From IMG/VR virus record IMGVR_UViG_3300014293_000001, positions 1 through 64,000 of that record: a stretch of 64,000 nucleotides of DNA; one strand, written 5' to 3'. Below the pieces are notes generated by a model that was not told the origin of the DNA, ran no database searches, and saw only the letters and a list, made by a program, of their open reading frames with translations. The DNA is from a virus. Shown here piece by piece: positions 1-64,000 of this stretch. Each line of letters begins with the position of its first letter. Positions within the stretch are counted from its first letter, which is position 1. Both the position numbers and the translations under genes were made by a program.

Positions 1-219
1 AAGGACTGGTTGGAGGCGTATCAAGGGTTGATAATCAATCGCCTCAAAACGTGCCCCGTCAAGGAAATGGAGCACCAACGGAACCTACTGGTCGCATCGG
101 AGGCTTTTAATGACTTCTTAACTGCTGTAATTGCTAATGGTGATATGGCAGAAGCTGACCTTAAAGCGATTTTGGAGGCTGAGGCTTTTAATAGCCAACA
201 AGGCTTTTATCCAGAATAA
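1..219 (+). CDS. C-terminal fragment of an upstream head-module gene (partial; possibly portal)
   Basis: Frame 1 is open from base 1 to TAA 217-219; the track ORF 10..219 is its tail. It lies between terL (which leaves the right edge) and the head genes. Confidence 0.5.
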   Translation, partial: KDWLEAYQGLIINRLKTCPVKEMEHQRNLLVASEAFNDFLTAVIANGDMAEADLKAILEAEAFNSQQGFYPE

Positions 220-345
220 ATACAATAACCACGATTGGGGGTGATAATTTGATGACTGAACTCGTATATGGCGTAGTATGATGGAGGTGGTCCAATTATC
301 TCCCTGTTCAGGGTTAAGAACATTTTTTAGAAAGGATATGTAAAA

Positions 346-1428
346 TTGGAAATTTCTTATAGTAACAAGAAGTTACCCTTTCAATATGACATTAATACAG
401 GAACTTTCACAGAAGTGCCTCAAATGAAACAAAATAGTGGCGAAAGTTCTACAAATAATGAATATAGTGAAAGGCAAAGCTTTACTCCAGAACAGCAAAC
501 ATTGCTAAATAAGAAGCCTAGTCTTAATGCAAAAGCACAACATCAAGTAATGCCAGCTGACCCTGCACCTAGTCAACCACAAACTGACTTTGTACCACAT
601 ATGGGTTATGCTCCAATTGCAGAACAATTAGCAAAAAAAGCTGGTATTCAGCCAGCTGCTCCTAACTATCAAGACTACATGAAGCAACGAGAACCGATTA
701 ATCAGGCGAAAGCTCAATATGAGGCAACTCAGGGCTTCGCTCCAAATGGTGCATTTAAACCATCTCAAGATTTCACATCTGTGAGTATGGCACCTAAATT
801 CCAAAGTGATGGTAGTAAGGAATTCGCAGCTAGCCATCAAGGATTATCTAATCCTAGTGCTATCTATGATATTTTGCAACAAGGTAAAGCTTTAGAGGAT
901 AAATTCCGTAACGCGGCTGAAGGGAACTATACCCCATTAACCATGGGACAGATTGCTCAGCAACGTATGGATGCTATTCCTCAAGATATGGCATGGGCAC
1001 GACAAAATCCATTCTCTAAGGAGATGGGTTATCAATGGGCGGACGACGGTAAACTCGGAGAGTTAGGTTGGGGAAAGGATGATATTGCATCAATGAAAGC
1101 AAGAACTGAATTCCATCCCCAAGAAATCGAAGAGTTGTATCGGCAAGGAGCCATTCGTGCACCATATCGTGAATATTTAGCAGAACAAGAACGTTTGCGT
1201 CAAGAAGCAGAAGCTGAAGCGGCTAGAGTAGCAGCAGCTAGAGCGGCATCTTATTCGTACAGCGAACCTGATAGTGGTTATTATGAAGCACCATCAGATA
1301 CTCCTAGTGAAGTAAGTGCACCAGCTCCAGCACCACAACCACGATTTAGTGGTGACTACACTATTCAAGCACCGCATCAATCTATTTGGGACGGTTCCGC
1401 CATCGGTCGTTTCTTCCATAATTTATAG
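346..1428 (+). CDS. hypothetical head-module protein
   Basis: TTG start with an AAAGGA SD about 9 nt upstream. 360 codons, Q/P/A-rich, with a C-terminal EAEAEAARVAAARAA helix. No motif recognised. Confidence 0.6.
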   Translation: MEISYSNKKLPFQYDINTGTFTEVPQMKQNSGESSTNNEYSERQSFTPEQQTLLNKKPSLNAKAQHQVMPADPAPSQPQTDFVPHMGYAPIAEQLAKKAGIQPAAPNYQDYMKQREPINQAKAQYEATQGFAPNGAFKPSQDFTSVSMAPKFQSDGSKEFAASHQGLSNPSAIYDILQQGKALEDKFRNAAEGNYTPLTMGQIAQQRMDAIPQDMAWARQNPFSKEMGYQWADDGKLGELGWGKDDIASMKARTEFHPQEIEELYRQGAIRAPYREYLAEQERLRQEAEAEAARVAAARAASYSYSEPDSGYYEAPSDTPSEVSAPAPAPQPRFSGDYTIQAPHQSIWDGSAIGRFFHNL

Positions 1429-1485
1429 ATGGCTTATAATTTGTATTAACATTCACCAACCCGTTAGGGAGTGAAAGGAGAAAAC

Positions 1486-2544
1486 ATGAAGGATTTTGAA
1501 TTTAATTTGCAAACATTTGCAGAAGGTGAAGTAGACGTACCTGCAACGGAAACTGAACCAACAGAAGTTACTGATGTAGCTGAAACAGGTGGCGACACTG
1601 CACCTGCTGATTTTGATTTTGGCATTGATGAAAACGGAGACGTATTCTTTAATGGCAATCGAATGCTTTCTTTTGATGGCGATGAAGAAATAGACCCTGC
1701 TCCAGAAACGCAGGAATCTGAAGAAGGACAACCTACAGAAACCGAACCAGAAAATAAAGCACCAGAACCACAAATGTATACAGTCAAAGTTGACGGTCAA
1801 GAAATGCAAGTCCCTCTTGAGGAATTACTAAACGGTTATCAACGACAAGCTGATTATTCTCGTAAAACACAAGCATTGGCTGATGAACGCCGTCAGTTAC
1901 AACAACAATACGCTCAATATCAACAACCTCAAACACAACCACAAGTACAAGAGCCGCAACAACCACAAGTTACACAAGCGGAATATTACAATAAATTAAC
2001 AGAGTTTGCTAAAGGTGAAGTTGAAAAACATTTAGGGACTGAGTTCGATGAACTTAATCCAGTTCATATTGCGGCATTAGCAGATAGCGTAGCTACTATT
2101 AAAGCACAAATTTATGAACAACAAGCTGTTCAAAAGAATTTCACTCACGTGGTAAACCAATTCCGTCAAGACCCTAACTTTGATGAAATTGACCGTTATG
2201 CACAATATAAGTTGCAAAACATGCCTTATCAACAAGCAGTAAAAATTCAAAATGCTTTAGATAACTATGATGCTGATACAGTAGCACAATTCATGACCGC
2301 AGCTCGTAATGAGTATTATGGTATGATGAACGCACAATACAATCAGCAACAAACACCGCAACAAACGGTACCAAATATTCCACAACCAACTAATAAACCA
2401 AAACCTCCTGTATTAGAAGGTGCTGGTAGTTCTGAACGACCTCCTATGTCTGCAACACAACAAGTTGACTTTAAATCTTTAGGTCGCATGACGAACGATG
2501 AGTTGGTTAAAGTATTCCAACAAACTGGCTTGACCAGATTATAA
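1486..2544 (+). CDS. scaffolding-like protein
   Basis: ATG 1486 follows a GAAAGGAG SD; the track start 1471 is an upstream GTG. N-terminal FEFNLQTFAEGE motif, acidic N-half and Q/P-rich middle. It directly precedes the capsid gene. Confidence 0.55.
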   Translation: MKDFEFNLQTFAEGEVDVPATETEPTEVTDVAETGGDTAPADFDFGIDENGDVFFNGNRMLSFDGDEEIDPAPETQESEEGQPTETEPENKAPEPQMYTVKVDGQEMQVPLEELLNGYQRQADYSRKTQALADERRQLQQQYAQYQQPQTQPQVQEPQQPQVTQAEYYNKLTEFAKGEVEKHLGTEFDELNPVHIAALADSVATIKAQIYEQQAVQKNFTHVVNQFRQDPNFDEIDRYAQYKLQNMPYQQAVKIQNALDNYDADTVAQFMTAARNEYYGMMNAQYNQQQTPQQTVPNIPQPTNKPKPPVLEGAGSSERPPMSATQQVDFKSLGRMTNDELVKVFQQTGLTRL

Positions 2545-2566
2545 TTTTTGAAAGAGGTATAACACA

Positions 2567-3733
2567 TTGGCAGATAAAGATACAGCTGTCCGTTCTTTTA
2601 CCGTTGTAGGTAAGAAAGAGGACATCACTGATTTCGTCACAGCAATTGACCCTGACCAAACACTTTTGACTAATAAGTTTGGTAAAACTTCTGTTAAATC
2701 TACAGAACATGCATGGTTAAATGACTCCTTGCGTCCAGCAATGGAAAATGCTTACCAAGAAGCAGTTGATTTCGACTCTCAAAAAGCAAATCCACGTAAA
2801 CGTGAATCCAACTATGTACAAAAATTCTTACATGGTTACTCCGTAACTGATACTACTCAAGCAATCGCTAAATATGGTGTGTCCGATGAATTGGGCTACC
2901 AAATGGTAAAAGCGACTAAAGAAATTGGTCGTGACCTTGAGTACGCTATCGTTCGCAACAAATCTAAAGTTATGGGTGATGATGCTATCGCTGGTAAAAT
3001 GGGTGGTATTCCTTACTTCTTGGCAAACTTCAAAGAAGTAACAGCAACTACGGCTGGCGTATTCACTTTGACTAACCATAAATTTGTAAACGGCGACGTT
3101 GTTATGTTCCGTGCAAAAACTGGTACTCTTGATACTAATTTGAAAGCTAACACTCAATACTTTGTAAAAGTAATTGATGCTAATACTTTCAATATCTGTG
3201 CTACAGAACAAGAAACAACTGCAACAGCTCCTGCTATTGTCAAACCAAACGCTGCTGTTAATGCAGGTTCTACAGAATTAACTTCTGGTAATGCAGTAGA
3301 TGCTGGTGCTATTACTGGTGCAAATGCTGGTAAGTTGACATTTGACCTTATCAATGACGCTATGCAAGCAGCTTGGTCCCGTGGTGGTTCCATCGACTTC
3401 GCAGTAATGTCTGGTAAAAACAAACGTGTATGCTCTGGTTTTACTCAAGGCACTACTAAAAACCGTGAACAAACTTCTAAAGAATTAGTAGAAGTTGTAG
3501 ATGTATTGGAAACAGACTTTGGTCGTATTGACTTGGTTTCCCACCGTATGTACACAGATGACGTAGTTGACTTAATCGAAGCACAATACTGGAAATTGGG
3601 TTACTTAATTCCATTCCACGTTGAAGATGGCTTGCGTAAAGGTACTTACAAATCTAAATACATCACTGGTGATGCTACTTTAGAATGTACAGCTCCTATT
3701 GCAAACGCTCGCATTTACAACATCAAAAAATAA
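2567..3733 (+). CDS. major capsid protein (candidate)
   Basis: 388 aa with a TTG start after GAAAGAGG. It follows the scaffold-like gene and is followed by the strongest terminator in the late region. Size and position fit an HK97-fold capsid protein; no search was done. Confidence 0.65.
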   Translation: MADKDTAVRSFTVVGKKEDITDFVTAIDPDQTLLTNKFGKTSVKSTEHAWLNDSLRPAMENAYQEAVDFDSQKANPRKRESNYVQKFLHGYSVTDTTQAIAKYGVSDELGYQMVKATKEIGRDLEYAIVRNKSKVMGDDAIAGKMGGIPYFLANFKEVTATTAGVFTLTNHKFVNGDVVMFRAKTGTLDTNLKANTQYFVKVIDANTFNICATEQETTATAPAIVKPNAAVNAGSTELTSGNAVDAGAITGANAGKLTFDLINDAMQAAWSRGGSIDFAVMSGKNKRVCSGFTQGTTKNREQTSKELVEVVDVLETDFGRIDLVSHRMYTDDVVDLIEAQYWKLGYLIPFHVEDGLRKGTYKSKYITGDATLECTAPIANARIYNIKK

Positions 3734-3743
3734 TACATAATAT

Positions 3744-3771
3744 GGGGAGGGCGACCTCCCCTATTTTTTTT
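3744..3771 (+). terminator. intrinsic terminator after capsid gene
   Basis: GGGGAGG-GCGA-CCTCCCC stem-loop (3744-3761) followed by TA and a T-run. Confidence 0.85.
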
Positions 3772-3781
3772 AGGAGGTACT

Positions 3782-4135
3782 ATGAAATTAGGAACACAAG
3801 TAGAGGTTGACCCTAAAACTGGTGAATGGAAAATCAAACAAACATATGATGAAGGTGTAGTACTCCGTGAATGTAAACGAATGCGTGACAGCATGGAGGA
3901 AGGTAGAATTCATGGTGGTAAAGCTAAAAAGATTGCTATGATACCACGCCATAGATTTGCTACAGATTTTGAATTGATGCAATATCAACAATGTCAAGGT
4001 AAAGATAATGTAGAGGCATCTAAATGGTTAAATATCTGGTTAGCTAAAAACCCAGAATTTAGAACTACTAATACTATTTACTCTGAAAATACAGGTAAAA
4101 TTATTAAATCTACAGCCAAATACGGGGGTATTTAA
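3782..4135 (+). CDS. hypothetical virion-module protein
   Basis: ATG shortly after a TAGGAGG SD; 117 aa. Confidence 0.7.
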   Translation: MKLGTQVEVDPKTGEWKIKQTYDEGVVLRECKRMRDSMEEGRIHGGKAKKIAMIPRHRFATDFELMQYQQCQGKDNVEASKWLNIWLAKNPEFRTTNTIYSENTGKIIKSTAKYGGI

Positions 4136-4659
4136 TGATTAGAGTACAATCCGTCATTGAGAGTATTTTATATAACTTAGACGAAGCGTACAATAGACAA
4201 CATTCTAATAATGAACTTATTGATGCTATTAATAGCGTATTGAGGTATGTAAATTTATCTCTTATCAATGTAGAAAGCTCTTATATTGCCAATAAGGTGA
4301 ATATTAAACCAAATAATGGTGTAGCTAAATTACCTAGTGATTTTGGTAAGTTTGATAGTATTGAAGAAGATACTAATAAAACTTATGAGATTATGGGTAA
4401 TAAAATCTATCTTGAAAATCCTACAACATTAAAATACTATCGTATTATTAATGAAGTAGAAGATGTAACAGATGAGATTGATTTACCAGCTGTATTGTTT
4501 GATATGTTTGTACGTTTCTCTACAATGTTATTAAGAAAAGAACCTGATAAAACAGGTGGTTCTGATGGCATGGCTAAACTAATTGCTGATGAAATCAAAA
4601 AGATGACAGCGAGTGATAGTAGCAGACCTATTGAACGACCTATGCAGTTCTATGTATAA
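4135..4659 (+). CDS. neck/adaptor-region paralog 1 of 3 (function inferred from position only)
   Basis: ATGA overlap with the upstream stop. Shares an N-terminal ..D/N.ELI..hN.hh motif and a C-terminal YY....D[ED][IL].LP motif with the 4669 and 5145 genes. Confidence 0.7.
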   Translation: MIRVQSVIESILYNLDEAYNRQHSNNELIDAINSVLRYVNLSLINVESSYIANKVNIKPNNGVAKLPSDFGKFDSIEEDTNKTYEIMGNKIYLENPTTLKYYRIINEVEDVTDEIDLPAVLFDMFVRFSTMLLRKEPDKTGGSDGMAKLIADEIKKMTASDSSRPIERPMQFYV

Positions 4660-4668
4660 GGAGCCGTA

Positions 4669-5136
4669 ATGAAGGTAAAAGAAATGTTGATTTTAGCAAG
4701 ACAACGCCTTGGCGATATGCAGAAAACATCATACTCTGATATTGAGTTGATTTACTGCTTAAATAACGCTATCGACCGCTTGTCTTATGAATTATACAAT
4801 CAAAACGACCCAGAACTTACAAAGAAAATGACATTGAATGGTACACAGGAAACTAAACGTCCTGATGATTTCATTGCATTTCAAGGTCAATTCCCTGTTG
4901 AATTTGAATACCGTACTGACGGTCCTATTATGAAACATCTTGACCCAGAGTTTGATGGGGAACTTGAAATTGTTTATTACGTAGCTATGCCCCACGTTAA
5001 AAGCTTGGAAGATGAAATTCCATTCAAGCGTGTCATGTTTAATAAACAATTATTACAATTCTTGTTATATGAAGCTAAACCTTCTCTTGAAAAGGAAGGA
5101 CAAAATAGCAATACTACACCAGCTGACCAAGGCTAG
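4669..5136 (+). CDS. neck/adaptor-region paralog 2 of 3
   Basis: AAGGAG SD. Carries SYSDIELIYCLNNAIDRL and VYYVAMPHVKSLEDEIPF motifs shared with its neighbours. Confidence 0.7.
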   Translation: MKVKEMLILARQRLGDMQKTSYSDIELIYCLNNAIDRLSYELYNQNDPELTKKMTLNGTQETKRPDDFIAFQGQFPVEFEYRTDGPIMKHLDPEFDGELEIVYYVAMPHVKSLEDEIPFKRVMFNKQLLQFLLYEAKPSLEKEGQNSNTTPADQG

Positions 5137-5144
5137 GAGGTAAT

Positions 5145-5609
5145 ATGACAGTAAAAGAATTAATGACTAAAGCGGCACTAAGAAACCGCTTATCTGATAG
5201 TATTGAAAGCGGGTACGATGATGATGAATTGATTGCATACTTTAATGATGCGATTGATTTTGTATGGCATGTACTTATCGACAATAATTATTATGAGGTT
5301 ATCGGCGATATTACTTTTACACAAAAGGAAACACCAACACCGTCAGATTGGTACAAAGCAACCAACCAAGCACCATTACTTTTAAAGAACAAAGGTAAAA
5401 CAATTGAATGTTATGGTGAATTGCCTTATACAGTTCGATACTATCGCAGACCTCAATTTGTATCTACAGTTAATGATGAATTACCGTGGACAAACGAAGC
5501 ATTCTCTAATATTCTTGCTCAATTGACTATCGTATTCGCAATGAGTAATCATGAATTCGATATGACAGTAGAACAAGACTTTGTGGAGGCTATTATTAAT
5601 TATTTATAG
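5145..5609 (+). CDS. neck/adaptor-region paralog 3 of 3
   Basis: TAGGAGG SD. Carries GYDDDELIAYFNDAIDFV and VRYYRRPQFVSTVNDELPW motifs shared with its neighbours. Confidence 0.7.
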   Translation: MTVKELMTKAALRNRLSDSIESGYDDDELIAYFNDAIDFVWHVLIDNNYYEVIGDITFTQKETPTPSDWYKATNQAPLLLKNKGKTIECYGELPYTVRYYRRPQFVSTVNDELPWTNEAFSNILAQLTIVFAMSNHEFDMTVEQDFVEAIINYL

Positions 5610-5617
5610 GAGGATAA

Positions 5618-7198
5618 ATGGATAAACAAAATAACCTGCCATCTACCATAAATGGTGATGGTCGTAAATTTATCTCCTTGCTTAAAGGGTATCTAAATGA
5701 TATTAAGGTTGCTTTAGAGGACCAAATTAGCGAAGTTACTAAAGTATGGAATGGTATAGCTGATAATCCAGACACCATTACAGAACAAATACAGAATATT
5801 ACCATTGATGAAAAGAGTATTAATGGTAATGTATCATTAATGTTACGTTGGGATTCAGTACCAATTAAACAATATGCTGGTGTCAGTATTGATGTTAAAG
5901 TCGGTGACTTTCATGATACTCCTGATATGTTTGCCAATAAAGAAGTATTCCAACATTATGACACTGGCAAAACTAACACCTTTACATTGCCAAATGCAGA
6001 AATTGGCAAAAAATATGAATTCGTCATTCGTGGTAGGGATATTCGTAATGCTTTGTCAGAAAAAGTCCATGCACCTGTAACATATTACTATGTTTCTGAA
6101 GAGACCCATATCCCTAAATCACCATACGAATTTACAGTAATTTTTGATAAACGTGGTGCTTATTGGTCATGGAAACAGCATCCACAAAATGACTACCAAT
6201 GGACAGAATTACGTTTAGATGCAAATGTAGGAGAAGAGCACAATCGGTTAGACTTAACTACTGGTTGGAATTCCACCTCTTTACCATATGCACGTGTCGG
6301 TACAGCCTACTTGTATAATAAAGGTGTTGGGAATTCTTATTCTGCTCCAACTACTTTAAATTATTCTAAATCTGTTCCTGCCGCTCCAACTCACATTAAT
6401 ATTACACCTGTATTTGAAGGTCTATATATCACATTTGCAAGCATTCCAGAAGATTGTATAGGAGCTAAAATTTATATTAATAATGAAGAACATTTTGTGG
6501 CTGATAACAAATTTAGTTTTAATTGTTCTACTGGTAACTACACTATCAAGATTTGCTACACTGATGTTTTTGGTAATGGCGAGTTATCTAGTCCAGTAAC
6601 AACAAGTACAGTGGAAGAAATTCCACCAGATGCTGTACACATTACAGACAGAACAGTATTTGATAACGGCATCATTGTCGCAAAATATATTGGTGATAAA
6701 GCAGTTGTTGGTACAAAGATTGCAGATGGTGCTATTACTACTGATAAGTTAGTAGCAAATGCTATTACAGGTGATAAAATTGCAGCTAATGCTATTACTT
6801 CAGATAAAATTAAAACTGGAGAAATTACAGCAGAGAAGATAGCTACTAATACTATAACAGGTGATAAACTTAAAGCCAATACAATTACAGGCGATAAAAT
6901 TATTACAGGTAGCATTTCTGGCGATAAAATTGCAGCGAACAGTATTAGCGGTGATAAAATTCAAGCTGGTTCTATTGATACAAATAAACTTGCAGCTGGT
7001 GCAGTCAATGCAGATAAAATTCAAGCAGGTTCAATTTCTGGTGACAAATTAAATGTCAATAGTTTGTCTAGTATTAGTGCTAAGATTGGCACGTTGAGAA
7101 CAGCTACTACTGGTGCTAGAACAGAAATTAGAGACAACTTAATTGAGGTGTATGATGAAAATAACAGATTACGTGTTAGAGTGGGGGTGTGGAATTGA
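5618..7198 (+). CDS. tail fibre/spike protein with decapeptide repeats
   Basis: TAGGAGG SD; 526 aa. The C-terminal third consists of 11 tandem 10-aa repeats of the form A-N-A-I-T-G-D-K-I-x. Confidence 0.7.
   Translation: MDKQNNLPSTINGDGRKFISLLKGYLNDIKVALEDQISEVTKVWNGIADNPDTITEQIQNITIDEKSINGNVSLMLRWDSVPIKQYAGVSIDVKVGDFHDTPDMFANKEVFQHYDTGKTNTFTLPNAEIGKKYEFVIRGRDIRNALSEKVHAPVTYYYVSEETHIPKSPYEFTVIFDKRGAYWSWKQHPQNDYQWTELRLDANVGEEHNRLDLTTGWNSTSLPYARVGTAYLYNKGVGNSYSAPTTLNYSKSVPAAPTHINITPVFEGLYITFASIPEDCIGAKIYINNEEHFVADNKFSFNCSTGNYTIKICYTDVFGNGELSSPVTTSTVEEIPPDAVHITDRTVFDNGIIVAKYIGDKAVVGTKIADGAITTDKLVANAITGDKIAANAITSDKIKTGEITAEKIATNTITGDKLKANTITGDKIITGSISGDKIAANSISGDKIQAGSIDTNKLAAGAVNADKIQAGSISGDKLNVNSLSSISAKIGTLRTATTGARTEIRDNLIEVYDENNRLRVRVGVWN
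6722..7054 (+). repeat. 11 tandem 30-nt (decapeptide) coding repeats inside the fibre gene
   Basis: Translation reads ADGAITTDKLV, ANAITGDKIA, ANAITSDKIK, TGEITAEKIA, TNTITGDKLK, ANTITGDKII, TGSISGDKIA, ANSISGDKIQ, AGSIDTNKLA, AGAVNADKIQ, AGSISGDKLN. Confidence 0.9.
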
Positions 7199-7575
7199 GT
7201 TGGTTTAAAAAAATTAAAGAGAAGGTAAAATCTTTCTTTAAAAAGGAGGACAAAGTGCCAGCTGGTATTGAGATTTATAATGAACAAAATAAATTAATTT
7301 TAGGAACTAATTATCGTGGTTTACGATTATTAAAAATGTTAAAACTGCAAGATTTGAAAGGTTCTACATCAGTTACGCCTAAAAATGGCGAAGAAATTCT
7401 TGCATTTGCTGTATTACATTGCTCTGACACAGTATGGCATTATAGTGATATTAAATATTGTAATGTCAATGGGCATACCATCTCGTGGGAATTTTCCGAG
7501 GGAAATGCATCATCTGCATTTGGTTCCAGTGAAAATGGACGTATTAATGTTTATATATTTGGGAGGGCAAAATAA
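7189..7575 (+). CDS. hypothetical tail-module protein
   Basis: 128 aa overlapping the upstream stop. The start is uncertain: GTG 7189 or TTG 7195 after GTGGGGG. Confidence 0.55.
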   Translation: MELSWFKKIKEKVKSFFKKEDKVPAGIEIYNEQNKLILGTNYRGLRLLKMLKLQDLKGSTSVTPKNGEEILAFAVLHCSDTVWHYSDIKYCNVNGHTISWEFSEGNASSAFGSSENGRINVYIFGRAK

Positions 7576-8399
7576 TGTCAGAATATATTTCGGTAACTAA
7601 TAATGGCACAAAAGTCATTGACGACAACACAGTGCATTTAAGGTTCACAAAAGAGCAAACATTTAACGACTCCTTAACACATGATGACTATTTAGATAGC
7701 ACATATGATGGCTTATGGTTTACGACTGATGCCGACCAAAAACTTGTTGCAGTCAAAGGAGTTGGTTTAGCATTCCACGCAACTAATTACTTTCGCAAAA
7801 AAGGTTCTACTAAATTAATAGCCGATTATGATGGTGCACTAACATGGATAAGTGGCATGAACACTGGCTCATTGCAAGGTTTCGATGCTCACGGATTACA
7901 TTATCGTCCTTCTTCTCGTAGAGATAATCCAACAATTACTGGTGATGCCAGTTTCCTCGGCAAAAATATCAATAAAAATCAAACAAAAATTTATACCGTA
8001 GAGCAGGGCGTTGGGGATACAAACTCCAAAAGCGGTATGCAAATTTTTAATGATAAAGGTGAAGTAATTTTTGATAGTAAAAATAAATATACTGATATTA
8101 TTGATATAATCCACTTTAAAAATTTTGAAACAGACTTCAACAAAGAGTATAAATACGATGTGCCAATCGCTATTGTTCCGTTGGACATGAGTGTATACAA
8201 CTCTTTACATTATGGTCGTGGTGCTGATAATAACAGTTATGTTGAGTTAGTTGCTTGTTATATGAATACTGAGAAGTCTTTTAAATTGGTAAAAATGAAA
8301 AAGACTGGTGCTAGTGGAACAACACGCTCATTTTCTAAAGACAGTTTCGTTACAAATCAAACTTTGTTATTAGTGTTAGATGCTACATCTATTAGCTAG
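7575..8399 (+). CDS. hypothetical tail-module protein
   Basis: ATG overlaps the upstream stop (TAATG); 274 aa. Confidence 0.7.
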   Translation: MSEYISVTNNGTKVIDDNTVHLRFTKEQTFNDSLTHDDYLDSTYDGLWFTTDADQKLVAVKGVGLAFHATNYFRKKGSTKLIADYDGALTWISGMNTGSLQGFDAHGLHYRPSSRRDNPTITGDASFLGKNINKNQTKIYTVEQGVGDTNSKSGMQIFNDKGEVIFDSKNKYTDIIDIIHFKNFETDFNKEYKYDVPIAIVPLDMSVYNSLHYGRGADNNSYVELVACYMNTEKSFKLVKMKKTGASGTTRSFSKDSFVTNQTLLLVLDATSIS

Positions 8400-8407
8400 G
8401 AGGTTTA

Positions 8408-8953
8408 ATGATTGAAATAATGCTGCCACCACCAAGGGATAGCATTCTTTTCTATTTATATCATAGCACACCAGATAATGCTGTATATGATATTATTTTC
8501 TGTATTTTAGCCGTAACAATTCTATTGTTAATAGATATTCTATTACGGTTTGTTATTGAACTTGTTGAATATAATAAAGCAGTTGGTAAAGAATGCACTA
8601 CATGGAATATGTTTAAAGCATTATTCCTTGGTTGGGGAACTGTTACTCTCTCAAATGGGAAAACAAAAAGATTTTTAGTTAGTAAGGCATTTCGTAAATC
8701 TTTATTTTCTAAAGTATCGTTTGAATATCCTATTTTCTTCACTCTCGCAGCTACAGCATGGTCATTACCTGATGTTCCTGTTATGGGGTTCAGAATAGAC
8801 GCATTACTATCAATGCTATTTATGTTAGCACCGATGTTGTGTGAAATTGTATCTATTATTGAAAAATTAAATGAACTAGACGCAGAAGCCTTTAAATGGT
8901 TTAAAGAGTTGCGTAAATTTATCAAGGAAACCAAAGAGGTGATAAAATCTTGA
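8408..8953 (+). CDS. multi-pass membrane protein, holin-like
   Basis: TAGGAGG SD; 181 aa with several hydrophobic segments. The C-terminal CEIVSIIEKLNELD resembles the SIhEN box of one holin family; this is a motif-level match only. Confidence 0.45.
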   Translation: MIEIMLPPPRDSILFYLYHSTPDNAVYDIIFCILAVTILLLIDILLRFVIELVEYNKAVGKECTTWNMFKALFLGWGTVTLSNGKTKRFLVSKAFRKSLFSKVSFEYPIFFTLAATAWSLPDVPVMGFRIDALLSMLFMLAPMLCEIVSIIEKLNELDAEAFKWFKELRKFIKETKEVIKS

Positions 8954-9207
8954 AGCGTATTCTTGAAATGTTAATGTATGAGAATGGGGGTTTATCCCTC
9001 ACTCGTACAATTTCTGTCTTGTTTGTATTGCTATTTATTGGTGTTACAATTTACTTAGTATTCTTTGACGCTAGATGGGACCATTACGAAACACTTGCTA
9101 CTATGGCGGCAGGTGGTGGTCCTATGACACAAGTTGCTAATAAATTAATCAACTCTAAATACAATACAGCACAAGGAACTTATGAAGAAAGAAAAGGAGC
9201 TGAATAA
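8950..9207 (+). CDS. small single-pass membrane protein
   Basis: TTG start overlapping the upstream stop; 85 aa. One TM segment (ISVLFVLLFIGVTIYLVFF). Confidence 0.5.
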   Translation: MKRILEMLMYENGGLSLTRTISVLFVLLFIGVTIYLVFFDARWDHYETLATMAAGGGPMTQVANKLINSKYNTAQGTYEERKGAE

Positions 9208-9587
9208 TGGCAAAGTTTAAATCTACTGTACCAGTATATGACATTACTGTTAATCAGGGCGACGACTATGCTTTACAAATGATTATCAGTGATAGCAAGA
9301 ATACACCAATTGATATTACTGGGTATAAATTTGCTTGTAAGGTTAGAGAAACAGCAGAGAGTCAAGAAGTCATTGCAGAAGCAGAATGTGTCATTAGTGA
9401 TGCCACAAAAGGTGTATTAAATATTAACTTTTCTTCAGATGTAACTGGTAACATTGATACTGATGGTGAGTATTACGGTGAAACTAATTCTTACTATTAT
9501 GATGTTCAGCAAACTAATGTACATGGACGAAAAGAACGTATTGTACAAGGTAAATTTATTGTCAGTCCCGGAATTTCTTTCCACTAG
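9207..9587 (+). CDS. small beta-rich virion protein
   Basis: AAAGGAG SD and a TAATG overlap; 126 aa. The alternating pattern suggests an Ig-like fold; this is a guess. Confidence 0.6.
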   Translation: MAKFKSTVPVYDITVNQGDDYALQMIISDSKNTPIDITGYKFACKVRETAESQEVIAEAECVISDATKGVLNINFSSDVTGNIDTDGEYYGETNSYYYDVQQTNVHGRKERIVQGKFIVSPGISFH

Positions 9588-9596
9588 GAGGTATAT

Positions 9597-11693
9597 ATGG
9601 CTGATAAAATTATTAAAATTATACAAGCTGCTACTCCTAATATTACGATTAATCATAATCGTGATGGGAAAGATGGCAAAAATGGTAAAGATTTTAAATT
9701 TGAAGATTTCACTCCTGCACAGTTGGAAAAATTAAAAGGTCCTAAAGGTGATAAGGGTGAAACTGGAGAAAGAGGTCCTGCGGGTAATGTAGGTCCTCAA
9801 GGTCCAATCGGTCCAAAAGGTAATGATGGTCCGCAAGGTCCACAAGGTATTCAAGGCTTAATAGGACCTAAAGGCTTACAGGGTGATGTAGGTCCAAAGG
9901 GGGAAATAGGCTCCCAAGGTCCTATTGGTCCTACTGGTTTAACTGGTCCTAAAGGCGATACAGGCGAACGTGGTCCTATTGGACCTAAAGGTGAGCAAGG
10001 TAACGTAGGTCCTGCTGGTCCTCAAGGATTGCAAGGTATCCAAGGTATTCGTGGTGAAGCGGGTCCTCAAGGTCCCCGTGGCGTACAAGGTGAGCGTGGT
10101 CCTATTGGTCCAATCGGTCCTACTGGTCTACAAGGACCAAGAGGTGAAAGAGGGGAACCTTTCAAAATCAGCTCTATCCAACCATCAATAGCTGTTATGA
10201 ACAGCAAAATTGGTACATTTACACAAAATAGTTTGGTTATGATACGTTCTAATGACGCTGATAACGGTAAGGTATTTGTTAAAACAGATACAGCTTTAGA
10301 ATATTTAACAACCATGACTGGCGTAAAGGGTGATAAAGGTGATATTGGTCCACAGGGTCCTATAGGTCCAACAGGTCCACAAGGTCCTAGGGGTGCAATA
10401 GGTCCGCAAGGTTTACAAGGTAATGCAGGACCACAAGGACCACAAGGTATAGCAGGACCTAAAGGAGATGCAGGTGAAAGAGGACCGCAAGGTCTAACTG
10501 GTCCAGTAGGTCCTAATGGTCAAAAAGGTGATATAGGTCCAGCAGGTCCAAAAGGTAGTGATGGTAAAAGTGCATATCAATCTTGGTTAGGTCTTGGTAA
10601 TACAGGTACAGAAGCTGATTTTATTAAAAGTCTTAAAGGTTCAGAACCAACACTTTTCAAAAGTGCAGCTAATATTGTCAAGGTATTAGAAATCCCATTA
10701 GATAGCGGCGTAAACCAATGTCAGGGCTTCACATATAATGAAGAAGTAAATGCTTTTTATATTGCTTGTGTAAATAGTGACAATACTAAACAAGTATTCT
10801 ATAAATACAATGCTGATTTCTCTACTTTAATGTCCAAACAAACATTTACAGATAAAAATAGATTGGGTCATTGCAACACATTATGTTCTTATAAAGGTAA
10901 AATCTATGTAACAAATGGTTCTGTAAATCCTAATCAAGTAGCAGTTATGAATGCTAATATGGCGATTGAAGGAACGGTAAATTTCCCTAATAAAGTCTTC
11001 AATTTAGCCTATGATAAAGCTTCAAACAAATTTGTTTCTATCTTATATACTGGTATAACAAAGCAACGTACTATTCAATATTATAATGAGAACAGAGTAT
11101 TTATCAATACTAAAACAATGCCCATTATTTCTACAAGTCAAGATACAAATGGTGCGTTATATAACGGTCAAAGTATTGTATTTTCTGTTGGTGGCTATAT
11201 TATTGAGAACATAGATGATAATGTTACTAATACAGAGGTAACATCTACACTTGAAGTTGAAGATTTTGCTATCTATAATGGAGAGGTGTATTTTACTGTA
11301 AACCGTAATGGTAAAGTTGAAGTGTATAAACATAGTTCAAACACTAAATACTTTAATAATATCAATTACACTCCTCCAAGTGTACCAGCATTAGCTAATA
11401 ATACTCCATTAACTGGTAAAGATACATCTGGTGTAGAATGGGGTTTAATTAAACTTAATAACGGTAATGGCGTAGAAGTTGGCAATAAAGATAAACCAAT
11501 GGCTTTATCAGCGTCACGCATTACATGGTGGGACGGTACAGCATCTCGTGCTATTTTAACAACTAAAGATTTTGATAATGCTTCTAAAACATTATATACA
11601 AAAAAAGAAACAGATGATACATTTATTTCTAAGGCTAAATACGAAGCAGATTTAACAGCCCTTAAAACAGCTCTTGATAAATTAAACCAATAG
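9597..11693 (+). CDS. collagen-like tail fibre protein
   Basis: 698 aa. Contains two uninterrupted G-X-Y blocks of 47 and 28 triplets, followed by a ~370-aa non-repetitive C-terminal domain. Confidence 0.85.
9738..10160 (+). repeat. collagen G-X-Y block 1 (47 triplets)
   Basis: Translation runs [13 protein letters not shown]...GPRGERGEP without interruption. Confidence 0.95.
10320..10571 (+). repeat. collagen G-X-Y block 2 (28 triplets)
   Basis: Translation runs [13 protein letters not shown]...GPKGSDGKS. Confidence 0.95.
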
Positions 11694-11701
11694 GAGGTTT
11701 T

Positions 11702-12775
11702 ATGGATATTCAAAGTGTAATTGTAAGTGTTGAAGAACTCAATAAAACAAAAAAAGCGATTGCTGATGCAATTCGTGCTAAAGGTGTAAACTCAAAAGGT
11801 AGATTTTCTACTTTTGTAAATGAAATTAATTCCATTTCAGCTGGTGTTCCACAAGACTATTTAGATAACTTAGATACTGGTAATATATTTATCAAAAACA
11901 ATCAGAATACACTAGAACCTGTTGGTAATATTAGTGAAACACATGAAGATATTAAAGAGAATCAAGTAAATGTATATTCTTTATATGATATTAACAACGT
12001 GCAAATTGTAGATAGTCCATATAAAGATAGAATTGACTATAATACAAATACACGAATATTTAGTGTTATGGTTAATAATCAAGAATTTGGTCATGTGCCA
12101 TATACAGTCTTGAGTGCTAGTATTACGCCACAACCAGCTGAAAATACAGACGGTAATGTAGTTATTAAATATACAACAAAAGGTCAAGAACATACATTAA
12201 CAATGCCAATTAAAGATATTTCAATGGTACAACCTAATAATATATACGTGATGATGCAAACTCCATTAGACGAACATGTCGATGACGCAAATTTCCAACA
12301 ACATGTAAACGTCGAAGACTATATGCCACGTTTAACTCAATTAAAAGGTGTGCGTGTTAAAATAGGCGTATATCAATCTCGTCCAGAAATTTTTAATACA
12401 CTCAATAATCTAGGTGTTTACAGTTCTATTAATGCGATGTTAATCTTACCAAAAGATAATGGCGATTTTGAATACATACCAGTTAAACTTATCAAATCTC
12501 TAGCATCACAGACAATACCTTTACATGAAGGATATAACGCTGCCGTGTTAGAATTAGAAGACAACAGATTAGTATTCCATTATTCTGATACAGCTGGTAG
12601 ATTAAATCCTCAATGCATTGTTTCAACTGAAGACGGAGTTTATAGTACTGACACTACTATTTTAGACAAGATTAAACAGAATAAACAACGACCTAATTAT
12701 ATGATTGGTATTGCTATCCATCATGATGGCTCTCCTATCACTGAAGAAGAAGTGAAACAAATTGGTACATATTAA
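11702..12775 (+). CDS. hypothetical tail-module protein
   Basis: TAGGAGG SD; 357 aa. Confidence 0.7.
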   Translation: MDIQSVIVSVEELNKTKKAIADAIRAKGVNSKGRFSTFVNEINSISAGVPQDYLDNLDTGNIFIKNNQNTLEPVGNISETHEDIKENQVNVYSLYDINNVQIVDSPYKDRIDYNTNTRIFSVMVNNQEFGHVPYTVLSASITPQPAENTDGNVVIKYTTKGQEHTLTMPIKDISMVQPNNIYVMMQTPLDEHVDDANFQQHVNVEDYMPRLTQLKGVRVKIGVYQSRPEIFNTLNNLGVYSSINAMLILPKDNGDFEYIPVKLIKSLASQTIPLHEGYNAAVLELEDNRLVFHYSDTAGRLNPQCIVSTEDGVYSTDTTILDKIKQNKQRPNYMIGIAIHHDGSPITEEEVKQIGTY

Positions 12776-14274
12776 TGGCTCAAAAACGTGGTAAAACTAA
12801 AAAAATTGTTACCGTCAAATTAGATGATTTGACTGGTGGTATGAACATTGCCAAGTCTCCTGAATTTATCAAAGATAATGAAGTTGTTCGCCTAGAAAAC
12901 ATGGAGTTTGATGTAGTAGGTAGTAAGTTAAGAACACGGAGGGGTTTAAGTACCCCTCTTGCTTCTTTTAATTCTCCTGTGACGCATGTATACAATGATT
13001 ACGAAATGAATGATTTCTTCGTATTTCTTAAAAACAAAGAGGTGTACAGATATGAATTCGGCAAACAACCTATATTAATTGGTAAAATTAATGGGGATGC
13101 GGAACGCCCTTCTTGTTGTAAATGGAAAGGCTCTTTGTTAATCGCAAGTGGCTCTAAATTACAAGAATACAATTACCAAACACTTAAAGTAATTGAAGGT
13201 AGTCCTAATTGTGATATTGTCTTTACACGTTCATCTCGTGTAGTTGTCGCCAAAACAGGTTCTGATTTGTTAATTTATTCCGCTATTGGTGACGTAACCA
13301 GCTGGAATGAAAATAGTAATGATGCTTCAGCACGTAAAGATGTTAATGTTGGTTATGGTGATGGTGGGGACATTATTGCTGTAGCTGAATTAGCTTCTGA
13401 TGTATTGGTATTTAAAAGCAATGGCTATATATATGACGTTCAAAATGAACCAGAAGAATGGTCTATTACTCTACTTGCTAATAATTCCGATGTTGTAAGT
13501 AGACACGCTTGTGATAATATTAACTCTGATATTGTATTCGTTTCCACTCGTGGTTTAAAATCTGTTAAAAGTTCTCAAGTATATGCCAACTTCAATGTAA
13601 TGGATATTGGTGATAATATCAATCCAGAACTTAAAGAAAATGTTACTAAACCATTTATTTCTGACTTGCGAAGGACAAAACAAATGGTAGTTAGTGGTGC
13701 TTGCAGTAGAGAAATGTTCGTATACCACTATTGGACTGGTGGTTATACTAAATGGATTTTCCCTTATAATGTTACATCAATTTGTGAAAATCAATACCAT
13801 GTATTATTAGCTATGAATACTGATGATACTCATGGTGCTATTTACGAATTTGATTTTAAATATACAACAGATAATGGTTATTCTATTCATCAACTTATTC
13901 AATCTAAGGAAATGAGAGACACTCATAACCTTAATGCTTATAGAACGTATATTGATATTCAGTCTGAACAAAATGACGGTCGTGGATATATTTACATTAA
14001 TGATGTACAATTAACGCACAAATGGACAACAACAGAGCTACAAAGGGAATTTAAAACACAAATTCTTTCCCCAATTCTTCGGTTTAAATTTGAAACAGAT
14101 GACCCAATTATCTTTAAATATATCTCTTTTGATATAGTATTAGAAAGAGAAAGTATGGTTAGTGACTCCTCTGCAACAAGGGGGAGGCGAAAATCAGCAC
14201 GGCGTAGAAAGGGTAGAGACCAGAATGACTTCTTGAAAGGAGCTCATAAAAATGGCGATAGCCCTTACAGCTAA
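12775..14274 (+). CDS. hypothetical large tail-module protein
   Basis: TAATG overlap; 499 aa with a basic C-terminal tail (RGRRKSARRRKGR). Confidence 0.7.
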   Translation: MAQKRGKTKKIVTVKLDDLTGGMNIAKSPEFIKDNEVVRLENMEFDVVGSKLRTRRGLSTPLASFNSPVTHVYNDYEMNDFFVFLKNKEVYRYEFGKQPILIGKINGDAERPSCCKWKGSLLIASGSKLQEYNYQTLKVIEGSPNCDIVFTRSSRVVVAKTGSDLLIYSAIGDVTSWNENSNDASARKDVNVGYGDGGDIIAVAELASDVLVFKSNGYIYDVQNEPEEWSITLLANNSDVVSRHACDNINSDIVFVSTRGLKSVKSSQVYANFNVMDIGDNINPELKENVTKPFISDLRRTKQMVVSGACSREMFVYHYWTGGYTKWIFPYNVTSICENQYHVLLAMNTDDTHGAIYEFDFKYTTDNGYSIHQLIQSKEMRDTHNLNAYRTYIDIQSEQNDGRGYIYINDVQLTHKWTTTELQREFKTQILSPILRFKFETDDPIIFKYISFDIVLERESMVSDSSATRGRRKSARRRKGRDQNDFLKGAHKNGDSPYS

Positions 14275-14614
14275 TATACAAAAACATATAGATGAATATC
14301 AAAAACGTGTCGGTCGTAGTTATCTTGACGATTGGGACTACCTATTCCATCCTCTAATTTGGTTAAGAGAAGATGGTTCTTTCTTAACATTCGGTATTAT
14401 AGATGATACACTAGAGATTGATATTGGATGTGGTGTCCCTATTGTTGAGGGGTGGAAACATGTTCACTCTATGGCTAAACAATTAGGATTAAAACGGGTA
14501 GCTTCATATACTGATACACGTAATCCCAAAGCATATGCTAGATTAGCGAAGTGTGAATACGAAGAAAGAACAGACGAAAACGGTACGTATTACTATTTTA
14601 CAAAGGAGGTATAA
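14252..14614 (+). CDS. hypothetical protein
   Basis: AAAGGAG SD; 120 aa; 23-nt overlap with the upstream gene. Confidence 0.6.
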   Translation: MAIALTANIQKHIDEYQKRVGRSYLDDWDYLFHPLIWLREDGSFLTFGIIDDTLEIDIGCGVPIVEGWKHVHSMAKQLGLKRVASYTDTRNPKAYARLAKCEYEERTDENGTYYYFTKEV

Positions 14615-15670
14615 ATGGGCAAGTCAAGGACTGAATTCCATGAACGCCAATTAACACCAGAAGAACGCCAGCTAATAGCGTTGCAGGGTAGATATATAGA
14701 CTCAATTCAACCAAGTATTGATGCACTTGTAAAATATGGCACAGATAACATTAGTAATATTGTTACACCTGATTGGCAAAAATTATACAATGACCAAACA
14801 GCTGAAATGCAACAAATTAAAAATGAGTTTATTCCTCTTAGCCAAGGCATTCTACCAGACGTATTTGCTAATGCTAAACAAAACTATTTTAATCGTATGT
14901 ATGAAAATACAATGGGTAAAAACCTAGCCAACTTGGCTCAACGTGGTGTTGTTGACAGTTCTCGATTTAATACAACAACAAATGATGTACAGAAAAACTT
15001 TGCCGCTCAAATGTCGCAAGATTACGACAAGAATTTGCAAACAGCAGCTGGCTTAATGGACCAACGTATGAAATATGCGGCTACTCCTATCGAATATGCA
15101 CAAAGAGCACATCAAGCATCGTTTACTCCTGTACAAAACTCTTTATCATTAGCACAAGGTCAAAGCCAAGCTACTAACCAAGCATTAGCAACTCAAGGTC
15201 AGTTAAATAATGGTAGAACATTTGCCACACAATCTTCTAGTGGTGGCTTCTTAGGTGGTGCATTATCCTTAGCTGGTTCTATTATAGCATGTTTCCCATC
15301 TTATGTAATGGTTGAAATGGCTGATGGTAGTGAACAAGCGATTGGCTCTATTCAAGAGGGAGATAAAGTTAAGACACGTAACGGTTATGCTACTGTTTCT
15401 GAAAATAGAAACATGGGTATGCAACAAATCTTCTTACTTGTCACTCATAACCACAAACTTCGTACAACTAGTACGGAAGTATTTAACACACCTGATGGTC
15501 GTAAAGAGTTATCTGAATTGTCTGAAGGTGATAAAGTTGAAACAAAAGATGGATTTGAGCGTATTGAATTCATTCTTGATACAGAAGACAAGGAAGAAGT
15601 ATTTGAATTAGTATTAGACACTGACGATAATATGTTCTTGGCAGAAGGTATTTACGCAGAGTCGTTCTAG
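14615..15670 (+). CDS. virion protein with C-terminal Hint (intein-like autoprocessing) domain
   Basis: AAGGAGG SD; 351 aa. Residues 226-351 begin CFPSYVMVEMADGSEQAIGSIQEGDKVKT and contain the block-B-like motif THNH. Confidence 0.7.
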   Translation: MGKSRTEFHERQLTPEERQLIALQGRYIDSIQPSIDALVKYGTDNISNIVTPDWQKLYNDQTAEMQQIKNEFIPLSQGILPDVFANAKQNYFNRMYENTMGKNLANLAQRGVVDSSRFNTTTNDVQKNFAAQMSQDYDKNLQTAAGLMDQRMKYAATPIEYAQRAHQASFTPVQNSLSLAQGQSQATNQALATQGQLNNGRTFATQSSSGGFLGGALSLAGSIIACFPSYVMVEMADGSEQAIGSIQEGDKVKTRNGYATVSENRNMGMQQIFLLVTHNHKLRTTSTEVFNTPDGRKELSELSEGDKVETKDGFERIEFILDTEDKEEVFELVLDTDDNMFLAEGIYAESF

Positions 15671-15679
15671 GAGGCATAA

Positions 15680-16138
15680 ATGCAAGTAATTCAAGTTCGA
15701 GATAATGACTGGCAAACTCAATTAGGCAATTTGGCTGGTATTATCGGTGGAATGATGTTTAATAACCGTCTTGACCGTGGTGCTCTTCGTGAAGCTAATA
15801 ACCAAGCTCAAAAAGAAGAATTGGCACGTCAACAAGGTTTTACATCTGGCTTAACAAATCTTCAAGGTTTATATCAAAACCCTGAATATGAAAAAAATAA
15901 AGATTTACAAAATCAAGCTATGAATATTCAAGCGGATTTAGCTGGTCGTGGTTATCGTAATGCATTTGGTTTAAATGCTAATACAATCGGTGGTGCACTG
16001 ACAAATAATGCTGGTGCTATTGACTATATTAAAGGTTATGGTCAAGCCAACCAAGGTTTGCGGGTACATGACCAAAACTACCAAGATTTTCCTAATTATT
16101 GGCAAGCATACGGTGGTTTAACACAAAATATTAAATAG
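15680..16138 (+). CDS. hypothetical internal-virion-region protein
   Basis: TAGGAGG SD; 152 aa; Q/N/G-rich. Confidence 0.65.
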   Translation: MQVIQVRDNDWQTQLGNLAGIIGGMMFNNRLDRGALREANNQAQKEELARQQGFTSGLTNLQGLYQNPEYEKNKDLQNQAMNIQADLAGRGYRNAFGLNANTIGGALTNNAGAIDYIKGYGQANQGLRVHDQNYQDFPNYWQAYGGLTQNIK

Positions 16139-16146
16139 GAGGTACT

Positions 16147-17505
16147 ATGGCTGATTACATGGGATTATTACAGGGGTATGGTTTAACTCCTGCGGCAGCC
16201 GCTGGTATCATTGGTAATGGTATGATGGAATCCAATATGGACCCTACTATTATCGAAGGTGGCGGTCATGCAAATGAAATTCCAGTTAATGGGACACATG
16301 GTTACGGTATCTTCCAATATACAAGTGCAGATAGACAACAAGGCTTGGCAGATTTTGCCAAGTCTTTAGGCATTTCGTCTGGTAGTCCAGAAGCACAATT
16401 TCAGTATATGCTAAAAGAGCTTGGTCCAGAAGGTATTAATCAACTTAATAGTTTTGAAACTCCTGAACAAGCCGCCGTGTGGTTCCACGACAACTTTGAA
16501 CGTAGTGCTGATACTGACTTATATCCAAGAGAAAAGGCTGCTCGTGATGCATTTTCTCAAGCAGGTTCTCCTACATCTATGACGCGGTATCAGAATAACA
16601 ATCCCCAAGCTCAAAATTTTGCATTTGATGACCCAAATGAAAAACTAGACTGGGGTAAAATAAATCAATTAATGAATTACCAAGTAGCTAGTCCTGAAGT
16701 AGAAGCCGCACGTGCTACACAGGCAGGGCGTATTGCTGGCTTACGTAATTCATCTTACTTTGGTGAAATGGGAACAGCATTAAGTAGAAATAATGCAGAC
16801 CAAATGAAAGCCTTAGTAAATCAAGCGGTATCTTCCGCTAATACAGCTAATAACCAACAAAAATTAACTAATGCTGGTCAGTTAGCACAAATGATTGCAG
16901 ATAGTCATAACAGTTCTAATAGCAAGATGTTAGCAAGTTTAGGTCAAGCATTAGGTGTTCGTTTAGACCCTATGGCTGATAGATATATGAATAATAATCA
17001 AATGGCTATGTTGAATATGAAACGCCAACAAGCACTTGATGACCAAGCTAGAGCATTTGCTCAAAAGAAAGAGTTAATGAATATGCAATTCCAACAACAA
17101 AAAGAATTGCAAGAGTCTAAAATGGCACAAGCACTCGCTGTTGCTGGTATGCGTGCAGGTGGTAGAGGTGCCGCAGGTGTAAAATTACCAGACGGTTCTT
17201 ACTTAGGTTCTGATGGTCAACCTCATTTAACAATAGCACAACAAAATAATGTTGGTAAAATATTAGCGGCTGGTCAAGAAGAATTTACCGCAGCTTCTGA
17301 TGCGGACTGGGCTAAAACGTCTTATGACGGATGGAAAGGCTCAGTAGCAAATACAACACAAAGTATTATTGATAAATTAGCCCCATATGCTAATACAGTA
17401 GAAGGACAAGATGCAATATCTAAAGTATTAGGTTGGCAACAATATGACCAAGATGCAAAAACAAAAGCATGGGGTACAGAAAAACAATCCGCTTATACAG
17501 GATAA
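16147..17505 (+). CDS. virion-associated peptidoglycan hydrolase (phage tail-lysozyme-type N-domain)
   Basis: TAGGAGG SD. The N-terminal AAAGIIGNGMMESNMDP...GYGIFQYTS pattern matches the phage tail-lysozyme family; the rest is Q/N/A-rich. Confidence 0.6.
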   Translation: MADYMGLLQGYGLTPAAAAGIIGNGMMESNMDPTIIEGGGHANEIPVNGTHGYGIFQYTSADRQQGLADFAKSLGISSGSPEAQFQYMLKELGPEGINQLNSFETPEQAAVWFHDNFERSADTDLYPREKAARDAFSQAGSPTSMTRYQNNNPQAQNFAFDDPNEKLDWGKINQLMNYQVASPEVEAARATQAGRIAGLRNSSYFGEMGTALSRNNADQMKALVNQAVSSANTANNQQKLTNAGQLAQMIADSHNSSNSKMLASLGQALGVRLDPMADRYMNNNQMAMLNMKRQQALDDQARAFAQKKELMNMQFQQQKELQESKMAQALAVAGMRAGGRGAAGVKLPDGSYLGSDGQPHLTIAQQNNVGKILAAGQEEFTAASDADWAKTSYDGWKGSVANTTQSIIDKLAPYANTVEGQDAISKVLGWQQYDQDAKTKAWGTEKQSAYTG

Positions 17506-17518
17506 AGGAGTTTAATAC

Positions 17519-20500
17519 ATGGCAAGATGGACAGACGGATTAGCTAATAGAAATGCTCAAGCCGCATATGAAAATAACTTAGCCCAATATGGTTCTGACT
17601 ATATGGGTAAAGCCAGTTATGATGGTATTCTTGACGAGACGTTAGGCAACTTTAGTGCTGGTATTGATAGACTAGGTTCTGATATGTTAGGGTCCGTTGC
17701 ATACGGACTTTCTAACATTGATGGAGATACAGCACAATGGCTTAGAGGTAAGGCTGAAAACGAAGCAAACTTTTATGCTAATCTAGCTGGCTATCGTAGC
17801 ACAATGGGCGATACTGCTGATTTACCTTGGAATGAGCAAGTAATCAATCCTCATTACTGGGCTGCTCAAATTGGTAATTTTGCAGGTAATACGGTACCAC
17901 AAATCGGTATGGCTGTTCGTACAGCAGGTTTTGCAAGTGGTGCGATGAATGTTGGTAAAATTGGTGGTTTACTAGGTAGAGCTGGTTTAAGTGAAGGTTT
18001 AGCTGGTAGCGTTGCAAATGGTTTAGGTAAAGTAGCTAAATATGGTACAGAAATCGCAACAGGTGCTGGTTTAGAAAACCTACAAAATGCTGGTTCTATT
18101 TATAACGATTACCGTAATGCTGGTTATAATACCGATGTAGCAGGTAGTGCATTTGAACAATCTTTAAACCAAGGTTGGGCACCTGCCGCATTAGATTATA
18201 TTGCAGACCGTGCTGGTGTTTCTGGTAAAGCTGGTATGCTTGCTAGTGCGTTCGCTAAAGATGGCGGTAAACTTATTGCTAAAAGTATGCTTGGTAATGC
18301 TGTCAATAGTTCACTAGAAGGTTATACAGAAGCATGGCAACAAGCGATTGAAGGTCGTATCAAAGGGCAAGAAGGTTATGACCAAGTATCTATGTTAGAC
18401 CCATCTACATGGACTGATGATATGTGGTCTGCCGCTAAAGACGCATTTAACGTATCTATGGCTGTTGGCGGTATGGGTAGTGCTGCTAGACATATTGGTA
18501 ATAAGGCATTAAATAAAGCAGATGAAATGGCTGATTTAACAGCAGATAATGATATTATCAATGATGGTACTCAACCACCTATCGCAGTAAATGATACTCC
18601 AATGGCTGATACGGGTATTGATATTGCATCTGATGTTACTGAAACTCCTGATATTATCAACGAAACTCCACTTGGTAATGTAGAAATTGATGATATTTCT
18701 AACGCCTCCTATTCTCCTATGATGGAAGAAAGTGGTTTTGCGACTGCTGTCAATAAAGCACTTAATAATCGTCCACCTGAAGATTATGCAGAAATGATGA
18801 ATAGACTTCAAGACGAACGTGCAAATATTATGGAGTTGCATGGTGATAAACCTGCTGACCAACTTTCTCCACGTATGTTTGAAGAAAACTTCGTAAACGC
18901 TGGATTAGAACCAAAATCTGCACGATTAGTATCTCGTAATCTTTACAATGATATGGTGGGTGCAAATAATACTGAGACGATTGAAGATGCAAGTGAAGTA
19001 CCACAAGAAGAAAGTTTAGCAGATAAAGCTGATAGACTTGGTGTAACATTGACAGATGCTGAACGTGCTAATTTAGAACGTGAAAACCCAGATAAAACAT
19101 CTGTTCGTGAAGTCGAACGCCGTGTTGCAGATACTGAAAAGAATAACGCATATAACGACCAAATTCGTGCTATAGCAGAACATCGTAAAGCGTATAATGA
19201 AGACAGATATGCTAATTCTCCTAATAAAACATTCTTTGAAAACGAATATAAAGATAACCCATATAAAGCACAAGACGCAGCTTACCGTGTACATAATGCA
19301 ATGGAAGCACGTAAAAAAGATGCTAAAAGTTCTGATATTAAAAAACAAGAGCAATCTAAAAATGTTCGTAACTACTTAGCTAAAGCTGGTATTAAACCTT
19401 CTAATGGTTATTCTACAGAAGAACTTAAAAATATCGCAGAATACGCTAAACATATGGATAACCAAGAGCGTACTCCTCAAAACGTGCAAAGCTATATTCA
19501 AAACCGTGATATGGCTAAACAGGTTGAGAATGTAATTAGTACTTTACCTCCTAAAGACAGTCCTGACTATTTACCAGCTAAACGACATTTAGCACAACAA
19601 TTAAGTAAACACTTAGTAACAATGGGTGTTAATGGTTTTGATGTAACTGGTCCACAATTTGAGAATGTACGTAAAATCTTATCTACGCAAGAACGACGTA
19701 TGTTGCAAGATAATATTGATGAAGCTAAACGTGCTAAAGAAGAAACACGTAGAGCAAATTCACAATTAGCTGAACGTAAACCACAAGATACACAAAAGTT
19801 TGTTAATAATAAACAAGTAGCTGTATCTGAAGGTAACTTCGCCGCCGCTGATAAAGAAATGGCTGATTATCTTAACAGCGATAGAGTAACCAATGAAGGC
19901 TTACTAGAAATTCAGCGAAGATTATCTCACACTAGTAGAGAACATAAACCTAAATTTAAACAAACACTTGATGCTTTGCAATACCGTGCACAAAAAGGAG
20001 ATATTCTTGGTGGCAAGGTTGGTAATTATAATGTAATGGTTCGTAAACCTAATTCCGAATGGAAAGCACGTGAGGTAAAGGATTACACCCGAACTATTGA
20101 CCATGATAATCCTACAGGTGAAAATAGAGAACCTATTGTTACTCCATACGAAGAACGTAAAGCGTTAAATCCTGCACAACCTAAAGAAAAGAAAAAGAAA
20201 ACTCAGTCCAAATCTCGTACAGTAGACGTAACTACAGAAGAACAAAAAGCTAAAATGCGTGATATAGACCAATTAGCGAAATTAAAATCTACATTACAAC
20301 AGTTTGGTCAAATGAATGAAGAAACAGCTAAACAGGCTATTGATTCTGTTCCTATGGAAACGAAGTATGGTAAAGAACAAAAACAAAAATATAAAGAATA
20401 TGTTCTTCGTCAAGCTAACGAAGATACTGGTGACATTGATTTAAGTGATGATATTCAACAACCAGAAGACGTTATATCTAAACATAAAGATACACTAGAA

Positions 20501-23500
20501 AGTATCTCCAAAGATATTAAATATATTAAAGACAATCCTCATATGTCTTTACGTGAATACCAACGTATTTATAATGGTATCGTTGCAAAGCGTAATCATT
20601 TAGTTCGTCAATCTCCTGAGTTTGTAGATAACTGGAATAATATTTTTAATAAAGTACCTAAATATAAGGTACCTAATGTAACTTCATTAATGCAAGCTAT
20701 CCGTAAAGGGGAAGTTAAAATTCCTCAAACAATACTAAGTTCATTCATTGATAAACCAAATCATTTTGATGAAAACTTAAAAGCATGGTTTACTAAAGAT
20801 TATAATTTAACTGACGTAGAAAATACACGTGATTTTGATAAAACACGTAATGCTATCATTTTGCAAGCAATGCAAAAAGCTTCTACACGTATCAAAACTA
20901 TTGGTATGCAACAGCTTATGGAAGAGCTAGACGACAAGAACGGCAACCATTTATTAGGTCGTTTTGTAAACCGTGCTATTCAAATGTACCCTGTTTACAG
21001 AAATAAAGATAAATATAGAAGTTTATCTGGTAAAGTCGCTGCTAAACGATTATTTCCAGAAGGTGCATCTGATTTTAGTAGTATGAATAGCCCTCTAGCT
21101 AAACGTGTATATGCTGATGTTAAGAAAATTGTACCAGCTGTAATGTCTGACAGAATTGCTAAGAATGGCAAAATTCAAGAAGAACGAATGAAAGATGCCA
21201 AAACTAAGAACCAAATTCAATCTGCATTGCGTTTAGGTGATTATGTAGATGGTGTATTAAATGCACATATTCCTGATGAGCAAGGCGGTACATATGATAC
21301 TAACATCAAGATGAACATTAAACTTGACGACGACTTTAATGTAGAAGCACCAATTCCAGAAGATGTTGATATTGAAGCATTTAAAGAAGCATTGGACTAT
21401 TACCTATCTGATATGGGTATTATCGCTAACGACGAAATGGTCGAAGATGGTAATACAGTTAAATTTGAGGCATCTTATATTCCAGAAACTGTATTTAACA
21501 ATAGTGCTTATATCGCACAAGCCGCGTGGAATACATTAGGTGGTGTAGTTAGACAACACGGTCATGTAATCTTAGATAATGCAAATCTTGACGAAGCAGG
21601 TCGTAAAGCGTTACAAACAGAAGCTAAGCAAGCATGGAAACAAGCTGGGTTTGAACTTATTTCTAACGATGATACATATACTTTAGTACCTATTGAAGAA
21701 ATTCAAAAATCTATTACAGGTAATAAACAAGTATCAAATAATAAAAATACTAAATTCCATGAACCCGGTCCTATTGAAATGGATATTTTACGTAAAGTTG
21801 CCGATAGAAGCGAAGGTCTTGGAAAATTGTCAAATGACGAAATGAAAACAATCTTACAATCTATTATGCACCAACTTGACGGAGACCGTGAAGCGTATGT
21901 CGCTGTATTACAATATCTCAAAAATCACCCTGATTTAGAGATATATGTTGCAGATAGAATGTTTGACATGGACTCTCTTGATTATACATTTGATGGTTTC
22001 TATATGCCGTCAACCAAGCGATTGTATATGACAAAAGATGCTATTATACCTGATGGAGATGTATTCTTGCACGAATTATTGCACAGTGCAACACACTACA
22101 CTGGCGTAAATGAAATTGTACCAAATGTAAATGACGCACTTAGAACATTAAGAAAGGAATTGGAATATGATGAAGGACTTGCAGGACAAATATACAGAGC
22201 TTCTGAACCAAGTGAAATACTTACATTTAGCGGAGAGCACTCAAAGAAAGATGTTGAAAACGCTCTTCAAAATGCCGCAGGCAACATTGGAAGTGCAGCA
22301 ATCACTATGCGTGATGCTCTCTCTAATACAAGTGAAGGCAAAACAATTCCAGATTTCCGCAAAGCTAGAAGTGGGAAAGATAATATCCCAGTTGGAGAAA
22401 ATGCACAGCGAGAAAGAAGTAGACGACTTATTCAAAGAGCTAATGCCATTCTACAAGAACAAAAAATAACACCAGAACATTTCGCTAAAATAGCACTGAT
22501 GGCTGATATGAAAGCGGACGAACCGTTTGAATATGCTGATGAACTTATGGACACTCCAGTTCCAGCTGAAGTAAAAATACTTGTAGCGGCGATGACTATC
22601 CCTGAAATACCACCTAAATTGGTTAATAACTATGATGGTTATAAGTTTATGAATGAAATGATGTCGTATGGTGGCTCTAAATTATTCTCTACTCACACAG
22701 TTAAAGAACATTTACGAAATGCATTGAGTGATATGAGACAAGTAGGTAAACAAAGTGAGCTCACCAAATTAAATAGAGTAAACAATAAACCAGCAGATGT
22801 TTTAAATGCGATGAAACAAAAGATAGATTACGCTATTAGAGCTAACGATAGAATTGACCAAGCAGAACAAAAATTACTTGCTGATATTATGGAACATGGT
22901 GGTGGTATCATTGAACGTATTAACCCATCAGAAGATGGTATATCTTTTGCATGGTTCCGTAAAATGCTACAATCTCCATCATCTTTAGCACGTAAACTTG
23001 TCCCAGAATTAAAACCTATTATCCAAGCAGCTTATGTTGCCGCACGTACAGCACGATATAAGCGTAGAGAATATATCGCAGACCTTGATAAATATTTCTT
23101 ATCCTTAGACGAAAAAGCTGGCGAAGACAAACAAATTAATAAACTCTTTGATGATATTGATAAACGTGGTCGTGAATTTGCACAACCAGTTGCAGTCCGC
23201 ATCAATGGAGAATTAAAATACGCTATTATTAAACCTAACGATGAATTCACAGAATTTGGTTTAGGCGATGATAAACGTATGCGTAAATTTGTTAAAGCGG
23301 AACGTGAAAAGGGTAACCATGTTTACGTTGGTATGTCTAAAGATGTATACCAAGTTATTTCTAGTAAAGATAATATTGCCGCATACAAAGATAAAGCAAA
23401 TGCTAATAAAGTAGCGATTGATATGTCTAAAGCGTATGCTAAGCAATTAGGTTATAGCGATAACGTATGGAATGCATATGTTGGTGTGCGTAATACACTT

Positions 23501-25921
23501 AACAAAATTCATAAAGACGTAAATGATAACCAAGTTGCACGTGGTAAAGAACCGTCTGCTGATTTATGGGGTTATATCCCTCGTGAACATAAACGATATG
23601 GTGTATATCGTGTTGAAGTTAAATATGACCCAGAAATAAAAGATTATCGAAAAAAATATACAGCATTAACATCTTTTGATACAGAACATCAAGCTAACCG
23701 ATTTGTTGATAGCTTAACTCCTGAAAAGGGTATAGCATATGCAACAATTCATCGTGATAGATACCAAGCAGATGCTTCTCAATCTTATGAAGGTTACTAT
23801 TCCAATCTTACAGAAGAAGAAGAAAACTTAAATAAAGTATATGAAAAAATGTCTACTGAAGATGCAGCAGCATTATTCAATAAAGTACAAGGTAATTATA
23901 CAGAGACTAAGAAATTCATTGACCATTTCTTAAAAGGTAAAGATAAGTCTATGACTTATGATGATTTTCAAAACTTAATTAATAACAAAGAACGAATGAA
24001 AGAAATCGGTCTTGACCCTCGTAAATTACAAAAAGAAGTAGCACAAGCTAACTTTGAAAAATTATTGAAGAAAGATAAAGATGGTCTTTTAACACATGAA
24101 AATGTGAGTGCATATTTATACCGTAGTTCTGGGGCTCAAATGTGGAATAAACATAATCTTAAACGTGCTGGTGTTATGGGTCATAACGAAGACCACACAG
24201 CAGCTATTTACCATTATGCTATGACACAAGCTAAGTATCAAGGTAATGCTCCATTCTTAGACTTTGCTACACGCTATTACGAAGAAGCTTTTGGTGAAAA
24301 CTATGAAAAGCAATATGGTCGTAATGGTACTGGTGCTAAAAATGCACGACAAGATATTGTCCATGATTATATCCAACGTGTAATTGGTGCACCAAATAAA
24401 GTAGATAAAGTCCTCAATCGTATTGGTCGTGAGTTACCATATATTGGTAATTTCATGGTTAAATACATGGGTGATAATTGGGTAACTAAATTACTCAACC
24501 GTAATATGCAAGCAATGGCTGTATTTAAACTAGGTGTATTCAGACCTACAGCCGCTATCGCACAGTTTGGTACATTAGCCAACGTAGCTGCTTTAACAGG
24601 GTTTACTCCTGAATTACGTTACGCAATGAAAGAAGCTGGTCGTGGTGGTAAAGATGGTAAATACGGCAAGTTATTTGATGACCTTGAAGTATATGAAGAA
24701 AATGCAAACCAAGCATCTGAATTCTTTAGCGATACACTAGACTATCGTAAATTAAAGGTTCATGGTATTAATATTGGTAAAGCATTTGATTTATCTATGA
24801 AAGGTTTCATGAAAGCCGACTCTTATACACGCAAAGTAGCCGCTATTGTAGCATACGAAAAATACTGTAAAGACCACAATATGGACCCTATGCAACCAAA
24901 TAAAAATGACCCAGATGGTTATCGTAAAGCTATGGAATACGCAAAAGATTTTGTTGTAAAAACAAACTTTGACTATAGTGATATTGATAGCCCTAGATTG
25001 TTTACTCAATTTGGTACATTAGGTAAAACATTATTACAATTTAAAAAGTTCGGTGTTAAAGAAGCTGAATTCTTATTCACTGCATTTAAACGTAATGATG
25101 GTTCTATTGACTATAAAGGTTTAGGCAGATTTATGAGCATCACAATGGGTATGGCTGGTTTCATGGGCTTACCATTTATGGGTGCTGGTGATGATATGCT
25201 TAAATGGTTGACAGGTAAGGGATTATCTGACCGTGCTAAAGACCTTGCTTATGAATGGGCTGGTAACGACCAAACTAAACAAAAAATTGCCTTACTTGCT
25301 ATGATGGGTGCACCATCTATGTTCGGTGTAGACTTTAGCCGTAATGTAGGTTTTGGTGATTTAACTCCAAGTAATGGTAGTGATTTGTTAGGTCCTACAT
25401 TATCTACATGGGGCTCTCTTGCTGACGTAGCTAGAAATAGCCATGATTGGAGAGATGTAGTTGCTGGTATTGGTCACTCATTATCACCACAACTTGGTAA
25501 CGTATACCAAGCGTATACAGGCAATATGCGTGACTGGAAAAATGCTGAAGATAAAGGTGCTTATACACCTGCTGAACGCATGATGAAGTTAATGGGCTTC
25601 AGACCTGCACGTGAATCTGTAGAAAATGATTTAGCTTATAGATTGACTATGGCAAATCAAGAGTTAAAAGAAGGTAAAAAACAAGCAATCAATGATTTCT
25701 TGAGAGACCCTTCTGATGAAAACCGTAAACGCCTTAAAGATTTTGGTGTTACTGGTAAACAACTTAAAGATGCTAGAGACTTAAAACAAATGTCTGCTAT
25801 TGACAAGGCTAATAAATACCTACCTAAGAAATCTTCTGTAGAAGCTGATAAGGTTAAGGAACAAGCTAATGTTTATAATACATTTGTTGACGGTATGTAT
25901 GATGGATTGGAGGAAGAATAA
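17519..25921 (+). CDS. giant (2800 aa) virion/ejected protein with central zincin HExxH motif
   Basis: AAAGGAG SD and a single uninterrupted ORF. It has Gly/Ala-rich hydrophobic stretches near both ends and HELLH at nt 22070-22084 (aa 1518-1522). It lies between the lysozyme and endolysin genes. Confidence 0.85.
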   Translation: MARWTDGLANRNAQAAYENNLAQYGSDYMGKASYDGILDETLGNFSAGIDRLGSDMLGSVAYGLSNIDGDTAQWLRGKAENEANFYANLAGYRSTMGDTADLPWNEQVINPHYWAAQIGNFAGNTVPQIGMAVRTAGFASGAMNVGKIGGLLGRAGLSEGLAGSVANGLGKVAKYGTEIATGAGLENLQNAGSIYNDYRNAGYNTDVAGSAFEQSLNQGWAPAALDYIADRAGVSGKAGMLASAFAKDGGKLIAKSMLGNAVNSSLEGYTEAWQQAIEGRIKGQEGYDQVSMLDPSTWTDDMWSAAKDAFNVSMAVGGMGSAARHIGNKALNKADEMADLTADNDIINDGTQPPIAVNDTPMADTGIDIASDVTETPDIINETPLGNVEIDDISNASYSPMMEESGFATAVNKALNNRPPEDYAEMMNRLQDERANIMELHGDKPADQLSPRMFEENFVNAGLEPKSARLVSRNLYNDMVGANNTETIEDASEVPQEESLADKADRLGVTLTDAERANLERENPDKTSVREVERRVADTEKNNAYNDQIRAIAEHRKAYNEDRYANSPNKTFFENEYKDNPYKAQDAAYRVHNAMEARKKDAKSSDIKKQEQSKNVRNYLAKAGIKPSNGYSTEELKNIAEYAKHMDNQERTPQNVQSYIQNRDMAKQVENVISTLPPKDSPDYLPAKRHLAQQLSKHLVTMGVNGFDVTGPQFENVRKILSTQERRMLQDNIDEAKRAKEETRRANSQLAERKPQDTQKFVNNKQVAVSEGNFAAADKEMADYLNSDRVTNEGLLEIQRRLSHTSREHKPKFKQTLDALQYRAQKGDILGGKVGNYNVMVRKPNSEWKAREVKDYTRTIDHDNPTGENREPIVTPYEERKALNPAQPKEKKKKTQSKSRTVDVTTEEQKAKMRDIDQLAKLKSTLQQFGQMNEETAKQAIDSVPMETKYGKEQKQKYKEYVLRQANEDTGDIDLSDDIQQPEDVISKHKDTLESISKDIKYIKDNPHMSLREYQRIYNGIVAKRNHLVRQSPEFVDNWNNIFNKVPKYKVPNVTSLMQAIRKGEVKIPQTILSSFIDKPNHFDENLKAWFTKDYNLTDVENTRDFDKTRNAIILQAMQKASTRIKTIGMQQLMEELDDKNGNHLLGRFVNRAIQMYPVYRNKDKYRSLSGKVAAKRLFPEGASDFSSMNSPLAKRVYADVKKIVPAVMSDRIAKNGKIQEERMKDAKTKNQIQSALRLGDYVDGVLNAHIPDEQGGTYDTNIKMNIKLDDDFNVEAPIPEDVDIEAFKEALDYYLSDMGIIANDEMVEDGNTVKFEASYIPETVFNNSAYIAQAAWNTLGGVVRQHGHVILDNANLDEAGRKALQTEAKQAWKQAGFELISNDDTYTLVPIEEIQKSITGNKQVSNNKNTKFHEPGPIEMDILRKVADRSEGLGKLSNDEMKTILQSIMHQLDGDREAYVAVLQYLKNHPDLEIYVADRMFDMDSLDYTFDGFYMPSTKRLYMTKDAIIPDGDVFLHELLHSATHYTGVNEIVPNVNDALRTLRKELEYDEGLAGQIYRASEPSEILTFSGEHSKKDVENALQNAAGNIGSAAITMRDALSNTSEGKTIPDFRKARSGKDNIPVGENAQRERSRRLIQRANAILQEQKITPEHFAKIALMADMKADEPFEYADELMDTPVPAEVKILVAAMTIPEIPPKLVNNYDGYKFMNEMMSYGGSKLFSTHTVKEHLRNALSDMRQVGKQSELTKLNRVNNKPADVLNAMKQKIDYAIRANDRIDQAEQKLLADIMEHGGGIIERINPSEDGISFAWFRKMLQSPSSLARKLVPELKPIIQAAYVAARTARYKRREYIADLDKYFLSLDEKAGEDKQINKLFDDIDKRGREFAQPVAVRINGELKYAIIKPNDEFTEFGLGDDKRMRKFVKAEREKGNHVYVGMSKDVYQVISSKDNIAAYKDKANANKVAIDMSKAYAKQLGYSDNVWNAYVGVRNTLNKIHKDVNDNQVARGKEPSADLWGYIPREHKRYGVYRVEVKYDPEIKDYRKKYTALTSFDTEHQANRFVDSLTPEKGIAYATIHRDRYQADASQSYEGYYSNLTEEEENLNKVYEKMSTEDAAALFNKVQGNYTETKKFIDHFLKGKDKSMTYDDFQNLINNKERMKEIGLDPRKLQKEVAQANFEKLLKKDKDGLLTHENVSAYLYRSSGAQMWNKHNLKRAGVMGHNEDHTAAIYHYAMTQAKYQGNAPFLDFATRYYEEAFGENYEKQYGRNGTGAKNARQDIVHDYIQRVIGAPNKVDKVLNRIGRELPYIGNFMVKYMGDNWVTKLLNRNMQAMAVFKLGVFRPTAAIAQFGTLANVAALTGFTPELRYAMKEAGRGGKDGKYGKLFDDLEVYEENANQASEFFSDTLDYRKLKVHGINIGKAFDLSMKGFMKADSYTRKVAAIVAYEKYCKDHNMDPMQPNKNDPDGYRKAMEYAKDFVVKTNFDYSDIDSPRLFTQFGTLGKTLLQFKKFGVKEAEFLFTAFKRNDGSIDYKGLGRFMSITMGMAGFMGLPFMGAGDDMLKWLTGKGLSDRAKDLAYEWAGNDQTKQKIALLAMMGAPSMFGVDFSRNVGFGDLTPSNGSDLLGPTLSTWGSLADVARNSHDWRDVVAGIGHSLSPQLGNVYQAYTGNMRDWKNAEDKGAYTPAERMMKLMGFRPARESVENDLAYRLTMANQELKEGKKQAINDFLRDPSDENRKRLKDFGVTGKQLKDARDLKQMSAIDKANKYLPKKSSVEADKVKEQANVYNTFVDGMYDGLEEE

Positions 25922-26454
25922 TGGCATTTTACACATTAAATGATATTGCGTATTTAGCCGCACACTGTAATGCGGATAAGGTTACTTTACATTGGAGTGG
26001 TGGGGGGTATGAAAATACCTCTCCATATTACCACTTAAATATCCTAGGTGATGGTCGTGTATGGTCAGACTTTGATAGTTTTGATGTAGCTGGTAAACAT
26101 ACATGGCATCGTAATACAGGTAATATTGGTGTATCTATTCTGTGCTGTGCAGATGCTAGTGTAGATACAGATGGTAACGTGACATGGGGTACTGTTCCAC
26201 CAACTGATGCACAAGTTAATAAAATGGCTATGATTATCAAAACCATTGCTGATGCTAAAGGTTGGGAAATTGATAAAGAACATTTTAAAACTCACAACGA
26301 CTGGGCAATTATCGATGGATATTCTATCTATGACAATGACCCTGATATGCGTTGGGACTTAATTGCGTTACCACAAGAAGATGGAGACGGAGGTGCTATT
26401 ATTCGTGGAAAAGCTATCTGGTATCATTACCATCCTGAAGAATGTAAAGATTAA
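25921..26454 (+). CDS. N-acetylmuramoyl-L-alanine amidase-type endolysin (T7-lysozyme-like)
   Basis: TAATG overlap; 177 aa. The LHWSGG...YHLNILGDGRV...HTWHRNTGNIGVS...THNDWA pattern matches the amidase_2/PGRP fold. There is no cell-wall-binding domain. Confidence 0.65.
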   Translation: MAFYTLNDIAYLAAHCNADKVTLHWSGGGYENTSPYYHLNILGDGRVWSDFDSFDVAGKHTWHRNTGNIGVSILCCADASVDTDGNVTWGTVPPTDAQVNKMAMIIKTIADAKGWEIDKEHFKTHNDWAIIDGYSIYDNDPDMRWDLIALPQEDGDGGAIIRGKAIWYHYHPEECKD

Positions 26455-27004
26455 AATTTATATTATCCTTATAATTGCGTTATTTGCGTTCTGTGGGCTG
26501 TTTTATATATTCCATAGGCAAACACACGTGGAACAATCTACACCCACCTTACAGCCTAAAATAATGAACGAGAAGGCTACTGTAGGAACAAAGACTACTG
26601 TATCTTATATCCCAAAAGAACGAGAACTGGTTTACGTGAATAATGTGCCTACATATGTGAAAGAAGATACCGATGTAGAAGCTAATATTGATAAGCCTGC
26701 TGTTACAGTTAAAGTAAATGGCAAGAAACAAAAGTTTGATTTACAACAAAATGAAACTCAAAAGTTTGAAGATGGTAAGGTGGTATTAGACCAAAAATCT
26801 ACAGTAGAGTTTGATATTAAAGTACCAGAACGCCATGAATTAAATGTATACGGTCAAGAAGAATTCCGTGCAGGTAAATTTCACAGTCAAGTTGGTATTG
26901 ATAAACAAAATGGCAAATTAGTATACGGTGCTAAATACGATATTACAGACAAAGAACCTGTATATTATGTACGCTATAATCTAGTAAAAATGTACACAAA
27001 TTAA
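26363..27004 (+). CDS. membrane-anchored lysis-accessory candidate (start uncertain)
   Basis: The frame is open from TTG 26363, overlapping the endolysin by 92 nt. It carries an N-terminal anchor (IYIILIIALFAFCGLFYIF) and a beta-rich ectodomain. No SD is seen for any candidate start. Confidence 0.5.
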   Translation: MRYHKKMETEVLLFVEKLSGIITILKNVKIKIYIILIIALFAFCGLFYIFHRQTHVEQSTPTLQPKIMNEKATVGTKTTVSYIPKERELVYVNNVPTYVKEDTDVEANIDKPAVTVKVNGKKQKFDLQQNETQKFEDGKVVLDQKSTVEFDIKVPERHELNVYGQEEFRAGKFHSQVGIDKQNGKLVYGAKYDITDKEPVYYVRYNLVKMYTN

Positions 27005-27008
27005 AAGC

Positions 27009-27037
27009 TTGACAAATTGATTTTTATATGTTACTAT
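27009..27037 (+). promoter_or_regulatory. sigma70-type promoter
   Basis: TTGACA (27009-14), 17-nt spacer, TACTAT (27032-37). It shares the TTGACAAATT -35 context with the promoter at 28289. Confidence 0.55.
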
Positions 27038-27083
27038 TACTATAGACATAATTATTTCCTCCTCAGCGTGGTCAGGGGTGGGC

Positions 27084-27113
27084 TTGACGGCTCGCCCTCG
27101 GCTGTGCTACAAT
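27084..27113 (+). promoter_or_regulatory. sigma70-type promoter with extended -10
   Basis: TTGACG (27084-89), 18-nt spacer, TGcTACAAT (27105-13). It sits in a GC-rich island. Confidence 0.65.
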
Positions 27114-27152
27114 CCTCACAAACCCAGCAACGGTGCGGTGTCAGCAAAGGTG

Positions 27153-27181
27153 TTGACAGCTGACAGCTAGGGTGCTACAAT
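27153..27181 (+). promoter_or_regulatory. consensus sigma70-type promoter with extended -10
   Basis: TTGACA (27153-58), 17-nt spacer, TGcTACAAT (27173-81). Confidence 0.75.
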
Positions 27182-27230
27182 GTGAGTAGTGGTGGAGCCA
27201 CGGAACTTGCTCTACCGAAAGGAGAAAACT

Positions 27231-27425
27231 ATGGCAAAAAGAAATTTTGGTGTTTCGATGTGTGGTCGTATTGAGTATACTCGAAGAAAGCCAAGAAAAG
27301 CGTATTGTAAAAATTGTATACATTGTTTATTGACTGAACATGGTACAGAAATGTACTGTAAAAAGTATAAAAGATTTAAGTCAATAAGACAATCAAAAAA
27401 GCCATCTTGTTTAGTAGCAAGATAG
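27231..27425 (+). CDS. small basic Cys-rich (zinc-ribbon-like) protein
   Basis: ATG 27231 lies 7 nt after an AAAGGAG SD; the track start 27189 is an upstream GTG. 64 aa with 18 K/R and 6 Cys, including C-x2-C-x2-C. Confidence 0.6.
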   Translation: MAKRNFGVSMCGRIEYTRRKPRKAYCKNCIHCLLTEHGTEMYCKKYKRFKSIRQSKKPSCLVAR

Positions 27426-28262
27426 CACTCTATATGAGCAGAGGTGGACCTGTAATGTGTACGGGCGGACAACGGTCTTGAAAACCAATATAGAAGCCGA
27501 CAGGGACTGACATATAGACTAAATATATCAGTTGATATCATATCGAGATAGTCGTTGACACTGCAAGCCGACTTTAAAAAATAACAGGGGGCGGACTCAC
27601 CATTCCTCAATAGGGGCTGTTGGGCACGCCCTTTTGTCGTGCACTTTCCTAGATTTTGTCCCGTCGTAGATGGCAGTCGAAACAAACTCTTGTGAGTGGT
27701 AGATAAAGCTACACCTAGGCTACCTTGGTATTAACCATGAAGTTTCGATAGTATACCAACAGTATACGTTGCTCCCATGTATATGGGGGCAATACCTCGG
27801 CACTACCTTGGGCAGTCATCAAGTATAGAATACAGTAGATATTCACTAAGATATATATAATACAATCAGCTACGAAGTAGCTACAAACGAAGTGCGTAGT
27901 AACAGATATAGAGTAGATGCTCAACATTACTACCAATAAGTGATACAGTTACTTGGTATTCATAACTGGTGCGTTCGCAGAATATCTTCACTAGCGTTCA
28001 GATATTGATTAGTTGATAATACACATAAAGAAAAGAAATTACGAACAGAAATGTTCCCTCTTGGTATTATCTACAACTACAGCAACTAACGATGTGAGTA
28101 ATTCACCTAGCGTAGCGGTTATACAGTATCAGTATTTTAGGTATTTAAAACACTACCACTTAAAGCGTAATAACATTACTACAACTTAGTATATAAAACA
28201 AAGAAGAATAGCATTACTCAGCGTAATATTGAATTACACTTCGTAATACGTTACACTTAATA
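27426..28262 (+). ncRNA. candidate long structured non-coding RNA or long 3' UTR
   Basis: About 840 nt with no SD-preceded ORF on either strand, in an otherwise tightly packed genome. It lies downstream of three promoters and ends at a strong terminator. Local hairpins are numerous, e.g. 27769-27792, 27868-27882, 27725-27759 and 27931-27958. Confidence 0.35.
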
Positions 28263-28286
28263 GACCCCTTTATGGGGTCCTTTTTT
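28263..28286 (+). terminator. intrinsic terminator
   Basis: GACCCC-TTTAT-GGGGTC followed by C and T6. Confidence 0.85.
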
Positions 28287-28288
28287 AT

Positions 28289-28317
28289 TTGACAAATTTA
28301 GTATAATACGATATACT
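28289..28317 (+). promoter_or_regulatory. sigma70-type promoter of the replication-module operon
   Basis: TTGACA (28289-94), 17-nt spacer, TATACT (28312-17). Confidence 0.65.
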
Positions 28318-28336
28318 ATATTAAAGGAGGTATAAT

Positions 28337-28513
28337 ATGTTAAGGGAAGAAACAATACGTATTATAGAAAGCTATCACCATGATTTAGGTAATCAAAGCT
28401 GGTTATCTACATATCTCAGTAACTGTAAAACTGGTGATAGTTTAGAAACTATTTCAAGTAGAGAATTAAGTTTAATATTAGCTTATATGGAAGATGATTA
28501 CGCAGATTTATAA
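28337..28513 (+). CDS. hypothetical small protein (58 aa; below the ORF-track cutoff)
   Basis: ATG lies 7 nt after AAAGGAGG. Reads MLREETIRIIESYHHDLGNQSWLSTYLSNCKTGDSLETISSRELSLILAYMEDDYADL, with TAA at 28511-13. Confidence 0.6.
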   Translation: MLREETIRIIESYHHDLGNQSWLSTYLSNCKTGDSLETISSRELSLILAYMEDDYADL

Positions 28514-28522
28514 GGAGATATT

Positions 28523-28699
28523 ATGAAAGCTTTATGGAATGTTATTAAATGGACGATATACAGTATGATTGTGTTTATTATTTTTGATTTTGTGTTTTGC
28601 AATCCATCTTTAAATGCAGAATATATAGTGAGATTATTAATTGCATTTAGTATGTATTTAATAGCTTGGGGAATATATTTTACGATTAAAGGAGAATAA
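28523..28699 (+). CDS. small two-TM membrane protein (58 aa; below the ORF-track cutoff)
   Basis: ATG follows a TAAGGAG SD. Reads MKALWNVIKWTIYSMIVFIIFDFVFCNPSLNAEYIVRLLIAFSMYLIAWGIYFTIKGE. Confidence 0.55.
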   Translation: MKALWNVIKWTIYSMIVFIIFDFVFCNPSLNAEYIVRLLIAFSMYLIAWGIYFTIKGE

Positions 28700-28701
28700 A
28701 T

Positions 28702-29283
28702 ATGAGCAAATATATCATACACAAAATACCTGTAGATATTAGCGATGATAAACGTGAAGAATATATTCAATATATGAAAAATATATCAAATAATGATAGA
28801 AATGCGTATTTTGTTTCACTATCAAAATATGGTAATTATTTAATTATTGATATTTCCGAAACATCGGAACCTGTTTTACAGATTAAAACTATGTTACTAG
28901 GAGAAAGAGAATTTATTAAATCTATTAGCCATGAAATATTACAAATTTCATACGATAAAGACAGTAATGGTATGTTTATAAAAAAAATGATGATACACCC
29001 TATGTTAAATGGGTTTTCAATGTCAAGTCCATATGCATACTATTATTTTAGAAATAATAATGAAGAATCTCAAATTAGGATAGTTGAAAAAAGTATAGTA
29101 CCACTTGCACTATATACTGGACACATTGAAAAAATATTAATGCCAAGCTCTAGGGTATGTGAAAGTGAAGTGGCTGAACTTAAAAAATTAATTCAAGAAT
29201 ATGAGTATTCTATATACCGCTATATGATTTGCAATATTATTCAAAATCATTGTGATGTAGAAAAATATGAGGTAAATATATGA
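28702..29283 (+). CDS. hypothetical protein
   Basis: AAAGGAG SD; 193 aa. Confidence 0.65.
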   Translation: MSKYIIHKIPVDISDDKREEYIQYMKNISNNDRNAYFVSLSKYGNYLIIDISETSEPVLQIKTMLLGEREFIKSISHEILQISYDKDSNGMFIKKMMIHPMLNGFSMSSPYAYYYFRNNNEESQIRIVEKSIVPLALYTGHIEKILMPSSRVCESEVAELKKLIQEYEYSIYRYMICNIIQNHCDVEKYEVNI

Positions 29284-32198
29284 ATTTTACAGATTTACAT
29301 AGTCATAGCTTTTATAGTAGGCGTGATGCATATTCATCTTTAGAAGAACGCATACAACGTGCTAAAGAAATAGGATATTCAGCTGTATCTTTAACAGACC
29401 ACGGTACTACATCAGGTTTAACTTCTCACTATTTAGCTTGTCAACAAGCTGGTATTAAACCCATTCTTGGTATGGAAGCATATTTTTCATATGATTTAGA
29501 TATTAAAACACGTGATAGTTACCACCTTATTTTGTTGGCAAAAAATACAGAAGGTTTATATAACTTGCGTAGATTATCTACATTTGGTGCTTATCATCAT
29601 TACTATAAACCATTAATTGATTATAATGCTTTACGGCAATATAGTAATGGCATTATTGTTAGTACTGCTTGTGTAGCTGGTCCATTGCGTAATGAATTAT
29701 TACGAGACGAATTTGTTGAAATCATGACTGATATTTTTAAAGATGATTTCTATTTAGAGGTACAGCCACATGATTTTCCATTACAATGGGAATATAATAA
29801 AATTGTAGAAGAACTTGGTAAACAATATAATATTCCTATCATCGTTACTGGTGATAGTCATTATGCTTATCCAAAACAAATGCAGTCTCATCGTGATTTC
29901 TTATTATTAGATAGAACACTAGCTGATAAAAAGGCACAAATTGACGATGCTTATACTGAAAAAGCTAAAGAGAAATACCAAGAAGAATATAATCATATGT
30001 TAGAATACTATGGTAGTCGTGATTACCATATGTGGACTATTGATGAATTTAAAGCTGTAATTCCTAATCAAGAATACTATGATAATGTTGGTAAAATCAT
30101 TGATAAGTGTAATGTAGAAATACCATTTGGTGAAAACCATTATCCTGTATTCCCTGTTAAAGACCCTGCTAAATACGTAAGAGACCATTGTGCAGATGGA
30201 TATAAACTACATCGTATTGCAAAGAAAGGCAATAAGGATGTATACGTGAACCAAATAACACATGAATTATCCGTATTAAATCAGCTTAATTATAACAATT
30301 ATTTTTGTATTATCCATGATATGTTACAATGGGCAAAACGAAATGGTATGAGAACTGGTGCAGGTCGTGGTTCTGTTTGTGGTAGTTTAGTTGCATATTT
30401 AATGGGGATAACAGAAATTGACCCAATTCAATATAACCTTGTATTTGAAAGATTTGCTAACCCTGAGCGTGTTACCAACCCAGATATAGATTGTGATTTC
30501 CAACAAAGTAGACGGCAAGAAATTATTAAATATGTACAAGATAAATATGGTTATGCATACCCTGTTAGAACATTTGGCTTCCTAGGTCCAAAAGCGGCAG
30601 TGCAACATGCTGGCAGAGTACTTGGTCGTAAAGCATCTGATATGACTGCTATATCTAAAAATATCAATGATATCGTAGATATTAAAGATAAAGAAGTTAG
30701 AGAAATGGCTAGCACAGTAGTGAATCGTTTAGTAAACTATGGTACTCATGCTAGTGCAGTAGCCGTATTCCCTATCGACCCTGCTCAATGGTGTGCTATC
30801 GAGTATCAAGATGGGCAATATGTAGCGGCAGAAGATTTCCATATCTTAGAAAAACAAGGTATTCTTAAATTAGATATTCTTGGTTTAGCTACATTAGATA
30901 TTATTGATGATGTGTTAAAGCGTGTCAAAGATTGTGATATACATTCCATCCCTTTACAAGATGACAAGACTGCACAATTATTACAATCTGGTAATACTAC
31001 TGGAATATTCCAAATTGAGTCTGATGTAATGACTAATATTGTAACTAATATCCATTCTAAAAGTGTATATGATTTAGTTGATACCGTAGCTATAGGAAGA
31101 CCGGGAGTATTAGATGTAGGAATGGATAAAGTATTTATAGCACGTAGGCAGGGTAAAGAGCCTGTTAAATATTTACACCCATTACTTGAGCCAATTCTAA
31201 AAGATACAGAAGGTGTTATCTTATATCAAGAGCAAATAATGCAAATTGTGCAAGCATTGGCAGGATATACAATGGGTGAAGCAGATACTCTTAGACGTAT
31301 TATTGGGCGTAAAGAATTGGATAAAATTAATACAGCTGTTGATGAGTTTGTTGAGCGTGCAGGCAAGAATGGTATTAGTGAAGATGTTATTCGTCCTATT
31401 GCAGAACAAATGATTGCTTGTGGTTCTTATGTATTTAATAGAGGTCATAGTGCAGCATATGGTTTAACTGCATGGCGATGTGCTTATTTAAAAGCTCATT
31501 ACCCAGAAGCGTATTATGCATCTATTCTTGATATGAATTTTGGAGATAAAGAAAAGCTATCAGTGTTTATTAATGATGCCAAGAAACATGGTATTAATAT
31601 TATACCACCTGATATATATGGTGATATAAAATGTACTACAGGTAAAAATATTGTATGTTTAGGGTTAGGTGCTATAGCAGGATGTAGTAATTTACACGCA
31701 TTTAAATTTGAGCGTGGTAAAGCATTTTTAGAACTCAACCAAACAATGAACATGACACAACTCAAAGGTTTAATTTATAGTGGTGCTATTGATGATGGCG
31801 GTGATAGAAATGATTACATACAATATATTAAATGGTTAAAAGATAAACGTAAATCTAAAGGTGAATACGTATTTGATGCAAATCATAAAGATAATCTAAG
31901 TAAAGGTGCAATGGAATTATCTGTATTAGGTTATACATTCCATAGTATTTTTGATGAATACGATACAAGTATCTGCGTAGGAAATGTTAAACCAGCCATT
32001 ATCTTATCTGTTACAGCACGGAAAACTAAGAAAGGTAAACCATATGCGTTCTTAACGGTGCAAACACCTACAGGTGTAGAAAAATTAGTAACATTTGAAG
32101 TTGATTTTACTATGTTTACCAAAGGAAATGTATACGCACTACGAATTAGGGACGGCGTGGTGGTCGATGCCTGCTCAATAAACCGCTTGACCGCCTGA
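29280..32198 (+). CDS. DNA polymerase III alpha (DnaE-type) replicative polymerase
   Basis: N-terminal PHP motifs (DLHSHSFYS...SLTDHGT), GRPG, and YQEQIMQIV...GEADTLRRIIGRK. Confidence 0.85.
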   Translation: MNFTDLHSHSFYSRRDAYSSLEERIQRAKEIGYSAVSLTDHGTTSGLTSHYLACQQAGIKPILGMEAYFSYDLDIKTRDSYHLILLAKNTEGLYNLRRLSTFGAYHHYYKPLIDYNALRQYSNGIIVSTACVAGPLRNELLRDEFVEIMTDIFKDDFYLEVQPHDFPLQWEYNKIVEELGKQYNIPIIVTGDSHYAYPKQMQSHRDFLLLDRTLADKKAQIDDAYTEKAKEKYQEEYNHMLEYYGSRDYHMWTIDEFKAVIPNQEYYDNVGKIIDKCNVEIPFGENHYPVFPVKDPAKYVRDHCADGYKLHRIAKKGNKDVYVNQITHELSVLNQLNYNNYFCIIHDMLQWAKRNGMRTGAGRGSVCGSLVAYLMGITEIDPIQYNLVFERFANPERVTNPDIDCDFQQSRRQEIIKYVQDKYGYAYPVRTFGFLGPKAAVQHAGRVLGRKASDMTAISKNINDIVDIKDKEVREMASTVVNRLVNYGTHASAVAVFPIDPAQWCAIEYQDGQYVAAEDFHILEKQGILKLDILGLATLDIIDDVLKRVKDCDIHSIPLQDDKTAQLLQSGNTTGIFQIESDVMTNIVTNIHSKSVYDLVDTVAIGRPGVLDVGMDKVFIARRQGKEPVKYLHPLLEPILKDTEGVILYQEQIMQIVQALAGYTMGEADTLRRIIGRKELDKINTAVDEFVERAGKNGISEDVIRPIAEQMIACGSYVFNRGHSAAYGLTAWRCAYLKAHYPEAYYASILDMNFGDKEKLSVFINDAKKHGINIIPPDIYGDIKCTTGKNIVCLGLGAIAGCSNLHAFKFERGKAFLELNQTMNMTQLKGLIYSGAIDDGGDRNDYIQYIKWLKDKRKSKGEYVFDANHKDNLSKGAMELSVLGYTFHSIFDEYDTSICVGNVKPAIILSVTARKTKKGKPYAFLTVQTPTGVEKLVTFEVDFTMFTKGNVYALRIRDGVVVDACSINRLTA

Positions 32199-32215
32199 CC
32201 GAGCCGTGCTACACT
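32187..32215 (+). promoter_or_regulatory. sigma70-type promoter with extended -10, overlapping the polymerase 3' end
   Basis: TTGACC (32187-92), 17-nt spacer, TGcTACACT (32207-15). Downstream leader GAGGTTGTCCACGAGGGG and a GGGGA-TAGCC-TCCCC hairpin at 32230-32244. Confidence 0.65.
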
Positions 32216-32277
32216 GAGGTTGTCCACGAGGGGATAGCCTCCCCGAATATTTATTTTATTTAAGAAAGGATAATACT

Positions 32278-32973
32278 ATGAAAGAAAAAACAGTAGAAGA
32301 AATCTTTGAACAATTAAGAGAACCTTTTCCTCCACAGGATATCCAATGGAGAATTGGACAAAAGTCTAAAGATGGAAAGAAAGCAATGGTATTACCATAT
32401 GTAACTAATCGTGCGATTATGGAACGTCTTGACCAAGTAGTTGGTGTTGGTAATTGGTTCCCAGAGTTTAGACCAGTAGATGCTGGTGGGGAACATGGTA
32501 TGATTTGCCGTTTAAATATCGTTATTTATACTGGTGATGAATTAGGATGGCGTACATTAACACGTGAAGATGGTGCAAGCAATACTAAGATTGAACCTAT
32601 TAAGGGTGGTATTTCTGATAGTATGAAACGTGCGGCTGTACAGTTTGGTATTGGTCGTTATCTATATAATTTAAAAGAAAGCTGGGTAGTACTTGGAGAC
32701 TATAATCGGTTTGACCCTCCTAATTTGCCTATTTGGGCTTTACCTAAAGGTTTCACAGGGGCACAAATACAAGGCACGGACGTTGAGTTGTATGACTCAA
32801 GAGAAACAAGTACGGCTACATCTGCTACGACATTTACACAAGGTAAATATGCGAATAAAGCGATTTCTGAAGTAAGTGATATACATTATTTGCGTTGGGT
32901 AGTAGAACAATCTAAGTTTAGTGCAGATACTAAGAAAGCTTGTCAAGAAAGATTAGGTGAATTGAATGGTTGA
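32278..32973 (+). CDS. Rad52/Rad22-type single-strand annealing protein
   Basis: Motifs REPFPPQDIQWRIGQ...YVTNRAIMERLD...GISDSMKRAAVQFGIGRYLYN. Confidence 0.75.
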   Translation: MKEKTVEEIFEQLREPFPPQDIQWRIGQKSKDGKKAMVLPYVTNRAIMERLDQVVGVGNWFPEFRPVDAGGEHGMICRLNIVIYTGDELGWRTLTREDGASNTKIEPIKGGISDSMKRAAVQFGIGRYLYNLKESWVVLGDYNRFDPPNLPIWALPKGFTGAQIQGTDVELYDSRETSTATSATTFTQGKYANKAISEVSDIHYLRWVVEQSKFSADTKKACQERLGELNG

Positions 32974-33238
32974 TAATTTAAACATTGACCTTAATGTATT
33001 TCATAAATACAAACCGTCGGTCGCTCTAGTGCATGGTTATATTAGGCAAGAAGCCAACGACCGTGGGTATACATTAGCTGGCAAAAAGTTTATCGTATTA
33101 ACAGCTGGTGAGATTGCAGAAGCTACTGGATTAAGTCGTATCACATCATGGCGTGCTATTAAAGTCTTGGTTGAAGATGGTCTTTTAGAACGTATTCAAA
33201 TTCAGGGTCCTCATAATATTTCATATGCGGTGATGTAA
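32966..33238 (+). CDS. winged-helix DNA-binding protein
   Basis: 90 aa. LTAGEIAEATGLSRITSWRAIKVLVEDGLLER is an HTH plus wing pattern. Confidence 0.6.
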   Translation: MVDNLNIDLNVFHKYKPSVALVHGYIRQEANDRGYTLAGKKFIVLTAGEIAEATGLSRITSWRAIKVLVEDGLLERIQIQGPHNISYAVM

Positions 33239-33567
33239 TGGCTAAGAAGTTTAACATTTTTGACAGAATAACTAGGTTATACATGGAGAAATGTTCTACT
33301 GAACCTATATTTATTAATAGGAGGTTCAACCCCTCCTATTTTAAATTAAGGGCACACTTTTATAAACAAGACGAAAATACTCTTGATAAATTATTACGAT
33401 ACCTAGAAGATAAGCCAAAGAAAAGCATTATGACATTAACAGATGTGTATCACGAGGCTGAACAGTATAGATTGTATCGTATTAAAAAATATCACGAGAA
33501 AGAAATGAAATCAATAAAAGTGGAACGTGTTGATGGTTATAGCCTAGACGATGTATTAAATTTATGA
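33238..33567 (+). CDS. hypothetical protein
   Basis: TAATG overlap; 109 aa. Confidence 0.6.
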   Translation: MAKKFNIFDRITRLYMEKCSTEPIFINRRFNPSYFKLRAHFYKQDENTLDKLLRYLEDKPKKSIMTLTDVYHEAEQYRLYRIKKYHEKEMKSIKVERVDGYSLDDVLNL

Positions 33568-33574
33568 GGTGTAT

Positions 33575-35554
33575 ATGAATATTACAGAAACTATAATTCA
33601 ACAAGTAGATATTATAGATTTCATTGGCAAATACACTAATTTACACCAAAGTGGAAGATATTGGAAAGGTAAGTGTCCTTTACACGAAAGTGATGATACA
33701 TCTGAGACGTTAGTTGTATTCCCTGATACAAATTCATTCTATTGTTTTAGTTGTGAATGTGGTGGCTCTGTAATTAATTTCTTATCTGATAAAGAAAAAG
33801 TTAGTTATCGTGCAGCTACAGAAATACTAGCAAAAGAATGCAATATTAGCTTAAAGGATAATAAGGAGTACCAACTTGAAGCTAGTGAAGAAATGCGTTT
33901 CACTAGAGAAGCAGATATGTATCATAAAAATGTAGGTGCTATTGGTGAGTACTTAGCTAAACGTGGTTTAACTAATAGTACTATTAACGATTTTAATTTA
34001 GGTTTTCATGCTGATTGCTTAACAATTCCATTAAGGAATGAGCACGGACAATACGTTAGTATGGCTATTAGACAATTTAATAAGAAGCCTAAATACAAAA
34101 ATACACCAAATAGTATTCTATATAAGAAATCATCTTTCCTATTTAATCTTGATTTAGCAAGAAAGAAAATTAAAGATAGATTGTATGTATGCGAAGGATA
34201 TATGGATGCAATGAGCGGTCATCAAATGGGCGAACCTACAGTAGCTTATTGTGGTAGTGAATTACATAGAGACCAAATTAGAAAGCTGGCAGGTTTTATT
34301 CGTAAAGAAATTACGATTGTAATTTGTCCAGATAATGATGAAGCTGGTGTTAAACATTTACCAAGAACTAGAGACCACTTCCAATCTATGCTTCCAAAAG
34401 CCAATATACGTGTATTAATTATGCCAGAAGAATGCAAAGATATTAATGATTTGTTATGTGCAGGTTATGAACTTGCTGACTTGCCAACAGAACATATTGA
34501 TATTTTTGTTATTAAACAATTAGTAAAACGGTACAAAACAATTGAAGAACAATATGTTGTAGCAGAAGCATTTCTTAAAACAATACGTTCTCCTATGATT
34601 AGGGCAGAAGCTATTCAAGCATTAGGTGAAATTTGGAAACGTGATGTATCTGACTTAAAAGCATATTTTGATAGTGGTGTATCGTCTGAACAAGATTTAT
34701 TAGAAACATTGCATGACGCATCTAGTAGTCTTAATCAATTACGAGATATTTACAAACGTGGTACCTATCCAACACATTTTCAATTATTAGACAACTGTAT
34801 TGGTGGTGTATCAAAAGGGCAAGTATTCTTGATTGGTGCTTATTCGTCATCGGGCAAAAGTGATATTGCTATTGAATATATATTACGACAGATAGTCCAG
34901 AATAAAGCTAATGTGGTATTTTTTAGTTTAGAAATGCCACGTGGTAAAATTATGGAACGTATTGTATGCAAGATACTCAAGAAGCGTATAGCAGAAGTTA
35001 AAGAACTCATTATACAAGGAGACCCTTTGGTCAATCAAGTACTTGACAAAATAGGTAAGAAATTGTATATTGTAGATGAGAATAATTTATCTATGCATGA
35101 TATTGAGCGTTATATTAATACAATTAACACTCGTAATATTATGGAAGGTGGCGTTGATGTTATCGTTGTTGATTATTTCACTTACTTAAAAGGTGCAGGT
35201 GATTATGATGGTGCAAGCGAACAAGCCTTGATGATGAAAGGTATTGCAAAACGATACAACGTAATTTTTACAATGTTGTCTCAGCTCAATCGTAGTGGTA
35301 ATACATACGAAGAACCAACAATGAACCAGTTAAGAATGACTGGTGATTTAGAGGCATCTGCTGACTATATTCTAATGATATGGAGACCTGATAGGGCACC
35401 TAATTTATCGTTAGAGAAACAGCAAGAACTTCGTAATATTACACGATGTAAAGTAGAGAAAGCACGTGATGGTATGAATGGTCCGCCAATGTTTGAGTTA
35501 AAATATGATGTGAATACTTCACGATTAGAAGAAGTGTTGACAACTGACAATTAA
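33575..35554 (+). CDS. bifunctional primase-helicase (DnaG-type primase + DnaB-like helicase)
   Basis: CHC2 zinc finger (CPLHESDD...FYCFSCECGG), TOPRIM motifs (CEGYMDAMS, CPDNDEAG), Walker A (GAYSSSGKSD) and Walker B (VIVVDYF). The start may instead be GTG 33569. Confidence 0.85.
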   Translation: MNITETIIQQVDIIDFIGKYTNLHQSGRYWKGKCPLHESDDTSETLVVFPDTNSFYCFSCECGGSVINFLSDKEKVSYRAATEILAKECNISLKDNKEYQLEASEEMRFTREADMYHKNVGAIGEYLAKRGLTNSTINDFNLGFHADCLTIPLRNEHGQYVSMAIRQFNKKPKYKNTPNSILYKKSSFLFNLDLARKKIKDRLYVCEGYMDAMSGHQMGEPTVAYCGSELHRDQIRKLAGFIRKEITIVICPDNDEAGVKHLPRTRDHFQSMLPKANIRVLIMPEECKDINDLLCAGYELADLPTEHIDIFVIKQLVKRYKTIEEQYVVAEAFLKTIRSPMIRAEAIQALGEIWKRDVSDLKAYFDSGVSSEQDLLETLHDASSSLNQLRDIYKRGTYPTHFQLLDNCIGGVSKGQVFLIGAYSSSGKSDIAIEYILRQIVQNKANVVFFSLEMPRGKIMERIVCKILKKRIAEVKELIIQGDPLVNQVLDKIGKKLYIVDENNLSMHDIERYINTINTRNIMEGGVDVIVVDYFTYLKGAGDYDGASEQALMMKGIAKRYNVIFTMLSQLNRSGNTYEEPTMNQLRMTGDLEASADYILMIWRPDRAPNLSLEKQQELRNITRCKVEKARDGMNGPPMFELKYDVNTSRLEEVLTTDN

Positions 35555-35586
35555 TATGTTATATTATATATAGAAAGGTTAATGAA

Positions 35587-36501
35587 ATGCCATATACACT
35601 ATACAAATGCCCTGATGGAGAACTAACAAATATAGAAGATTGCCTTTCTAAATGTAGATTATGTGGTGAATATGATAGTAATGGAGAACCTTGGGTACCT
35701 GCTGGTAGATGTATGAGCCTACAAACACTACGTGCCATTTCAGAACAGCGTAAATGGACAGGTAAACCATCTACTACACAACTACTCAAAGGTACTCGTG
35801 AAGTTTTTTTAGAACTCACACAAAATTATCATATCTCACCTAAAGATTCTGTATTTATGTTATTTGGTACAGAAGTACATGGTGGTTTAGAAAGTCATGC
35901 TATTAATGCTAACGGTGAAGTTGCTGAAATACGTATTGAAGATGATTATTCAACTGGTGCGTTTGACTATTACACACCAGAAAATGGTGGAACATTAGTT
36001 GATACTAAGACATATGGTAGTTATAAAGCAGCTCATACTCTTGGGTATTACATGAAGAAAGAAGAAACTGACTATATCTACAAATCTGGACAGAAGAAAG
36101 GTCAGAAGAAAACTATTAATGTGTTATACAAAGACGGTCCGCATTTAAGATTTGACTTAGCAGTACAGCTAAATGATTATCGTATGAAGATTGAGAATAA
36201 ACTCGGTTTACCAGTAGCTAATATGTGTTGTCAAATTTTAGTGCGTGACGGTAATACTCATGTGGCAACTAGCCGTGGTATTACAGAGCCAAGTTATTTA
36301 GTCCCGATTAATAAAATCTCAGATATTTGGGTCGAAAGATATATGAGAAAGAAAAGTCAGGACTTAATATATGCATTAGAACATAACGTATTACCTCCTC
36401 CATGTAGGCATAGAGAAACATGGGGTGGTAGAAAATGTAAAGATTATTGTAATGTATGGAATTTTTGTGAAGAAGGAAGGAAAGCACATGGAATTCAGTA
36501 A
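35587..36501 (+). CDS. PD-(D/E)XK nuclease, Cas4/RecB-like with Cys cluster
   Basis: VDTKT core, N-terminal CLSKCRLC and C-terminal C-x12-C-x3-C-x5-C. Confidence 0.6.
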   Translation: MPYTLYKCPDGELTNIEDCLSKCRLCGEYDSNGEPWVPAGRCMSLQTLRAISEQRKWTGKPSTTQLLKGTREVFLELTQNYHISPKDSVFMLFGTEVHGGLESHAINANGEVAEIRIEDDYSTGAFDYYTPENGGTLVDTKTYGSYKAAHTLGYYMKKEETDYIYKSGQKKGQKKTINVLYKDGPHLRFDLAVQLNDYRMKIENKLGLPVANMCCQILVRDGNTHVATSRGITEPSYLVPINKISDIWVERYMRKKSQDLIYALEHNVLPPPCRHRETWGGRKCKDYCNVWNFCEEGRKAHGIQ

Positions 36502-36877
36502 AGGTTATTTAAAAGTAATTACAAACAAAGACGGTTATAAAGTTGATATTGATGGTATTACACCTCAAGAATTGACTGTTATTTATTCTAGTATCATTGC
36601 ACAACATTTTGGTTTAGATACAGAAGAATTTATGGACGTAATGTTGTCTCATCTTGAAAAAACACTTGATGATATTGAAAATGAACCAGTATATGAAGAC
36701 CCTAATGAAGCTGGTTATGATGCATTCACTGGTGAACCTATCGAAGAAGATGATGATGAATTTGAATGTGATTGTGAATTAGGTATTTGCTATGATACTA
36801 ATGGTTGCGAAGTTTCATTTGAAGATTTACCAAAAGAAGTGCAAGCAATGTTGTTAGCAGTAGCTGAGGAACTATAA
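36488..36877 (+). CDS. acidic hypothetical protein
   Basis: ATG 36488 follows GAAGGAAGGAAAG; the track start 36425 is upstream. 129 aa with an acidic, Cys-containing C-half. Confidence 0.6.
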   Translation: MEFSKGYLKVITNKDGYKVDIDGITPQELTVIYSSIIAQHFGLDTEEFMDVMLSHLEKTLDDIENEPVYEDPNEAGYDAFTGEPIEEDDDEFECDCELGICYDTNGCEVSFEDLPKEVQAMLLAVAEEL

Positions 36878-37197
36878 TGGAAACTAAAGATTTTACTAAT
36901 AAACTCAATACGATTATCGACCTATTCGTAAAGAAAAGTGAACAATACTCTAATGGTAAAGATATTCTATCTGCTTTCCGCAAAGCTGGTTTTGTTCATG
37001 GTGATGGTAGTGTAAAATCTATGTTTGAAGCTATGTTGGTTTATAAAGGTAAACATGATTTAGCATTAGCTGAACATGGACTTGACCTACCTGATGCTCA
37101 AGAACGATTACATGATATTATTGTTTATTGTGTATTAGGGAGTTTGATGATTGACGAAATGCAAAGTAAAGACAAATTGCAAAGTTCCAAAGGATAG
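36877..37197 (+). CDS. hypothetical protein, possibly MazG-like/DUF1599-type helical protein
   Basis: 106 aa. The pattern SEQYSNGKD.LSAFRK...KGKHDLA...ERLHDIIVYCVL gives only weak motif-level similarity. Confidence 0.55.
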   Translation: METKDFTNKLNTIIDLFVKKSEQYSNGKDILSAFRKAGFVHGDGSVKSMFEAMLVYKGKHDLALAEHGLDLPDAQERLHDIIVYCVLGSLMIDEMQSKDKLQSSKG

Positions 37198-37825
37198 TTG
37201 TTGGTATTGCGATAACTATAATTTGTATCAACCTAAAAACCCTAATATTTTATCACCTCGTCAAGAACAACAAAAACTTGAATATAAGTTAGCAAAAAAG
37301 GTTAAGAAGCAGACTACAGCAAGTAAGAGAGGCAAGGCTAACCGTCGTAACGGTAGAAAAGCAGAAAATGATTTGCTTAAATATTTACAATCTCTACATC
37401 TTACAGTACATGCGGTACCTGCTTCTGGTGCCTTTAAACTAACAAATGCTATTAAAGGCTACGGAGATAGTGAAATAGCTAAGCGTATGTCAGGTGATTT
37501 GAAGTGGGATATTGGAGATAAAATATATACCATTGAGAGTAAACGTGATGTAAATACAGATGGATTATATAAGAAAGCTGAAGATGGTCCTATCCATTAC
37601 ACAGGTTTTGCTTATATGTTGCGTCAAGATTTATTTGAAGCGTTAATCAATAAGGTGGAGTTTGGTGATGCAATTCCTAAAGAACCTAAAGGTCTTAAAA
37701 AAATTGAAAAATATTTTAATCAGGATAATAGTGATATGGTTGTAATTAGTAGACCATATTTACCTAGATTATTTTTTATTAAAGAGGAGTTATACAATGC
37801 AATCAAAAGAGAAGAAATACTTTAA
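37151..37825 (+). CDS. Holliday-junction resolvase, Hjc (archaeal) type, with N-terminal Cys motif
   Basis: KRGKANRRNGRKAENDLLKYL...VHAVPASGA...IESKRD parallels the Hjc KRKGS.ER...RAPASGS...E.K core. TTG start after AGGGAG. Confidence 0.65.
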   Translation: MTKCKVKTNCKVPKDSCWYCDNYNLYQPKNPNILSPRQEQQKLEYKLAKKVKKQTTASKRGKANRRNGRKAENDLLKYLQSLHLTVHAVPASGAFKLTNAIKGYGDSEIAKRMSGDLKWDIGDKIYTIESKRDVNTDGLYKKAEDGPIHYTGFAYMLRQDLFEALINKVEFGDAIPKEPKGLKKIEKYFNQDNSDMVVISRPYLPRLFFIKEELYNAIKREEIL

Positions 37826-38045
37826 TATTATGTTAAGTGAAGACGAAATTATAACATTTGATACAAATATTGCACAGTCTGGTACATTGTTAAAAGTAAT
37901 TGCTACAGCCAATGCGGCTACAATTAATATTTTAACGGAAGCAACTGGTCGTGAAGATATTGCTGAAATGCTAGTTCAGGCAACATTGGTAGCATTAGAT
38001 GACATTCAGAAAAAAGAAGGTGGTGAAGCTGATGAAAGTAATTAA
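37797..38045 (+). CDS. hypothetical protein
   Basis: AAAGAGGAG SD; 82 aa. Confidence 0.6.
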   Translation: MQSKEKKYFNIMLSEDEIITFDTNIAQSGTLLKVIATANAATINILTEATGREDIAEMLVQATLVALDDIQKKEGGEADESN

Positions 38046-38283
38046 TGAAACATTTGATAAAATTTTAGATTGTCAATCCATCTTCATTTCAGCTGTATAT
38101 GATGATGAAGATAAAAACCTTATTTTAGGTTATAATGTCAAAGGTTCTTTAACTAACGGTCGTACAGAAGTTATTGCTAAGTTTACTAACAAAGAGGACG
38201 CACAGCAACTAATTAAACATTTAACTGTAGATTTAGATGTATGTACTAGACCTAGTTATTTCAAAGAAAGACCACAGGCGTAA
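38032..38283 (+). CDS. hypothetical protein
   Basis: ATG 38032 follows GAAGGTGGTG; the track start 37999 is upstream. 83 aa. Confidence 0.55.
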   Translation: MKVINETFDKILDCQSIFISAVYDDEDKNLILGYNVKGSLTNGRTEVIAKFTNKEDAQQLIKHLTVDLDVCTRPSYFKERPQA

Positions 38284-38285
38284 TT

Positions 38286-38717
38286 ATGGTGCAATACGAA
38301 GACATTAAAGAATTATCTGATGAAATTAGTGATATGTATAGAACACTACAAGATAATGATGCTGATACTGCATTTTATTTAATGAAAGAGTCGTCTCTCT
38401 TGTTACCAAGTTTTGAGGAATTGTCTCATGAATTACTTAAATTATTAAGCAATTTGGAAAAGACTGCTAAGGCTACGCAAGCTACAGTAAGTAGAGAAAG
38501 TTCTAATAAGGTAACAGAGGGAGACCGTATTGCCATATCTGACCCAACCGTATTGCAAGCATGGAGCAATTATGCTGATATACAATACAAACAAAGGTTG
38601 GTACAAACACAAATAGATTTTCTGAAGCGTATTTACTTTGATTGTAAACTTGTTTATGAAAATGTATGTAGACAAAACAGAACAGTAGTGCATGAAAAGA
38701 TGGTGGGACATACATGA
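38286..38717 (+). CDS. hypothetical protein
   Basis: 143 aa, tightly packed against its neighbours. Confidence 0.6.
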   Translation: MVQYEDIKELSDEISDMYRTLQDNDADTAFYLMKESSLLLPSFEELSHELLKLLSNLEKTAKATQATVSRESSNKVTEGDRIAISDPTVLQAWSNYADIQYKQRLVQTQIDFLKRIYFDCKLVYENVCRQNRTVVHEKMVGHT

Positions 38718-38899
38718 CATTAAGAGAGTATAAAGTGGTATCACAATACGAAAATGCATTTATACAATATTGTACAGAACAGGCAATGTTATTAAGTATG
38801 GTCAATAATCAAGAAGTGTATCTATTATGTGATGCTGTACAAATGAAAGCATTAGTTTTAACGTATAATGGTAGGGTGTTAGGAAAATATGAGTACTAA
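38714..38899 (+). CDS. hypothetical protein
   Basis: ATGA overlap; 61 aa. Confidence 0.5.
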   Translation: MTLREYKVVSQYENAFIQYCTEQAMLLSMVNNQEVYLLCDAVQMKALVLTYNGRVLGKYEY

Positions 38900-39119
38900 A
38901 AATAGAGAGATTAAGCTAGGAACACATATTAATACACCTGATGGTGAAATACGTGTTGGTTTAGTTAAATATGACCCAAAGAAGGATAAATATTTTTATT
39001 CAGTATTTGGTAGTAAATCCAAATGGTATAGTGAAAAGGATGTGACAATATGCGAAAAACAACCGAAAGTAAGAAAGAGAAAATTATCAACTTCTGTAAA
39101 GAAAACAAAGATACGTTAG
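38889..39119 (+). CDS. hypothetical basic protein
   Basis: 76 aa with a K-rich C-terminus. Confidence 0.5.
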   Translation: MSTKNREIKLGTHINTPDGEIRVGLVKYDPKKDKYFYSVFGSKSKWYSEKDVTICEKQPKVRKRKLSTSVKKTKIR

Positions 39120-39307
39120 GTGAATTCATTGCCATTTTTGTTTTTGGTTTTATATCTATCGTTTTGTCAATGTTGAATTTGGATATGCCTCATGGTATTC
39201 AAATCATGTTATGTATTATCTTGTTTAATGTGTTATGGACACAATTTTATGCTCAACGTGCATATTATGAAATGAAAGAACTAAAAGAACAGGAGAAAAA
39301 GAAATGA
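39050..39307 (+). CDS. small membrane protein (start uncertain)
   Basis: 85 aa with two hydrophobic segments; 70-nt overlap with the upstream ORF. Confidence 0.45.
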   Translation: MRKTTESKKEKIINFCKENKDTLGEFIAIFVFGFISIVLSMLNLDMPHGIQIMLCIILFNVLWTQFYAQRAYYEMKELKEQEKKK

Positions 39308-39756
39308 TAATAGCACCAGAAGAAAATATAGTAAGATTATTACGACAAATGAAAGACCAAGGTTTTACTGATTTTGTTATATTAGATGGAAATCTCCACA
39401 TTTTTGGCGACGGTATTGATGGAAAGATTATGTATTTGCCTAAAACAATCATGACTACCTTATGTACATTTTTATTGTCGCATAGACCACCGTATTCTAT
39501 ATCTAAAATTATTGCGGATATTGAACATGATTATGTTGGTCCAGATAAAGGATTTCAGTGGTTTGATTGTGTTCATAAACCAAATAAGCTTCGTTTCCGT
39601 GAAAGTAAACTTGGCGAAATGGTATTTACATTAAATGGTATTGTACGTTGTAACAAAGGCGATAAAATCATCATTGGTGTTAATGGTGAGCAATACCCAT
39701 GTGATAAAGAAATTTTTAAATTATTATATGACGAGGTGGAAAATGCAAGTAATTAA
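39304..39756 (+). CDS. hypothetical protein
   Basis: ATGA overlap; 150 aa. Confidence 0.6.
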   Translation: MIIAPEENIVRLLRQMKDQGFTDFVILDGNLHIFGDGIDGKIMYLPKTIMTTLCTFLLSHRPPYSISKIIADIEHDYVGPDKGFQWFDCVHKPNKLRFRESKLGEMVFTLNGIVRCNKGDKIIIGVNGEQYPCDKEIFKLLYDEVENASN

Positions 39757-42700
39757 ACGTGATGGAACAACCGAAGAATATTTAGGTCAAAAAATTGAGC
39801 GTGCAGTAGAAAAGGCAATGTTTGCAACATATCTTGTTATGGAGCCAACTATGTTAGCAGAACCATTCCAAGTGTCGTTATATGTATGGGATATTATTAA
39901 AGACGCAAAAGAACCTATATCTATTAAACAATTAGAAAATATTATTTTTCGTAAATTAACTGATGATGGTTATACTGATGCCGCTGTTAATTATATTGAA
40001 TACAAAACAAAACGTGATATGGAACGTAGTAAACATAAATTAACTCAAGAATTCTTGGACAAATATCCTGATTACCCTGATTGTATGGACGAGTTAGCTA
40101 AATTTGTGTATATTCGTACATATTCTCGTTGGTTGCCAGATAAAAATCGTCGTGAAACATGGAAAGAAACGTGTGCTCGTGCTATTAATGGTAATTGTTC
40201 TTATTTGCCTACGGCAGACGGTGAACCAGAAGCATTGTTTGATAATATGTTTAATTTACGACAACGTATTTCTGGTCGTATGTTATGGATGGGTGGTACT
40301 GAAGCATTGGAAAAAACACCATTAGCGGCGTATAATTGTTCTGGTATTACGATGGATAGTATTCATGCATTTCATGAATTATTTTATTTGTTAATGGTAG
40401 GTACTGGTGTTGGTTGTCGTGTATTGAAAGAAGATATTGCAAAATTACCTCAGTTTGATACAACTAAAAAGTTATATCACGTTAAAACTCCTGTTCCTAA
40501 AGGTACAACATTAGAGCATACAAAAGTATCTAACTATGGTCATAGTGTTATCATTACAGTAGGTGATAGTAAAGAAGGTTGGTGTGAAGCATTAACTGCA
40601 TATCTTACTACTATGACGGATAATGTAACTACATCTATTTCTATTGATTACAGTTATATTAGACCTCAAGGTGCACCACTTAAAACATTCGGTGGTTATG
40701 CAAGTGGCTATGCATCTTTAAAAGAAATGTTTGAAAAGCTTCATAAAATTATTGTCAAAGAAAGCACCGATGGTAAATTACGTCCATTGAATGTTGCCGA
40801 TATGTGTAATATTGTTGGGCAAAATGTAGTTGCAGGTGGTACACGCAGAACAGCAGAACTTATCCTATTTAGTCCTGATGATGAAGAAATGCTACACGCT
40901 AAGGAAAACCTAGACCCAGAACATTACTTCCGTTATATGTCTAATAACTCTATGTATTTAGAAGAAAAGCCTTCTAAAGAAGGTTTACGTAAGTTAATGA
41001 TGTCTATTAAAGAAACAGGAGAACCGGGTTTTATTAATGTTGCTTCTGCTAAAAAGCGTCGTGAAGATTTTGATATATGTAATCCATGTGTAACTGGTAC
41101 TACAGAAATCTTAACTAAAGAGTATGGTTATATTCAAATTAAAGACGTTGTTGACGAAGATGTAACAGTATGGAATGGTTATGATTGGAGCCCTGTAACA
41201 CCTAGAGTAACTGGTTATGACCAACCTATGATGAGAATTCAATTTTCTAATGGTAATGAATTAGAATGTACTAATTACCATAAATTTGTGATGCAAGATG
41301 GTTCTCGCATTGAAGCTCGTGAATTATGTATTGGCGACAAATTAGAAAGATGGGAATTCCCTGTAGTTGAAGCAGATGAACGTGCTATGGGTATCTATTA
41401 TGCAGAAGATTATGACCCATATATTCACGGATATTATGCTGGTGATGGTATACAAAATAAACCTTTGATTTACTTATATGGTGAAAAACGTAAATTAGTA
41501 GATGTATTCAGCAATTCATCTGGATGTACGATTAGTGAAGGGTTAGAACGTGATACAGTATTATTGCCTAAACAACTATCTAAATATCTTGTACCAGATG
41601 TTGGGGACGCAGTATATCATAGATTGCGTTACTTAGCTGGTCTACTTGATAGTACTGGATGCGTACATTTCAGTGAAGGCTCTGTTGCTATTCCATCTAT
41701 TGATAAAGAATTCCTTATTAAGATTTCTCGTCTGTTAAATACACTAGGTTGTCATGCTTCTATTCATTTAATGCATGAAGGTGGTTATCGTAAAGTGCCA
41801 GTTGAAGGTGGTCCTGATGATAGTCAAGTATATTATTGCCGACCTACATATAAATTAATTATTCCCGCTTGGTATGTTAGACGTTTAATTAATTTGGGTT
41901 TGTCAACTCATTATATTCATTTAGATGCTTATCCAAATAGTAATGATAGCCAAGCTATTTATATCACATCTATTGAATATATTAGAAATTGTCCAACAGT
42001 ATATTGTTTTACTGAAAATAAAAATCATACTGGTATTTTTAATGGTGTTATGACTGGACAATGTGCTGAAATTTTATTACCATCTAAAGCAGTATGCAAC
42101 CTTACTAATATCAACGTATCTAAGTTTATTGATGAACGTGGTAATGTAATGATACCTCAGCTTAAAGAAGCATGTAAATTATCTGCTCGTGCTTGTTATC
42201 GTTTAACTGAACCTGAATTAGAATTAGAAGGTTGGAGTGATATTCACCATAGAGACCGTTTAATTGGTTGCTCTATTACAGGTTGGCAAGATGCTGTAGC
42301 TGGTAATTTAACGAAAGAAGAACAAGAAGCATTACTTGTATTAATGAAAATGTGGATTAACGATGCGGCTAATAAATACGCAGATGAAAACCATCGTCCT
42401 CACCCTGTATTGTATACAACAGTACAACCAGATGGTACAGGTGGATTAATTAGTAGTTGTTCTGCTGGTGTTCATTATAATCATGCTCCATATTATTTCA
42501 GACGTGTACGTATTTCAACCAATTCTCCATTATACCAAGCTGTTAAATATTTAGATGGCTGGCAAATTGATAATGAAGTTGGTCAAGGTGATGATGGTAA
42601 TACAAAAGTAATTACATTCCCTTGTAAATCTAAATCTACAATTACAAAATATAATGTATCAGCTATTGAACAATTAGAACAATATAAGATGATGCAAACA

Positions 42701-43012
42701 TGTTACGTGGACCATAATACATCAATTACTGTTACAGTAAAAGACAATGAATGGGACGATGTAATAGATTGGTTAGATAAAAATTGGGATTGTGTAGTAG
42801 GTATTTCATTCTTGTCTCTAAATCAAGATTACTATCCGTTAATGCCTTATGAAGAATGCACTAAAGAACAGTACTTAGAATTAAAATCTAAAATGTCTCC
42901 ACTTGACCCAGAATTAGTCAATAAATATGAATTTGAACTACAAACTGTAGGTAAAGATTTTGAAATTGATGAAAGTGGAGAATGTGAAGATGGTCATTGC
43001 CCAGTGCGGTAG
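39743..43012 (+). CDS. ribonucleotide reductase, class II-like (B12-dependent, RTPR-like), intein-containing
   Basis: ATG 39743 follows GAGGTGG; the track start 39635 is an upstream extension. N-terminal VIKRDG (ATP-cone-like). The finger-loop motif NP|C..AEI is split by an intein. C-terminal C-x4-C tail (CEDGHC). Confidence 0.75.
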   Translation: MQVIKRDGTTEEYLGQKIERAVEKAMFATYLVMEPTMLAEPFQVSLYVWDIIKDAKEPISIKQLENIIFRKLTDDGYTDAAVNYIEYKTKRDMERSKHKLTQEFLDKYPDYPDCMDELAKFVYIRTYSRWLPDKNRRETWKETCARAINGNCSYLPTADGEPEALFDNMFNLRQRISGRMLWMGGTEALEKTPLAAYNCSGITMDSIHAFHELFYLLMVGTGVGCRVLKEDIAKLPQFDTTKKLYHVKTPVPKGTTLEHTKVSNYGHSVIITVGDSKEGWCEALTAYLTTMTDNVTTSISIDYSYIRPQGAPLKTFGGYASGYASLKEMFEKLHKIIVKESTDGKLRPLNVADMCNIVGQNVVAGGTRRTAELILFSPDDEEMLHAKENLDPEHYFRYMSNNSMYLEEKPSKEGLRKLMMSIKETGEPGFINVASAKKRREDFDICNPCVTGTTEILTKEYGYIQIKDVVDEDVTVWNGYDWSPVTPRVTGYDQPMMRIQFSNGNELECTNYHKFVMQDGSRIEARELCIGDKLERWEFPVVEADERAMGIYYAEDYDPYIHGYYAGDGIQNKPLIYLYGEKRKLVDVFSNSSGCTISEGLERDTVLLPKQLSKYLVPDVGDAVYHRLRYLAGLLDSTGCVHFSEGSVAIPSIDKEFLIKISRLLNTLGCHASIHLMHEGGYRKVPVEGGPDDSQVYYCRPTYKLIIPAWYVRRLINLGLSTHYIHLDAYPNSNDSQAIYITSIEYIRNCPTVYCFTENKNHTGIFNGVMTGQCAEILLPSKAVCNLTNINVSKFIDERGNVMIPQLKEACKLSARACYRLTEPELELEGWSDIHHRDRLIGCSITGWQDAVAGNLTKEEQEALLVLMKMWINDAANKYADENHRPHPVLYTTVQPDGTGGLISSCSAGVHYNHAPYYFRRVRISTNSPLYQAVKYLDGWQIDNEVGQGDDGNTKVITFPCKSKSTITKYNVSAIEQLEQYKMMQTCYVDHNTSITVTVKDNEWDDVIDWLDKNWDCVVGISFLSLNQDYYPLMPYEECTKEQYLELKSKMSPLDPELVNKYEFELQTVGKDFEIDESGECEDGHCPVR
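41087..42061 (+). mobile_element. intein (325 aa) with LAGLIDADG homing-endonuclease domain
   Basis: Starts CVTGTTEIL directly after Asn-Pro. Contains TNYH (block B) and the LAGLIDADG-like motifs HGYYAGDG and YLAGLLDSTG. Ends VYCFTENKNHTGIFNGVMTGQ, followed by extein CAEI. Confidence 0.8.
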
Positions 43013-43023
43013 CCATGCTCAGC

Positions 43024-43059
43024 GAGGGGTTGACAGCCGACCCCTCTTTGTGCTATCAT
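43024..43059 (+). promoter_or_regulatory. hairpin plus sigma70-type promoter with extended -10
   Basis: GAGGGG (43024-29) pairs with CCCCTC (43041-46) across a loop that contains the -35 TTGACA (43030-35). An 18-nt spacer then leads to TGcTATCAT (43051-59). Confidence 0.6.
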
Positions 43060-43080
43060 AGAAGCATGGAAGGAGGATAT

Positions 43081-43542
43081 ATGATTATTTATAAAACAGG
43101 AAATATGTTTAATTCTGATGCTAACTATTTTGTAGACCCAGTGAATCTTATGGGTACATCTGGTAAAGGATTAGCACTTGAGGTTAAACGACGATACCCA
43201 CAAGCCGAACGAATTTATCAAGTGATATGTAAATCTGGTCAATTTGATATTGGCGATATTTTACAAACACCAACAGGTGATGATAAATTTATTTTATTTT
43301 TCCCAACTAAAAAACATTGGAAAGACCCATCTGAATATTCGTATATCGAACGTGGTTTAGACTCATTAAAATATCGTTGTCAAGATATACCTAAAAATTC
43401 TATTGTTGCCGTACCACAATTAGGTTGCGGTTTAGGTGGATTAAAATGGGATAAAGTCCATGATTTAATTATCCAAAATCTTAAAGATATTCGTGACGTT
43501 ACATTTTATATATATGGACCAAATGTGGGTGAGAAAAAATGA
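43081..43542 (+). CDS. macro domain (ADP-ribose binding/hydrolase) protein
   Basis: ATG 43081 follows GGAGGA. Motifs GNMF...DPVNLMGTSGKGLA...VPQLGCGLGGL. Confidence 0.65.
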   Translation: MIIYKTGNMFNSDANYFVDPVNLMGTSGKGLALEVKRRYPQAERIYQVICKSGQFDIGDILQTPTGDDKFILFFPTKKHWKDPSEYSYIERGLDSLKYRCQDIPKNSIVAVPQLGCGLGGLKWDKVHDLIIQNLKDIRDVTFYIYGPNVGEKK

Positions 43543-43829
43543 AACACTTATTTAGAGCAAAAGATGAAAATGGTAATTTAGTTTACGGTTCAGTTGTGTA
43601 TGGTCAATCTATACCACAGTATTGGGACGGAGAATTGGATAAAACTTATTTTTTTGTTACTGATATTGAATTTAACGAAAGATGGGAAGTAGTATTTGAC
43701 GAAGATGGATATGCAGATGATGAATATTATCCAAATTGGGACGTAGAAGTTACTGAAATTGATTGGGATACATTAGAATTCAATTTGAATGGACAATGGA
43801 TAAAATATGAGGTGAAAGAATGCAAGTAG
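43539..43829 (+). CDS. YopX-like protein (paralog of 44950..45237)
   Basis: N-terminus MKHLFRAKDENGNLVYGSV resembles the YopX F-R-A-W/K...G..YG signature. Confidence 0.55.
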   Translation: MKHLFRAKDENGNLVYGSVVYGQSIPQYWDGELDKTYFFVTDIEFNERWEVVFDEDGYADDEYYPNWDVEVTEIDWDTLEFNLNGQWIKYEVKECK

Positions 43830-44482
43830 AATTAATAGCTAATACATTATTAGAACTGCCAGTACATGCAATGAGTAAGTGTTATGGTTCTAATACCACA
43901 GAGAAGTCTTTAATTAATGCGTGTAAAGCTGGTCATTTGTCTTTATTGGAACATGCATATGCTACATTCGATATTGAAATGAGCCAAAAATGTTTGGCAC
44001 AAATTACACGTCATAGACAATTATCTTTTACTGTAAAATCTACACGTGGCACAGATTTTAGCGATGGTGGATATTTTGACTCTCATGAACATGATTGGGG
44101 TGATATTCCACATCACACAGTAGTGGCAGATTGTATTAATAAAATTATTGAAAAACAAATTCAAGAATACCAACTACTAATTCAAGATGGTATTCCATAT
44201 CAAATTGCCGCTTATGTGTTACCACTAGCTACAAATGTTACTATGACTGTTACTGGTAATCTTAGAGCGTGGTTAGAGTATTTGCCTAAACGATTGTGTA
44301 AACGTGCTTCTCGTGAACATCAAGCGATTGCTCGTGAAATTTTTAGACAATTAAACAAAGCATATCCAGATTTATTTACATTAGAAATTTTGGGCATGTG
44401 TGAGGGTTGTAAAGAAACATCTTGCGATTTTACATCTCATAAAAAACAACCTAAGACACCTGTAAGAAAGGAACTACAATGA
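43820..44482 (+). CDS. thyX: flavin-dependent thymidylate synthase ThyX
   Basis: ThyX signature ITRHRQLSFTVKSTR (RHR..S....S.R); 220 aa. Confidence 0.85.
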   Translation: MQVELIANTLLELPVHAMSKCYGSNTTEKSLINACKAGHLSLLEHAYATFDIEMSQKCLAQITRHRQLSFTVKSTRGTDFSDGGYFDSHEHDWGDIPHHTVVADCINKIIEKQIQEYQLLIQDGIPYQIAAYVLPLATNVTMTVTGNLRAWLEYLPKRLCKRASREHQAIAREIFRQLNKAYPDLFTLEILGMCEGCKETSCDFTSHKKQPKTPVRKELQ

Positions 44483-44724
44483 ACACATTAATAATTTTAG
44501 TTGTATCAATACTTACATTTTCAGTACTAGTATGTGCTATTTTAGCTAAAGTTTTGTCTGTTCTTACTATCATTGGTGCTGTATGTTGGTTATTAAATTT
44601 ATTTAGTGTAACTGGTACAACAGTTTTATGGTTATTTGTTGGCACCATTGCTTGTGGATTATATATTTTGATTTTGCCAATTCTTATCGCAATAATTGCA
44701 GAATTTGGAGGTAACAATGGATAA
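44479..44724 (+). CDS. small multi-TM membrane protein
   Basis: ATGA overlap; 81 aa, almost entirely hydrophobic. Confidence 0.55.
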   Translation: MNTLIILVVSILTFSVLVCAILAKVLSVLTIIGAVCWLLNLFSVTGTTVLWLFVGTIACGLYILILPILIAIIAEFGGNNG

Positions 44725-44950
44725 AAACGAACAAAATAACTACAAACAAAGATTTATCAATGAATATGTAGAACTTAAAGATAAATATATTAAACTACAT
44801 AAAATGTTAGTTAAATATGATGCTGGTAAATTGGAATTTACACCAACCTGTCCGATTGATTTATTGCGTAAACAAAAATCTTTAATGGGCGAGTATCTTA
44901 ATGTGTTAGAAATTAGAGCCGTTATTGAAGATGTGGAGTTACCAGAATAA
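44717..44950 (+). CDS. hypothetical helical protein
   Basis: ATG 44717 follows GGAGGT; 77 aa. Confidence 0.6.
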   Translation: MDKNEQNNYKQRFINEYVELKDKYIKLHKMLVKYDAGKLEFTPTCPIDLLRKQKSLMGEYLNVLEIRAVIEDVELPE

Positions 44951-45237
44951 TGAAATCACCATTTAGAGCTAAGAAAGATGGTCAATGGATATATGGAACG
45001 GTACATGTAGACCAACAAGGTGTTGCTCATTTCTTATCACCAGCTGCTATACGTAATATCAATGATTACGAACCAAGTGAGTTACAAGGAATGATATTCA
45101 AAATAGAACTTATGTCAGTAGAGTGGGGTACACTTGAAATTAATATTGGTTCTAAATATGTTCCATATGATATTGCGAATCCCAAAAAACGTATTGGAGG
45201 TGGCTTGTTTGAGTTCATACCTTTCCGATTATTTTGA
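44950..45237 (+). CDS. YopX-like protein (paralog of 43539..43829)
   Basis: N-terminus MKSPFRAKKDGQWIYGTV; TAATG overlap. Confidence 0.55.
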   Translation: MKSPFRAKKDGQWIYGTVHVDQQGVAHFLSPAAIRNINDYEPSELQGMIFKIELMSVEWGTLEINIGSKYVPYDIANPKKRIGGGLFEFIPFRLF

Positions 45238-45721
45238 TATTATTAATCAAATCAATCAACATTATAGAACTAATAAACCGATTAAGAATCTCGATTATCT
45301 ATTCAATAAAGCCGAATTTTTACGTTCTTCTTGTATTGAAACAAAGCAAGCACTATATAATATATATAGTGATATAGATAATATTGATGATGATTGTATT
45401 ATGGACGGAATGCCACATGGACGATTAATATTACATGGTGATAAAGTACAGTTTATGTGCAAAGATAATGGGGCTGATGAGTTGAGATGTGAAATATCTA
45501 TGCCAAAATCAGTGAGCGATTTGACATTCGCTGATATGAGTGGTAAAATACAATCAGAAGTTACAGTAGTAGCTTTCATACAGCGTGTTAATACGTTAAT
45601 TAATCGTGAACATGAATACATTCAAAACAGAAAGGGGTATTTACATGAACGATACAGTGAAAAGTCTAAGCGATATAATGCCAGCGAAACCGATGAAATA
45701 CAATGTATCTGTATTCACTAA
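45209..45721 (+). CDS. hypothetical protein
   Basis: Best-supported start is TTG 45209, 8 nt after GGAGG; the track start 45134 lies inside the previous gene. Confidence 0.5.
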   Translation: MSSYLSDYFDIINQINQHYRTNKPIKNLDYLFNKAEFLRSSCIETKQALYNIYSDIDNIDDDCIMDGMPHGRLILHGDKVQFMCKDNGADELRCEISMPKSVSDLTFADMSGKIQSEVTVVAFIQRVNTLINREHEYIQNRKGYLHERYSEKSKRYNASETDEIQCICIH

Positions 45722-45863
45722 TTTGATTGCTACGAAGCAAGAAATATATGCAAGTAAACGTGATTTTTATGCAGAGGCAAATGATGACATAAATATGAGG
45801 TATTACGACGCCAAAGCAGACGCTTGTCGGGAATTACTATATACTATGGAGAAAATATTTTAG
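45645..45863 (+). CDS. hypothetical protein
   Basis: ATG 45645 follows AAAGGGG; 72 aa. Confidence 0.55.
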   Translation: MNDTVKSLSDIMPAKPMKYNVSVFTNLIATKQEIYASKRDFYAEANDDINMRYYDAKADACRELLYTMEKIF

Positions 45864-45912
45864 AAAGGATGATTTTATTAAACAGGTAAGATTATTTATT
45901 ATCACAACGATT

Positions 45913-46194
45913 TTGGCAATGTTGCCACTTATTACATTTGCATATCCAGTTAATGTAGAGCTTACAGCTTATACACATACTGGTTCTGTAATGGCTAACG
46001 GTGAATATCCCTATGTAGGAGCCGTTGCATCTAATGACTATCCTCTTGGAACTACAGTGTATATTGATGGTAATCCTTATACAGTAGCAGATAGAATGGC
46101 AGATGGCGTATATGGGGTTATTGATATTTTTATGGACAGCTATGACGAAGCTGTCAATTTTGGTAGACGATATACCACAGTTTATGTTAATTAA
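45913..46194 (+). CDS. 3D-domain (RlpA-like barrel) protein, probably secreted; true start may be ATT 45877
   Basis: LTAYTHTG...GEYPYVGAVASN..PLGT.VYIDG..YTVADRM is a 3D-domain pattern. The in-frame upstream codons encode a signal-peptide-like KQVRLFIITTILAMLPLITFA. Confidence 0.6.
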   Translation: MAMLPLITFAYPVNVELTAYTHTGSVMANGEYPYVGAVASNDYPLGTTVYIDGNPYTVADRMADGVYGVIDIFMDSYDEAVNFGRRYTTVYVN

Positions 46195-46204
46195 GGAGTA
46201 AAGT

Positions 46205-46495
46205 ATGAACAAAGTAATTCTTGAAGGCGTTATGGCTCGTAATCCTCAAACCAAAGAGGTTGGTTCTGGTAAAGTATGTAACTTTACAGTTAAATGTGTT
46301 GACGAAGTGGAAGTAAAAGGTGAAACAAAACAATTTACATCTTTTGTGAATTGCGTAGCGTGGAATGAATTTTCTGACCAATATGTAAATGCAGTTGAGG
46401 GCGAACCTGTTAGTGTAGAAGGTCGCCTACAAACTCGCTCTTATGAAAAAGATGGTCAAAAACATTACGTAACTGAAGTCAATGTTAATAAATAG
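46205..46495 (+). CDS. ssb: single-stranded DNA-binding protein (OB fold, no acidic tail)
   Basis: MNKVILEGVMARNPQ...GRLQTRSYEKDGQKHYVTEVNV matches the SSB OB-fold pattern. It ends without the usual acidic C-terminal tip. Confidence 0.7.
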   Translation: MNKVILEGVMARNPQTKEVGSGKVCNFTVKCVDEVEVKGETKQFTSFVNCVAWNEFSDQYVNAVEGEPVSVEGRLQTRSYEKDGQKHYVTEVNVNK

Positions 46496-46503
46496 GAGGT
46501 TGT

Positions 46504-46935
46504 ATGAGATTATTTGCAAAAGTATCTTATATGCCTAACGGTGTTTTACCAGAAAGAAAAACAAAACATTCTGCTGGTTACGATTTAGCGGTAGTTGAAG
46601 GTGGGGTTATCCCACCTCATTCTACTAAAATCTTTAATACAGGGATTAAGGCATGTATGGAAGATGATGAGGTATTATTAATTTTTGTGCGTTCATCTAT
46701 TGGTATTAAACGTGGCATTACCTTAGCTAATGGTACAGGTGTAATTGATTCTGATTATTATAATAATGAAGACAACGAAGGTCATATTATGTTAGCATTA
46801 TATAATAATACAGATGAAAATGTAACTATTGATGATGGTGAATATGTAGCACAAGGTGTATTTGTAAATTATTTATGCACTGGTGACACAGTAGTAAAAG
46901 AACGAAAAGGCGGTATTGGTTCTACAAATGGCTAA
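46504..46935 (+). CDS. dut: dUTP diphosphatase (trimeric dUTPase)
   Basis: Motifs AGYDL, RSSIG, GVIDSDY and RKGGIGSTNG. Confidence 0.85.
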   Translation: MRLFAKVSYMPNGVLPERKTKHSAGYDLAVVEGGVIPPHSTKIFNTGIKACMEDDEVLLIFVRSSIGIKRGITLANGTGVIDSDYYNNEDNEGHIMLALYNNTDENVTIDDGEYVAQGVFVNYLCTGDTVVKERKGGIGSTNG

Positions 46936-47443
46936 AGATTACGACCAATGGTATATTGATATTGTAAACACAGCCGAAACGCCTGAGAGAGGAATAATTA
47001 CTGTCCGTAAATTAATGGAGAAACGTGAAGAATGGGAAGATGCTACGGCATATTGTAAAGATAAAAGATGGTTTTATAAAACAGGACAACATAATAAAAA
47101 TAAAGAAAAAATAGAAATGTCTAACCCTAGTGAGTATTTTGATAAACTTTCACGCACAGCTTCTATTAATAAAATTATGCAAGCGGTCAATTCATATGCT
47201 ATGATGTGTGATAAGAAAGCATGGAAATCTTTCTGTAAAAAAGTCTTAGCTGGTGAATACTACGTTAAACAAGGAGCGTATTCTGAACGAAAAACTAAGT
47301 CCATTAAAAATAGTGTGGCTCGTTTACTTCCGAAATTACGTGAATTTATAACTGTTTATGTAGAACATGACCCAACGATTGATGATGATGTAAAGGAGTA
47401 CATTAAGCGTGTTAGCAAGAAAAATAAAAAGTTTAAACGATAG
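46928..47443 (+). CDS. hypothetical protein
   Basis: ATG 46928 overlaps the dut stop; 171 aa. Confidence 0.6.
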   Translation: MAKDYDQWYIDIVNTAETPERGIITVRKLMEKREEWEDATAYCKDKRWFYKTGQHNKNKEKIEMSNPSEYFDKLSRTASINKIMQAVNSYAMMCDKKAWKSFCKKVLAGEYYVKQGAYSERKTKSIKNSVARLLPKLREFITVYVEHDPTIDDDVKEYIKRVSKKNKKFKR

Positions 47444-48215
47444 CTACGAAAAGCATATTATGCAAGTACGTGTAGACGCAGATAAAGGTGCATTAGCCGT
47501 ATTATCTGATGTGCATGAAGGGTTAAATAATCGTAAACAATTACAAGAAGCTGTTAATATGCTTGTTGCATTAGGTCCGAACTGTAAAGTGGTATTAGGT
47601 GGTGATAGTACTAATACTGTCACAAAAAATTCTAAAGGTAATGTACTGGAAGAATGGTGTAGTGGTGATAAACAAGTATATAGTCTTGTAGATGATATTA
47701 GACCACTATATGAAACAGGTCAGCTGATTGGTATTATCGCAGGTAATCATGGTGCACGTGCGTATAATGAAGCCTTTATTAATGTTGAAATGATGATTGC
47801 AAGTTTATTGGGCGACCGAAACTTGTATAAAGGTGAATTTGGTATTGTCTATTTTAATGTAAACAAAAATTGTTACGTTCATCACATCTTACATAAACAC
47901 AAAAAGGCTAAAAATCATTATGATTATTTTAATGCTGATGTAACATGGTATGAACATTTCCATGAACCGTATGCTGTACCTAAATTAGTTATTGAGCATA
48001 ACAAATACGTTAAAAAACCAGTAGCGAAAGAAATTTGGGAATTACATCAAGGTTCATTTCAAGTATATCCTGATTACTGTAAAGCAAGTGGTATTAGACC
48101 TACAGTAGGTGGTTTTTATATTGCTGAAATGAATGGTATTGAACATCAACGTCAAGTCATTCCTTATTTAGACCACCAATTACAATCTCTTATTGAAAGG
48201 GGTTATTCATTATGA
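47409..48215 (+). CDS. calcineurin-like metallophosphoesterase
   Basis: GTG start 10 nt after AAGGAG. Motifs LSDVHEG, GGDSTN and AGNHG. Confidence 0.65.
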   Translation: MLARKIKSLNDSYEKHIMQVRVDADKGALAVLSDVHEGLNNRKQLQEAVNMLVALGPNCKVVLGGDSTNTVTKNSKGNVLEEWCSGDKQVYSLVDDIRPLYETGQLIGIIAGNHGARAYNEAFINVEMMIASLLGDRNLYKGEFGIVYFNVNKNCYVHHILHKHKKAKNHYDYFNADVTWYEHFHEPYAVPKLVIEHNKYVKKPVAKEIWELHQGSFQVYPDYCKASGIRPTVGGFYIAEMNGIEHQRQVIPYLDHQLQSLIERGYSL

Positions 48216-48628
48216 GTTTACTAAATACAGCCTATATCAATGTAGGCTTTAAAACCTATATTCCCCTTGATAGCATTGATTACATATTAGATAGCACTGA
48301 ACAACGATATAAGCGTTTAGTAATTGCGATGAAAAAAGAAGGTCTAATTAAACTTGATGCGACTAAACGTAGAAAGTGTCGCAGTCTTATCGTTACTAAA
48401 GATAAAATGGGTATCTTATCTGCATTTCCACCTGAATATTTATTAGGTTTAAATGTAGATGATGAAATACAAGATAAGCTATTAGAGCAAGATAAGATTG
48501 AAAAGGCAAAAGGTCGAATTCGTTATTATAAATGGGGGTATGAACATGGATATAAAACAGAGGAAGAGTATAGAAGAGCGTGTGAAGAAGCCAAGACCCT
48601 CGGAATACAAGAAGAAACCGAAGCCTAG
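48212..48628 (+). CDS. RemA/DUF370-like DNA-binding protein with C-terminal extension
   Basis: YINVGF.TYIPLDSIDYIL...EGLIKLDATKRRKCRSLIVTKDKMGILSAFPPEYL parallels RemA INIGFGN.V...IDAT.GR.TR..I.TD...ILSA. Confidence 0.55.
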   Translation: MSLLNTAYINVGFKTYIPLDSIDYILDSTEQRYKRLVIAMKKEGLIKLDATKRRKCRSLIVTKDKMGILSAFPPEYLLGLNVDDEIQDKLLEQDKIEKAKGRIRYYKWGYEHGYKTEEEYRRACEEAKTLGIQEETEA

Positions 48629-49013
48629 TGCTCAACAAGAATTATACGCTCGTGTAAAAGCTGAGACTGGTAATACAGCATTAGCAAAAGCAGAAGCAGG
48701 ATATTCACCAAATTATCCTACTAAATTATTAGAGCATACTGAAACAATGGAAATTGCCTTAGAAAAACAAAAACAAATAGTACAAGATAAATTTATAAAA
48801 CGTGCAGAAGAAATGGCAGACCAAATGTATCATTTAGCACTTAATGCTCGTTCAGACCAAGTTAAATTCCAAGCTACTAAAGACTTATTAGATAGAGCTG
48901 GTTTTGCACCTGAACAAAAAACCATTAATGAAACACGATTTACAACTATTGAATCTCGTGTTACACAAGATATGCTCGCACGATTTAATCGTATTAAAGA
49001 GATTGACAACTAA
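48546..49013 (+). CDS. terminase small subunit-like HTH protein
   Basis: ATG 48546 follows GGGGGT. ETGNTALAKAEAGYSPNYPTKLLEHTE resembles the TerS (Terminase_2-type) G-N...A...AGYS HTH. Confidence 0.45.
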   Translation: MDIKQRKSIEERVKKPRPSEYKKKPKPSAQQELYARVKAETGNTALAKAEAGYSPNYPTKLLEHTETMEIALEKQKQIVQDKFIKRAEEMADQMYHLALNARSDQVKFQATKDLLDRAGFAPEQKTINETRFTTIESRVTQDMLARFNRIKEIDN

Positions 49014-49023
49014 AAATGGACAT

Positions 49024-49057
49024 AAAAAAAGCCCCAATTAAGGGGCTTATTTTTTTA
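49024..49057. terminator. bidirectional intrinsic terminator between convergent operons
   Basis: A7, AGCCCC-AATTAA-GGGGCT, T-run. Confidence 0.85.
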
Positions 49058-49366
49058 TTTATTTAATAATTTATCAATAGCGTCATCACCAAGCAATTCC
49101 ATTAATTGCTCTTTCATTAAATCATACATAGCAATTTCTGTCATGCCTTTAACAATATCCATAGCTTCAGTGGCTTCCATGTGTGAGTCAGCACATCGAC
49201 GTATAATTTCTTTGTGTATTTCAATACCAAGAAGTGCAAGTTCATATACTGTAGTGTCTTTCGTAATAGAAGCACGTACACCATGATTATCATATTGGAA
49301 TGTAGCACGTGCATGAGTGTCTTTCACGTTAATGTCTTCTAATTTTGCTTTTAAATTTGTTTGCAT
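49055..49366 (-). CDS. hypothetical protein
   Basis: ATG 49366 follows TGGAGGT; 103 aa. It is the last gene of the leftward operon. Confidence 0.65.
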   Translation of the reverse strand: MQTNLKAKLEDINVKDTHARATFQYDNHGVRASITKDTTVYELALLGIEIHKEIIRRCADSHMEATEAMDIVKGMTEIAMYDLMKEQLMELLGDDAIDKLLNK

Positions 49367-49437
49367 ATTATTTACCTCCAACTAAACATAATATTATAAA
49401 TTACTGATACCTGTTATTTAATAATCACCACCTTTCA

Positions 49438-49815
49438 TTAAATGCTATTAGTTTCATCGTATATAATTGGGTCTTTACCATAAGTATTATCCCAATCAAC
49501 AAACTTACTATTAACGGGGTAAAAATACCCATAAGGAGACCATACACTACTAAAACACAACTGTTGAATAGTTTCTGCGTCGTAAATACAATTTACTAAA
49601 TCATCTTCTACTTCACTTTCTCGTGATTCGCTAAGTGTTCTATATAAATTGTCAAGAAGATTTTTCAAAGCAAACACCAGTGTCCACGGTACTTCCACAT
49701 TAAATGTTTCTTCCAATTCTGATAAAATATATTCTACGCTATAATATAATGTTTTATCATTGAATTGAACACCATTGATATAACCTTTAAAATCATGAAC
49801 AATCTTTTCTTTCAT
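49438..49815 (-). CDS. hypothetical acidic protein
   Basis: ATG 49815 follows AAAGGAG. The track's upstream M-rich extension is implausible. Confidence 0.6.
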   Translation of the reverse strand: MKEKIVHDFKGYINGVQFNDKTLYYSVEYILSELEETFNVEVPWTLVFALKNLLDNLYRTLSESRESEVEDDLVNCIYDAETIQQLCFSSVWSPYGYFYPVNSKFVDWDNTYGKDPIIYDETNSI

Positions 49816-50116
49816 TATATCTCCTTTTACATTTACTACTACAAAACCTCCCATATTTACGTTCTTGAATTGGTGGTAATCTACCACCACACACACAGCA
49901 ATGAGTAGCTTTAGAACCACGTTTACCATTAACACCATCATATTCATGTTCATCATCATATTGTTGCCATTTCATGTCAAACTTTTGTTGCCATGTTAAT
50001 GTATCTTCAGGCGGTTTAAAACTTTTTCGTGTTGCTGGATTTTTACAAGCATCACATAATACATCGTTGCCGTGCACTTCAAATAATGTGCTACAACTAT
50101 GACATTTTCTCTGCAT
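49793..50116 (-). CDS. double zinc-ribbon protein
   Basis: AAAGGAGG SD. Cys motifs CHSC...CDAC and CCVCGG...CSSKC. Confidence 0.65.
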   Translation of the reverse strand: MQRKCHSCSTLFEVHGNDVLCDACKNPATRKSFKPPEDTLTWQQKFDMKWQQYDDEHEYDGVNGKRGSKATHCCVCGGRLPPIQERKYGRFCSSKCKRRYNERKDCS

Positions 50117-50126
50117 ATAACCTCCT

Positions 50127-50306
50127 TTATATTAATTCAGCATAATACGTTGTATTAGATACTGAACGATTGCTATACATATTCATATAAAACGCATATG
50201 TATCATCACGCCACTTTTGTACTCTATATTGCACTCTTGTAGTCAATATCTCAGACGTAACAAAGCACCCACACAATGAGCGAAATCTATCTTCTGGTCT
50301 AATCAT
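50127..50306 (-). CDS. small paralog family member 13 of 13 (59 aa; below the track cutoff)
   Basis: ATG 50306 follows TAAGGAGGAAGC. Reads MIRPEDRFRSLCGCFVTSEILTTRVQYRVQKWRDDTYAFYMNMYSNRSVSNTTYYAELI. Confidence 0.55.
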   Translation of the reverse strand: MIRPEDRFRSLCGCFVTSEILTTRVQYRVQKWRDDTYAFYMNMYSNRSVSNTTYYAELI

Positions 50307-50315
50307 GCTTCCTCC

Positions 50316-50507
50316 TTATACAAAAAACTTAACTTCATAAATCATATTACGTGACATACTCTTACCGTAACGCCCTATGTAGCAATATTTTAATGGTTCT
50401 ACATCTATACTCAAATAATGGTCATGCAATACATTAAATAATAAGTCTTGTTCATACGCATCATATTGGATAGAAGTTGCTTTTAATATATCGCTTTTCC
50501 TTATCAT
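50316..50507 (-). CDS. small paralog family member 12
   Basis: ATG 50507 follows GAGGTG (MIRKSD...YEVKFFV); the track start 50543 is upstream. Confidence 0.6.
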   Translation of the reverse strand: MIRKSDILKATSIQYDAYEQDLLFNVLHDHYLSIDVEPLKYCYIGRYGKSMSRNMIYEVKFFV

Positions 50508-50517
50508 ATTCACCTCA

Positions 50518-50727
50518 TTAGTATCTTTGTAATTTAGCTGCACATATAGATTTATATATTATTGCATTGTAAGAATCTCGTGTATCATATCGCATAATAT
50601 ATAAACCATCTATTGTTAAAACAGTTTGACCAAATTTGTTTGGAGGACAACAATAACCGTATGTATATGTCGTAGACGCATAATTTTTAACAAGATATAC
50701 TCTTAACATATTTTTTGTATCAATCAT
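50518..50727 (-). CDS. small paralog family member 11
   Basis: 69 aa; ATGA overlap with the upstream member. Confidence 0.6.
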   Translation of the reverse strand: MIDTKNMLRVYLVKNYASTTYTYGYCCPPNKFGQTVLTIDGLYIMRYDTRDSYNAIIYKSICAAKLQRY

Positions 50728-50930
50728 TCTACACCTCTTGTTAATACCACTTTAAATGGTCTTATTCTATCTACATAATAACGTTCACCATATAAATAGT
50801 AGAATAATTGTGAAATCGCACATTCGTCTTCAAGACGTTCATAATTTTCCATATATCTAGTAGTTTTAACTATAGTCGGTCGTTTAATAACATCTGTAAA
50901 TTGATATAAATATTTTGTATTTAACATCAT
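50724..50930 (-). CDS. small paralog family member 10
   Basis: 68 aa, abutting its neighbours. Confidence 0.6.
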   Translation of the reverse strand: MMLNTKYLYQFTDVIKRPTIVKTTRYMENYERLEDECAISQLFYYLYGERYYVDRIRPFKVVLTRGVE

Positions 50931-51130
50931 TATCCTCTTTTCTTCACGTATTTTATTTCAATAACTTTACGATATGCATTATTTTTATTACTATAATTAT
51001 TTCTATAAGCTAATTTTAATGGGCATAATACATCAGCAACACGTGTCGGATGAAATATAAAGCTAACGTTACCTATACAATTAGAGTAATGTTTAGTTGT
51101 TAAAATTACACCATCTGCCGCTCTTATCAT
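50930..51130 (-). CDS. small paralog family member 9
   Basis: MIRAADG...YRNNY...IEIKYVK; 66 aa. Confidence 0.65.
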   Translation of the reverse strand: MIRAADGVILTTKHYSNCIGNVSFIFHPTRVADVLCPLKLAYRNNYSNKNNAYRKVIEIKYVKKRG

Positions 51131-51309
51131 TTTAACTTCACCACTCTAAACATATTATGACATTGATATAAGTATATAAAATTATCCAACATTACAAATG
51201 GTACTGCGTATGTTGATAAATTATTATTATTTATGAATTGAGATACACGTATTCTCTGTTTAGGATGTACTATATTGACTTGATACAGTCTATCATTTTT
51301 GTTTATCAT
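51127..51309 (-). CDS. small paralog family member 8
   Basis: MINKNDRL...RVVKLK; 60 aa. Confidence 0.65.
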   Translation of the reverse strand: MINKNDRLYQVNIVHPKQRIRVSQFINNNNLSTYAVPFVMLDNFIYLYQCHNMFRVVKLK

Positions 51310-51311
51310 AA

Positions 51312-51497
51312 TTAATCACATAACCCCTCATATTTTATTTCAATCATCTGCTGGTAATTATACATATATTTATAAATATATAATAATAGAATATTACCAT
51401 CATATATATATCCAATACGTTCTTTACACGATAGTTTATCTACTACATTCGGATAATCTGTATATGTACATATTACTTTGGCTTTGTTATGTATCAT
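51312..51497 (-). CDS. small paralog family member 7
   Basis: MIHNKAK...IEIKYEG; 61 aa. Confidence 0.6.
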   Translation of the reverse strand: MIHNKAKVICTYTDYPNVVDKLSCKERIGYIYDGNILLLYIYKYMYNYQQMIEIKYEGLCD

Positions 51498-51684
51498 AAT
51501 CTAGCTCCATTATTGCAAAAATATAATTATTATCGTATCTCATTTGTAATATGTCTATTAATCGCCATTTGACATTATGACATACGAATATACATTCAGA
51601 TGTATCTACTTTATGACGAATGAATGGCAAAGTTACATCATTGGATGTTTCTTTTATCAAAAAAGTGTCATTCTTCTTCATCAT
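51487..51684 (-). CDS. small paralog family member 6
   Basis: MMKKNDTF...MRYDNNY...ELDYD; 65 aa. Confidence 0.65.
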   Translation of the reverse strand: MMKKNDTFLIKETSNDVTLPFIRHKVDTSECIFVCHNVKWRLIDILQMRYDNNYIFAIMELDYDT

Positions 51685-51868
51685 ACTTCACCTGTACTAA
51701 TTCATAATTATATCCAGCGGAATATTGATTACGAAATATATTGTATACTCCACGAATCTGTTCGTGTATAAATAATAATGGATAGTTGTGTGTATCACCT
51801 CGTAGTTCGTAAGCCACTGCATTGGCTCTTATTTCAATTAATCGAACACCATCATTTTTATTCAACAT
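51668..51868 (-). CDS. small paralog family member 5
   Basis: MLNKNDGV...FRNQYSAGY...VQVKYDE; 66 aa. Confidence 0.65.
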   Translation of the reverse strand: MLNKNDGVRLIEIRANAVAYELRGDTHNYPLLFIHEQIRGVYNIFRNQYSAGYNYELVQVKYDEEE

Positions 51869-52052
51869 TTTTTACTCCTGCTATGGTATATTCATATCCA
51901 TTTTTATAATTTCTAATATAAACATCACGTATACTATTTAAATCGTCATATGTAAAATACCAACTGTAAGGTTGCACTGAACTGCATAATTTACCAATAG
52001 TTTTCGCTGCTCTCATTTCTATTAATGAGATTTGATGATATATATTTAACAT
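51858..52052 (-). CDS. small paralog family member 4
   Basis: MLNIYHQ...IRNYKNGY...AGVKNVE; 64 aa. Confidence 0.65.
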   Translation of the reverse strand: MLNIYHQISLIEMRAAKTIGKLCSSVQPYSWYFTYDDLNSIRDVYIRNYKNGYEYTIAGVKNVE

Positions 52053-52246
52053 AACTTCACCTTAAATGCATTTAACATACCCTGATAATCATTTCTAGCA
52101 TATTTGTTGCGGAACATTTTTTCGACAAGTACTGTACTGATGTAAAAATCAGCACGATAATATCTACTTGCTCCACCACAAAATTGTGGTACATATTCTA
52201 TTGCTGTCATTCTAATTTTTTGATTTTTATTTATCATTCGTATCAC
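52046..52246 (-). CDS. small paralog family member 3
   Basis: MIRMINKNQ...FRNKYARNDY...FKVKLC; 66 aa. Confidence 0.65.
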   Translation of the reverse strand: MIRMINKNQKIRMTAIEYVPQFCGGASRYYRADFYISTVLVEKMFRNKYARNDYQGMLNAFKVKLC

Positions 52247-52247
52247 C

Positions 52248-52439
52248 TCAATCTTCTAATTTCAAATAAAACACACCGTTATCATCTTTATCGTAACACG
52301 CAATTAGTTCATTACACAGATAACAATCAGGTGAGCTATCTGTTTGTTGATAATCCGTTGTAATAGGACCAAATAATTTGTTAATTATATTATAATTAAC
52401 TGTATAATAGCTAGTAACTGATGCATAACGATTTAGCAT
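52248..52439 (-). CDS. small paralog family member 2
   Basis: 63 aa ending FYLKLED. Confidence 0.55.
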   Translation of the reverse strand: MLNRYASVTSYYTVNYNIINKLFGPITTDYQQTDSSPDCYLCNELIACYDKDDNGVFYLKLED

Positions 52440-52618
52440 ATAAACACCTCTTCACTTATTTGATATACAAAAGCAGCACCGTGCTTGTAGTTTCTTGTAA
52501 ACAGTGCTAATAATGTCATTGAAGATAATTCTGTTACAGGATTAGGAAAATCTTGTGTCCATCTGAAATGATTTTTGTATGTTGTTATTTTTACTTTAAA
52601 TGTTTTTTGTTCTATCAT
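52433..52618 (-). CDS. small paralog family member 1
   Basis: 61 aa; contains TRNYKHG. SD is GAGGTG. Confidence 0.6.
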   Translation of the reverse strand: MIEQKTFKVKITTYKNHFRWTQDFPNPVTELSSMTLLALFTRNYKHGAAFVYQISEEVFIC

Positions 52619-52645
52619 AATTTCACCTCATCACTCTTTTTTATA

Positions 52646-52663
52646 GGGGAGCCGAAGCTCCCC
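52646..52663 (-). other. very stable GC hairpin with C(UUCG)G tetraloop on the transcribed (minus) strand
   Basis: The plus strand reads GGGGAGC-CGAA-GCTCCCC, so the minus-strand RNA loop is UUCG. No U-tract follows on the minus strand. Confidence 0.6.
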
Positions 52664-52669
52664 ACTGGA

Positions 52670-53227
52670 CTATTGGGAAACTTCAGCAGTATTTACTTCT
52701 TCATTCACTTCATTTTCTACAGGTGTTTCTGTAGCTGTTTCAGAAGGTGTTTCAGGAGTTGGTTCTGTTGGTGCTTGAACCATTACAACTGGAGTTGGGT
52801 TGGACATTTTGTAGTGTTCGTAGAATTCGGTACCCATTTCACGGTCAATTCGTTTTAATTCTTGAATTAACAAATAAGATGTTTCAGCACCACGTTCGAT
52901 GTATTTCTTAGTGCGTGCTTTAATAGCCATTAACACGATTTGTTGTAAATCACGTACTTTAACAGTACCAGCTTTAGATACGAATACGAATTTCTTAGCC
53001 GTTTCTTCGTTTAAAGAGATAACAGGGATTTTAATAGTATCTACTGCATCTTTACCAGTGTTAGTAGCGGCAAATTCAGAAATTGCACGAGCAACACCAG
53101 ATGGAGTAGCAGAATATACTTTAGTTTGTTTTAAAGAATTGGCAATAAAACGTAATTGTTCTTTATCAGATAAAGCAGAAACGTAGTTAGTAATAATCAA
53201 GTTCATTTGTGCAACAGTTGTAGCCAT
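52670..53227 (-). CDS. hypothetical protein with acidic P/T/E-rich tail
   Basis: AAAGAGG SD; 185 aa. C-terminus reads APTEPTPETPSETATETPVENEVNEEVNTAEV. Confidence 0.7.
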   Translation of the reverse strand: MATTVAQMNLIITNYVSALSDKEQLRFIANSLKQTKVYSATPSGVARAISEFAATNTGKDAVDTIKIPVISLNEETAKKFVFVSKAGTVKVRDLQQIVLMAIKARTKKYIERGAETSYLLIQELKRIDREMGTEFYEHYKMSNPTPVVMVQAPTEPTPETPSETATETPVENEVNEEVNTAEVSQ

Positions 53228-53231
53228 AATT

Positions 53232-54419
53232 TTATACCTCTTTCATAGTATGATTAATAATTGTTTTCTTAATATTTTGAGTTCGCAATCTGTATTCATC
53301 AATGCTATCTTTAGCATAGAGATATACAATATTGCAAGGTTCTGTCTGACCAATACGATGTATACGGTCTTCAGCTTGACCCATTAGAGAGGGCGACCAC
53401 GGATATTCAATAAATATAGCCGTGTGTGCTTTGGTTAGGGTAATACCAACAGCACTTGCCTGTAAACTACAGATAATCAAATTTGTGTGATTAGCATTCG
53501 AGCCAGAGTGCATCTGGAAATTGTCAATATTTTGTTGTCTATTTCGTTTAGATTGACCACCGATGATGTATTTTGCATCAGGAAATTCCTTTCTTAATTT
53601 TTCTACAATATTTCGATGGTGTGCAAATACCACAAGGGACTCACCTCTTTCTAATACTTTACGAATGTATTCTATACAATAAGGAAGTTTTTGTTTTAAC
53701 ACTTCTTTATCGTATTTTTCAATCTCCTCAAACGAAGTTGGTTCTGGTTGAGATATAGTGCAACAAGGAACCATGTGGACAGTTTTTGGAGGAAGATTTT
53801 TTTGTACATTTTTAAGACGTCTTATCCATACTTTTTTCATCGCTTCATTGAGCTTTGATAAATTTGAATGACCGTCGTTTGATGTACCCCATGGTGATTG
53901 ATAAGCTCCACAGAAATCTCTTAGGAATTTATCTTTACCACCAAATTTATATGTAAGTCCTGCAATCTCTAATTGACATAACAACTCTTTAGGTCTGTTT
54001 AATACTGGTGTACCTGTAATCATAATACGATAACGAACACCTTCAACCAATTTCATCGCTGCTTTAGTACACTGAGATGTGGGAGTTTTTAAAATATGAC
54101 ATTCATCGAATATAACTTGTTGTATATTAAGGCGTTTAAGTGAAACTAAATATCTGGTTAAACGCTCATAATTTGTAATGATAACTTTGGAACTCATATC
54201 ATCAACATTTACATCAATTCCAGCCCATGTTTTCAACTCTCTTTTCCAGTTTTCTTTTAGAGGAGCAGGACAAACAACTAAAGTAGGGAACTTATTTCGT
54301 TCCTTAATTAAAGTGCATACTTGAACAGTTTTACCTAAACCCATATCATCACAAAGGAAAATAGATGATTGGTTAAGCATTTTATTAACGCCTTGTCTTT
54401 GATATGGGTATAGTTTCAT
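53232..54419 (-). CDS. SNF2-family helicase/ATPase (minimal two-lobe form)
   Basis: Motifs DDMGLGKT, DECH, TGTP and QAEDRIHRIGQ. TAATG overlap with the upstream gene. Confidence 0.8.
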   Translation of the reverse strand: MKLYPYQRQGVNKMLNQSSIFLCDDMGLGKTVQVCTLIKERNKFPTLVVCPAPLKENWKRELKTWAGIDVNVDDMSSKVIITNYERLTRYLVSLKRLNIQQVIFDECHILKTPTSQCTKAAMKLVEGVRYRIMITGTPVLNRPKELLCQLEIAGLTYKFGGKDKFLRDFCGAYQSPWGTSNDGHSNLSKLNEAMKKVWIRRLKNVQKNLPPKTVHMVPCCTISQPEPTSFEEIEKYDKEVLKQKLPYCIEYIRKVLERGESLVVFAHHRNIVEKLRKEFPDAKYIIGGQSKRNRQQNIDNFQMHSGSNANHTNLIICSLQASAVGITLTKAHTAIFIEYPWSPSLMGQAEDRIHRIGQTEPCNIVYLYAKDSIDEYRLRTQNIKKTIINHTMKEV

Positions 54420-55543
54420 TATGCCTCCAGTCTTACAGTACCAGTTTTGTCATCGTAGACACCTTTCACTGTACCGATAACACTATAAAAAATATCGTTT
54501 AATGAACCACTAACATGTGGAAAATTTGTGACAAAGAATACGCAAGACTTATCTTTAGTATTCTCAGTTAAGTCCCATACAGCACCTTTTTCATCTTCAA
54601 TAAATTCCATCATAGCATTCATTTTTTCTTGATTCATTGGCGTTTTACCACCATTTGCAATACATTTAACCATTGTGTATGTGGTTTTTACCTTTTCTTC
54701 TGCTTTAGGTACTTTATACCCAGATAAATAAGAGGAGTATTTTAATCCATATCTATTAAAGAATGGTGTTTGTACCCAACCATCTAGCACAACATAATGT
54801 TTACCACCGTCGATATAATGTTCAATGATTGTATTACCGTAACCTTCTACTAATTTAGTAAAGTTTGCTAACCAATCTGGTTCTCCAACTGGCGGTGTAA
54901 TTTCATATTCATAGTAGCTAGTATAAGATGTATAACCACATCCACCATAATAGTAACTACTTTTGCGTTCTTCATAACTTGTATTAGAATATTGAATACC
55001 TGTTTCAGTAGAAGTATTCCAAGAACCAAGGATAATCGCACTTTTTTTACCAAGGATAGCGTACTTGTTTGTACCCATCGCCTTTTTGATAAGATATTGA
55101 GTGCTTTCTTTATACAGTTTATCTTTAAGAGGGAATAACACTTGTGCACCAAAGTACATTGTATCACTATAAGGTGATAACATGCCTTCTTTTGGTGTAA
55201 AGTCACTCATTACACCATTATGAGAAAAACCAATATCTGTAAATACATCAGTTTCACGCATTGTTTCCAAATTGTCGCTAAGTGCAAACGGATGGCAACA
55301 TTCTGGCGAAATTTTACCAGACGTTGCAATTCTAAAGTGGAATACACGGTCCCTGTCAGTAGGAAGGTCTTTCACTGCATTCCAAAAATCATCAAAATTC
55401 ATAAACCCTTTACGAATATGAACTTTCTTTTTGTTATCATCGTAAATCATGAAACCAGCACCATCAGGATTATTTACGAAGCAGTTTCTAAATTCTTTCT
55501 CTGATAACTCTGTATACTTAGATGCATAAGCAATAACGCACAT
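54419..55543 (-). CDS. class-II (Ntn) glutamine amidotransferase-like protein (YafJ-type) with C-terminal extension
   Basis: Starts MCVIAY (nucleophile Cys2), then PDGAGF...HFRIATSG...CHPF...FSHNGV. TAATG overlap with the upstream gene. Confidence 0.75.
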   Translation of the reverse strand: MCVIAYASKYTELSEKEFRNCFVNNPDGAGFMIYDDNKKKVHIRKGFMNFDDFWNAVKDLPTDRDRVFHFRIATSGKISPECCHPFALSDNLETMRETDVFTDIGFSHNGVMSDFTPKEGMLSPYSDTMYFGAQVLFPLKDKLYKESTQYLIKKAMGTNKYAILGKKSAIILGSWNTSTETGIQYSNTSYEERKSSYYYGGCGYTSYTSYYEYEITPPVGEPDWLANFTKLVEGYGNTIIEHYIDGGKHYVVLDGWVQTPFFNRYGLKYSSYLSGYKVPKAEEKVKTTYTMVKCIANGGKTPMNQEKMNAMMEFIEDEKGAVWDLTENTKDKSCVFFVTNFPHVSGSLNDIFYSVIGTVKGVYDDKTGTVRLEA

Positions 55544-57270
55544 TATTTTGCCTCCTTTAATAATCCTGTCTTCTGTAAGACATTACGTAACTCAATGTAT
55601 TTTTTATTTTTCGCTATACGAGCGATGTTACTCCAACCAATATAGCGTATAGAATTCATATTCGCTAAGTCGGTAATTACATCGACAAACTGAATATAAG
55701 CATGAATTCGCTCTACATCTTGTGTGGAGCGGAACATGCGGAACTCTACAGTCTGACTAGGACAAAGATTAATTGCACGATATTTTTCGTTTTCATCTTT
55801 TGCCACAGTATAAATTTGAGATAACTCCTTGACTGTCATTCCATACTTTTGGCACCAATTACTATCTTCATCAGTTCTGCAAGCAAAAAGCATTAATGTA
55901 TCAAAATTATTTTCAACAAATCGAATAATTTTGGCAATTTCATTATTGCCTTTGAAGAAATTACGATTTACATGAATATGTAAACCTGAGTTTGCACTAG
56001 ACTCACCATGCAAATCTTGCACACGTTTAAAGAATTTATCATAGTCGATATTACTTAAATGGAATTGAGGTGTACATGGGTGAGTAACGAACTCCATTCC
56101 GTCGCGTAATGAGCCGTCATGTTTAGCATAGACAATTTTGTTTAAATCACCAATAATCAAATCAGCTCTTTCATTACTTTCGCCACAACGGTGGAATTCC
56201 ATTTCAATACCAAGGAATTTCTTGCCTTCACCATTAAACACTGGCTCTGGTTTAAAATTGTAAGAATGTAAGCCAGTCAATGGAGCTGCACTTTGGGACG
56301 AATAATATTTATTGTTTGAATGTCGATAAAATTCATTACGTCGTGCCTTACTAAACTTCTTGCCCAAATCTTCTACAAAAATAAAGTCTTCTTCAGTTGC
56401 ACCATATGTTCCATTATGACATACAAGTCTGTCTTTTACGCTAGGGTGGAAATAAACTTTACCAGTGCCAGAAATATAACCTTCTATCATTTCTGTTTTC
56501 AATCCTGTTTGATGAGATAGAGGACATGTAACAATGAATTGGTCTACTAATACTGGGTGTATACCCGATTGTTTAACAATGTCACGTTCATCTGCAATAT
56601 AGAACGGCACGCCAGTAACTTTACAAATGGCAAAATCAGGATAATCCACAAGTTTATCTAACTCATCAAAACCAATGTATAGATTTTCATAATCTTTACC
56701 TAAAATCAAGTGGAAGTTTTGAGGGTTGTACCAATTACCACTTACAAACGATTTCTTAATGAACTCTGGTTTGTCATCTTTATTCATTCGCATGATACCC
56801 AGTTTTGTTCTAACTATAATAACATCATTACCCAATGGTTTACCTGTTATAGCACAATGCGTATTAATATTACCAATTACTTCTGTATCATCGTCTACTA
56901 CCAAGATTTTACTGTCGATAGCAGCACAGTAGTAATATACCACATCGCCACGTGTCATAACAGTTAAGATATTGTTATATCTATCTTTAAGGACTTGACC
57001 AACATGATATTTACATTTTCTATGTGTGTCTGTAGTACAACCATAATTAATAACAGTTCTACCTGTTACTTTTTCCACTACTAATTCACTATCAGTAGGT
57101 GTAATCTGTAATTCAGAAGGTAAAAGAACAGTACATTCATCAGCTAGAAAGAAATCACGTGAATCATTACTAGCACATAAATATCCGTATGCTCCTTCAT
57201 GGTTATAACCATCGCCAATTACACGATAAACACTACGTCCGTGTTTAATTTTAATGCCTAATGTAATCAT
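55543..57270 (-). CDS. amidoligase (COOH-NH2 ligase, Amidoligase_2-type) with ~340-aa N-terminal extension
   Basis: C-terminal FLGIEMEFH...KHDGSL..GMEFVTHP...SGLHIHV...TVEFRMFRST pattern. ATG 57270 overlaps the upstream stop (TAATG). Confidence 0.65.
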   Translation of the reverse strand: MITLGIKIKHGRSVYRVIGDGYNHEGAYGYLCASNDSRDFFLADECTVLLPSELQITPTDSELVVEKVTGRTVINYGCTTDTHRKCKYHVGQVLKDRYNNILTVMTRGDVVYYYCAAIDSKILVVDDDTEVIGNINTHCAITGKPLGNDVIIVRTKLGIMRMNKDDKPEFIKKSFVSGNWYNPQNFHLILGKDYENLYIGFDELDKLVDYPDFAICKVTGVPFYIADERDIVKQSGIHPVLVDQFIVTCPLSHQTGLKTEMIEGYISGTGKVYFHPSVKDRLVCHNGTYGATEEDFIFVEDLGKKFSKARRNEFYRHSNNKYYSSQSAAPLTGLHSYNFKPEPVFNGEGKKFLGIEMEFHRCGESNERADLIIGDLNKIVYAKHDGSLRDGMEFVTHPCTPQFHLSNIDYDKFFKRVQDLHGESSANSGLHIHVNRNFFKGNNEIAKIIRFVENNFDTLMLFACRTDEDSNWCQKYGMTVKELSQIYTVAKDENEKYRAINLCPSQTVEFRMFRSTQDVERIHAYIQFVDVITDLANMNSIRYIGWSNIARIAKNKKYIELRNVLQKTGLLKEAK

Positions 57271-57485
57271 TATAACCATTCCCCCTCAATAATTCTATCA
57301 ATATCAATAATATTAGATGGTTTTCTGCGGAACTCTTTTTCCGTATAGAATGGGTTGGAATAAACTTCGATAGTACCATCAACACCATCTGCTGTTCTAC
57401 CAACTTGTGTCAAACAATCTGATAGTGTACGTGTTTTCATAGCGTAAGCTATAGGATAAAATCTTTTAACCATTTTTTTAGGCAT
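57270..57485 (-). CDS. small hypothetical protein coupled to the amidoligase gene
   Basis: ATG 57485 follows AAAGGTGG; 71 aa. It overlaps both neighbours. Confidence 0.55.
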   Translation of the reverse strand: MPKKMVKRFYPIAYAMKTRTLSDCLTQVGRTADGVDGTIEVYSNPFYTEKEFRRKPSNIIDIDRIIEGEWL

Positions 57486-58263
57486 TAAAAATACCACCTT
57501 TCTTTAACATTAAACCTAAAGAATTATACCACATAGGATGTAGAATTTCTTTATTACTACTGAAATAGCGTTTGATTTTTAATACATCAAACGATTTTAA
57601 TTGTTTCTGCCATACATCATTTTCTGATGTAAACAATGCAATTTGACATTTTGGCAAATCTTGTGCCAAAGTTGTAGAGGAAATTAATCTTTCTACAAAC
57701 CCTACTTTGTGTTCACCATCATTGTAATATCTAGCGGCACAAAGCAAACCATTAATAAACACCAACCCAATAGTAATTGTCTTATCACTACTGATAATGA
57801 CAGTTGGTACATCTTTTTTAGCTTTATCCTTACATAATTGATAAAGTCCTTCGCCGTAATAACTAATGCTACGAAGGTCGGTACCAAATCGTTTTAAACT
57901 TTCGTGCAAGCTATCTACTTGAAAATTAGGGATAGCAACTAAACTAACATATTGCTTCCCTAAAATAGTACCAATACGTAATGTAGATTTATCGTGTGTT
58001 GGACTACCAACAATATATGGCAAGGCACCGTATTTAATAAGCTCCTTATCCAAATCGCTTTGTACTAACAAAACTTCAGGACGATACATGCGTGCCACAT
58101 GTAATCTAAATTCACCCTTTTTAAAACCTTTCATTGTCTGAGAGGCTCTATCTAATTTTGATGTTTTATACCCGTCAAATTCGGTGAATGTAATTTCACC
58201 TTCCTTGTTTCGATATACAGCAAACCCCGTTTCGGAATTTACCGTTAAACCTAGATTTTTCAT
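57478..58263 (-). CDS. hypothetical protein
   Basis: TAGGAGG SD; 261 aa. Confidence 0.7.
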   Translation of the reverse strand: MKNLGLTVNSETGFAVYRNKEGEITFTEFDGYKTSKLDRASQTMKGFKKGEFRLHVARMYRPEVLLVQSDLDKELIKYGALPYIVGSPTHDKSTLRIGTILGKQYVSLVAIPNFQVDSLHESLKRFGTDLRSISYYGEGLYQLCKDKAKKDVPTVIISSDKTITIGLVFINGLLCAARYYNDGEHKVGFVERLISSTTLAQDLPKCQIALFTSENDVWQKQLKSFDVLKIKRYFSSNKEILHPMWYNSLGLMLKKGGIFNA

Positions 58264-58271
58264 ATTACCTC

Positions 58272-58610
58272 CTAAATACCAATGCTAAGACAACCTTCTA
58301 CTTTGCTTCCATTACGGATAACTTCAGCAGGAACTAATAAATCGTCCCTTTCTGGATAATGCAACTTGAATAGAGCTGATACAATATACCATACACCTTT
58401 TTTAGGCTCTGGTAATTGCGAACAACGATATACCGTTTTAGTAACTCTAATACCGTTGATATACCCTTGGAGTGTGGTAACTTCATCCAATCTCCATTCC
58501 TCACCTTTTACAGCAGGAATAACTTGGTCGATGTCACCTGTTTCATCAAGTATAGTCACTTCATGGGGAGTTTTGTTCAATATTTCCCCATGATAGCTGA
58601 ATAAAAACAT
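58272..58610 (-). CDS. hypothetical protein
   Basis: GAGGGA SD; 112 aa. Confidence 0.65.
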   Translation of the reverse strand: MFLFSYHGEILNKTPHEVTILDETGDIDQVIPAVKGEEWRLDEVTTLQGYINGIRVTKTVYRCSQLPEPKKGVWYIVSALFKLHYPERDDLLVPAEVIRNGSKVEGCLSIGI

Positions 58611-58619
58611 GCTATTCCC

Positions 58620-59111
58620 TCACTTCTCTACATTAAACCAGTCTTGAATGGTAAAAGATAATTCGGTATTACGTAACTCATTAAAACTCATAAAACCGAA
58701 GTCCTTATCATTAAAAAAGAAGTCATCGGATGTGGAATACAAGCCAATTTCGGCACTTTCCATAGCAACTTGTACAGCTTTATTACCACGGCAAACTTGT
58801 TTATTATAATCCGTATTTTCAAAAGCCATATCTTGTGGCAAGCATACGGAATTGAAAAGAAATACTTTATCTTTATTGTTGAGCTTCATTGCTTTTTGGC
58901 AAATACGCTCAATCAATTTTTGCGTAGGTTTTGCTACAGTCCACATACTGTATGCTAATTCTACGACATTATTACTAACGCCGTATTGATTAGCAAGAAT
59001 TGTCAATTCCTCACCATTGAGGTCGGTAGATACTTCTCTACCAACAGAAAAATCTAGTTTTTGTTTTTCGCTTAACCATAAAGCAAAAATTCCAAAAATT
59101 GTACGTGCCAT
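58620..59111 (-). CDS. hypothetical protein
   Basis: ATG 59111 follows AGGAAGGAG; an alternative ATG 59132 abuts the stop of the upstream micro-ORF. Confidence 0.65.
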   Translation of the reverse strand: MARTIFGIFALWLSEKQKLDFSVGREVSTDLNGEELTILANQYGVSNNVVELAYSMWTVAKPTQKLIERICQKAMKLNNKDKVFLFNSVCLPQDMAFENTDYNKQVCRGNKAVQVAMESAEIGLYSTSDDFFFNDKDFGFMSFNELRNTELSFTIQDWFNVEK

Positions 59112-59132
59112 AATAGGCTCCTTCCTAAGCAT

Positions 59133-59207
59133 TTATTGCTTAAACACGATATAAATGCAGTAACCAATATATACTGCAATTCCAATACATAGTAAATCTA
59201 ATCCCAT
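59133..59207 (-). CDS. candidate 24-aa hydrophobic micro-protein
   Basis: ATG 59207 lies 5 nt after TAGGAGGTG. Reads MGLDLLCIGIAVYIGYCIYIVFKQ. Confidence 0.4.
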   Translation of the reverse strand: MGLDLLCIGIAVYIGYCIYIVFKQ

Positions 59208-59217
59208 ATATCACCTC

Positions 59218-59610
59218 CTATAATGACACATTCCAATCTATCTTCCAGTAATACCTCCACGGTTGGCGATATTTACGGTCTTTACCAACGAATTTCTTAT
59301 ATTGATTAGCCTCATTAATTAAGCCAACTGACGCAAGTGTGTAATACAAACACTCCTCTGGTGTCCATAATGGTGCTGTATCACCATCATAACACTCTGC
59401 GATGTTATTATAATAGTCAACATAAATATGCCCATTTTCAACATAGATACATGTAACATCATAATCAAATTCGTTATAAAAATCACGAACATAGATTTCA
59501 TATGCAACAGAAAAAAGACTATTCCCTAATGGCAATACACCATCATGGTCAAAATATTGCATAAATGCTCTAATTGTCAATAATTCCAATGGGTTTTCAG
59601 GCTTAAACAT
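59218..59610 (-). CDS. hypothetical protein
   Basis: ATG 59610 follows TAGGAGG; 130 aa. Confidence 0.65.
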   Translation of the reverse strand: MFKPENPLELLTIRAFMQYFDHDGVLPLGNSLFSVAYEIYVRDFYNEFDYDVTCIYVENGHIYVDYYNNIAECYDGDTAPLWTPEECLYYTLASVGLINEANQYKKFVGKDRKYRQPWRYYWKIDWNVSL

Positions 59611-59618
59611 GATGCCTC

Positions 59619-59762
59619 CTAAAAGTCTAGGTATATTAAATAGCCATGATGTTGACACCATTGACCAATTATTAATAATAATACGAATACACCTAATAGA
59701 AATAACGTATCTTCACAATACTCTTTGTCTTTTTTTTGTTTACGATAACGTTCTTTTGTCAT
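59619..59762 (-). CDS. small single-pass membrane protein (47 aa; below the track cutoff)
   Basis: ATG 59762 lies 5 nt after GGAGG. Reads MTKERYRKQKKDKEYCEDTLFLLGVFVLLLIIGQWCQHHGYLIYLDF. Its stop overlaps the next gene's SD. Confidence 0.5.
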   Translation of the reverse strand: MTKERYRKQKKDKEYCEDTLFLLGVFVLLLIIGQWCQHHGYLIYLDF

Positions 59763-59949
59763 AATGACCTCCACAATAATCACGCCAGTAATTGTCTAGT
59801 TCGTGAACATTAACCTTAAACCAGTATGCGATGTGTTCTACATCTACTGGGTCGTATTCAACAATAATCTTTTCACCACGGCTCTTTTCAGCTTCTAGGT
59901 GCCTAGTTGCATGCTCATATAATGCACACTTTACATCGTCAGAAATCAT
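59740..59949 (-). CDS. hypothetical protein (paralog of 60476..60673)
   Basis: ATG 59949 follows GGAG. Shares the pattern V(K/x)DALYE.A......I(I/L)(V/I).Y...DVE..A..F......L.NYW with the 60476 gene. Confidence 0.6.
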   Translation of the reverse strand: MISDDVKCALYEHATRHLEAEKSRGEKIIVEYDPVDVEHIAYWFKVNVHELDNYWRDYCGGHYDKRTLS

Positions 59950-59963
59950 AATTTTCTCCAATT

Positions 59964-59992
59964 TAAAAAGACTGGGATTTTACTCCCAGTCT
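59964..59992 (-). terminator. intrinsic terminator inside the leftward operon
   Basis: The minus-strand RNA forms AGACUGGG-8 nt-CCCAGUCU followed by U5. It overlaps the stop of the 59980..60195 gene. Confidence 0.65.
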
Positions 59993-60195
59993 AATTCGCC
60001 CTTTTTAAAATATTCATGCTCTAACAAAATGGTATGCATAGAGACACATCTTACGGTAGCTAAACATTCTAGGTCATCAGCTTGCAACTCATCAGGCAAA
60101 TCTTCACCCATGTGAGCTGCTATAATCCTAGCACTGTCTAACATAAGAAAGAAATCAGTACCAGCAGGATAGGTTACACTAAATTCAGCTCTCAT
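59980..60195 (-). CDS. hypothetical protein
   Basis: ATGA overlap; 71 aa. Confidence 0.6.
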   Translation of the reverse strand: MRAEFSVTYPAGTDFFLMLDSARIIAAHMGEDLPDELQADDLECLATVRCVSMHTILLEHEYFKKGELDWE

Positions 60196-60479
60196 ACTTC
60201 TACCTCACTTTCATATTTATCCCATAATTCTTGAAGGCGTTTATATTCCTTCCACAAATCGTGGGTTGACATGTAGTGGAAATCATCATAATCATTATGC
60301 GATGCCGCATAATCATTAGCATGCTGAGTAGCATAATCCGTATTACGCTCTTTTTCATCATACTCAAACAATTTTGATACGTAATCGTAGTCATATGACA
60401 AACGATATACGCGATTGACTAAATTGTTATGATTAATCCAGCTGTAGAATTTCATATATTGTTTCGTGTGGGTATTCAT
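60192..60479 (-). CDS. hypothetical acidic/aromatic-rich protein
   Basis: ATGA overlap; 95 aa. Confidence 0.6.
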   Translation of the reverse strand: MNTHTKQYMKFYSWINHNNLVNRVYRLSYDYDYVSKLFEYDEKERNTDYATQHANDYAASHNDYDDFHYMSTHDLWKEYKRLQELWDKYESEVEV

Positions 60480-60673
60480 AATGACACCCCCAAGAAACTA
60501 CACCAATAAGCATTTAGGATATCGAAATCCATGCCAAATAGATTGGCTACACGTTCTACGTCGGTGCGTTCGTAAACAATAATGAGTATTTCATCACCGT
60601 TTTCGTCGAACTCATGATTAGTAGACGCACTTTCATACAAAGCGTCTTTTACTGTTTGGGAAATCTCAGCCAT
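60476..60673 (-). CDS. first gene of the leftward operon (paralog of 59740..59949)
   Basis: ATG 60673 follows GAAAGGTGG; the track start 60718 is an upstream extension. Confidence 0.6.
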   Translation of the reverse strand: MAEISQTVKDALYESASTNHEFDENGDEILIIVYERTDVERVANLFGMDFDILNAYWCSFLGVSL

Positions 60674-60734
60674 AATAGACCACCTTTCTCTCCGCTTTTT
60701 TCTGGAGATACCAAGCACTAATTAAAAATTTGTA

Positions 60735-60865
60735 TTGTGTCTACCCAACGTGGTGCTGTCCGTCGGGGACAACCTCACTATGCCCCATCTCCGTGGCTCT
60801 ACCACAAAACCCAGCAACCATGCGGGCTGGCAAGCTCTCACGTCATGCACCCCAGCCACTCAAGC
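60735..60865 (-). promoter_or_regulatory. GC-rich promoter/leader island of the leftward operon
   Basis: Contains blocks shared with the other islands: GTGGTAGAGCCACGGA (60790-60805, minus strand); CATAGT followed by GAGGTTGTCCCCGACG (60761-60782, minus strand); and CACAAAACCCAGCAACCATGCGG (60803-60825, plus strand). The exact -35/-10 elements are not resolved. Confidence 0.45.
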
Positions 60866-60924
60866 AAACGTATGTTCGATGTTACATCAAATTATATTTT
60901 ATACAATACGTGTATGTGAAATTA

Positions 60925-61805
60925 AATCGTATGCAATATAATATATAAAAAATATATCGTGCGTGATTATATATAATTAAAAATAATTGTATACAACCAA
61001 TCTATTATAAATTAAATTGTACAAAATATAATTGTATTTTTTATCAAATGTAAATATAATAAAATACCATATATATATAATTTTGTCAATAGCCCTAGAA
61101 TTGATTATATTAGCCTCTAAGGTGCTTCTAACTATTTTTAGGTATAATCTATCATTGAATATATAAAAACGCCATACAGGGCAAATAAAGCGTTTTTAAT
61201 TACACAATTAAATTGTACACAATATAATTGGACATAAAAAAAGGCTACCCTACACAATAGGATAGCCTAAAATTAAATTGTACAAAACTAACAATTATCA
61301 CGATTGAATAATACAAAATAAGATTGCATACAATTAATTGAGCATGATGCCACAATATACAATACAATTGAATACCATAAAATAATATCAAATTAAAACA
61401 GGTACAACTAAATTGAGTACAATATGATTATATACAATACGGTTGCGGGGAAAATAAAAGTATCAAATTCCATTGTATAAAATATAAACGATATAAGATA
61501 ATACAGTATAAGATATAATATAATAAAATCAAATTGTATGCAATACAATTTCTATAAAATAAAATAGTGTAAAACTCAATTGTATACAATATAAGTATAA
61601 TCACAAACTACATTATACACAATTCAATTTTACACAATATATATAAACATATGTTCGATTTTAAAGACAATAAAAAATACCAGATAATCGAATACAATTC
61701 AATTGTACACAATTAGTCAGGCGGGGTAATAAAAAGAATAAAATTCCATTGTATCAAATATACGTATATAGTAATATAAACATATAAAACTAAATTGTAT
61801 ACAAT
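60925..61805. repeat. iteron array: ~14 copies of a 13-bp dyad AATTGTAYRCAAT
   Basis: Perfect copies at 61211, 61532, 61578, 61701 and 61793. Copies with 1-3 mismatches at 60925, 60985, 61015, 61276, 61411, 61471, 61611, 61626 and 61747. There is also a ~54-bp direct repeat (61445-61498 and 61721-61772). Confidence 0.85.
61236..61267 (-). terminator. intrinsic terminator (minus strand) inside the non-coding region
   Basis: The plus strand reads A7 then GGCTACCCTA-CACAA-TAGGATAGCC. On the minus strand this gives a 10-bp stem (one mismatch) followed by U7. Confidence 0.6.
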
Positions 61806-61815
61806 AGAATAGATA

Positions 61816-61846
61816 CAAAAAAAGGGTAGCCTTAATAGACTACCCT
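61816..61846 (-). terminator. intrinsic terminator of the 156-aa gene
   Basis: The plus strand reads A8 then AGGGTAG-10 nt-CTACCCT. On the minus strand this gives a stem followed by a U-run, 10 nt after the stop codon. Confidence 0.75.
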
Positions 61847-61855
61847 CTCAAGATA

Positions 61856-62326
61856 TTATTTTGTTTGACTTGCCAATAGCTGTTCCATCATCTTTTCAAG
61901 TCTTTCAGCACGAGCCTCCGCCTCTTGATTTTTTTCAATAAGTGCTTTCATGTCCGCTTCTAATTGTGCAGTTTTAGATGTTTTAGCAGTTTTTACTTCT
62001 TTTTCAGCCTCTAATTCTACAGTGGAAATATATATTCTGTCAGTAAATAAGCGTACAGTCAAACCGTCATCGCTATGGGCTTCTACGACGCCAGCCCCCC
62101 GTACAGATGTAGTGTTGGCAACAGGAATGACAAAATTAGAGCCTTTCGCGGACTTAACAATATCACGGGCGTTCATAGTCAACACCATAGTAATGTCCCC
62201 TGTATTTTTATCTACAGATACGCCGTATGCATGGTCGCGAATCGGTAACTTCTCGCCATCTTGTAATTTTTTAGCGTTTTTAATGATGTTTTGTAATTCG
62301 AATTTTGTTGTAACAGTTTTAGCCAT
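61856..62326 (-). CDS. hypothetical protein with C-terminal coiled coil; a stand-alone transcription unit
   Basis: AAAGAGG SD; 156 aa. It has its own promoter candidate and its own terminator. Confidence 0.75.
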   Translation of the reverse strand: MAKTVTTKFELQNIIKNAKKLQDGEKLPIRDHAYGVSVDKNTGDITMVLTMNARDIVKSAKGSNFVIPVANTTSVRGAGVVEAHSDDGLTVRLFTDRIYISTVELEAEKEVKTAKTSKTAQLEADMKALIEKNQEAEARAERLEKMMEQLLASQTK

Positions 62327-62486
62327 GATAGACCTCTTTCTACGCTTTCAAGCGTTAATGAATAGTTGGTATCGTTTATTGATACCCTGAAAGCCATTCG
62401 CTTTCCGTGGCTACACTATCTCATACCTCCGCTGATATAGTGCAATGCGTTGTATTTACCCCGCTTTTTGCGACATTACCCCCCTC

Positions 62487-62516
62487 ACTATATATTATTC
62501 GTTGTGATACAGTGAA
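62487..62516 (-). promoter_or_regulatory. candidate promoter for the 156-aa gene
   Basis: On the minus strand: TTCACT (62511-16), 18-nt spacer, TATAGT (62487-92), followed by GAGGGGGG. Confidence 0.4.
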
Positions 62517-62890
62517 TTTTTTCTATCTGCTTCGATACTTTTCGATATATCCTACCTCCCCTCTCAGGGGGTGGGGCTTCGCATTTGGCGGGTGGTGGCG
62601 GGACATAGAAAATAGAGACTGCTTATACAAAAATCCATACCTTCTCAAAAACATTTATACAAAAATCTATAAACCTATAGGTCGAAGAGCACCCAATGAT
62701 GAGCAATAACTTCTCCCTATAAAAACTAATACAAATATGAAGATAACATGAAGTAATTGTTTCACAGTTGATTACGAGTTGTACCGTTTTTGTTTCCCAA
62801 CAGAAACAGGGTCAAATAGGGTTATTTTGATACCATAGGGGTATCGTAAGTACCCAAAAATGGCAAAATACATATTGTATGGTTTACTAG

Positions 62891-62955
62891 TTCTTTTTCT
62901 CTTTCTTTTCTTTCTTTATATATTTCTTTCTTTATCTTTCTCTTTTTCTTCCTCG
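62891..62955 (+). repeat. ~65-nt polypyrimidine (T/C) tract
   Basis: ttctttttctctttcttttctttctttatatatttctttctttatctttctctttttcttcctc; only a few A residues interrupt it. Confidence 0.9.
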
Positions 62956-63169
62956 TACTTACGTACTCGTCAGAAAAAGACGTTATCAGCTTTCTAGGGT
63001 GGGGCTTCAAAATACCGTAGTACTATCTATTACGAAACCGATAACGTGTAATATTTTTACAAATCCAAATTAGCTTGTGGTATTACCAAATGAACTGTTA
63101 TGAAACAAACAAAAGTCTAAATCGTATTTTTCACCGATAGTAGTGAAAGGGCAAGAAAGGAGATTGGTA

Positions 63170-64000
63170 ATGTCAAACGAAATTGAACAGTTAGCAGAGA
63201 TATACGACAGATGCAAAAATGATTTGGTATTATTCCGACAAATGTTTCTTCCAGCAGAACACGAAGTCAAGCCTGCTTGGTTCCATTACAAGTGGGGAGA
63301 TGTATTACTGAATGGTAATCGACATTATGCTGTAGAAGGTTTTCGTGAATCAGCAAAAACGTCGTATGTATTGAGAGCTTTCCCAATTCATTGCTTGGTA
63401 TTTCCATCCAAGAAGAAACAATATATCGTATTCATCATGGCTAACCAACGGGCAGCCAGCCGAAGACTTAAAGATATTGCTGAAGAATATACTAGTAACG
63501 AATTAATGAACCTTAATCTTGTTCGTATTAAAGAGCAGTCTGAGAAAGCATTTGAGATTGTAGTTAAAGACGAGAATGGTGAAGAAATTACTGTACGTAT
63601 GGAAGCGTATGGTAAAGGTTCTAGTGTCCGTGGTTTAAATAACAAAGATAGACGACCTGATATTATTTTGATAGATGACCCTCAAGACTTGGAAGATAGC
63701 TTATCTGATACAGTACAAAAATCTGACTATCAATGGTTCTTATCTGATGTGTATTTCCTTGGTAAAAATACACGGATATTCTTTATCGGTAATAACCTTG
63801 GTGAAAAGTGTATTATTGAACAGGTAATATCCAACAAAGAGGAACTTGACTTTGATGCGGAACGCATTCCTGTATTGAATGAAGATGGTAAATCTAACTG
63901 GGAAGAAATGTACCCAGTAGAAGCTATTAATAATGAACGTGAAAAGTGGCGTAAACTTGGTCAGTTAGATATTTGGGAACGTGAAAAGCTATGTATTGCT
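63170..64000 (+). CDS. terL: terminase large subunit (5' part; continues beyond the window)
   Basis: ATG lies 7 nt after AAGGAG, and 277 codons stay open to the window end; the ORF is missing from the track because it has no stop. Motifs: Walker-A-like GFRESAKTS, GSSVRG, and Walker B DIILIDDPQD. Confidence 0.85.
   Translation, partial: MSNEIEQLAEIYDRCKNDLVLFRQMFLPAEHEVKPAWFHYKWGDVLLNGNRHYAVEGFRESAKTSYVLRAFPIHCLVFPSKKKQYIVFIMANQRAASRRLKDIAEEYTSNELMNLNLVRIKEQSEKAFEIVVKDENGEEITVRMEAYGKGSSVRGLNNKDRRPDIILIDDPQDLEDSLSDTVQKSDYQWFLSDVYFLGKNTRIFFIGNNLGEKCIIEQVISNKEELDFDAERIPVLNEDGKSNWEEMYPVEAINNEREKWRKLGQLDIWEREKLCIA

Follow-up and report, generated by a model that had tools for sequence, protein, structure and literature searches.

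The closest described relatives of the RNA reported here are the members of the EGFOA family (Rfam RF02955; Weinberg et al. 2017, PMC5737381), which lie in unusually long gene-free regions and are so far represented by an Rfam model and, since 2026, by cryo-EM structures of isolated 115-120-nt cores. One of these, EGFOA_Vei_C1A6, was resolved as a homotrimer at 2.96 A together with a lower-resolution hexamer, whereas another member of the family was a dimer (bioRxiv 10.64898/2026.07.01.735769). GOLLD and ROOL are large noncoding RNAs of phages and prophages that assemble as RNA-only homo-oligomers (Nature 2025, PMC12286853), and OLE RNA forms a ribonucleoprotein with the Oap proteins (cited in PMC12286853). 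Here we analysed 64,000 nt of an uncultured phage (IMG/VR record IMGVR_UViG_3300014293_000001; hereafter the window) and find that an ORF-free stretch ahead of its replication genes is a conserved, structured, plus-strand noncoding phage RNA unit, the core of which is an already known RNA, EGFOA.

A preliminary description of this locus had suggested a large ornate RNA, either of the GOLLD/ROOL class or new, and had proposed an Rfam search. That search returned EGFOA as the sole family at E < 0.01 in 26900-28400, whereas GOLLD, ROOL, OLE, raiA and HEARO gave no match at E <= 10 with permissive filters in the same interval and none at gathering score in the whole window, which disposes of the class assignment. 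Group I and II introns, riboswitches and other families were absent at permissive Rfam thresholds. A preQ1-II candidate at 28247-28337 (E = 0.046, 27.4 bits against a cut-off of 47), which covers the terminator, promoter and Shine-Dalgarno sequence there, was rejected as a chance match. Similar to GOLLD, the window RNA has a conserved and a variable part; however, it has no sequence or structure match to GOLLD or ROOL, its conserved core is smaller, and while those RNAs often lie near tRNA genes, the 64-kb window holds no tRNA or tmRNA gene. Moreover, GOLLD and ROOL form cages, whereas the oligomers shown for EGFOA RNAs are open trimers or dimers. OLE offers a parallel as a large structured RNA with dedicated small protein partners from neighbouring genes, the adjacent protein being the candidate partner here, but it is chromosomal, belongs to extremophilic Firmicutes, has membrane-associated partners and shares neither RNA nor protein homology with the window unit.

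The locus and its transcription unit

The features of the locus are as follows.

27009-27037, plus strand: promoter P1, TTGACA-17-TGtTACTAT; hexamers kept in type A/B relatives
27084-27113, plus strand: promoter P2, TTGACG-18-TGcTACAAT; its -10 block GTGCTACAAT has an identical second copy at P3 (repeat family D18)
27153-27181, plus strand: promoter P3, TTGACA-17-TGcTACAAT; the best of the three
27191-27216, plus strand: 5'-proximal hairpin GGTGGAGC/GCTCTACC, read from the sequence
27231-27425, plus strand: gene for a 64-aa basic protein with 18 K/R and 6 Cys, preceded by the Shine-Dalgarno sequence GAAAGGAG
27426-27642, plus strand: upstream RNA domain of 217 nt with six helices, lineage-specific and outside all Rfam models
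27643-27749, plus strand: EGFOA RNA core (RF02955), full-length covariance-model match
27751-27798, plus strand: two conserved 3' hairpins with compensatory changes, then ATACCTC (27792-27798)
27751-27767, plus strand: 3' hairpin 1, GTATAC/GTATAC
27769-27792, plus strand: 3' hairpin 2, TTGCTCCCAT/ATGGGGGCAA
27799-28262, plus strand: ORF-free tail, noncoding, at baseline G+C
27868-27882, plus strand: tail hairpin AGCTAC-GAA-GTAGCT, with one compensatory change
27881-27899, plus strand: tail hairpin CTAC..GTAG
27931-27958, plus strand: tail hairpin TACCAA..TTGGTA
28263-28286, plus strand: intrinsic terminator GACCCC-TTTAT-GGGGTC plus T-run, closing the unit
28289-28317, plus strand: downstream promoter of the replication genes, TTGACA-17-TATACT
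28337-28513: first gene after the downstream promoter

The same unit is found in about 40 related uncultured phage contigs of about 65 kb, each time with the lysis genes on one side and the DnaE polymerase on the other; its placement between lysis genes and replication module (DnaE, a Rad52-like protein and a primase-helicase) is a property of the whole group. EGFOA was located at the same offset in 11 of 11 relatives scanned and also in more distant ones. Among these relatives the RNA unit is better conserved than the neighbouring protein genes, and in the most diverged phages only 27217-27797 can be aligned, at 87-90%, with the upstream protein gene at 71-79%. A DNA-level search of GenBank phages gave no similarity, not even with the EGFOA core alone, and turned up no cultured phage carrying the unit; scanning genome and viral collections for short patterns yielded mostly chance matches, which were filtered through a second motif.

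The three stacked promoters, the terminator and the fresh promoter behind it had all been read from the sequence beforehand, and all were recovered by our scans. With a loose criterion the number of promoters is at chance level (20 found against 18.7 expected), but the strict criterion (at least 11 points, including the TG) leaves 15 sites in 64 kb on both strands, four of which are P1, P2, P3 and 28289-28317. Since there are only 15 strict sites window-wide, a same-strand cluster of three inside 175 nt is far above chance; each of the three has an extended -10 TG, and P3, with 12 points in the consensus scan, is among the strongest sites of the window. Every lineage has one to three strong extended -10 promoters ahead of the unit, with unrelated sequences, and in fact the diverged relative L020 has three tandem promoters of its own in the same place, again unrelated in sequence. 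In phage T7, three tandem strong host-polymerase promoters (A1, A2 and A3) stand at the start of the early region, where they serve protein genes, the anti-restriction gene 0.3 among them. The likeness lies in the three tandem strong promoters, which would imply massive immediate-early transcription; the main product of the window unit, in contrast, is a noncoding RNA.

Transcription from P3 would start near 27188. The 5'-proximal hairpin, in which relatives carry GGTAGAGC with a G-U pair changed to A-U, directly precedes the Shine-Dalgarno sequence (27217-27224) and is possibly a 5' stabiliser. The terminator stem (28263-28279) and the T-run after it are invariant in 12 relatives; tail types A', C and D lack the terminator, as do the L194-type relatives. 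Judged by the promoter and terminator consensus, the unit is probably read as a single transcript of high abundance.

The EGFOA core and its flanking RNA domains

The EGFOA match scores 72.3 bits against a gathering cut-off of 37.7 (E = 4.7e-11 for the whole window) and spans model positions 1-108 of 108. Conserved family nucleotides CCNAG, CCGUCNUAG and UAAAGCUACACCUNGG are all present in the window copy, and CCNAG, CCGUCNUAG and (G/A)UAAAGCUA(G/C)ACCUNGG, all at 27648-27719, are invariant in 15 lineage sequences. The outer helix, the two internal hairpins and the pseudoknot of the family are shared: the closing 8-bp helix and the two hairpins it encloses show 95-100% pairing, and each of the three has compensatory changes; in the pseudoknot CCTAG (27648-27652) pairs with CTAGG (27715-27719), the middle pair covarying (C-G in nine sequences, U-A in six) and the other four being invariant. 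The window copy differs in that the model's first (5') hairpin is deleted in the lineage, with only 'AU' in its place, and in that an extra covarying hairpin (27726-27737) is inserted before the closing helix; since the score is 72.3 bits without it, we read the first hairpin as variable rather than defining. The earlier pairing of TTGGTAT with ATACCAA (27725-27759) has to be abandoned, because covariation favours TGGT/ACCA (27726-27737) and 3' hairpin 1 in its place. Taken together, 15 of the 41 pairs of core, pseudoknot and 3' hairpins show compensatory changes, and 96.6% of cells are paired, against 34-43% in slid controls. The 3' hairpin followed by ACCTC also recurs at distant EGFOA loci (L194, L268 and Paenibacillus).

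In common with the family at large (bioRxiv 10.64898/2026.07.01.735769), the window copy lies in a long intergenic region, here 837 nt without a conserved frame. It is, however, embedded in a larger RNA with the six-helix 5' domain and the two 3' hairpins, and it is apparently co-transcribed with the small protein gene from the three stacked promoters. Those parts of the family description that were available make no mention of a 5' domain, 3' hairpins, a small gene or stacked promoters. The upstream domain is 96-100% identical even where the small ORF is 80-88% or the flanking gene 71-79% identical. Compensatory changes occur in 21 of its 35 pairs, 93.7% of cells are paired against 31-48% in slid controls, and none of 500 shuffles reached the observed value. 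Its single-sequence folding energy is unremarkable (z = -0.87), such energies being uninformative at this locus. Within it the GGGCG...CGCCC element followed by TTTT (27589-27635), noted earlier among the hairpins, belongs to a covarying helix and is not a terminator, the T-run being paired with upstream bases. An nhmmer profile of the 5' domain was not found in EGFOA loci outside the lineage.

Comparison of relatives thus shows a fold kept by compensatory changes, EGFOA core and pseudoknot included, and the signal belongs to the plus strand: G-U cells outnumber A-C cells by 126:11 and 21:1, and the consensus fold is better there (79 pairs, 31 compensatory) than on the minus strand (67 and 21). 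The hairpins at 27769-27792 and 27868-27882, both seen from the sequence at the outset, are real and each backed by compensatory changes. As for the single ornate RNA of about 840 nt first envisaged, the structural evidence is strong for 27426-27798 (about 375 nt), while the 3' 460 nt (27799-28262) is only weakly indicated as RNA in the window and behaves as a replaceable, lineage-specific module. Within the window's tail type the sole compensatory change is a G-C to A-U replacement in hairpin 27868-27882. The other tail types show the same hairpin order when read by eye (71 pairs, 16 compensatory), and several relatives' tails contain repeated hairpins with the constant loop ACGAAGT, but no sequence alignment joins the window tail to the tails of other relatives, and since the nhmmer A'/C tail profile missed the window it cannot be called homologous to them by sequence. 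The A'/C tail profiles were also not found in EGFOA loci outside the lineage, and in a MAFFT tail alignment the first hairpin is out of register.

The RNA of the solved trimer comes from the same phage lineage. The EGFOA_Vei_C1A6 construct (Table S3, bioRxiv 10.64898/2026.07.01.735769) is an exact match to positions 8980-9094 of L194, a Veillonella seminalis phage contig that is only a distant relative but has EGFOA flanked by the same lysis genes and DnaE. It shares genomic position and conserved core with the window copy, to which it is about 65% identical (72 of 110 positions). Unlike the window unit, the one in its phage lineage has a single promoter, lacks the small protein and is not separated from DnaE by a terminator. 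The structure is that of the 115-nt core alone, with the flanking domains left off, and because this RNA would in nature be embedded in a transcript of far greater length, the particle formed there may differ from the solved one.

The small basic protein

The 64-codon ORF stood up well: its 18 K/R and 6 Cys are as first reported, and its codon differences from close relatives, synonymous over nonsynonymous by 9:1, 8:2 and 9:3, identify it as coding. In four of the five lineage types (A-D) the proteins are 47-100% identical and conserve a CxxC at residues 26/29, Cys43 and Cys60 in the spacing CxxC-x13-C-x16/17-C. We found only four relatives among 1.84 billion representative proteins and no significant match in Pfam, PHROG, NCBIfam, PADLOC or PDB; sub-threshold matches were zf-CXXC (E = 0.087) and HVO_2753-like (E = 0.66). 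The AlphaFold model (pLDDT 52.7) was too poor for a fold search, and the term 'zinc ribbon' accordingly refers to the Cys pattern. Going by this pattern the protein probably binds zinc, and it represents an orphan family.

ORF type and 5'-domain type are always paired across the five lineage types (A-A, B-B, C-C, D-D and E-E), whereas the tail type reassorts freely relative to both. Because protein and upstream RNA domain always travel together, a link between this basic Cys-rich protein and the RNA is plausible, which upholds the idea of an adjacent protein partner in the preliminary description; the companion idea of a wholly new RNA gives way to the EGFOA core. The linkage could also be mere adjacency between two conserved recombination arms. 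Considering that the L194-type phages have EGFOA and lack the protein, and that two relatives have an ORF with a frameshift or stop near its 3' end, the protein is not essential to EGFOA function generally.

Possible roles of the unit

Our preferred reading, which we consider somewhat probable, is that 27009-28286 is an immediate-early unit yielding a self-associating noncoding RNA, likely as a ribonucleoprotein, that acts in trans. Host sigma-70-type polymerase would read the unit from its three tandem near-consensus promoters into one transcript, comprising the message for the 64-aa basic, probably zinc-binding protein and then the long noncoding RNA. The functional heart would be 27426-27798, that is, the six-helix 5' domain, the pseudoknotted EGFOA core and the two 3' hairpins, working as a folded molecule rather than as a message. 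The core may let the RNA assemble as a trimer or larger oligomer, which the Veillonella relative's copy does in vitro, and by the same analogy both the window copy and the full-length RNA would be expected to self-assemble. The likeliest target of the small protein is the 5' domain, and their binding would give an abundant ribonucleoprotein early in infection; both this binding and action in trans are what we infer. A host-takeover or conflict role in trans seems favoured over a cis-regulatory one because the unit heads the early/replication region, and elsewhere, in other mobile elements, EGFOA lies at module boundaries or within accessory regions. A more specific form, which we find possible but doubtful, is a particle of about 0.4-1 kb of RNA that multimerises via EGFOA, has its lineage-specific 5' domain clamped by a co-evolving 64-aa zinc protein, becomes very abundant within minutes of infection, and works in trans, either countering a host defence as decoy or sponge or scaffolding the replication machinery that the adjacent genes encode.

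The locus gives EGFOA a testable context, with a defined transcription unit of apparently extreme promoter strength, a fixed position heading the replication region across a lineage of human-associated phages of about 65 kb, additional RNA domains whose pairing is maintained by covariation, and a co-inherited candidate protein partner. Were the ribonucleoprotein reading true, it would offer an entry to the function of self-assembling 'ornate' phage RNAs and be the first such RNA-protein assembly among them with an assigned partner and timing.

We regard it as unlikely that the RNA instead acts in cis, whether as a long structured leader for the replication operon or as a 3' UTR belonging to the small gene, and governs read-through, stability or translation for the downstream genes, DnaE among them. 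The tail types C and D and the L194-type phages, having no terminator between the RNA and the replication genes, fit such a role, and in L208 and the L194-type phages DnaE comes straight after the RNA, lacking both an intervening terminator and a separate promoter, the next gene in L178 being similarly placed; in the window and in L020, however, a strong promoter of their own precedes the downstream genes. One version invokes processive antitermination, with the basic protein acting on nascent hairpins in the style of lambda N/nut. The arginine/lysine-rich composition of the protein, the repeated constant-loop hairpins of several relatives' tails, and the strong terminator that follows the RNA in the window, as after lambda nut sites, are in keeping with this, but we found neither N homology nor boxA/boxB consensus sequences, the L194-type phages do without the protein, and a 375-nt pseudoknotted multi-helix fold, the family core of which oligomerises in vitro, far exceeds known antitermination RNAs. 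Moreover, EGFOA elsewhere is not a leader: the Paenibacillus copy is convergent with the next genes, and in other phages EGFOA sits beside terminase genes. Adjacency to serine-recombinase genes was likewise seen in the small sample of EGFOA loci covered.

A transcription-activated replication origin is quite improbable in our view. The unit, and especially its tail, would then supply a transcript, or cGNAg hairpins in single-stranded DNA, to prime or open the origin; comparable cases are the primary origin of T7, which also has tandem promoters, and ColE1 RNA II. Its place directly upstream of the replication module and its tandem promoters suit this idea, as do its hairpins with C-GAA-G or C-GGA-G loops, a type that forms very stable DNA mini-hairpins in some phage origins, and a one-strand, G-T-tolerant pairing would serve single-stranded DNA as well as RNA. 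Against it, cGNAg-loop hairpins are not enriched in the window, which has one good example, no iterons or direct-repeat arrays were found, and the tail is no more A+T-rich than the genome and has no skew inflection. Furthermore, the best-conserved part is the G+C-rich pseudoknotted EGFOA region, which an origin leaves unexplained, and EGFOA also occurs at sites that have no connection with replication genes.

The early reading of some 840 nt without an ORF holds for the 837 nt at 27426-28262: every frame has 10-24 stops, the largest ORF on the plus strand (58 aa, 28013-28189) has stops or frameshifts in 7 of 12 relatives and no third-position bias (11/15/14), and independent gene callers placed no gene in the gap in five other assemblies. 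That the stretch is decayed coding sequence or unrecognised small genes with incidental structure is thus very improbable: mechanical ORFs do exist on both strands (the 58-aa frame and minus-strand frames of 73-157 aa) and the tail is swapped wholesale between relatives as accessory genes are, but no conserved frame emerged among the relatives, the 157-aa minus-strand ORF is broken in L020, no DNA-level match to GenBank phages appeared, and compensatory base-pair changes are abundant. The higher G+C ascribed to the stretch is seen at 27400-27800 (43-46%), next to 47% at 27000-27300, while its 3' half (27800-28260) is at the genome baseline of 30-39%.

Identity and layout of the unit

An Rfam scan of the full window identified the RNA EGFOA (RF02955) at 27643-27749 with the whole model covered (72.3 bits; family cut-off 37.7) and gave no other match; tRNA genes were likewise not found in the window. 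Because its core is EGFOA, and so already known, the element is not entirely new; its novelty lies in the extended architecture, in a candidate protein partner, in how the promoters are arranged, in a genomic position that is conserved and in a link to an RNA construct solved by cryo-EM. The preliminary description, largely accurate in what it observed, had proposed a large and structured RNA of phage origin, perhaps of the GOLLD/ROOL class and possibly partnered by a protein; it was right in kind but not in the suggested family, as a permissive scan of 26900-28400 returned no GOLLD, ROOL, OLE, raiA or HEARO and nothing else credible. The unit comprises the following features.

27009-27037, plus strand: sigma-70-type promoter with extended -10 (P1)
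27084-27113, plus strand: sigma-70-type promoter with extended -10 (P2)
27153-27181, plus strand: sigma-70-type promoter with extended -10 (P3)
27231-27425: 64-codon ORF preceded by GAAAGGAG, with 18 K/R and 6 Cys
27426-27642: 5' RNA domain
27643-27749: EGFOA core
27799-28262: tail
28263-28286, plus strand: terminator, a 6-bp G+C-rich hairpin and T-run
28289-28317, plus strand: fourth promoter, directly after the unit

P1 to P3 were located by a mechanical scan and by reading 26700-28700, and the fourth promoter by the scan; under a loose criterion the site count was at chance level, and under a strict one the 64-kb window held 15 sites on both strands, four of which are these. The stacked promoters, the fresh one behind them, the small ORF and the closing terminator (the sole plus-strand terminator in the unit) thus stand as originally described, whereas the reported G+C richness holds for 27400-27800 and not for the final 460 nt, which are at genome baseline; it is only in 27000-27300 and 27400-27800 that G+C is elevated (43-47%). 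The unit is preceded by genes for an amidase-type endolysin and for a 213-aa protein of unknown function, and downstream of it small genes lead to a DnaE-type polymerase, a Rad52-like protein, a primase-helicase, a ribonucleotide reductase and ThyX. Taken together, the evidence best fits a self-contained, immediate-early and very strongly transcribed unit, whose main product would be a folded RNA around a self-associating EGFOA core, possibly acting in trans.

Transcripts from P1 would start with UUUCCUCCUCAG (27057-27066), complementary to the Shine-Dalgarno of the small gene (27217-27224), and one may speculate that the choice of promoter sets the protein yield per RNA. A preQ1-II riboswitch candidate at 28247-28337, spanning the terminator, the next promoter and a Shine-Dalgarno, was sub-threshold (27.4 bits against 47) and was judged to be a chance match.

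Conservation and fold

With the small protein as query we found 13 IMG/VR contigs of ~66 kb, and a motif from the 5' part of EGFOA yielded 27 further metagenome loci, mostly on ~65-kb contigs; EGFOA lies at the same offset in all relatives scanned. Among GenBank phages none is similar at the DNA level, and polymerase identity to any deposited phage is at most ~32%; the lineage is one of uncultured phages. Three of the first 13 contigs are the most diverged; in these, identity to the window is 71-79% for the upstream protein gene and 87-90% for the block 27217-27797, and the promoter region and tail do not align at all. Inside this block the 217 nt from the stop codon to EGFOA are 96-100% identical as against 80-88% for the ORF, and therefore the noncoding RNA is more tightly constrained than the surrounding genes.

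Sequences were grouped into lineage types A-E and a more distant type, L194, and one alignment of 15 sequences from four types served for all three structure counts.

Base pairs and compensatory changes in the fold alignment
Whole 27425-27801 (RNAalifold): 79 pairs, 31 compensatory
5' domain only: 35 pairs in six helices, 21 compensatory; 93.7% of cells paired, against 31-48% in slid controls
EGFOA core as drawn by Rfam, with additions: 41 pairs, 15 compensatory; 96.6% of cells paired, against 34-43% in slid controls

The additions are a pseudoknot (CCNAG/CUNGG), an inserted hairpin at 27726-27737 and 3' hairpins at 27751-27767 and 27769-27792. None of 500 shuffles reached the values observed for the 5' domain. 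G-U pairs exceed A-C mismatches by 126:11 and the consensus fold is better on the plus strand, and therefore the structure belongs to the plus-strand transcript; single-sequence folding energies were uninformative. A short motif, (A/U)ACCUC, lies 3' of the EGFOA closing helix or 3' hairpin (window 27792-27798, L035, L047, L268 and L194), even in very distant members including the high-G+C soil variant L268, and is accompanied in several members by a YCCC...GGGGR hairpin. The conserved part of EGFOA thus probably reaches, on its 3' side, past the end of the 108-nt Rfam model.

The co-encoded protein and the exchange of modules

The ORF is a real gene: in comparisons with close relatives, synonymous codon differences outweigh others (9:1, 8:2 and 9:3). 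Its protein is 47-61% identical in types B, C and D, and types A-D keep a basic character and four Cys (a CxxC followed by two single C); of the Cys in the window protein, the first and the third are not conserved. The family is very small (5 clusters out of 5.8 billion proteins, 4 hits out of 1.84 billion representatives), the protein had no match in any profile library or solved structure searched, and its predicted structure is of low confidence. Near the ORF 3' end (window 27390-27425) a frameshift in one relative (L019) and an in-frame stop in another (L021), with loss of the last conserved Cys, may reflect either faulty assembly or true decay.

Across ~40 loci the protein type is always paired with the matching 5' domain type, and the tail type reassorts. 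This co-inheritance would fit a protein-RNA pair, in which the 5' domain, an extension particular to this lineage, probably binds the co-encoded, putatively zinc-type protein; it could alternatively be a by-product of adjacency between two conserved recombination arms. Comparison of L010-L022 and L259-L285 with window 27005-28286 reveals a mosaic of four separately exchanged modules, namely the promoter region, the ORF with the 5' domain, the EGFOA core with its 3' hairpins, and the tail. The EGFOA core and the leader, both conserved, appear to serve as recombination arms.

Genomic contexts of EGFOA and alternative roles

The distant relative L194, a viral contig of 63 kb taken from the genome of an isolate, has the same order as the window: a 2458-aa giant protein, an amidase-sized gene, a 176-aa gene, an 896-nt gap and DnaE. 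Within this gap lie EGFOA and a perfect TTGACA-17-TGgTATAAT promoter, and the small protein is absent. EGFOA_Vei_C1A6, from Veillonella seminalis ACS-216-V-Col6b, is the RNA of a 2.96 A cryo-EM homotrimer (bioRxiv 10.64898/2026.07.01.735769), and its sequence matches L194 8980-9094 exactly; the solved self-assembling RNA thus comes from the genomic position that EGFOA also holds in the window, where it may oligomerise likewise. Veillonella-type loci also occur within very long contigs (L263, 250 kb, human gut; L275, 208 kb), suggesting that members of this branch are able to integrate or are temperate; an 11-codon mini-ORF 5' of their EGFOA is not conserved between the two.

That the unit serves the replication genes in cis, as a leader or an antitermination device, is unlikely. 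The terminator closes the tail in types A and B, and the other types lack it, their RNA continuing straight into the next gene or DnaE, as such a device would have it; against this, the downstream genes of the window have a separate promoter and EGFOA occurs elsewhere in unrelated contexts. A serine recombinase lies 0.4-2.6 kb from EGFOA in 6/6 Bacillota genomes (L035, L040, L047, L055, L078 and L113), a small sample that may represent a single element family, and these copies occupy edge or accessory regions of integrated elements. The L078 recombinase directly adjoins a tRNA/rRNA methyltransferase gene of the chromosome, so EGFOA marks the border of an integrated element there. In L113 (3323-7290) a small HTH protein, by eye perhaps excisionase-like, is followed by EGFOA, directly 3' of it the Septu defence pair (PADLOC E = 6.6e-111 for PtuA and 1.4e-66 for PtuB), and a serine recombinase. 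In two other phage groups EGFOA adjoins terminase and portal genes. EGFOA is therefore a mobile-element RNA, sited at module boundaries, and does not serve as the leader of any single gene. The Bacillota recombinases carry a Resolvase domain with or without Recombinase and Zn_ribbon_recom domains, and are usually divergent, 375-560 nt away.

Less probable still is a transcription-activated replication origin, to which the position and tandem promoters would be suited, but for which we found no iterons, A+T enrichment or skew change. That the ORF-free stretch is decayed coding sequence is essentially excluded, and the tail is noncoding: each frame has 10-24 stops, independent gene calls place nothing in the gap, and a 58-aa tail ORF is disrupted in 7/12 relatives and shows no codon-position bias. 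A chain of hairpins, with 16/71 pairs compensatory, is common to two other tail types (71% identical to each other), and by eye the window tail opens in the same order, with a C-GAA-G hairpin, a hairpin with a ACGAAGTG loop and an ACCAA/TTGGT hairpin. As nhmmer detects no homology between the window tail and the other types, and just one of its pairs shows compensatory change (relatives 94-97% identical), direct support here is weak, and we regard the tail as a replaceable module that probably belongs to the RNA.

Elsewhere in the window, 49960-52550 and 59660-61860 (~2.2-2.6 kb each) contain no ORF of at least 100 aa, and Rfam at gathering score gave nothing in either. The ribonucleotide reductase gene (39635-43012, 1125 aa) carries a LAGLIDADG-type insertion at residues 664-745, probably an intein or homing endonuclease. 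Just 5' of the endolysin, 17519-25921 encodes a 2800-aa protein with a HELLH metalloprotease-like motif and no Pfam domain on record, which is kept throughout the lineage, with a length of 2771 aa in relatives and of 2458 aa in the Veillonella contig.

Follow-up and report, generated by a model that had tools for sequence, protein, structure and literature searches.

A tandem array of thirteen small, divergent genes in the genome of an uncultivated phage

Thirteen small open reading frames (ORFs) lie head to tail in a phage genome, and they raise three questions: whether they are genes, whether they are paralogues and what their products might do for the phage. The window analysed here, i.e. 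the whole stretch of DNA studied, comprises 64,000 nt of the IMG/VR record IMGVR_UViG_3300014293_000001, which represents an uncultivated phage with a genome of 66 kb.

Layout and coding status of the array

The array occupies positions 50127–52618 on the minus strand (2.5 kb) and consists of 13 tandem ORFs, m1–m13, each coding for 59–69 aa. All of the ORFs proposed in a first-pass annotation, including m13, are present, and only two starts required correction: m3 (52046–52237, minus strand like all other members, 63 aa) begins at ATG 52237 (MINKNQ) and m12 (50316–50507, 63 aa) at ATG 50507 (MIRKSD). Both ATGs lie a few nucleotides 3′ of GAGGTG, and the longer ORFs extending to GTG 52246 and GTG 50543, respectively, are mechanical. 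The 13 same-strand ORFs tile 99.5 per cent of the region; in shuffled sequences (n = 1000) the coverage has a mean of 3.5 per cent and a maximum of 27 per cent, with never more than four ORFs, so that the possibility of chance ORFs, raised in the same annotation, is not borne out. With codon usage trained on the large genes of the window, each of the 13 ORFs scores best in its own frame, and independent gene callers agree on the array ORFs. These are real coding genes, packed head to tail.

The junctions from m1 to m13 measure −7, +10, −7, −11, −17, −11, +2, −4, −1, −4, +10 and +9 nt. The gaps are thus no longer than 10 nt, as previously described, but the ATGA overlap reported as typical is found at only two junctions, one of them between m8 (51127–51309, 60 aa) and m9 (50930–51130, 66 aa). 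Most overlaps are of 7–17 nt, for example 7 nt between m1 (52433–52618, 61 aa) and m2 (52248–52439, 63 aa) and 17 nt between m5 (51668–51868, 66 aa) and m6 (51487–51684, 65 aa). Most ORFs do have their own SD, as claimed: a motif of the GAGG, GGAG or AGGTG type is located 4–12 nt 5′ of the start in 11 of the 13 (GAGGTG for m1 and, 6 nt upstream, for m3; a strong AAGGAGG for m13), and is weak in m8 and m9. Among all related arrays, an SD-like 4-mer precedes 82 per cent of 270 distinct genes, compared with 11 per cent of internal control 15-mers. Because there is one SD per gene, often inside the last codons of the preceding gene, the genes look co-transcribed and translationally coupled.

Kinship, shared motifs and predicted fold

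The 13 ORFs had been called paralogues, with profile comparison suggested as a check. Significant similarity was found in this way for most of them. The clearest case is m4 (51858–52052, 64 aa), which matches m5 with a phmmer E-value of 2e-7 and is its recent paralogue; similar recent duplicates (m1-m1, x5-x5 and x11-x11) are present in related phages. Iterative HMM searches recruited 144 real sequences versus 2 of 532 decoys, with m1–m7, m9 and m12 among the former; m6 joins m4 and m5 by iteration, and iteration seeded with m3 reaches m9, m12 and m10. When the group of each query was left out, seven members scored above all 532 decoys, including m1, m2, m3, m6, m7 (51312–51497, 61 aa) and m9. 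Among 465 pairs of subfamily profiles, 50 score above the 99th percentile obtained with reversed sequences as the control.

On the basis of these profiles, family membership appears firm for about nine of the 13 members: m1–m7, m9 and m12, the last being recruited by iteration but not significant by itself in the leave-out test. Three others are marginal. In the leave-out test, m8 (motif FIYLY) has 18 of 532 decoys as high and m11 (50518–50727, 69 aa; motif YIMRY) has 16; m8 is the best of 247 ORFs in the window outside the training set with the A4 model, and m11 is the best such ORF against big.hmm (E = 0.009). The third, m10 (50724–50930, 68 aa; motif FYYLY), is recruited only from the m3 seed and is not significant in the leave-out test, although it is the second-best non-training ORF in the window. 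The sequence link of m13 (50127–50306, 59 aa; motif YMNMY) to the family is weak and passes through the group of m8 (hhalign E = 9e-6 to subfamily c14), together with the short core motif described below.

Much of the profile signal is lost when the termini (six N-terminal and eight C-terminal residues) are trimmed: only m4 and m9 then remain above all 518 decoys, and m1 stands at 4/518. This result would suit a different explanation, namely that the array is not one family but a set of unrelated accessory genes made alike by coupling in AT-rich DNA, through A-rich early codons and in-frame SDs at the C-termini. The division of 266 sequences into 53 components by pairwise searches and the failure of m10, m12 and m13 in the leave-out test point the same way. 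Two of the four shared features originally claimed, the N-terminal and C-terminal ones, indeed sit where constraints of initiation and overlap act. The N-terminal pattern M-[IL]-x-K-x-D is present but complete in only about seven of the 13 proteins; its M-[IL] is conserved family-wide, and no other stretch is as well conserved across subfamilies as the N-terminus, where position 2 has a between-group entropy of 1.1 bits versus about 3 elsewhere. The terminal strand [IV]-x-[IV]-K is also seen, but the following gene's SD is a partial confounder, since GAG GTG AAG read in frame gives EVK. Some K/R tails likewise correspond to the next SD (AAG AAA AGA GGA = KKRG). In tightly coupled arrays, therefore, an in-frame SD can mimic a conserved protein motif, and caution is required.

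Several observations nevertheless make the separate origin of the genes quite unlikely. After trimming, the ranks are overall still skewed low, the recent duplicates are clear, the EVK of m12 (C-terminal EVKFFV) occurs without SD-like coding sequence, and an SD embedded in the unit is itself heritable through tandem duplication. Above all, a motif far from both termini is shared. The RN.Y box of the first-pass annotation is literal in only five of the 13 members, but its generalized form, [FYLW]xxxY, located 8–24 residues from the C-terminus, is found in all 13 and in 88 per cent of 100 diverse representatives, versus 30 per cent of shuffles. The extended motif, hydrophobic-x-x-hydrophobic-[FY]-x-x-x-Y, lies on a helix, has an invariant Tyr and is present in 55 per cent of the representatives versus 6 per cent of shuffles. 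DNA-level tandem or dispersed repeats are absent from the array beyond short chance-level pairs, by which the paralogy is old. The profile and motif evidence indicates that most members share a single ancestor, from which successive tandem duplications produced them.

AlphaFold, proposed as a check for a common fold, was applied to two members. The AF2 models of m1 (pLDDT 75) and m5 (pLDDT 66) have the same strand-loop-strand-helix-strand topology at modest confidence; because the alignments behind them overlap, the two do not corroborate each other independently. A hydrophobic scaffold is retained, made up of an aromatic residue near position 15, the motif-bearing helix and the terminal strand. 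Within ortholog groups, variability is maximal at family positions 18–34 and minimal in the helix; the most variable features are the charge of the surface and the stretch that links strand 1 to strand 2.

Genomic context and turnover in related phages

In every related phage contig found, an array of 7–15 genes lies between the same two flanking genes. The upstream gene (52670–53227, minus strand, 185 aa) is highly conserved (dN/dS 0.017), belongs to no known family and precedes the array in all relatives. The downstream gene (49793–50116, minus strand, 107 aa; dN/dS 0.16), which follows the array in all relatives, codes for a protein that is rich in Cys and has two CxxC pairs like those of zinc ribbons; only sub-threshold treble-clef, RING and zinc-ribbon hits were obtained for it. 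There is no HTH regulator among the flanking genes.

The stable C(UUCG)G hairpin previously reported in front of the array is present at 52646–52663 (minus strand; GGGGAGC-UUCG-GCUCCCC), where it was read directly in the interval that separates the SD of m1 from the stop of the 185-aa gene. The hairpin occurs only once in the window, has no match in shuffled sequences and is conserved in every relative, with compensatory stems (GGGGAAC/GUUCCCC and GGGGGC/GCCCCC). The sequence UAUAAAAAAG follows it directly, so there is no U-tract. The hairpin may be an RNA element, acting as a stabilizer or processing site or as a partial attenuator, and would set the expression of the array apart from that of the tightly conserved 185-aa gene.

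The array forms the distal end of a leftward non-structural operon, on the strand opposite to the head genes, and adjoins genes for a helicase and replication-type proteins. A bidirectional intrinsic-terminator-like hairpin (49029–49048) marks the place where the leftward unit containing the array meets a rightward unit. A dense array of palindromic 13-mers is present at the start of the operon. An Rfam scan of 48.5–53.5 kb gave sub-threshold hits at the terminator only and none in the array, and sites found by a sigma-70 promoter scan are no commoner than in shuffles.

The comparison of related phages confirmed that the architecture is conserved while the sequences diverge rapidly. The ORF architecture is retained in every relative, down to 78 per cent helicase identity, and family proteins measure 53–71 aa across arrays. 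The dN/dS of the array is 0.46, versus 0.02–0.16 in the flanks, and its dN is 0.063, versus 0.001–0.014, i.e. 5–60 times as high. An overall dN/dS below 1 speaks for coding status but does not demonstrate pervasive positive selection. Nucleotide identity is mosaic, 71–100 per cent within the array compared with 97–99 per cent in the flanks; m1 has only 71–75 per cent identity to relatives whose flanks are 97–99 per cent identical. The high local dS (0.77 for m1) points to recombination rather than to diversification driven by point mutation.

Number and content of the genes differ among close relatives, as the first-pass annotation had proposed to examine, and gene content is almost wholly replaced between lineages with helicases 79–93 per cent identical. 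Imprecise deletions in the region m5–m8 were found in contigs with an identical m5: m5 is partly lost together with m6 in L004, m7 is absent by deletion in L041, and m8 is partly deleted in L038 and L041. Precise cassette excision was rejected as the deletion mechanism, the end points in L004, L038 and L041 being intragenic and at non-equivalent positions. In addition, m13 is truncated in L002, L003 and L034. The comparison of contigs indicates that near-identical genomes differ through gain, replacement, recombination and deletion of members.

Such imprecise deletions and truncations might be expected of a neutral or decaying remnant, in which duplication-prone DNA yields eroding copies without present function. 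Some constraint is indeed relaxed (dN/dS of 1.16 in m11, the maximum of the array, and about 0.7–0.8 in m7 and m8), and the GC content of 0.288 is the lowest of the neighbourhood. However, ORFs of about 60 codons, SD sites and tight junctions persist in lineages whose sequences have diverged past recognition, the overall dN/dS is 0.46, with 0.10–0.26 in m13, m5 and m12 (0.10 in m13), and a size-limited genome of 66 kb retains about 4 per cent of its length as this array. Decay is thus very unlikely. With tandem paralogues produced by duplication and with variation in both copy number and content, the array is, as far as sequence comparison can tell, a lineage-specific multigene family.

Possible functions and known systems

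None of the 13 proteins has a match near the curated cut-off in Pfam-A or PHROGs v4 (best E = 0.014–0.13, far below gathering scores). The best E-value against PDB by sequence is 0.16; with the moderate-confidence models, Foldseek gave best E-values of >1 against PDB and 0.3 against BFVD. Homing-endonuclease models scattered at Foldseek E ~1–2 were judged to be noise. A full HMMER search of 1.84 billion representative proteins returned only the phage's own group and one spurious 578-aa repeat protein. The 98-sequence family profile was too diffuse, with two hits in a search of 5.8 billion proteins, and a tighter alignment of 66 sequences was then used. The region had no Megablast match among INPHARED phages, and no equivalent array was found in the literature searched. 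No similarity to known anti-defence proteins, folds or families was detected in Pfam, PHROGs, PDB, BFVD or the representative proteins. A helicase search of genome contigs gave only helicases of 23–24 per cent identity, in two rumen MAGs, and is uninformative on the host. The strong use of SDs would speak against a host that is poor in them, such as a member of the Bacteroidota.

The evolutionary pattern and the genomic context suggest, as the most likely though a tentative reading, that the array encodes small cytoplasmic binders, a repertoire that diversifies and serves anti-defence or host takeover. The array proteins have no transmembrane segments. Each paralogue would be a small binder by which a host protein is neutralized or redirected. 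What would most plausibly be targeted are variant forms of a polymorphic anti-phage defence, or of a polymorphic host-takeover target, and the repertoire would widen the range of host strains that the phage can infect. Precedents exist: phage T4 escapes toxIN when its small inhibitor gene tifA is amplified in tandem (PMC9391042), and the internal proteins (IPs) of T-even phages have been described as a very varied group of small anti-restriction proteins (PMC3012670). A more specific version of the binder reading, which we consider rather doubtful, would be a binder library: a single strand-strand-helix-strand scaffold, hypervariable in the loop that joins strands 1 and 2, in 10–15 copies shuffled by recombination among co-circulating phages, each copy neutralizing another allele of a polymorphic protein of host immunity. 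To our knowledge, such a germline-encoded repertoire strategy has not so far been described for phage counter-defence.

Most members are basic. This counts against the binder reading in that it could also be expected of proteins that bind nucleic acids or are packaged with the DNA. Net charge ranges from −5 to +9 (median +3) and pI from 4.2 to 10 (median 9.2), the extremes of pI being those of m2 and m9, and several proteins have K/R-rich tails. The proteins could be packaged, ejected internal virion proteins, with M-[IL]-x-K-x-D as a capsid-targeting leader, acting upon injection with the DNA. This is unlikely. The high median pI and the N-terminus being the best-conserved stretch agree with it, as does the diversity of T-even IPs, which have only a conserved CTS in common (PMC3012670). 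The subfamilies of m3–m6 also carry [LI]-x-E at residues 10–14, but this motif is confined to them. It resembles a T4-type protease site, and the T4 specificity may not be that of this phage. Against packaging, the array belongs to a non-structural operon on the strand opposite to the head genes, its proteins share a core motif and predicted fold as well, and some members, such as m2, are acidic.

That the products are instead small nucleic-acid-binding or regulatory proteins, paralogues being tuned to different sites on phage or host DNA or RNA, seems improbable. The basic charge, the K/R-rich tails, the adjoining helicase and replication-type genes and the palindromic 13-mers of the same operon would fit. 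The spread of charge does not, some of the tails are the next SD in frame (KKRG), and in the array proteins Pfam and PHROGs revealed neither an HTH, an RHH or a zinc finger nor any other known signature of nucleic-acid binding. Members are also freely lost between near-identical genomes, which would be unusual for regulators.

If the proteins are counter-defence or host-takeover binders, as we favour, the family, whose subfamilies number dozens across relatives, would constitute a compact library of inhibitors made by nature, with which new defence systems and their vulnerable points could be found. It would also be a clear example among phages of the amplify-diversify-prune dynamics that multigene families of poxviruses and ASFV are known to show, and its small scaffold, of about 60 aa and variable in one loop, might suit engineering.

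Among known systems, anti-CRISPR and other anti-defence clusters usually combine unrelated genes with an HTH (Aca) regulator. Like the array, they are clustered, co-transcribed groups of small, fast-evolving, dispensable ORFs without homologues; unlike them, the array is composed of paralogues, and no HTH neighbour was found. The host-RNAP inhibitor Gp2 of phage T7, a sheet-plus-helix protein of about 64 aa, is similar in size to the array proteins and resembles their predicted fold in its small beta-sheet and single helix ending in aromatic-Tyr, followed by a terminal strand. Gp2 is, however, acidic and single-copy, whereas most array members are basic. No similarity to Gp2 was found: hhalign with the Gp2 sequence gave E = 0.37 and a probability of 0.16 per cent, and the Foldseek hits in PDB do not include Gp2.

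The segmental amplification of tifA in T4 (PMC9391042), the K3L amplification of poxviruses and the MGF families of ASFV are viral gene accordions or multigene families. They resemble the array in that a small gene, in their case one for a host antagonist, is amplified in tandem, that its copy number varies among close isolates, and that amplification is followed by divergence and loss. Unlike recent identical amplicons, the copies in the array are ancient and highly diverged, with no DNA-level repeat left. The T-even IP loci (T4 IPI*), known members of which inhibit host restriction, are, like the array, clusters encoding small, mostly basic and highly diverse proteins with a best-conserved N-terminus, and their content is polymorphic between related phages (PMC3012670). 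The IPs have only a common leader and occur in few copies, whereas the array proteins also have in common the motif in the core helix and the fold predicted for them, and are encoded in 10–15 copies in a non-structural operon.

Architecture and setting of the array

The thirteen back-to-back minus-strand ORFs reported at positions 50127-52618 in the first-pass annotation were recovered by ORF listing and direct translation; on this strand m1 (52433-52618) comes first and m13 (50127-50306) last. Two mechanical ORFs, m3 and m12, start with GTG, and in each an ATG lies a few codons downstream on the minus strand, behind GAGGTG (at 52237 for m3, giving MINKNQ; at 50507 for m12, giving MIRKSD). With these ATG starts adopted, the ORFs are 59-69 aa long, and the junctions are, in order, -7, +10, -7, -11, -17, -11, +2, -4, -1, -4, +10 and +9 nt. 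Clear GAGG, GGAG or AGGTG sites precede 11 of the 13 ORFs, those of m8 and m9 being weak. For every ORF, its own frame scores best with codon usage trained on the large genes of the window. Single-strand coverage of the interval is 99.5 per cent, versus a mean of 3.5 per cent and a maximum of 27 per cent in 1000 shuffles, which never contained more than four ORFs. This contradicts an origin as chance ORFs: the array is real, and its arrangement is far beyond chance.

The C(UUCG)G hairpin described ahead of the array (52646-52663) is also present, as GGGGAGC-UUCG-GCUCCCC, and occurs once in the window. It is found in all relatives, with compensatory stem variants (GGGGAAC/GUUCCCC and GGGGGC/GCCCCC) and a mostly kept UUCG loop, and no U-tract follows it in any of them; these features suggest an RNA element under selection and not a canonical terminator.

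The window is nearly the whole of a phage genome of about 66 kb, encoding an SU10-type major capsid protein, Pol III alpha, a DnaG-DnaB primase-helicase and a class II ribonucleotide reductase; it has no tRNAs, and no close cultured relative of the phage was found. In the reductase (1125 aa, 39635-43012 (+)), a LAGLIDADG_3 domain at residues 664-745 splits the barrel domain and probably belongs to an intein encoding a homing endonuclease. A 2800-aa ORF of the structural module (17519-25921 (+)) has no Pfam match at all, and a 698-aa tail-fibre-like protein (9597-11693 (+)) gives strong PHROGs matches to collagen-like repeats.

The array stands close to the far end of a leftward unit, which starts beyond a control region free of ORFs (about 60.9-61.8 kb) and continues with small unknown genes and those for an amidoligase-like protein, an SNF2 helicase and a 185-aa protein. 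Beyond the array come a Cys-rich 107-aa gene (49793-50116 (-)) and one further gene; the unit then ends, meeting the rightward unit, at a perfect, bidirectional terminator-like hairpin (49029-49048; AAGCCCC...GGGGCTT, flanked on either side by T-runs). The ORF-free stretch with which the leftward operon opens (60880-61830, about 0.9 kb) contains approximately 17 sites of the palindromic 13-mer AATTGTATACAAT. At two mismatches or fewer, this word has 42 strand-matches in the window, 29 of them in that stretch, versus 11 +/- 4 in shuffles; the cluster resembles an array of operators or iterons, or else an origin or a set of promoters. The 185-aa protein (52670-53227 (-)) is extremely conserved (dN/dS 0.017) and without known family; its acidic, Pro/Thr/Glu-rich C-terminal tail is encoded by a 12-nt tandem repeat (52721-52755). 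A mechanical ORF of 173 aa (49438-49959 (-)) shares about 165 nt with the 107-aa gene, and its true start is probably further downstream, since gene callers annotate a 125-aa product in its place on identical or related contigs.

Divergence and turnover in related phages

Relatives were collected with a helicase query, which gave 34 IMG/VR loci (78-98% identity) on contigs of about 64-68 kb. In every locus reaching far enough, an array of 7-15 ORFs of about 50-78 aa takes up the whole interval between a gene of about 180 aa and a Cys-rich gene of about 104 aa. In these arrays 65 per cent of the junctions overlap and 89 per cent fall within -20 to +15 nt; an SD-like 4-mer precedes 82 per cent of the 270 distinct array genes, versus 11 per cent of internal control 15-mers.

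Fast divergence at conserved length, as claimed in the first-pass annotation, was confirmed against five close relatives: dN/dS is 0.46 in the array (range 0.10-1.16; dS 0.136, dN 0.063) versus 0.02-0.16 in five flanking genes (dS 0.047-0.279, dN 0.001-0.014). Members of one ortholog group differ most from each other at family positions 18-34, which form the loop joining strands 1 and 2, and least in the helix; one Tyr is invariant across groups. Neutral decay as the source of the array fits the evidence less well than the reading of its products as host-protein binders discussed below.

Identity to six close relatives is 97-99% at the nucleotide level in the helicase, 185-aa and 107-aa genes and a mosaic of 71-100% within the array. 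The m1 gene of the window shares only 71-75% identity with each of the six (L002, L005, L030, L031, L040 and L041), which, with flanks at 97-99%, indicates that its allele has been replaced. In other relatives, other members are the divergent ones, forming a recombination mosaic. In L040 (3742-4113), one of the close relatives, gene calling gives one 123-aa product for m9 and m10 together, a fusion within the array by stop loss or frameshift.

Copy number and content, whose comparison the first-pass annotation had proposed, vary between relatives. Where helicases are 92-93% identical, recognizable subfamilies are down to five (m1, m3, m4/5, m8/13 and m10), and at 79% almost none can be recognized. 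Several lineages carry visible recent tandem duplicates, and imprecise deletions have taken parts of m5-m8 in contigs with identical m5.

Relatedness of the members

In pairwise searches among the window members, only m4 and m5 are obviously related (E = 2e-7), with a few other pairs at 0.002-0.03, and the 266 distinct array proteins pooled from all loci fall into 53 components. Iterative profile searches were run on a database of which two-thirds were decoys (shuffled and reversed sequences). Seeded with m1, they recruited 144 real sequences, including m1-m7, m9 and m12, and 2 of 532 decoys; m10 was picked up when m3 was the seed, m8 and m13 fall into one component by way of a subfamily of the relatives, and m11 stays alone. 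In a non-circular test leaving out each protein's own group, m1, m2, m3, m5, m6, m7 and m9 ranked above all 532 decoys and m4 was matched by one; m8 (18/532) and m11 (16/532) were marginal, and m10, m12 and m13 were not significant against the same decoys. When subfamily profiles were compared, 50 of the 465 real pairs scored higher than the 99th percentile of a control with reversed sequences (about 5 expected). The claim of thirteen paralogues thus holds for m1-m7, m9 and m12 by iteration, and less firmly for the others. When 247 ORFs of 40-100 aa from the window were compared with the family models, the best non-training matches were m8, m10 and m11, and no member was found outside the array.

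The shared terminal strand [IV]-x-[IV]-K is seen at the C-termini, but the final codons of a gene often spell, in frame, the SD of the gene that follows (GAG GTG AAG = E-V-K, CAG GTG AAG = Q-V-K, AAG GTG AAG = K-V-K, AAA AGA GGA = K-R-G); this motif and the basic tails therefore reflect in part a nucleotide-level constraint. With 6 residues removed from the N-terminus and 8 from the C-terminus, the leave-out signal fell sharply, and only m4 and m9 stayed above all decoys (m1 4/518, m5 15/518, m11 27/518). Unrelated genes made alike by convergence nevertheless fit less well: pure convergence is argued against by the trimmed ranks, still skewed low, by m12, which carries EVK without an SD-like coding sequence, and by the motif [FYLW]xxxY, which lies inside 13/13 window members, 8-24 residues before the C-terminus. 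In a set of 100 representatives, clustered at an identity of 75% or below, this motif occurs in 88 per cent, versus 30 per cent of shuffles (maximum 43%), and its extended form, hydrophobic-x-x-hydrophobic-[FYLW]xxxY, in 55 versus 6 per cent, a test somewhat weakened by the post hoc definition of the motif from sequences already inspected.

AlphaFold2 models were built from alignments of window members and database relatives. Those of m1 (pLDDT 75.3, pTM 0.58; strand 1 at 6-13, low-confidence loop at 14-28, strand 2 at 29-35, helix at 36-45, last strand at 50-58) and m5 (pLDDT 65.7, pTM 0.42; strand 1 at 7-15, strand 2 at 31-33 and 38-40, helix at 41-50, last strand at 55-62) agree in the order of elements. 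This favours a common fold for these two members, an agreement that is not independent because their alignments overlap.

Possible function and precedents

Array proteins have no Pfam or PHROG matches and no match in a PDB sequence search, and Foldseek comparison of the models with PDB and BFVD gave nothing significant. When 1.84 billion representative proteins were searched with HMMER without filters, 15 matches came back: one spurious repeat protein and 14 proteins from arrays of this phage group. The family seems restricted to this phage lineage. It is a genuine, translationally coupled multigene family that keeps its small scaffold, diverges fast, recombines and turns over its genes; it represents a new protein family, in a 13-copy tandem arrangement unusual for a 66-kb phage.

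The proteins are mostly basic (median pI 9.2, range 4.2 to 10), and no transmembrane segments were found in them. Nucleic-acid binding fits the evidence less well than a role as cytoplasmic binders of host proteins, which would most plausibly act in host takeover or counter-defence; the array would then be their repertoire. Its evolutionary signature matches that of conflict genes. We infer that such a repertoire of binders accounts for the evidence better than each of the four rivals, including packaged internal proteins, which also fit less well. Two precedents support it: in T4 under selection, tifA, a small ToxN inhibitor gene, is amplified in tandem (PMC9391042), and the internal proteins of T-even phages are described as small, highly diverse anti-restriction proteins with an N-terminal leader alone in common (PMC3012670).

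Follow-up and report, generated by a model that had tools for sequence, protein, structure and literature searches.

The region studied here, on the minus strand of a 64,000-nt viral DNA (hereafter the window), holds a known, widespread two-enzyme phage module; a new seven-gene system is not supported. Its functional core would consist of an amidoligase followed by an Ntn class-II glutamine amidotransferase (GATase)-like protein. We tentatively favour an explanation in which the neighbouring genes are independent modules and the pair amidates a carboxylate, a mechanism that we infer and consider possible rather than probable.

Gene layout and transcription unit

An earlier note on this DNA had described seven translationally coupled minus-strand genes. 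All seven open reading frames were present at the same positions, and the motifs quoted for the ligase (GIEMEFH, KHDGSL, SGLHIHV, VEFRMFRST), GATase-like (MCVIAY, HFRIATSG, CHPF, HNG) and SNF2 (DDMGLGKT, DECH, QAEDRIHRIGQ) proteins, as well as the acidic P/T/E tail, were found in the translations. The features of the region are as follows:

58620-59132, minus strand: 170-aa ORFan in the same transcription unit, 9 nt upstream of the ring-nuclease gene
58272-58610, minus strand: 112-aa Crn4b-type ring-nuclease homolog (family profile, single sequence, PADLOC)
57478-58263, minus strand: 261-aa ORFan of the seven-gene set
57270-57485, minus strand: 71-aa ORFan, with overlaps of 8 nt (261-aa gene) and 1 nt (ligase gene)
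55543-57270, minus strand: 575-aa amidoligase (Pfam, PHROG, Foldseek)
54419-55543, minus strand: 374-aa class-II (Ntn) glutamine-amidotransferase-like protein (AF2, Foldseek, alignment)
53232-54419, minus strand: 395-aa stand-alone SNF2-family helicase with two RecA lobes only (Pfam, PHROG)
52670-53227, minus strand: 185-aa lineage-restricted protein with an acidic P/T/E tail
52646-52663, minus strand: GC hairpin GGGGAGC-UUCG-GCUCCCC, read from the sequence, with no U-tract

Direct reading of the junctions showed the three TAATG sites claimed before, which are 1-nt overlaps between the 71-aa gene and the ligase, the ligase and the GATase-like gene, and the latter and SNF2; the 8-nt overlap apart, the remaining junctions of the seven genes are gaps of 4-9 nt. 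Such packing is not peculiar to these genes, since at least 13 further genes share overlapping or near-touching junctions (the next 13 on the minus strand, 52618→50127, with overlaps or gaps of -26 to +9 nt). Because the packing continues and no terminator-like site was found on the minus strand between 59969 and 49048, the seven genes appear to be a slice of a long early operon (about 59.97→49.03 kb), whose early expression we infer from its genome position. This leftward unit would string together independent modules, and it belongs to an uncultured tailed phage of the human microbiome with relatives on contigs of ~66-68 kb.

Conservation of the ligase-GATase pair

Gene neighbourhoods were surveyed in 154 loci, corresponding to 66 lineages after dereplication at 80% identity. 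Only the ligase and GATase-like genes were co-conserved, the former lying directly upstream of the latter in 61 of the 66 lineages, and no other gene family co-occurred broadly with them, so that the idea of a seven-gene unit is not supported. Of 62 lineages, 52 have no more than 120 nt between the ligase stop and the GATase start, and in 15 the two genes overlap. The pair was found in phage contigs, in genome contigs of Firmicutes, Coriobacteriia, Bacteroidota, Ignavibacteria and Planctomycetota, and in one Thaumarchaeota MAG. A more distant amidoligase, on relaxase/integrase-bearing elements, is directly followed by a separate class-II GATase recognisable by Pfam.

In agreement with what had been stated before, the pairing was already known, namely from phiEco32, LUZ24-like phages, Marvin and OM43 phages; the literature on it consists of comparative-genomic suggestions, with no substrate, complex or activity reported for any member. 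In other phage groups the pair stands first in a block, made of small genes in several of them, that runs divergently from terminase and SU10-type portal genes; a close relative of the window phage shows this divergence too, for the unit that includes the pair.

The two enzymes

Pfam, the PHROG 'amidoligase' families and the predicted fold agreed on the ligase assignment. The protein matched PF12224 with 22.9 bits (cut-off 22; E 9e-5) and PHROGs 16683, 2443 and 7469, and its AF2 model (pLDDT 77) retrieved YbdK (1r8g and 1tt4, E ~3e-5), followed by Dop/PafA, glutamine synthetase and GmaS, along with many viral amidoligases. Residues ~335-575 form the glutamine-synthetase/YbdK-type carboxylate-amine ligase domain; invariant positions include K386-H387-D388-G389-S390, E396, H400-P401, H434, H436, N438-R439 and E512-F513-R514…R517, and E359 and E361 are nearly so. 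The frame spans 578 aa if read from an upstream ATG, and gene calls in relatives use 575.

Residues ~1-330 are a β-rich, lineage-specific N-terminal extension for which no relatives were found outside these phage lineages, the one exception being a weak hhalign match to the extensions of ligases from sister lineages. Its size had been regarded as a new element; extensions of 130-550 aa, often CxxC/LIM-like, turned out to be the rule in the family, and the one in the window is degenerate compared with the Zn-ribbon/LIM-like extensions of its relatives.

The class-II Ntn assignment of the second protein was also borne out. In its AF2 model (pLDDT 83.8), residues 1-~193 adopt the GATase fold with Cys2 as nucleophile, residues 194-208 are a disordered linker, and residues 209-372 form two predicted α/β subdomains, possibly ACT/ferredoxin-like given the weak Foldseek matches of this tail to ACT domains (E 4e-3 to 2e-2). 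The best fold matches were the GlmS glutaminase domain (3ooj, 1xff; E 2.6e-6 to 3e-5), then PurF and EgtC; a weak match to 1te5 was also obtained, and Pfam GATase_4 gave only sub-threshold scores. All 154 homologs surveyed start with Met-Cys, and C2, R71 (in HFRIATSG), N109-G110 and S126-D127 are invariant in 30 aligned homologs. With hhalign, Cys1, the RxAT(H/S)G motif and HNG aligned to E. coli GlmS, the alignment of D127 with GlmS Asp123 not being clean. To our knowledge, canonical class-II GATases are N-terminally fused to a synthase domain and are not separate subunits, whereas the protein studied here has only a small, variable ACT-like tail and resembles stand-alone proteins of the YafJ/EgtC type.

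Possible activity of the pair

Enzymes with the glutamine synthetase fold form acyl-phosphates and accept ammonia or amines, class-II GATases such as AsnB, GlmS and PurF free ammonia from glutamine via an N-terminal Cys, and MurT/GatD, a two-subunit ligase and glutaminase, amidates a carboxylate, the iso-Glu of lipid II. The architecture of the latter is a precedent for the activity we favour, in which the GATase-like subunit would hydrolyse glutamine via Cys1 and release ammonia, while the glutamine-synthetase-type ligase would activate a carboxylate with ATP as acyl-phosphate and capture the ammonia, converting -COOH into -CONH2. The two proteins would act as a complex, which translational coupling would favour. 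The variable, Zn-ribbon/LIM-like (here degenerate) N-extension of the ligase would choose the substrate; a macromolecule, for instance a protein of the host or the phage, is more likely in this role than a small metabolite. The likely anti-defence gene nearby (see below) and the head-of-block position in several phage groups suggest a role in host takeover or counter-defence.

A different division of labour, which we consider rather unlikely though worth keeping in mind, is that the ligase adds glutamate, another amino acid or a peptide to a target through an amide or isopeptide bond and the GATase-like protein, being a γ-glutamyl or thiol amidohydrolase instead of an ammonia source, removes or trims the adduct. 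EgtA/EgtC in ergothioneine synthesis and PafA/Dop in pupylation offer parallels, and the fold matches cover both halves (YbdK, of the GCS2 family, and Dop/PafA for the ligase; EgtC for its partner). The lack of a synthase domain fits as well, as does the conservation of the Arg and Asp that bind α-carboxylate and α-amino groups: as in EgtC, these residues would bind a γ-glutamyl substrate equally well, which makes a glutaminase and a γ-glutamyl hydrolase indistinguishable. Against it, no gene for a Pup- or ubiquitin-like tag is co-conserved, and since the gene order is fixed and overlaps are frequent, both proteins would be made in similar amounts, which would suit a complex better than two opposing activities. 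This reading is close to the 'thiol peptidase' one that the earlier note took from comparative genomics.

The 71-aa protein had been put forward as a carrier or substrate. It is 71 aa long from ATG or 75 aa from an upstream GTG, its gene is conserved in close lineages only, it matched no Pfam, PHROG or PADLOC family, and it ends in …EGEWL, without a terminal Gln, Glu or Gly-Gly and unlike Pup or ubiquitin, all of which speaks against that proposal.

The SNF2 helicase

The assignment as a minimal SNF2 protein was confirmed with Pfam (SNF2-rel_dom, E 3.7e-35; Helicase_C, 1.8e-13) and PHROG 62 'DNA helicase' (1.2e-86). Homologs with 26-32% identity are present in Bacteroides, Gordonia, Thermus, Caulobacter, Cellulophaga and Streptococcus Dp-1 phages. 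The related gene adjoins recombination or replication genes in BKO1-TP3 and Orchid, and in Dp-1 it lies a few kb from DnaC/DnaB/DnaG genes.

In a model along the lines of the earlier note, the ligase, the GATase-like protein and SNF2, possibly with the 71-aa protein, make up one DNA-tracking machine that would install amide-linked modifications on phage DNA bases or DNA-bound proteins, which seems improbable. The 1-nt overlap between the GATase-like and SNF2 genes in the window is consistent with it, and SNF2 and the pair do occur together in one family of ~60–70 kb phages, all 14 lineages of which have SNF2 downstream of the pair, at a distance of 0.1-3.3 kb. Three gene orders exist in this family, among them those of the L065 group, where a second ligase of ~830 aa overlaps a 536-aa SNF2, and of L243 (ligase-x-x-GATase-SNF2-x-x-x-ligase); as SNF2 stays near the pair in each, a functional link within the family is possible. 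However, the association is limited to this family: the other 47 of the 61 pair-bearing lineages carry the pair without a related SNF2; in nearly all genome-contig loci, as in other phages, the pair has no SNF2 beside it; and of 79 further phage loci whose SNF2 is related (about 28-37% identity), 75 lack the pair. Nor was any amidoligase or amidotransferase annotated beside SNF2 in the three cultured phages named above (BKO1-TP3, Dp-1, Orchid). Overlapping junctions are the rule across the whole operon, the 71-aa gene is lineage-restricted, and no domain for DNA binding or nucleotide modification could be recognised in the ligase extensions, those of relatives having only LIM/Zn-ribbon-like repeats. 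The suggested modification of DNA bases found no support either: PHROG scans of 20 of the 24 window ORFs of at least 200 aa matched no base-modification enzyme; they revealed a thymidylate synthase homolog, ribonucleotide reductase, a DnaE-like polymerase, Erf and exonucleases. SNF2 probably serves the phage as a general helicase for DNA remodelling or for replication-recombination, and it would be an ordinary stand-alone one kept close by family synteny rather than a new functional element of the module.

Possible envelope or metabolic targets

It is equally doubtful that the pair modifies the host cell envelope, for instance by amidating peptidoglycan or other surface carboxylates like MurT/GatD, which would exclude superinfecting phages or tune lysis. 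Besides that biochemical precedent, later papers credit Iyer et al. 2009 with such a suggestion for phiEco32 (PMC11318856, PMC10580990). However, neither protein showed a signal peptide, a transmembrane segment or a domain for cell-wall binding, the hosts of the pair, which is also found on the relaxase/integrase elements, in the archaeal MAG and in a giant virus, have very different envelopes, and the Zn-ribbon/LIM-like extensions suggest a cytoplasmic macromolecular target.

There is likewise little chance that the pair is an auxiliary metabolic module that makes or amidates a metabolite, cofactor or peptide-like secondary metabolite, or inactivates a carboxylate-bearing immune signal: several genome papers annotate it as auxiliary metabolic, the small-molecule enzymes YbdK and GmaS are the best or good fold matches to the ligase, and LUZ24-like phages carry an ATP-grasp gene and a second COOH-NH2 ligase nearby, but large, fast-evolving and often Zn-ribbon-rich N-extensions are unusual for small-molecule enzymes, and across the 66 lineages surveyed the pair is not conserved together with any other biosynthetic gene.

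Neighbouring genes

The 112-aa gene is outside the ligase module. The family profile of its product matched solved Crn4b (9r7b, E 9.8e-10), Crn4a (9sma, E 4.9e-7) and Crn4 H15A (9qs9, E 5.7e-6), the single sequence alone also matched, and PADLOC assigned it to Unk_01 (E 9e-22), a family since renamed Crn4 (PMC12830947). T14, H16 and R99 are invariant in an alignment of four sequences; H16 and R99 fall on the corresponding His and Arg of Crn4b in the alignment, and their equivalents in Crn4a, H15 and R112, proved essential (PMC12830947). Judged from its sequence, the protein is likely an anti-type-III-CRISPR/anti-CBASS enzyme, which would probably degrade cyclic oligoadenylate immune signals. 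Its homology to Crn4b was absent from the earlier note.

The 170-, 261-, 71- and 185-aa genes are lineage-specific ORFans within the early unit. The 112-, 261-, 71- and 185-aa genes were found only in the 2-3 closest lineages, and the gene for the 185-aa protein only in those with a GATase-like protein of ~62% identity or more. Family (Pfam, PHROG, PADLOC) and PDB searches gave no match for the 170- and 185-aa proteins, nor did these and NCBIfam for the 261-aa protein. Among 1.84 billion representative proteins the latter had two matches, one full-length ortholog (87% identity) and a marginal one (90 aa, E 3.4e-4); its gene is confined to the closest lineages.

The GC hairpin begins 7 nt past the stop codon of the 185-aa gene. 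In 19 related loci an exact copy of its 18 nt is found at this very position, also in lineages that share only ~54-62% identity with the window in their ligase and GATase-like proteins. The hairpin may serve in RNA stability or processing, or act as a weak terminator.

The gene block and its extent

Since the seven minus-strand open reading frames described in the earlier note were all found in place and every motif quoted there is present, the observation itself is confirmed. In transcription order the genes encode proteins of 112, 261, 71, 575 (amidoligase), 374 (class-II or Ntn-type GATase-like), 395 (SNF2 helicase) and 185 aa, with a 170-aa gene ahead of the first. The junctions read from the sequence, and a hairpin found at the end of the block, are listed below.

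Junctions of the block and hairpin downstream of it
170-aa to 112-aa gene, minus strand: 9-nt gap
112-aa to 261-aa gene, minus strand: 8-nt gap
261-aa to 71-aa gene, minus strand: 8-nt overlap
71-aa to ligase, ligase to GATase-like and GATase-like to SNF2 gene, minus strand: 1-nt TAATG overlap in each case
SNF2 to 185-aa gene, minus strand: 4-nt gap
52646-52663, minus strand: 18-nt hairpin GGGGAGC-UUCG-GCUCCCC, 7 nt past the stop of the 185-aa gene; GC-rich, with a UUCG loop and without a U-tract

The ligase has 575 aa when read from the ATG of its TAATG junction, the start used by the gene calls of relatives, and a reading of 578 aa is open from an upstream ATG. Tight packing is not specific to the seven genes, as the spacing of the next 13 small genes (52618 to 50127, minus strand) ranges from -26 to +9 nt, negative values being overlaps. 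Because this packing continues through 13 more genes and terminator-like sites on the minus strand were found only at the flanks (61849, 61268, 59992 and 49048), the seven genes are part of a leftward unit of about 11 kb and about 26 genes. Promoter-like matches were discarded as a guide to the start of this unit, since their frequency equals that expected by chance (88 found, 88.1 expected). The plus-strand block meets the minus-strand operon at a terminator-like hairpin (49029-49048, both strands), which is bidirectional and flanked by T-runs on either side.

In 19 related loci the hairpin at 52646-52663 recurs in the same place as an exact copy. Some of these loci have ligase and GATase-like proteins only about 54-62% identical to those of the window, and such conservation would imply selection on an RNA or DNA element. 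The thirteen tightly packed genes (50127-52618, minus strand) encode proteins of about 59-75 aa that begin alike, with M-(I/L)-(N/R)-K-N-D, and loosely resemble one another in the pattern of the C-terminus; significant similarity (E < 0.01) is confined to two pairs, and the thirteen may constitute a diverged tandem array of paralogous early genes.

Amidoligase and GATase-like protein

The assignment of the 575-aa protein (55543-57270, minus strand) as an amidoligase is borne out by profile and by predicted fold. It matches Pfam PF12224 (Amidoligase_2) over residues 431-534 with 22.9 bits and E 9e-5, barely passing the gathering cut-off of 22, and the PHROG families annotated as amidoligase enzyme with E of about 3e-8; PF12224 is also carried by the homologs retrieved in the search and by the related ligases of the loci fetched for comparison. 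The AF2 model (pLDDT 77, mostly 85-97 in the ligase domain) retrieves YbdK in Foldseek (1tt4 and 1r8g, E 2.8e-5 to 8.7e-5, probability 1.0), followed by Dop, PafA, glutamine synthetase and the γ-glutamylmethylamide synthetase GmaS, besides dozens of viral models annotated as amidoligase enzyme. Nothing meaningful was returned by a PDB profile search with the ligase family, and NCBIfam and PADLOC held no match for either the ligase or the GATase-like protein. In an alignment of 19 homologs, the most distant about 25-30% identical, KHDGS (386-390), E396, an HP dipeptide, H434, H436, N438-R439, E512-F513-R514 and R517 show no variation, and E359/E361 are almost invariant; by analogy, these acidic, histidine and arginine residues would form the metal/ATP site.

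The N-terminal extension of the ligase, of about 330 aa, is β-rich and contains nine cysteines and no CxxC motif. A deep search with it returned only the same phage lineages, hhalign gave a weak link to the extensions of ligases from sister lineages, and Foldseek found no significant match in the PDB. Its size had been considered a new element; extensions of 130-550 aa are nevertheless the norm across the ligase family, usually with two to nine CxxC motifs and sometimes with a LIM match. The presence of such fast-evolving, Zn-ribbon or LIM-like extensions suggests that the substrate may be a macromolecule.

For the 374-aa protein (54419-55543, minus strand) the class-II GATase-like assignment also stands, on the fold match and an invariant Met-Cys start, the sequence profiles being weak. 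With Pfam GATase_4 it reaches 14.4 bits, under the gathering cut-off of 23, while 14 of 30 homologs do match this family (best E 5.9e-5); a PDB profile search gave only 1te5, with E 0.06. The AF2 model (pLDDT 83.8, mostly above 90 in the N-terminal domain) shows the four-layer αββα Ntn fold of PurF/GlmS glutaminase domains and matches that of GlmS in Foldseek (3ooj and 1xff, E 2.6e-6 to 3e-5, probability 1.0), and then PurF and EgtC. M1-C2 is invariant both in the 30 aligned homologs and in all 154 GATase-like anchors surveyed, and the 30 further agree throughout in R71 (in HFRIATSG), H108-N109-G110 and S126-D127. Class-II GATases have an oxyanion Asn-Gly and bind glutamine through an Arg and an Asp; in an hhalign comparison with E. 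coli GlmS, at a probability of only 61%, Cys1 is aligned, HFRIATSG corresponds to HTRWATHG and HNG to HNG, and the correspondence of Asp123 with D127 is not clean. The protein belongs to a divergent subfamily that is recognised through its predicted fold rather than through Pfam. It carries no fused C-terminal synthase or acceptor domain of the kind found in canonical amidotransferases, and in this it resembles stand-alone members of the YafJ/EgtC type. Its tail (residues 209-372) is modelled as a pair of small α/β subdomains, whose ACT-like matches are weak, and is variable in length among homologs.

Conservation of the pair

Loci of diverse members of the GATase-like family were collected from viral and genome collections, and every open reading frame in them was searched with family HMMs. 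The set comprised 154 loci, or 66 lineages after dereplication at 80% identity. An amidoligase gene lies directly upstream of the GATase-like gene in 61 of the 66 lineages, on contigs of Firmicutes, Coriobacteriia, Bacteroidota, Ignavibacteria and Planctomycetota and in a Thaumarchaeota MAG. In 52 of 62 lineages no more than 120 nt separate the ligase stop from the Met-Cys start of its partner, with an overlap in 15, and the pair is predicted to be translationally coupled in many of them. Unbiased clustering of all neighbouring open reading frames in the 66 lineages revealed no other family widely co-occurring with it. Of the seven-gene block, the ligase and its partner are broadly co-conserved, the other genes are restricted to families or lineages, and the conserved unit comprises strictly two genes. 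Retention of the whole block, from the 170-aa to the 185-aa gene, in close relatives (GATase identity of 99%, 84%, 71% and 62%) says little about function.

The 261-, 71-, 185- and 170-aa proteins have no detectable relatives beyond the closest lineages in Pfam, PHROG, NCBIfam, PADLOC and PDB-type searches, and PDB profile searches with the 261-, 185- and 170-aa proteins returned nothing meaningful. A full HMMER search of 1.84 billion representatives with the 261-aa protein retrieved nothing beyond its ortholog and a single marginal match of 90 aa. Genes for the 261-, 71- and 170-aa proteins stand by the pair in two of the 66 lineages, and that of the 185-aa protein is likewise limited to the closest ones. 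The proposal that the 71-aa protein is a carrier or substrate tag finds no backing, given this distribution and a C-terminus that reads ...EGEWL or EGDFL and not Gln/Glu or Gly-Gly. No conserved family of small open reading frames precedes the ligase in other lineages; a small same-strand frame is present there in 32 of 56, without sequence conservation, which is uninformative because small genes are common throughout these blocks. The 71-aa gene is a local ORFan.

Variants of the arrangement were encountered among the fetched loci, which are designated by L-numbers. In two elements with genes for an excisionase-like HTH protein, a relaxase and an integrase (L036, 8001-10327; L037, 1224-3550), the amidoligase is more distant, fused to DUF3846 and LIM-like repeats, and directly followed by a class-II GATase recognisable by Pfam (GATase_4/6/7). 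Two amidoligase paralogs surround the GATase-like gene in sister phage lineages (L065, 6922-13190; L068, L073, L089, L091-L093 and L096; L243, 6667-13830). In the L065 group a short ligase of about 320 aa is found upstream of the GATase-like gene and another of about 830 aa downstream, the latter directly overlapping a longer SNF2 gene (536 aa); in L243 the order is ligase-x-x-GATase-SNF2-x-x-x-ligase. An apparent ligase-GATase fusion in L109, from a GC-rich genome and with an internal ...SMCIIVY start, was not counted as evidence because it is probably an artefact of ORF calling.

Known pairs and possible activity

Pairs of phage PF12224 amidoligase and class-II GATase genes were reportedly described by comparative genomics in 2009 (Iyer et al., Mol Biosyst 5:1636, as cited in later papers). 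Such pairs are annotated in phiEco32, in LUZ24-like phages (ORF23 and ORF25 of UFV-P2), in Mycobacterium phage Marvin (cluster S, gp105/gp106) and in the OM43 phages MEP401/402, and they share with the window the two domain families, the ligase-then-GATase order and carriage by phages or mobile elements. Marvin-type phages and MEP401/402 give direct tblastn matches for both window proteins. In contrast to the known pairs, the GATase-like subfamily of the window falls under Pfam thresholds and has a duplicated ACT-like tail, while its ligase bears an extension of about 330 aa without CxxC that is limited to these phage lineages. The LUZ24-like phages have an additional ATP-grasp gene and a second ligase, neither of which is present in the window.

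The pair is among the more widespread of phages and mobile elements, and the papers found cite only the 2009 comparative genomics for its function; our literature search found no experiments on that function, nor any that link amidoligases to anti-defence. The present survey adds that the unit is strictly of two genes, that Met-Cys occurs in every partner surveyed, with the other catalytic-type residues kept in the 30 aligned homologs, and that the fast evolution of the Zn-ribbon or LIM-like ligase extensions would suit a macromolecular target. Among cultured phages, Marvin and MEP401/402 carry the same subfamily; the phage of the window is uncultured and offers no unique experimental handle.

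A conserved ligase and a glutaminase-type Ntn enzyme occur in fixed order, with short or overlapping junctions and active sites that look intact. The most economical reading of the pair would be that of a two-subunit, glutamine-dependent amidotransferase. Cys1 of the GATase-like protein would release ammonia from glutamine, and the ligase, of glutamine-synthetase fold, would activate a carboxylate by phosphorylation and capture the ammonia in an amide. Precedents for this chemistry are AsnB, in which a class-II GATase is fused to a synthetase, and MurT/GatD, a Mur-ligase-like subunit with a class-I GATase subunit. Both would share with the pair the use of an ATP-activated carboxylate and glutamine-derived ammonia, and Cys1, Arg and Asn-Gly appear to be kept in the window protein. 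The window ligase has a predicted fold of glutamine-synthetase/GCS2 type, unlike the PP-loop or Mur ligase of these systems, and the class-II GATase of the window is a separate polypeptide, unlike that of AsnB.

The main rival to this reading is a ligase and a hydrolase acting in sequence on a γ-glutamyl or peptide adduct, as do EgtA/EgtC (γ-glutamylcysteine ligase and Ntn class-II GATase-like γ-glutamyl hydrolase) and PafA/Dop (glutamine-synthetase-like Pup ligase and deamidase). They offer examples of amide chemistry in which a group is first added and later removed, and of protein modification by enzymes of glutamine-synthetase fold; both folds are among the best structural matches of the window proteins, at identities of only 10-16%. 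The Arg and Asp apparently kept in the GATase-like protein would accommodate free glutamine and a γ-glutamyl group alike, and because these residues suit both ligands, sequence and fold are equally compatible with an amidotransferase and with a ligase/hydrolase couple. The neighbourhoods of the pair in the 66 lineages contain no Pup-like tag and no EgtB/EgtD ergothioneine genes. The idea of a polyvalent protein split into genes was dropped because amidoligase and GAT-II domains are not discussed in the paper that defines such proteins (Iyer et al. 2017).

The SNF2 helicase

The 395-aa protein is unambiguously a minimal SNF2 ATPase by Pfam and PHROG (SNF2-rel_dom, E 3.7e-35; Helicase_C, E 1.8e-13), with motifs I, II and VI (GLGKT, DECH and QAEDRIHRIGQ) present. 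Stand-alone SNF2 helicases of phages have about 400-540 aa, and those of Streptococcus phage Dp-1 (gp61), Gordonia phage Orchid (gp57) and Bacteroides phage BKO1-TP3 (gp10) have, like that of the window, a two-lobe core, with 26-32% identity over nearly the full length. No amidoligase or amidotransferase is annotated near the helicase gene in these three cultured phages: in BKO1-TP3 it is found among RecT, exonuclease and NinB genes, in Orchid it accompanies genes for DnaQ and a sliding clamp, and in Dp-1 it is followed, after a few kb, by DnaC, DnaB and DnaG. Unlike in BKO1-TP3 and Orchid, the window gene is in the minus-strand block, away from the plus-strand replication module.

Coupling to SNF2 had been regarded as a new element, and is better described as family synteny: the gene stands by the pair in 14 lineages, all of one family of human-microbiome phages of about 60-70 kb. 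A reverse survey with the SNF2 alignment as query yielded 79 further phage loci, most with SNF2 genes 28-37% identical, and the pair is present in only four of them, which belong to that same family. Within the family, SNF2 stays near the pair through rearrangements, be it separated by inserted small genes (0.1-3.3 kb), in the L065-type arrangement or in the L243-type order. A functional link specific to this family is improbable, and is given some weight because proximity is maintained despite three gene orders. Slighter still are the chances of the wider proposal, in which SNF2 would have been recruited to the module to make a three-protein, DNA-tracking machine that places glutamine-derived amide or γ-glutamyl marks on DNA or DNA-bound host proteins, early, so blunting defence; it is kept alive by the same adjacency through three different gene orders. 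Comparison was made with the 5-hmdU kinase with aGPT-pyrophosphorylase and the DpdA/7-deazaguanine types of hypermodification, and a PHROG scan of 20 of the 24 window ORFs of at least 200 aa found no signature enzyme, whether base-exchange enzyme/hydroxymethylase, kinase or transferase. The same 20 ORFs gave instead a thymidylate synthase homolog, ribonucleotide reductase, a DnaE-like polymerase, a primase-helicase, Erf and exonucleases.

Of the interpretation put forward in the earlier note, the enzyme assignments and the known pairing hold. Because the SNF2 coupling, the N-terminal extension and the 71-aa gene as a carrier fail as novelties, the region is a new, divergent member of a known pair module with a probable Crn4b-type anti-defence gene adjoining it.

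A Crn4b homolog in the block

This last gene (58272-58610, minus strand; 112 aa) is matched by PADLOC Unk_01 with E 9e-22. Built from the window protein and three relatives, a four-sequence profile retrieves the ring nucleases Crn4b (9r7b, E 9.8e-10), Crn4a (9sma, 4.9e-7) and Crn4 H15A (9qs9, 5.7e-6). Unk01 has been renamed Crn4, and its homologs in phages and plasmids are considered probable anti-CRISPRs (Chi et al. 2025, Nat Commun, PMC12830947); the same work shows that Crn4a requires His15 and Arg112. The catalytic residues of reference are H15/R112 of Crn4a and H17/R103 of Crn4b, with the conserved Thr. In the window protein, T14, H16 and R99 do not vary among the four sequences and fall on LTPH and VRD of Crn4b in the alignment. 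Like Crn4b in PDB 9r7b, the protein is small (112 versus 128 aa), aligns over its full length and keeps the Thr-x-His and Arg positions; unlike the solved structures, to which its identity is low, it is a ring nuclease predicted here from sequence. It is probably an anti-type-III-CRISPR/anti-CBASS gene of the Crn4b type, and makes a useful extra annotation, this newly described family being reported in only 11 of 28,137 reference phage genomes.

A Crn4 homolog stands by the pair in three of the 66 lineages. In a Phascolarctobacterium MAG contig (L098) an ORF at 6968-7294 matches the HMM of the 112-aa family with E 1e-6, 1.3 kb downstream of an amidoligase-GATase pair, which would be a second, independent co-location of the two.

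In a close relative of the window phage the unit holding the pair is divergent from the terminase and SU10-type portal genes, and in other phage groups the pair heads a block divergent from such genes. Given that the pair adjoins a predicted ring nuclease here and heads small-gene blocks in several phage groups, a part in host takeover or counter-defence is a reasonable hypothesis.

The phage of the window

The window belongs to a tailed phage, with 29-42% G+C in 2-kb windows and about 34% around the seven genes. PHROG scans identified a major head protein, a scaffold protein and tail fibres, together with a primase-helicase, ribonucleotide reductase, Erf, exonucleases and a thymidylate synthase homolog. 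The region had no megablast match among GenBank phages. Because its DnaE (Pol III α)-like replicative polymerase (29280-32198, plus strand) is only about 30%, at most 33%, identical to those of the closest cultured phages (of Moorella, Bacillus and Geobacillus), the group is without close cultured relative or cultured representative in the phage collection searched. Many relatives were found among IMG/VR and metagenome contigs of about 64-68 kb, a related ligase is also encoded in a human-faecal phage contig of GenBank, and a Veillonella genome contig (L095) holds a more distant relative, taken to be a provirus.

Two further features of the plus strand were noted. In the structural region, a single ORF of 2800 aa (17519-25921) follows the gene of a protein with weak tape-measure-like matches. 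The ribonucleotide reductase ORF (39635-43012) has 1125 aa and a profile match split in two stretches, and may carry an insertion or intein.
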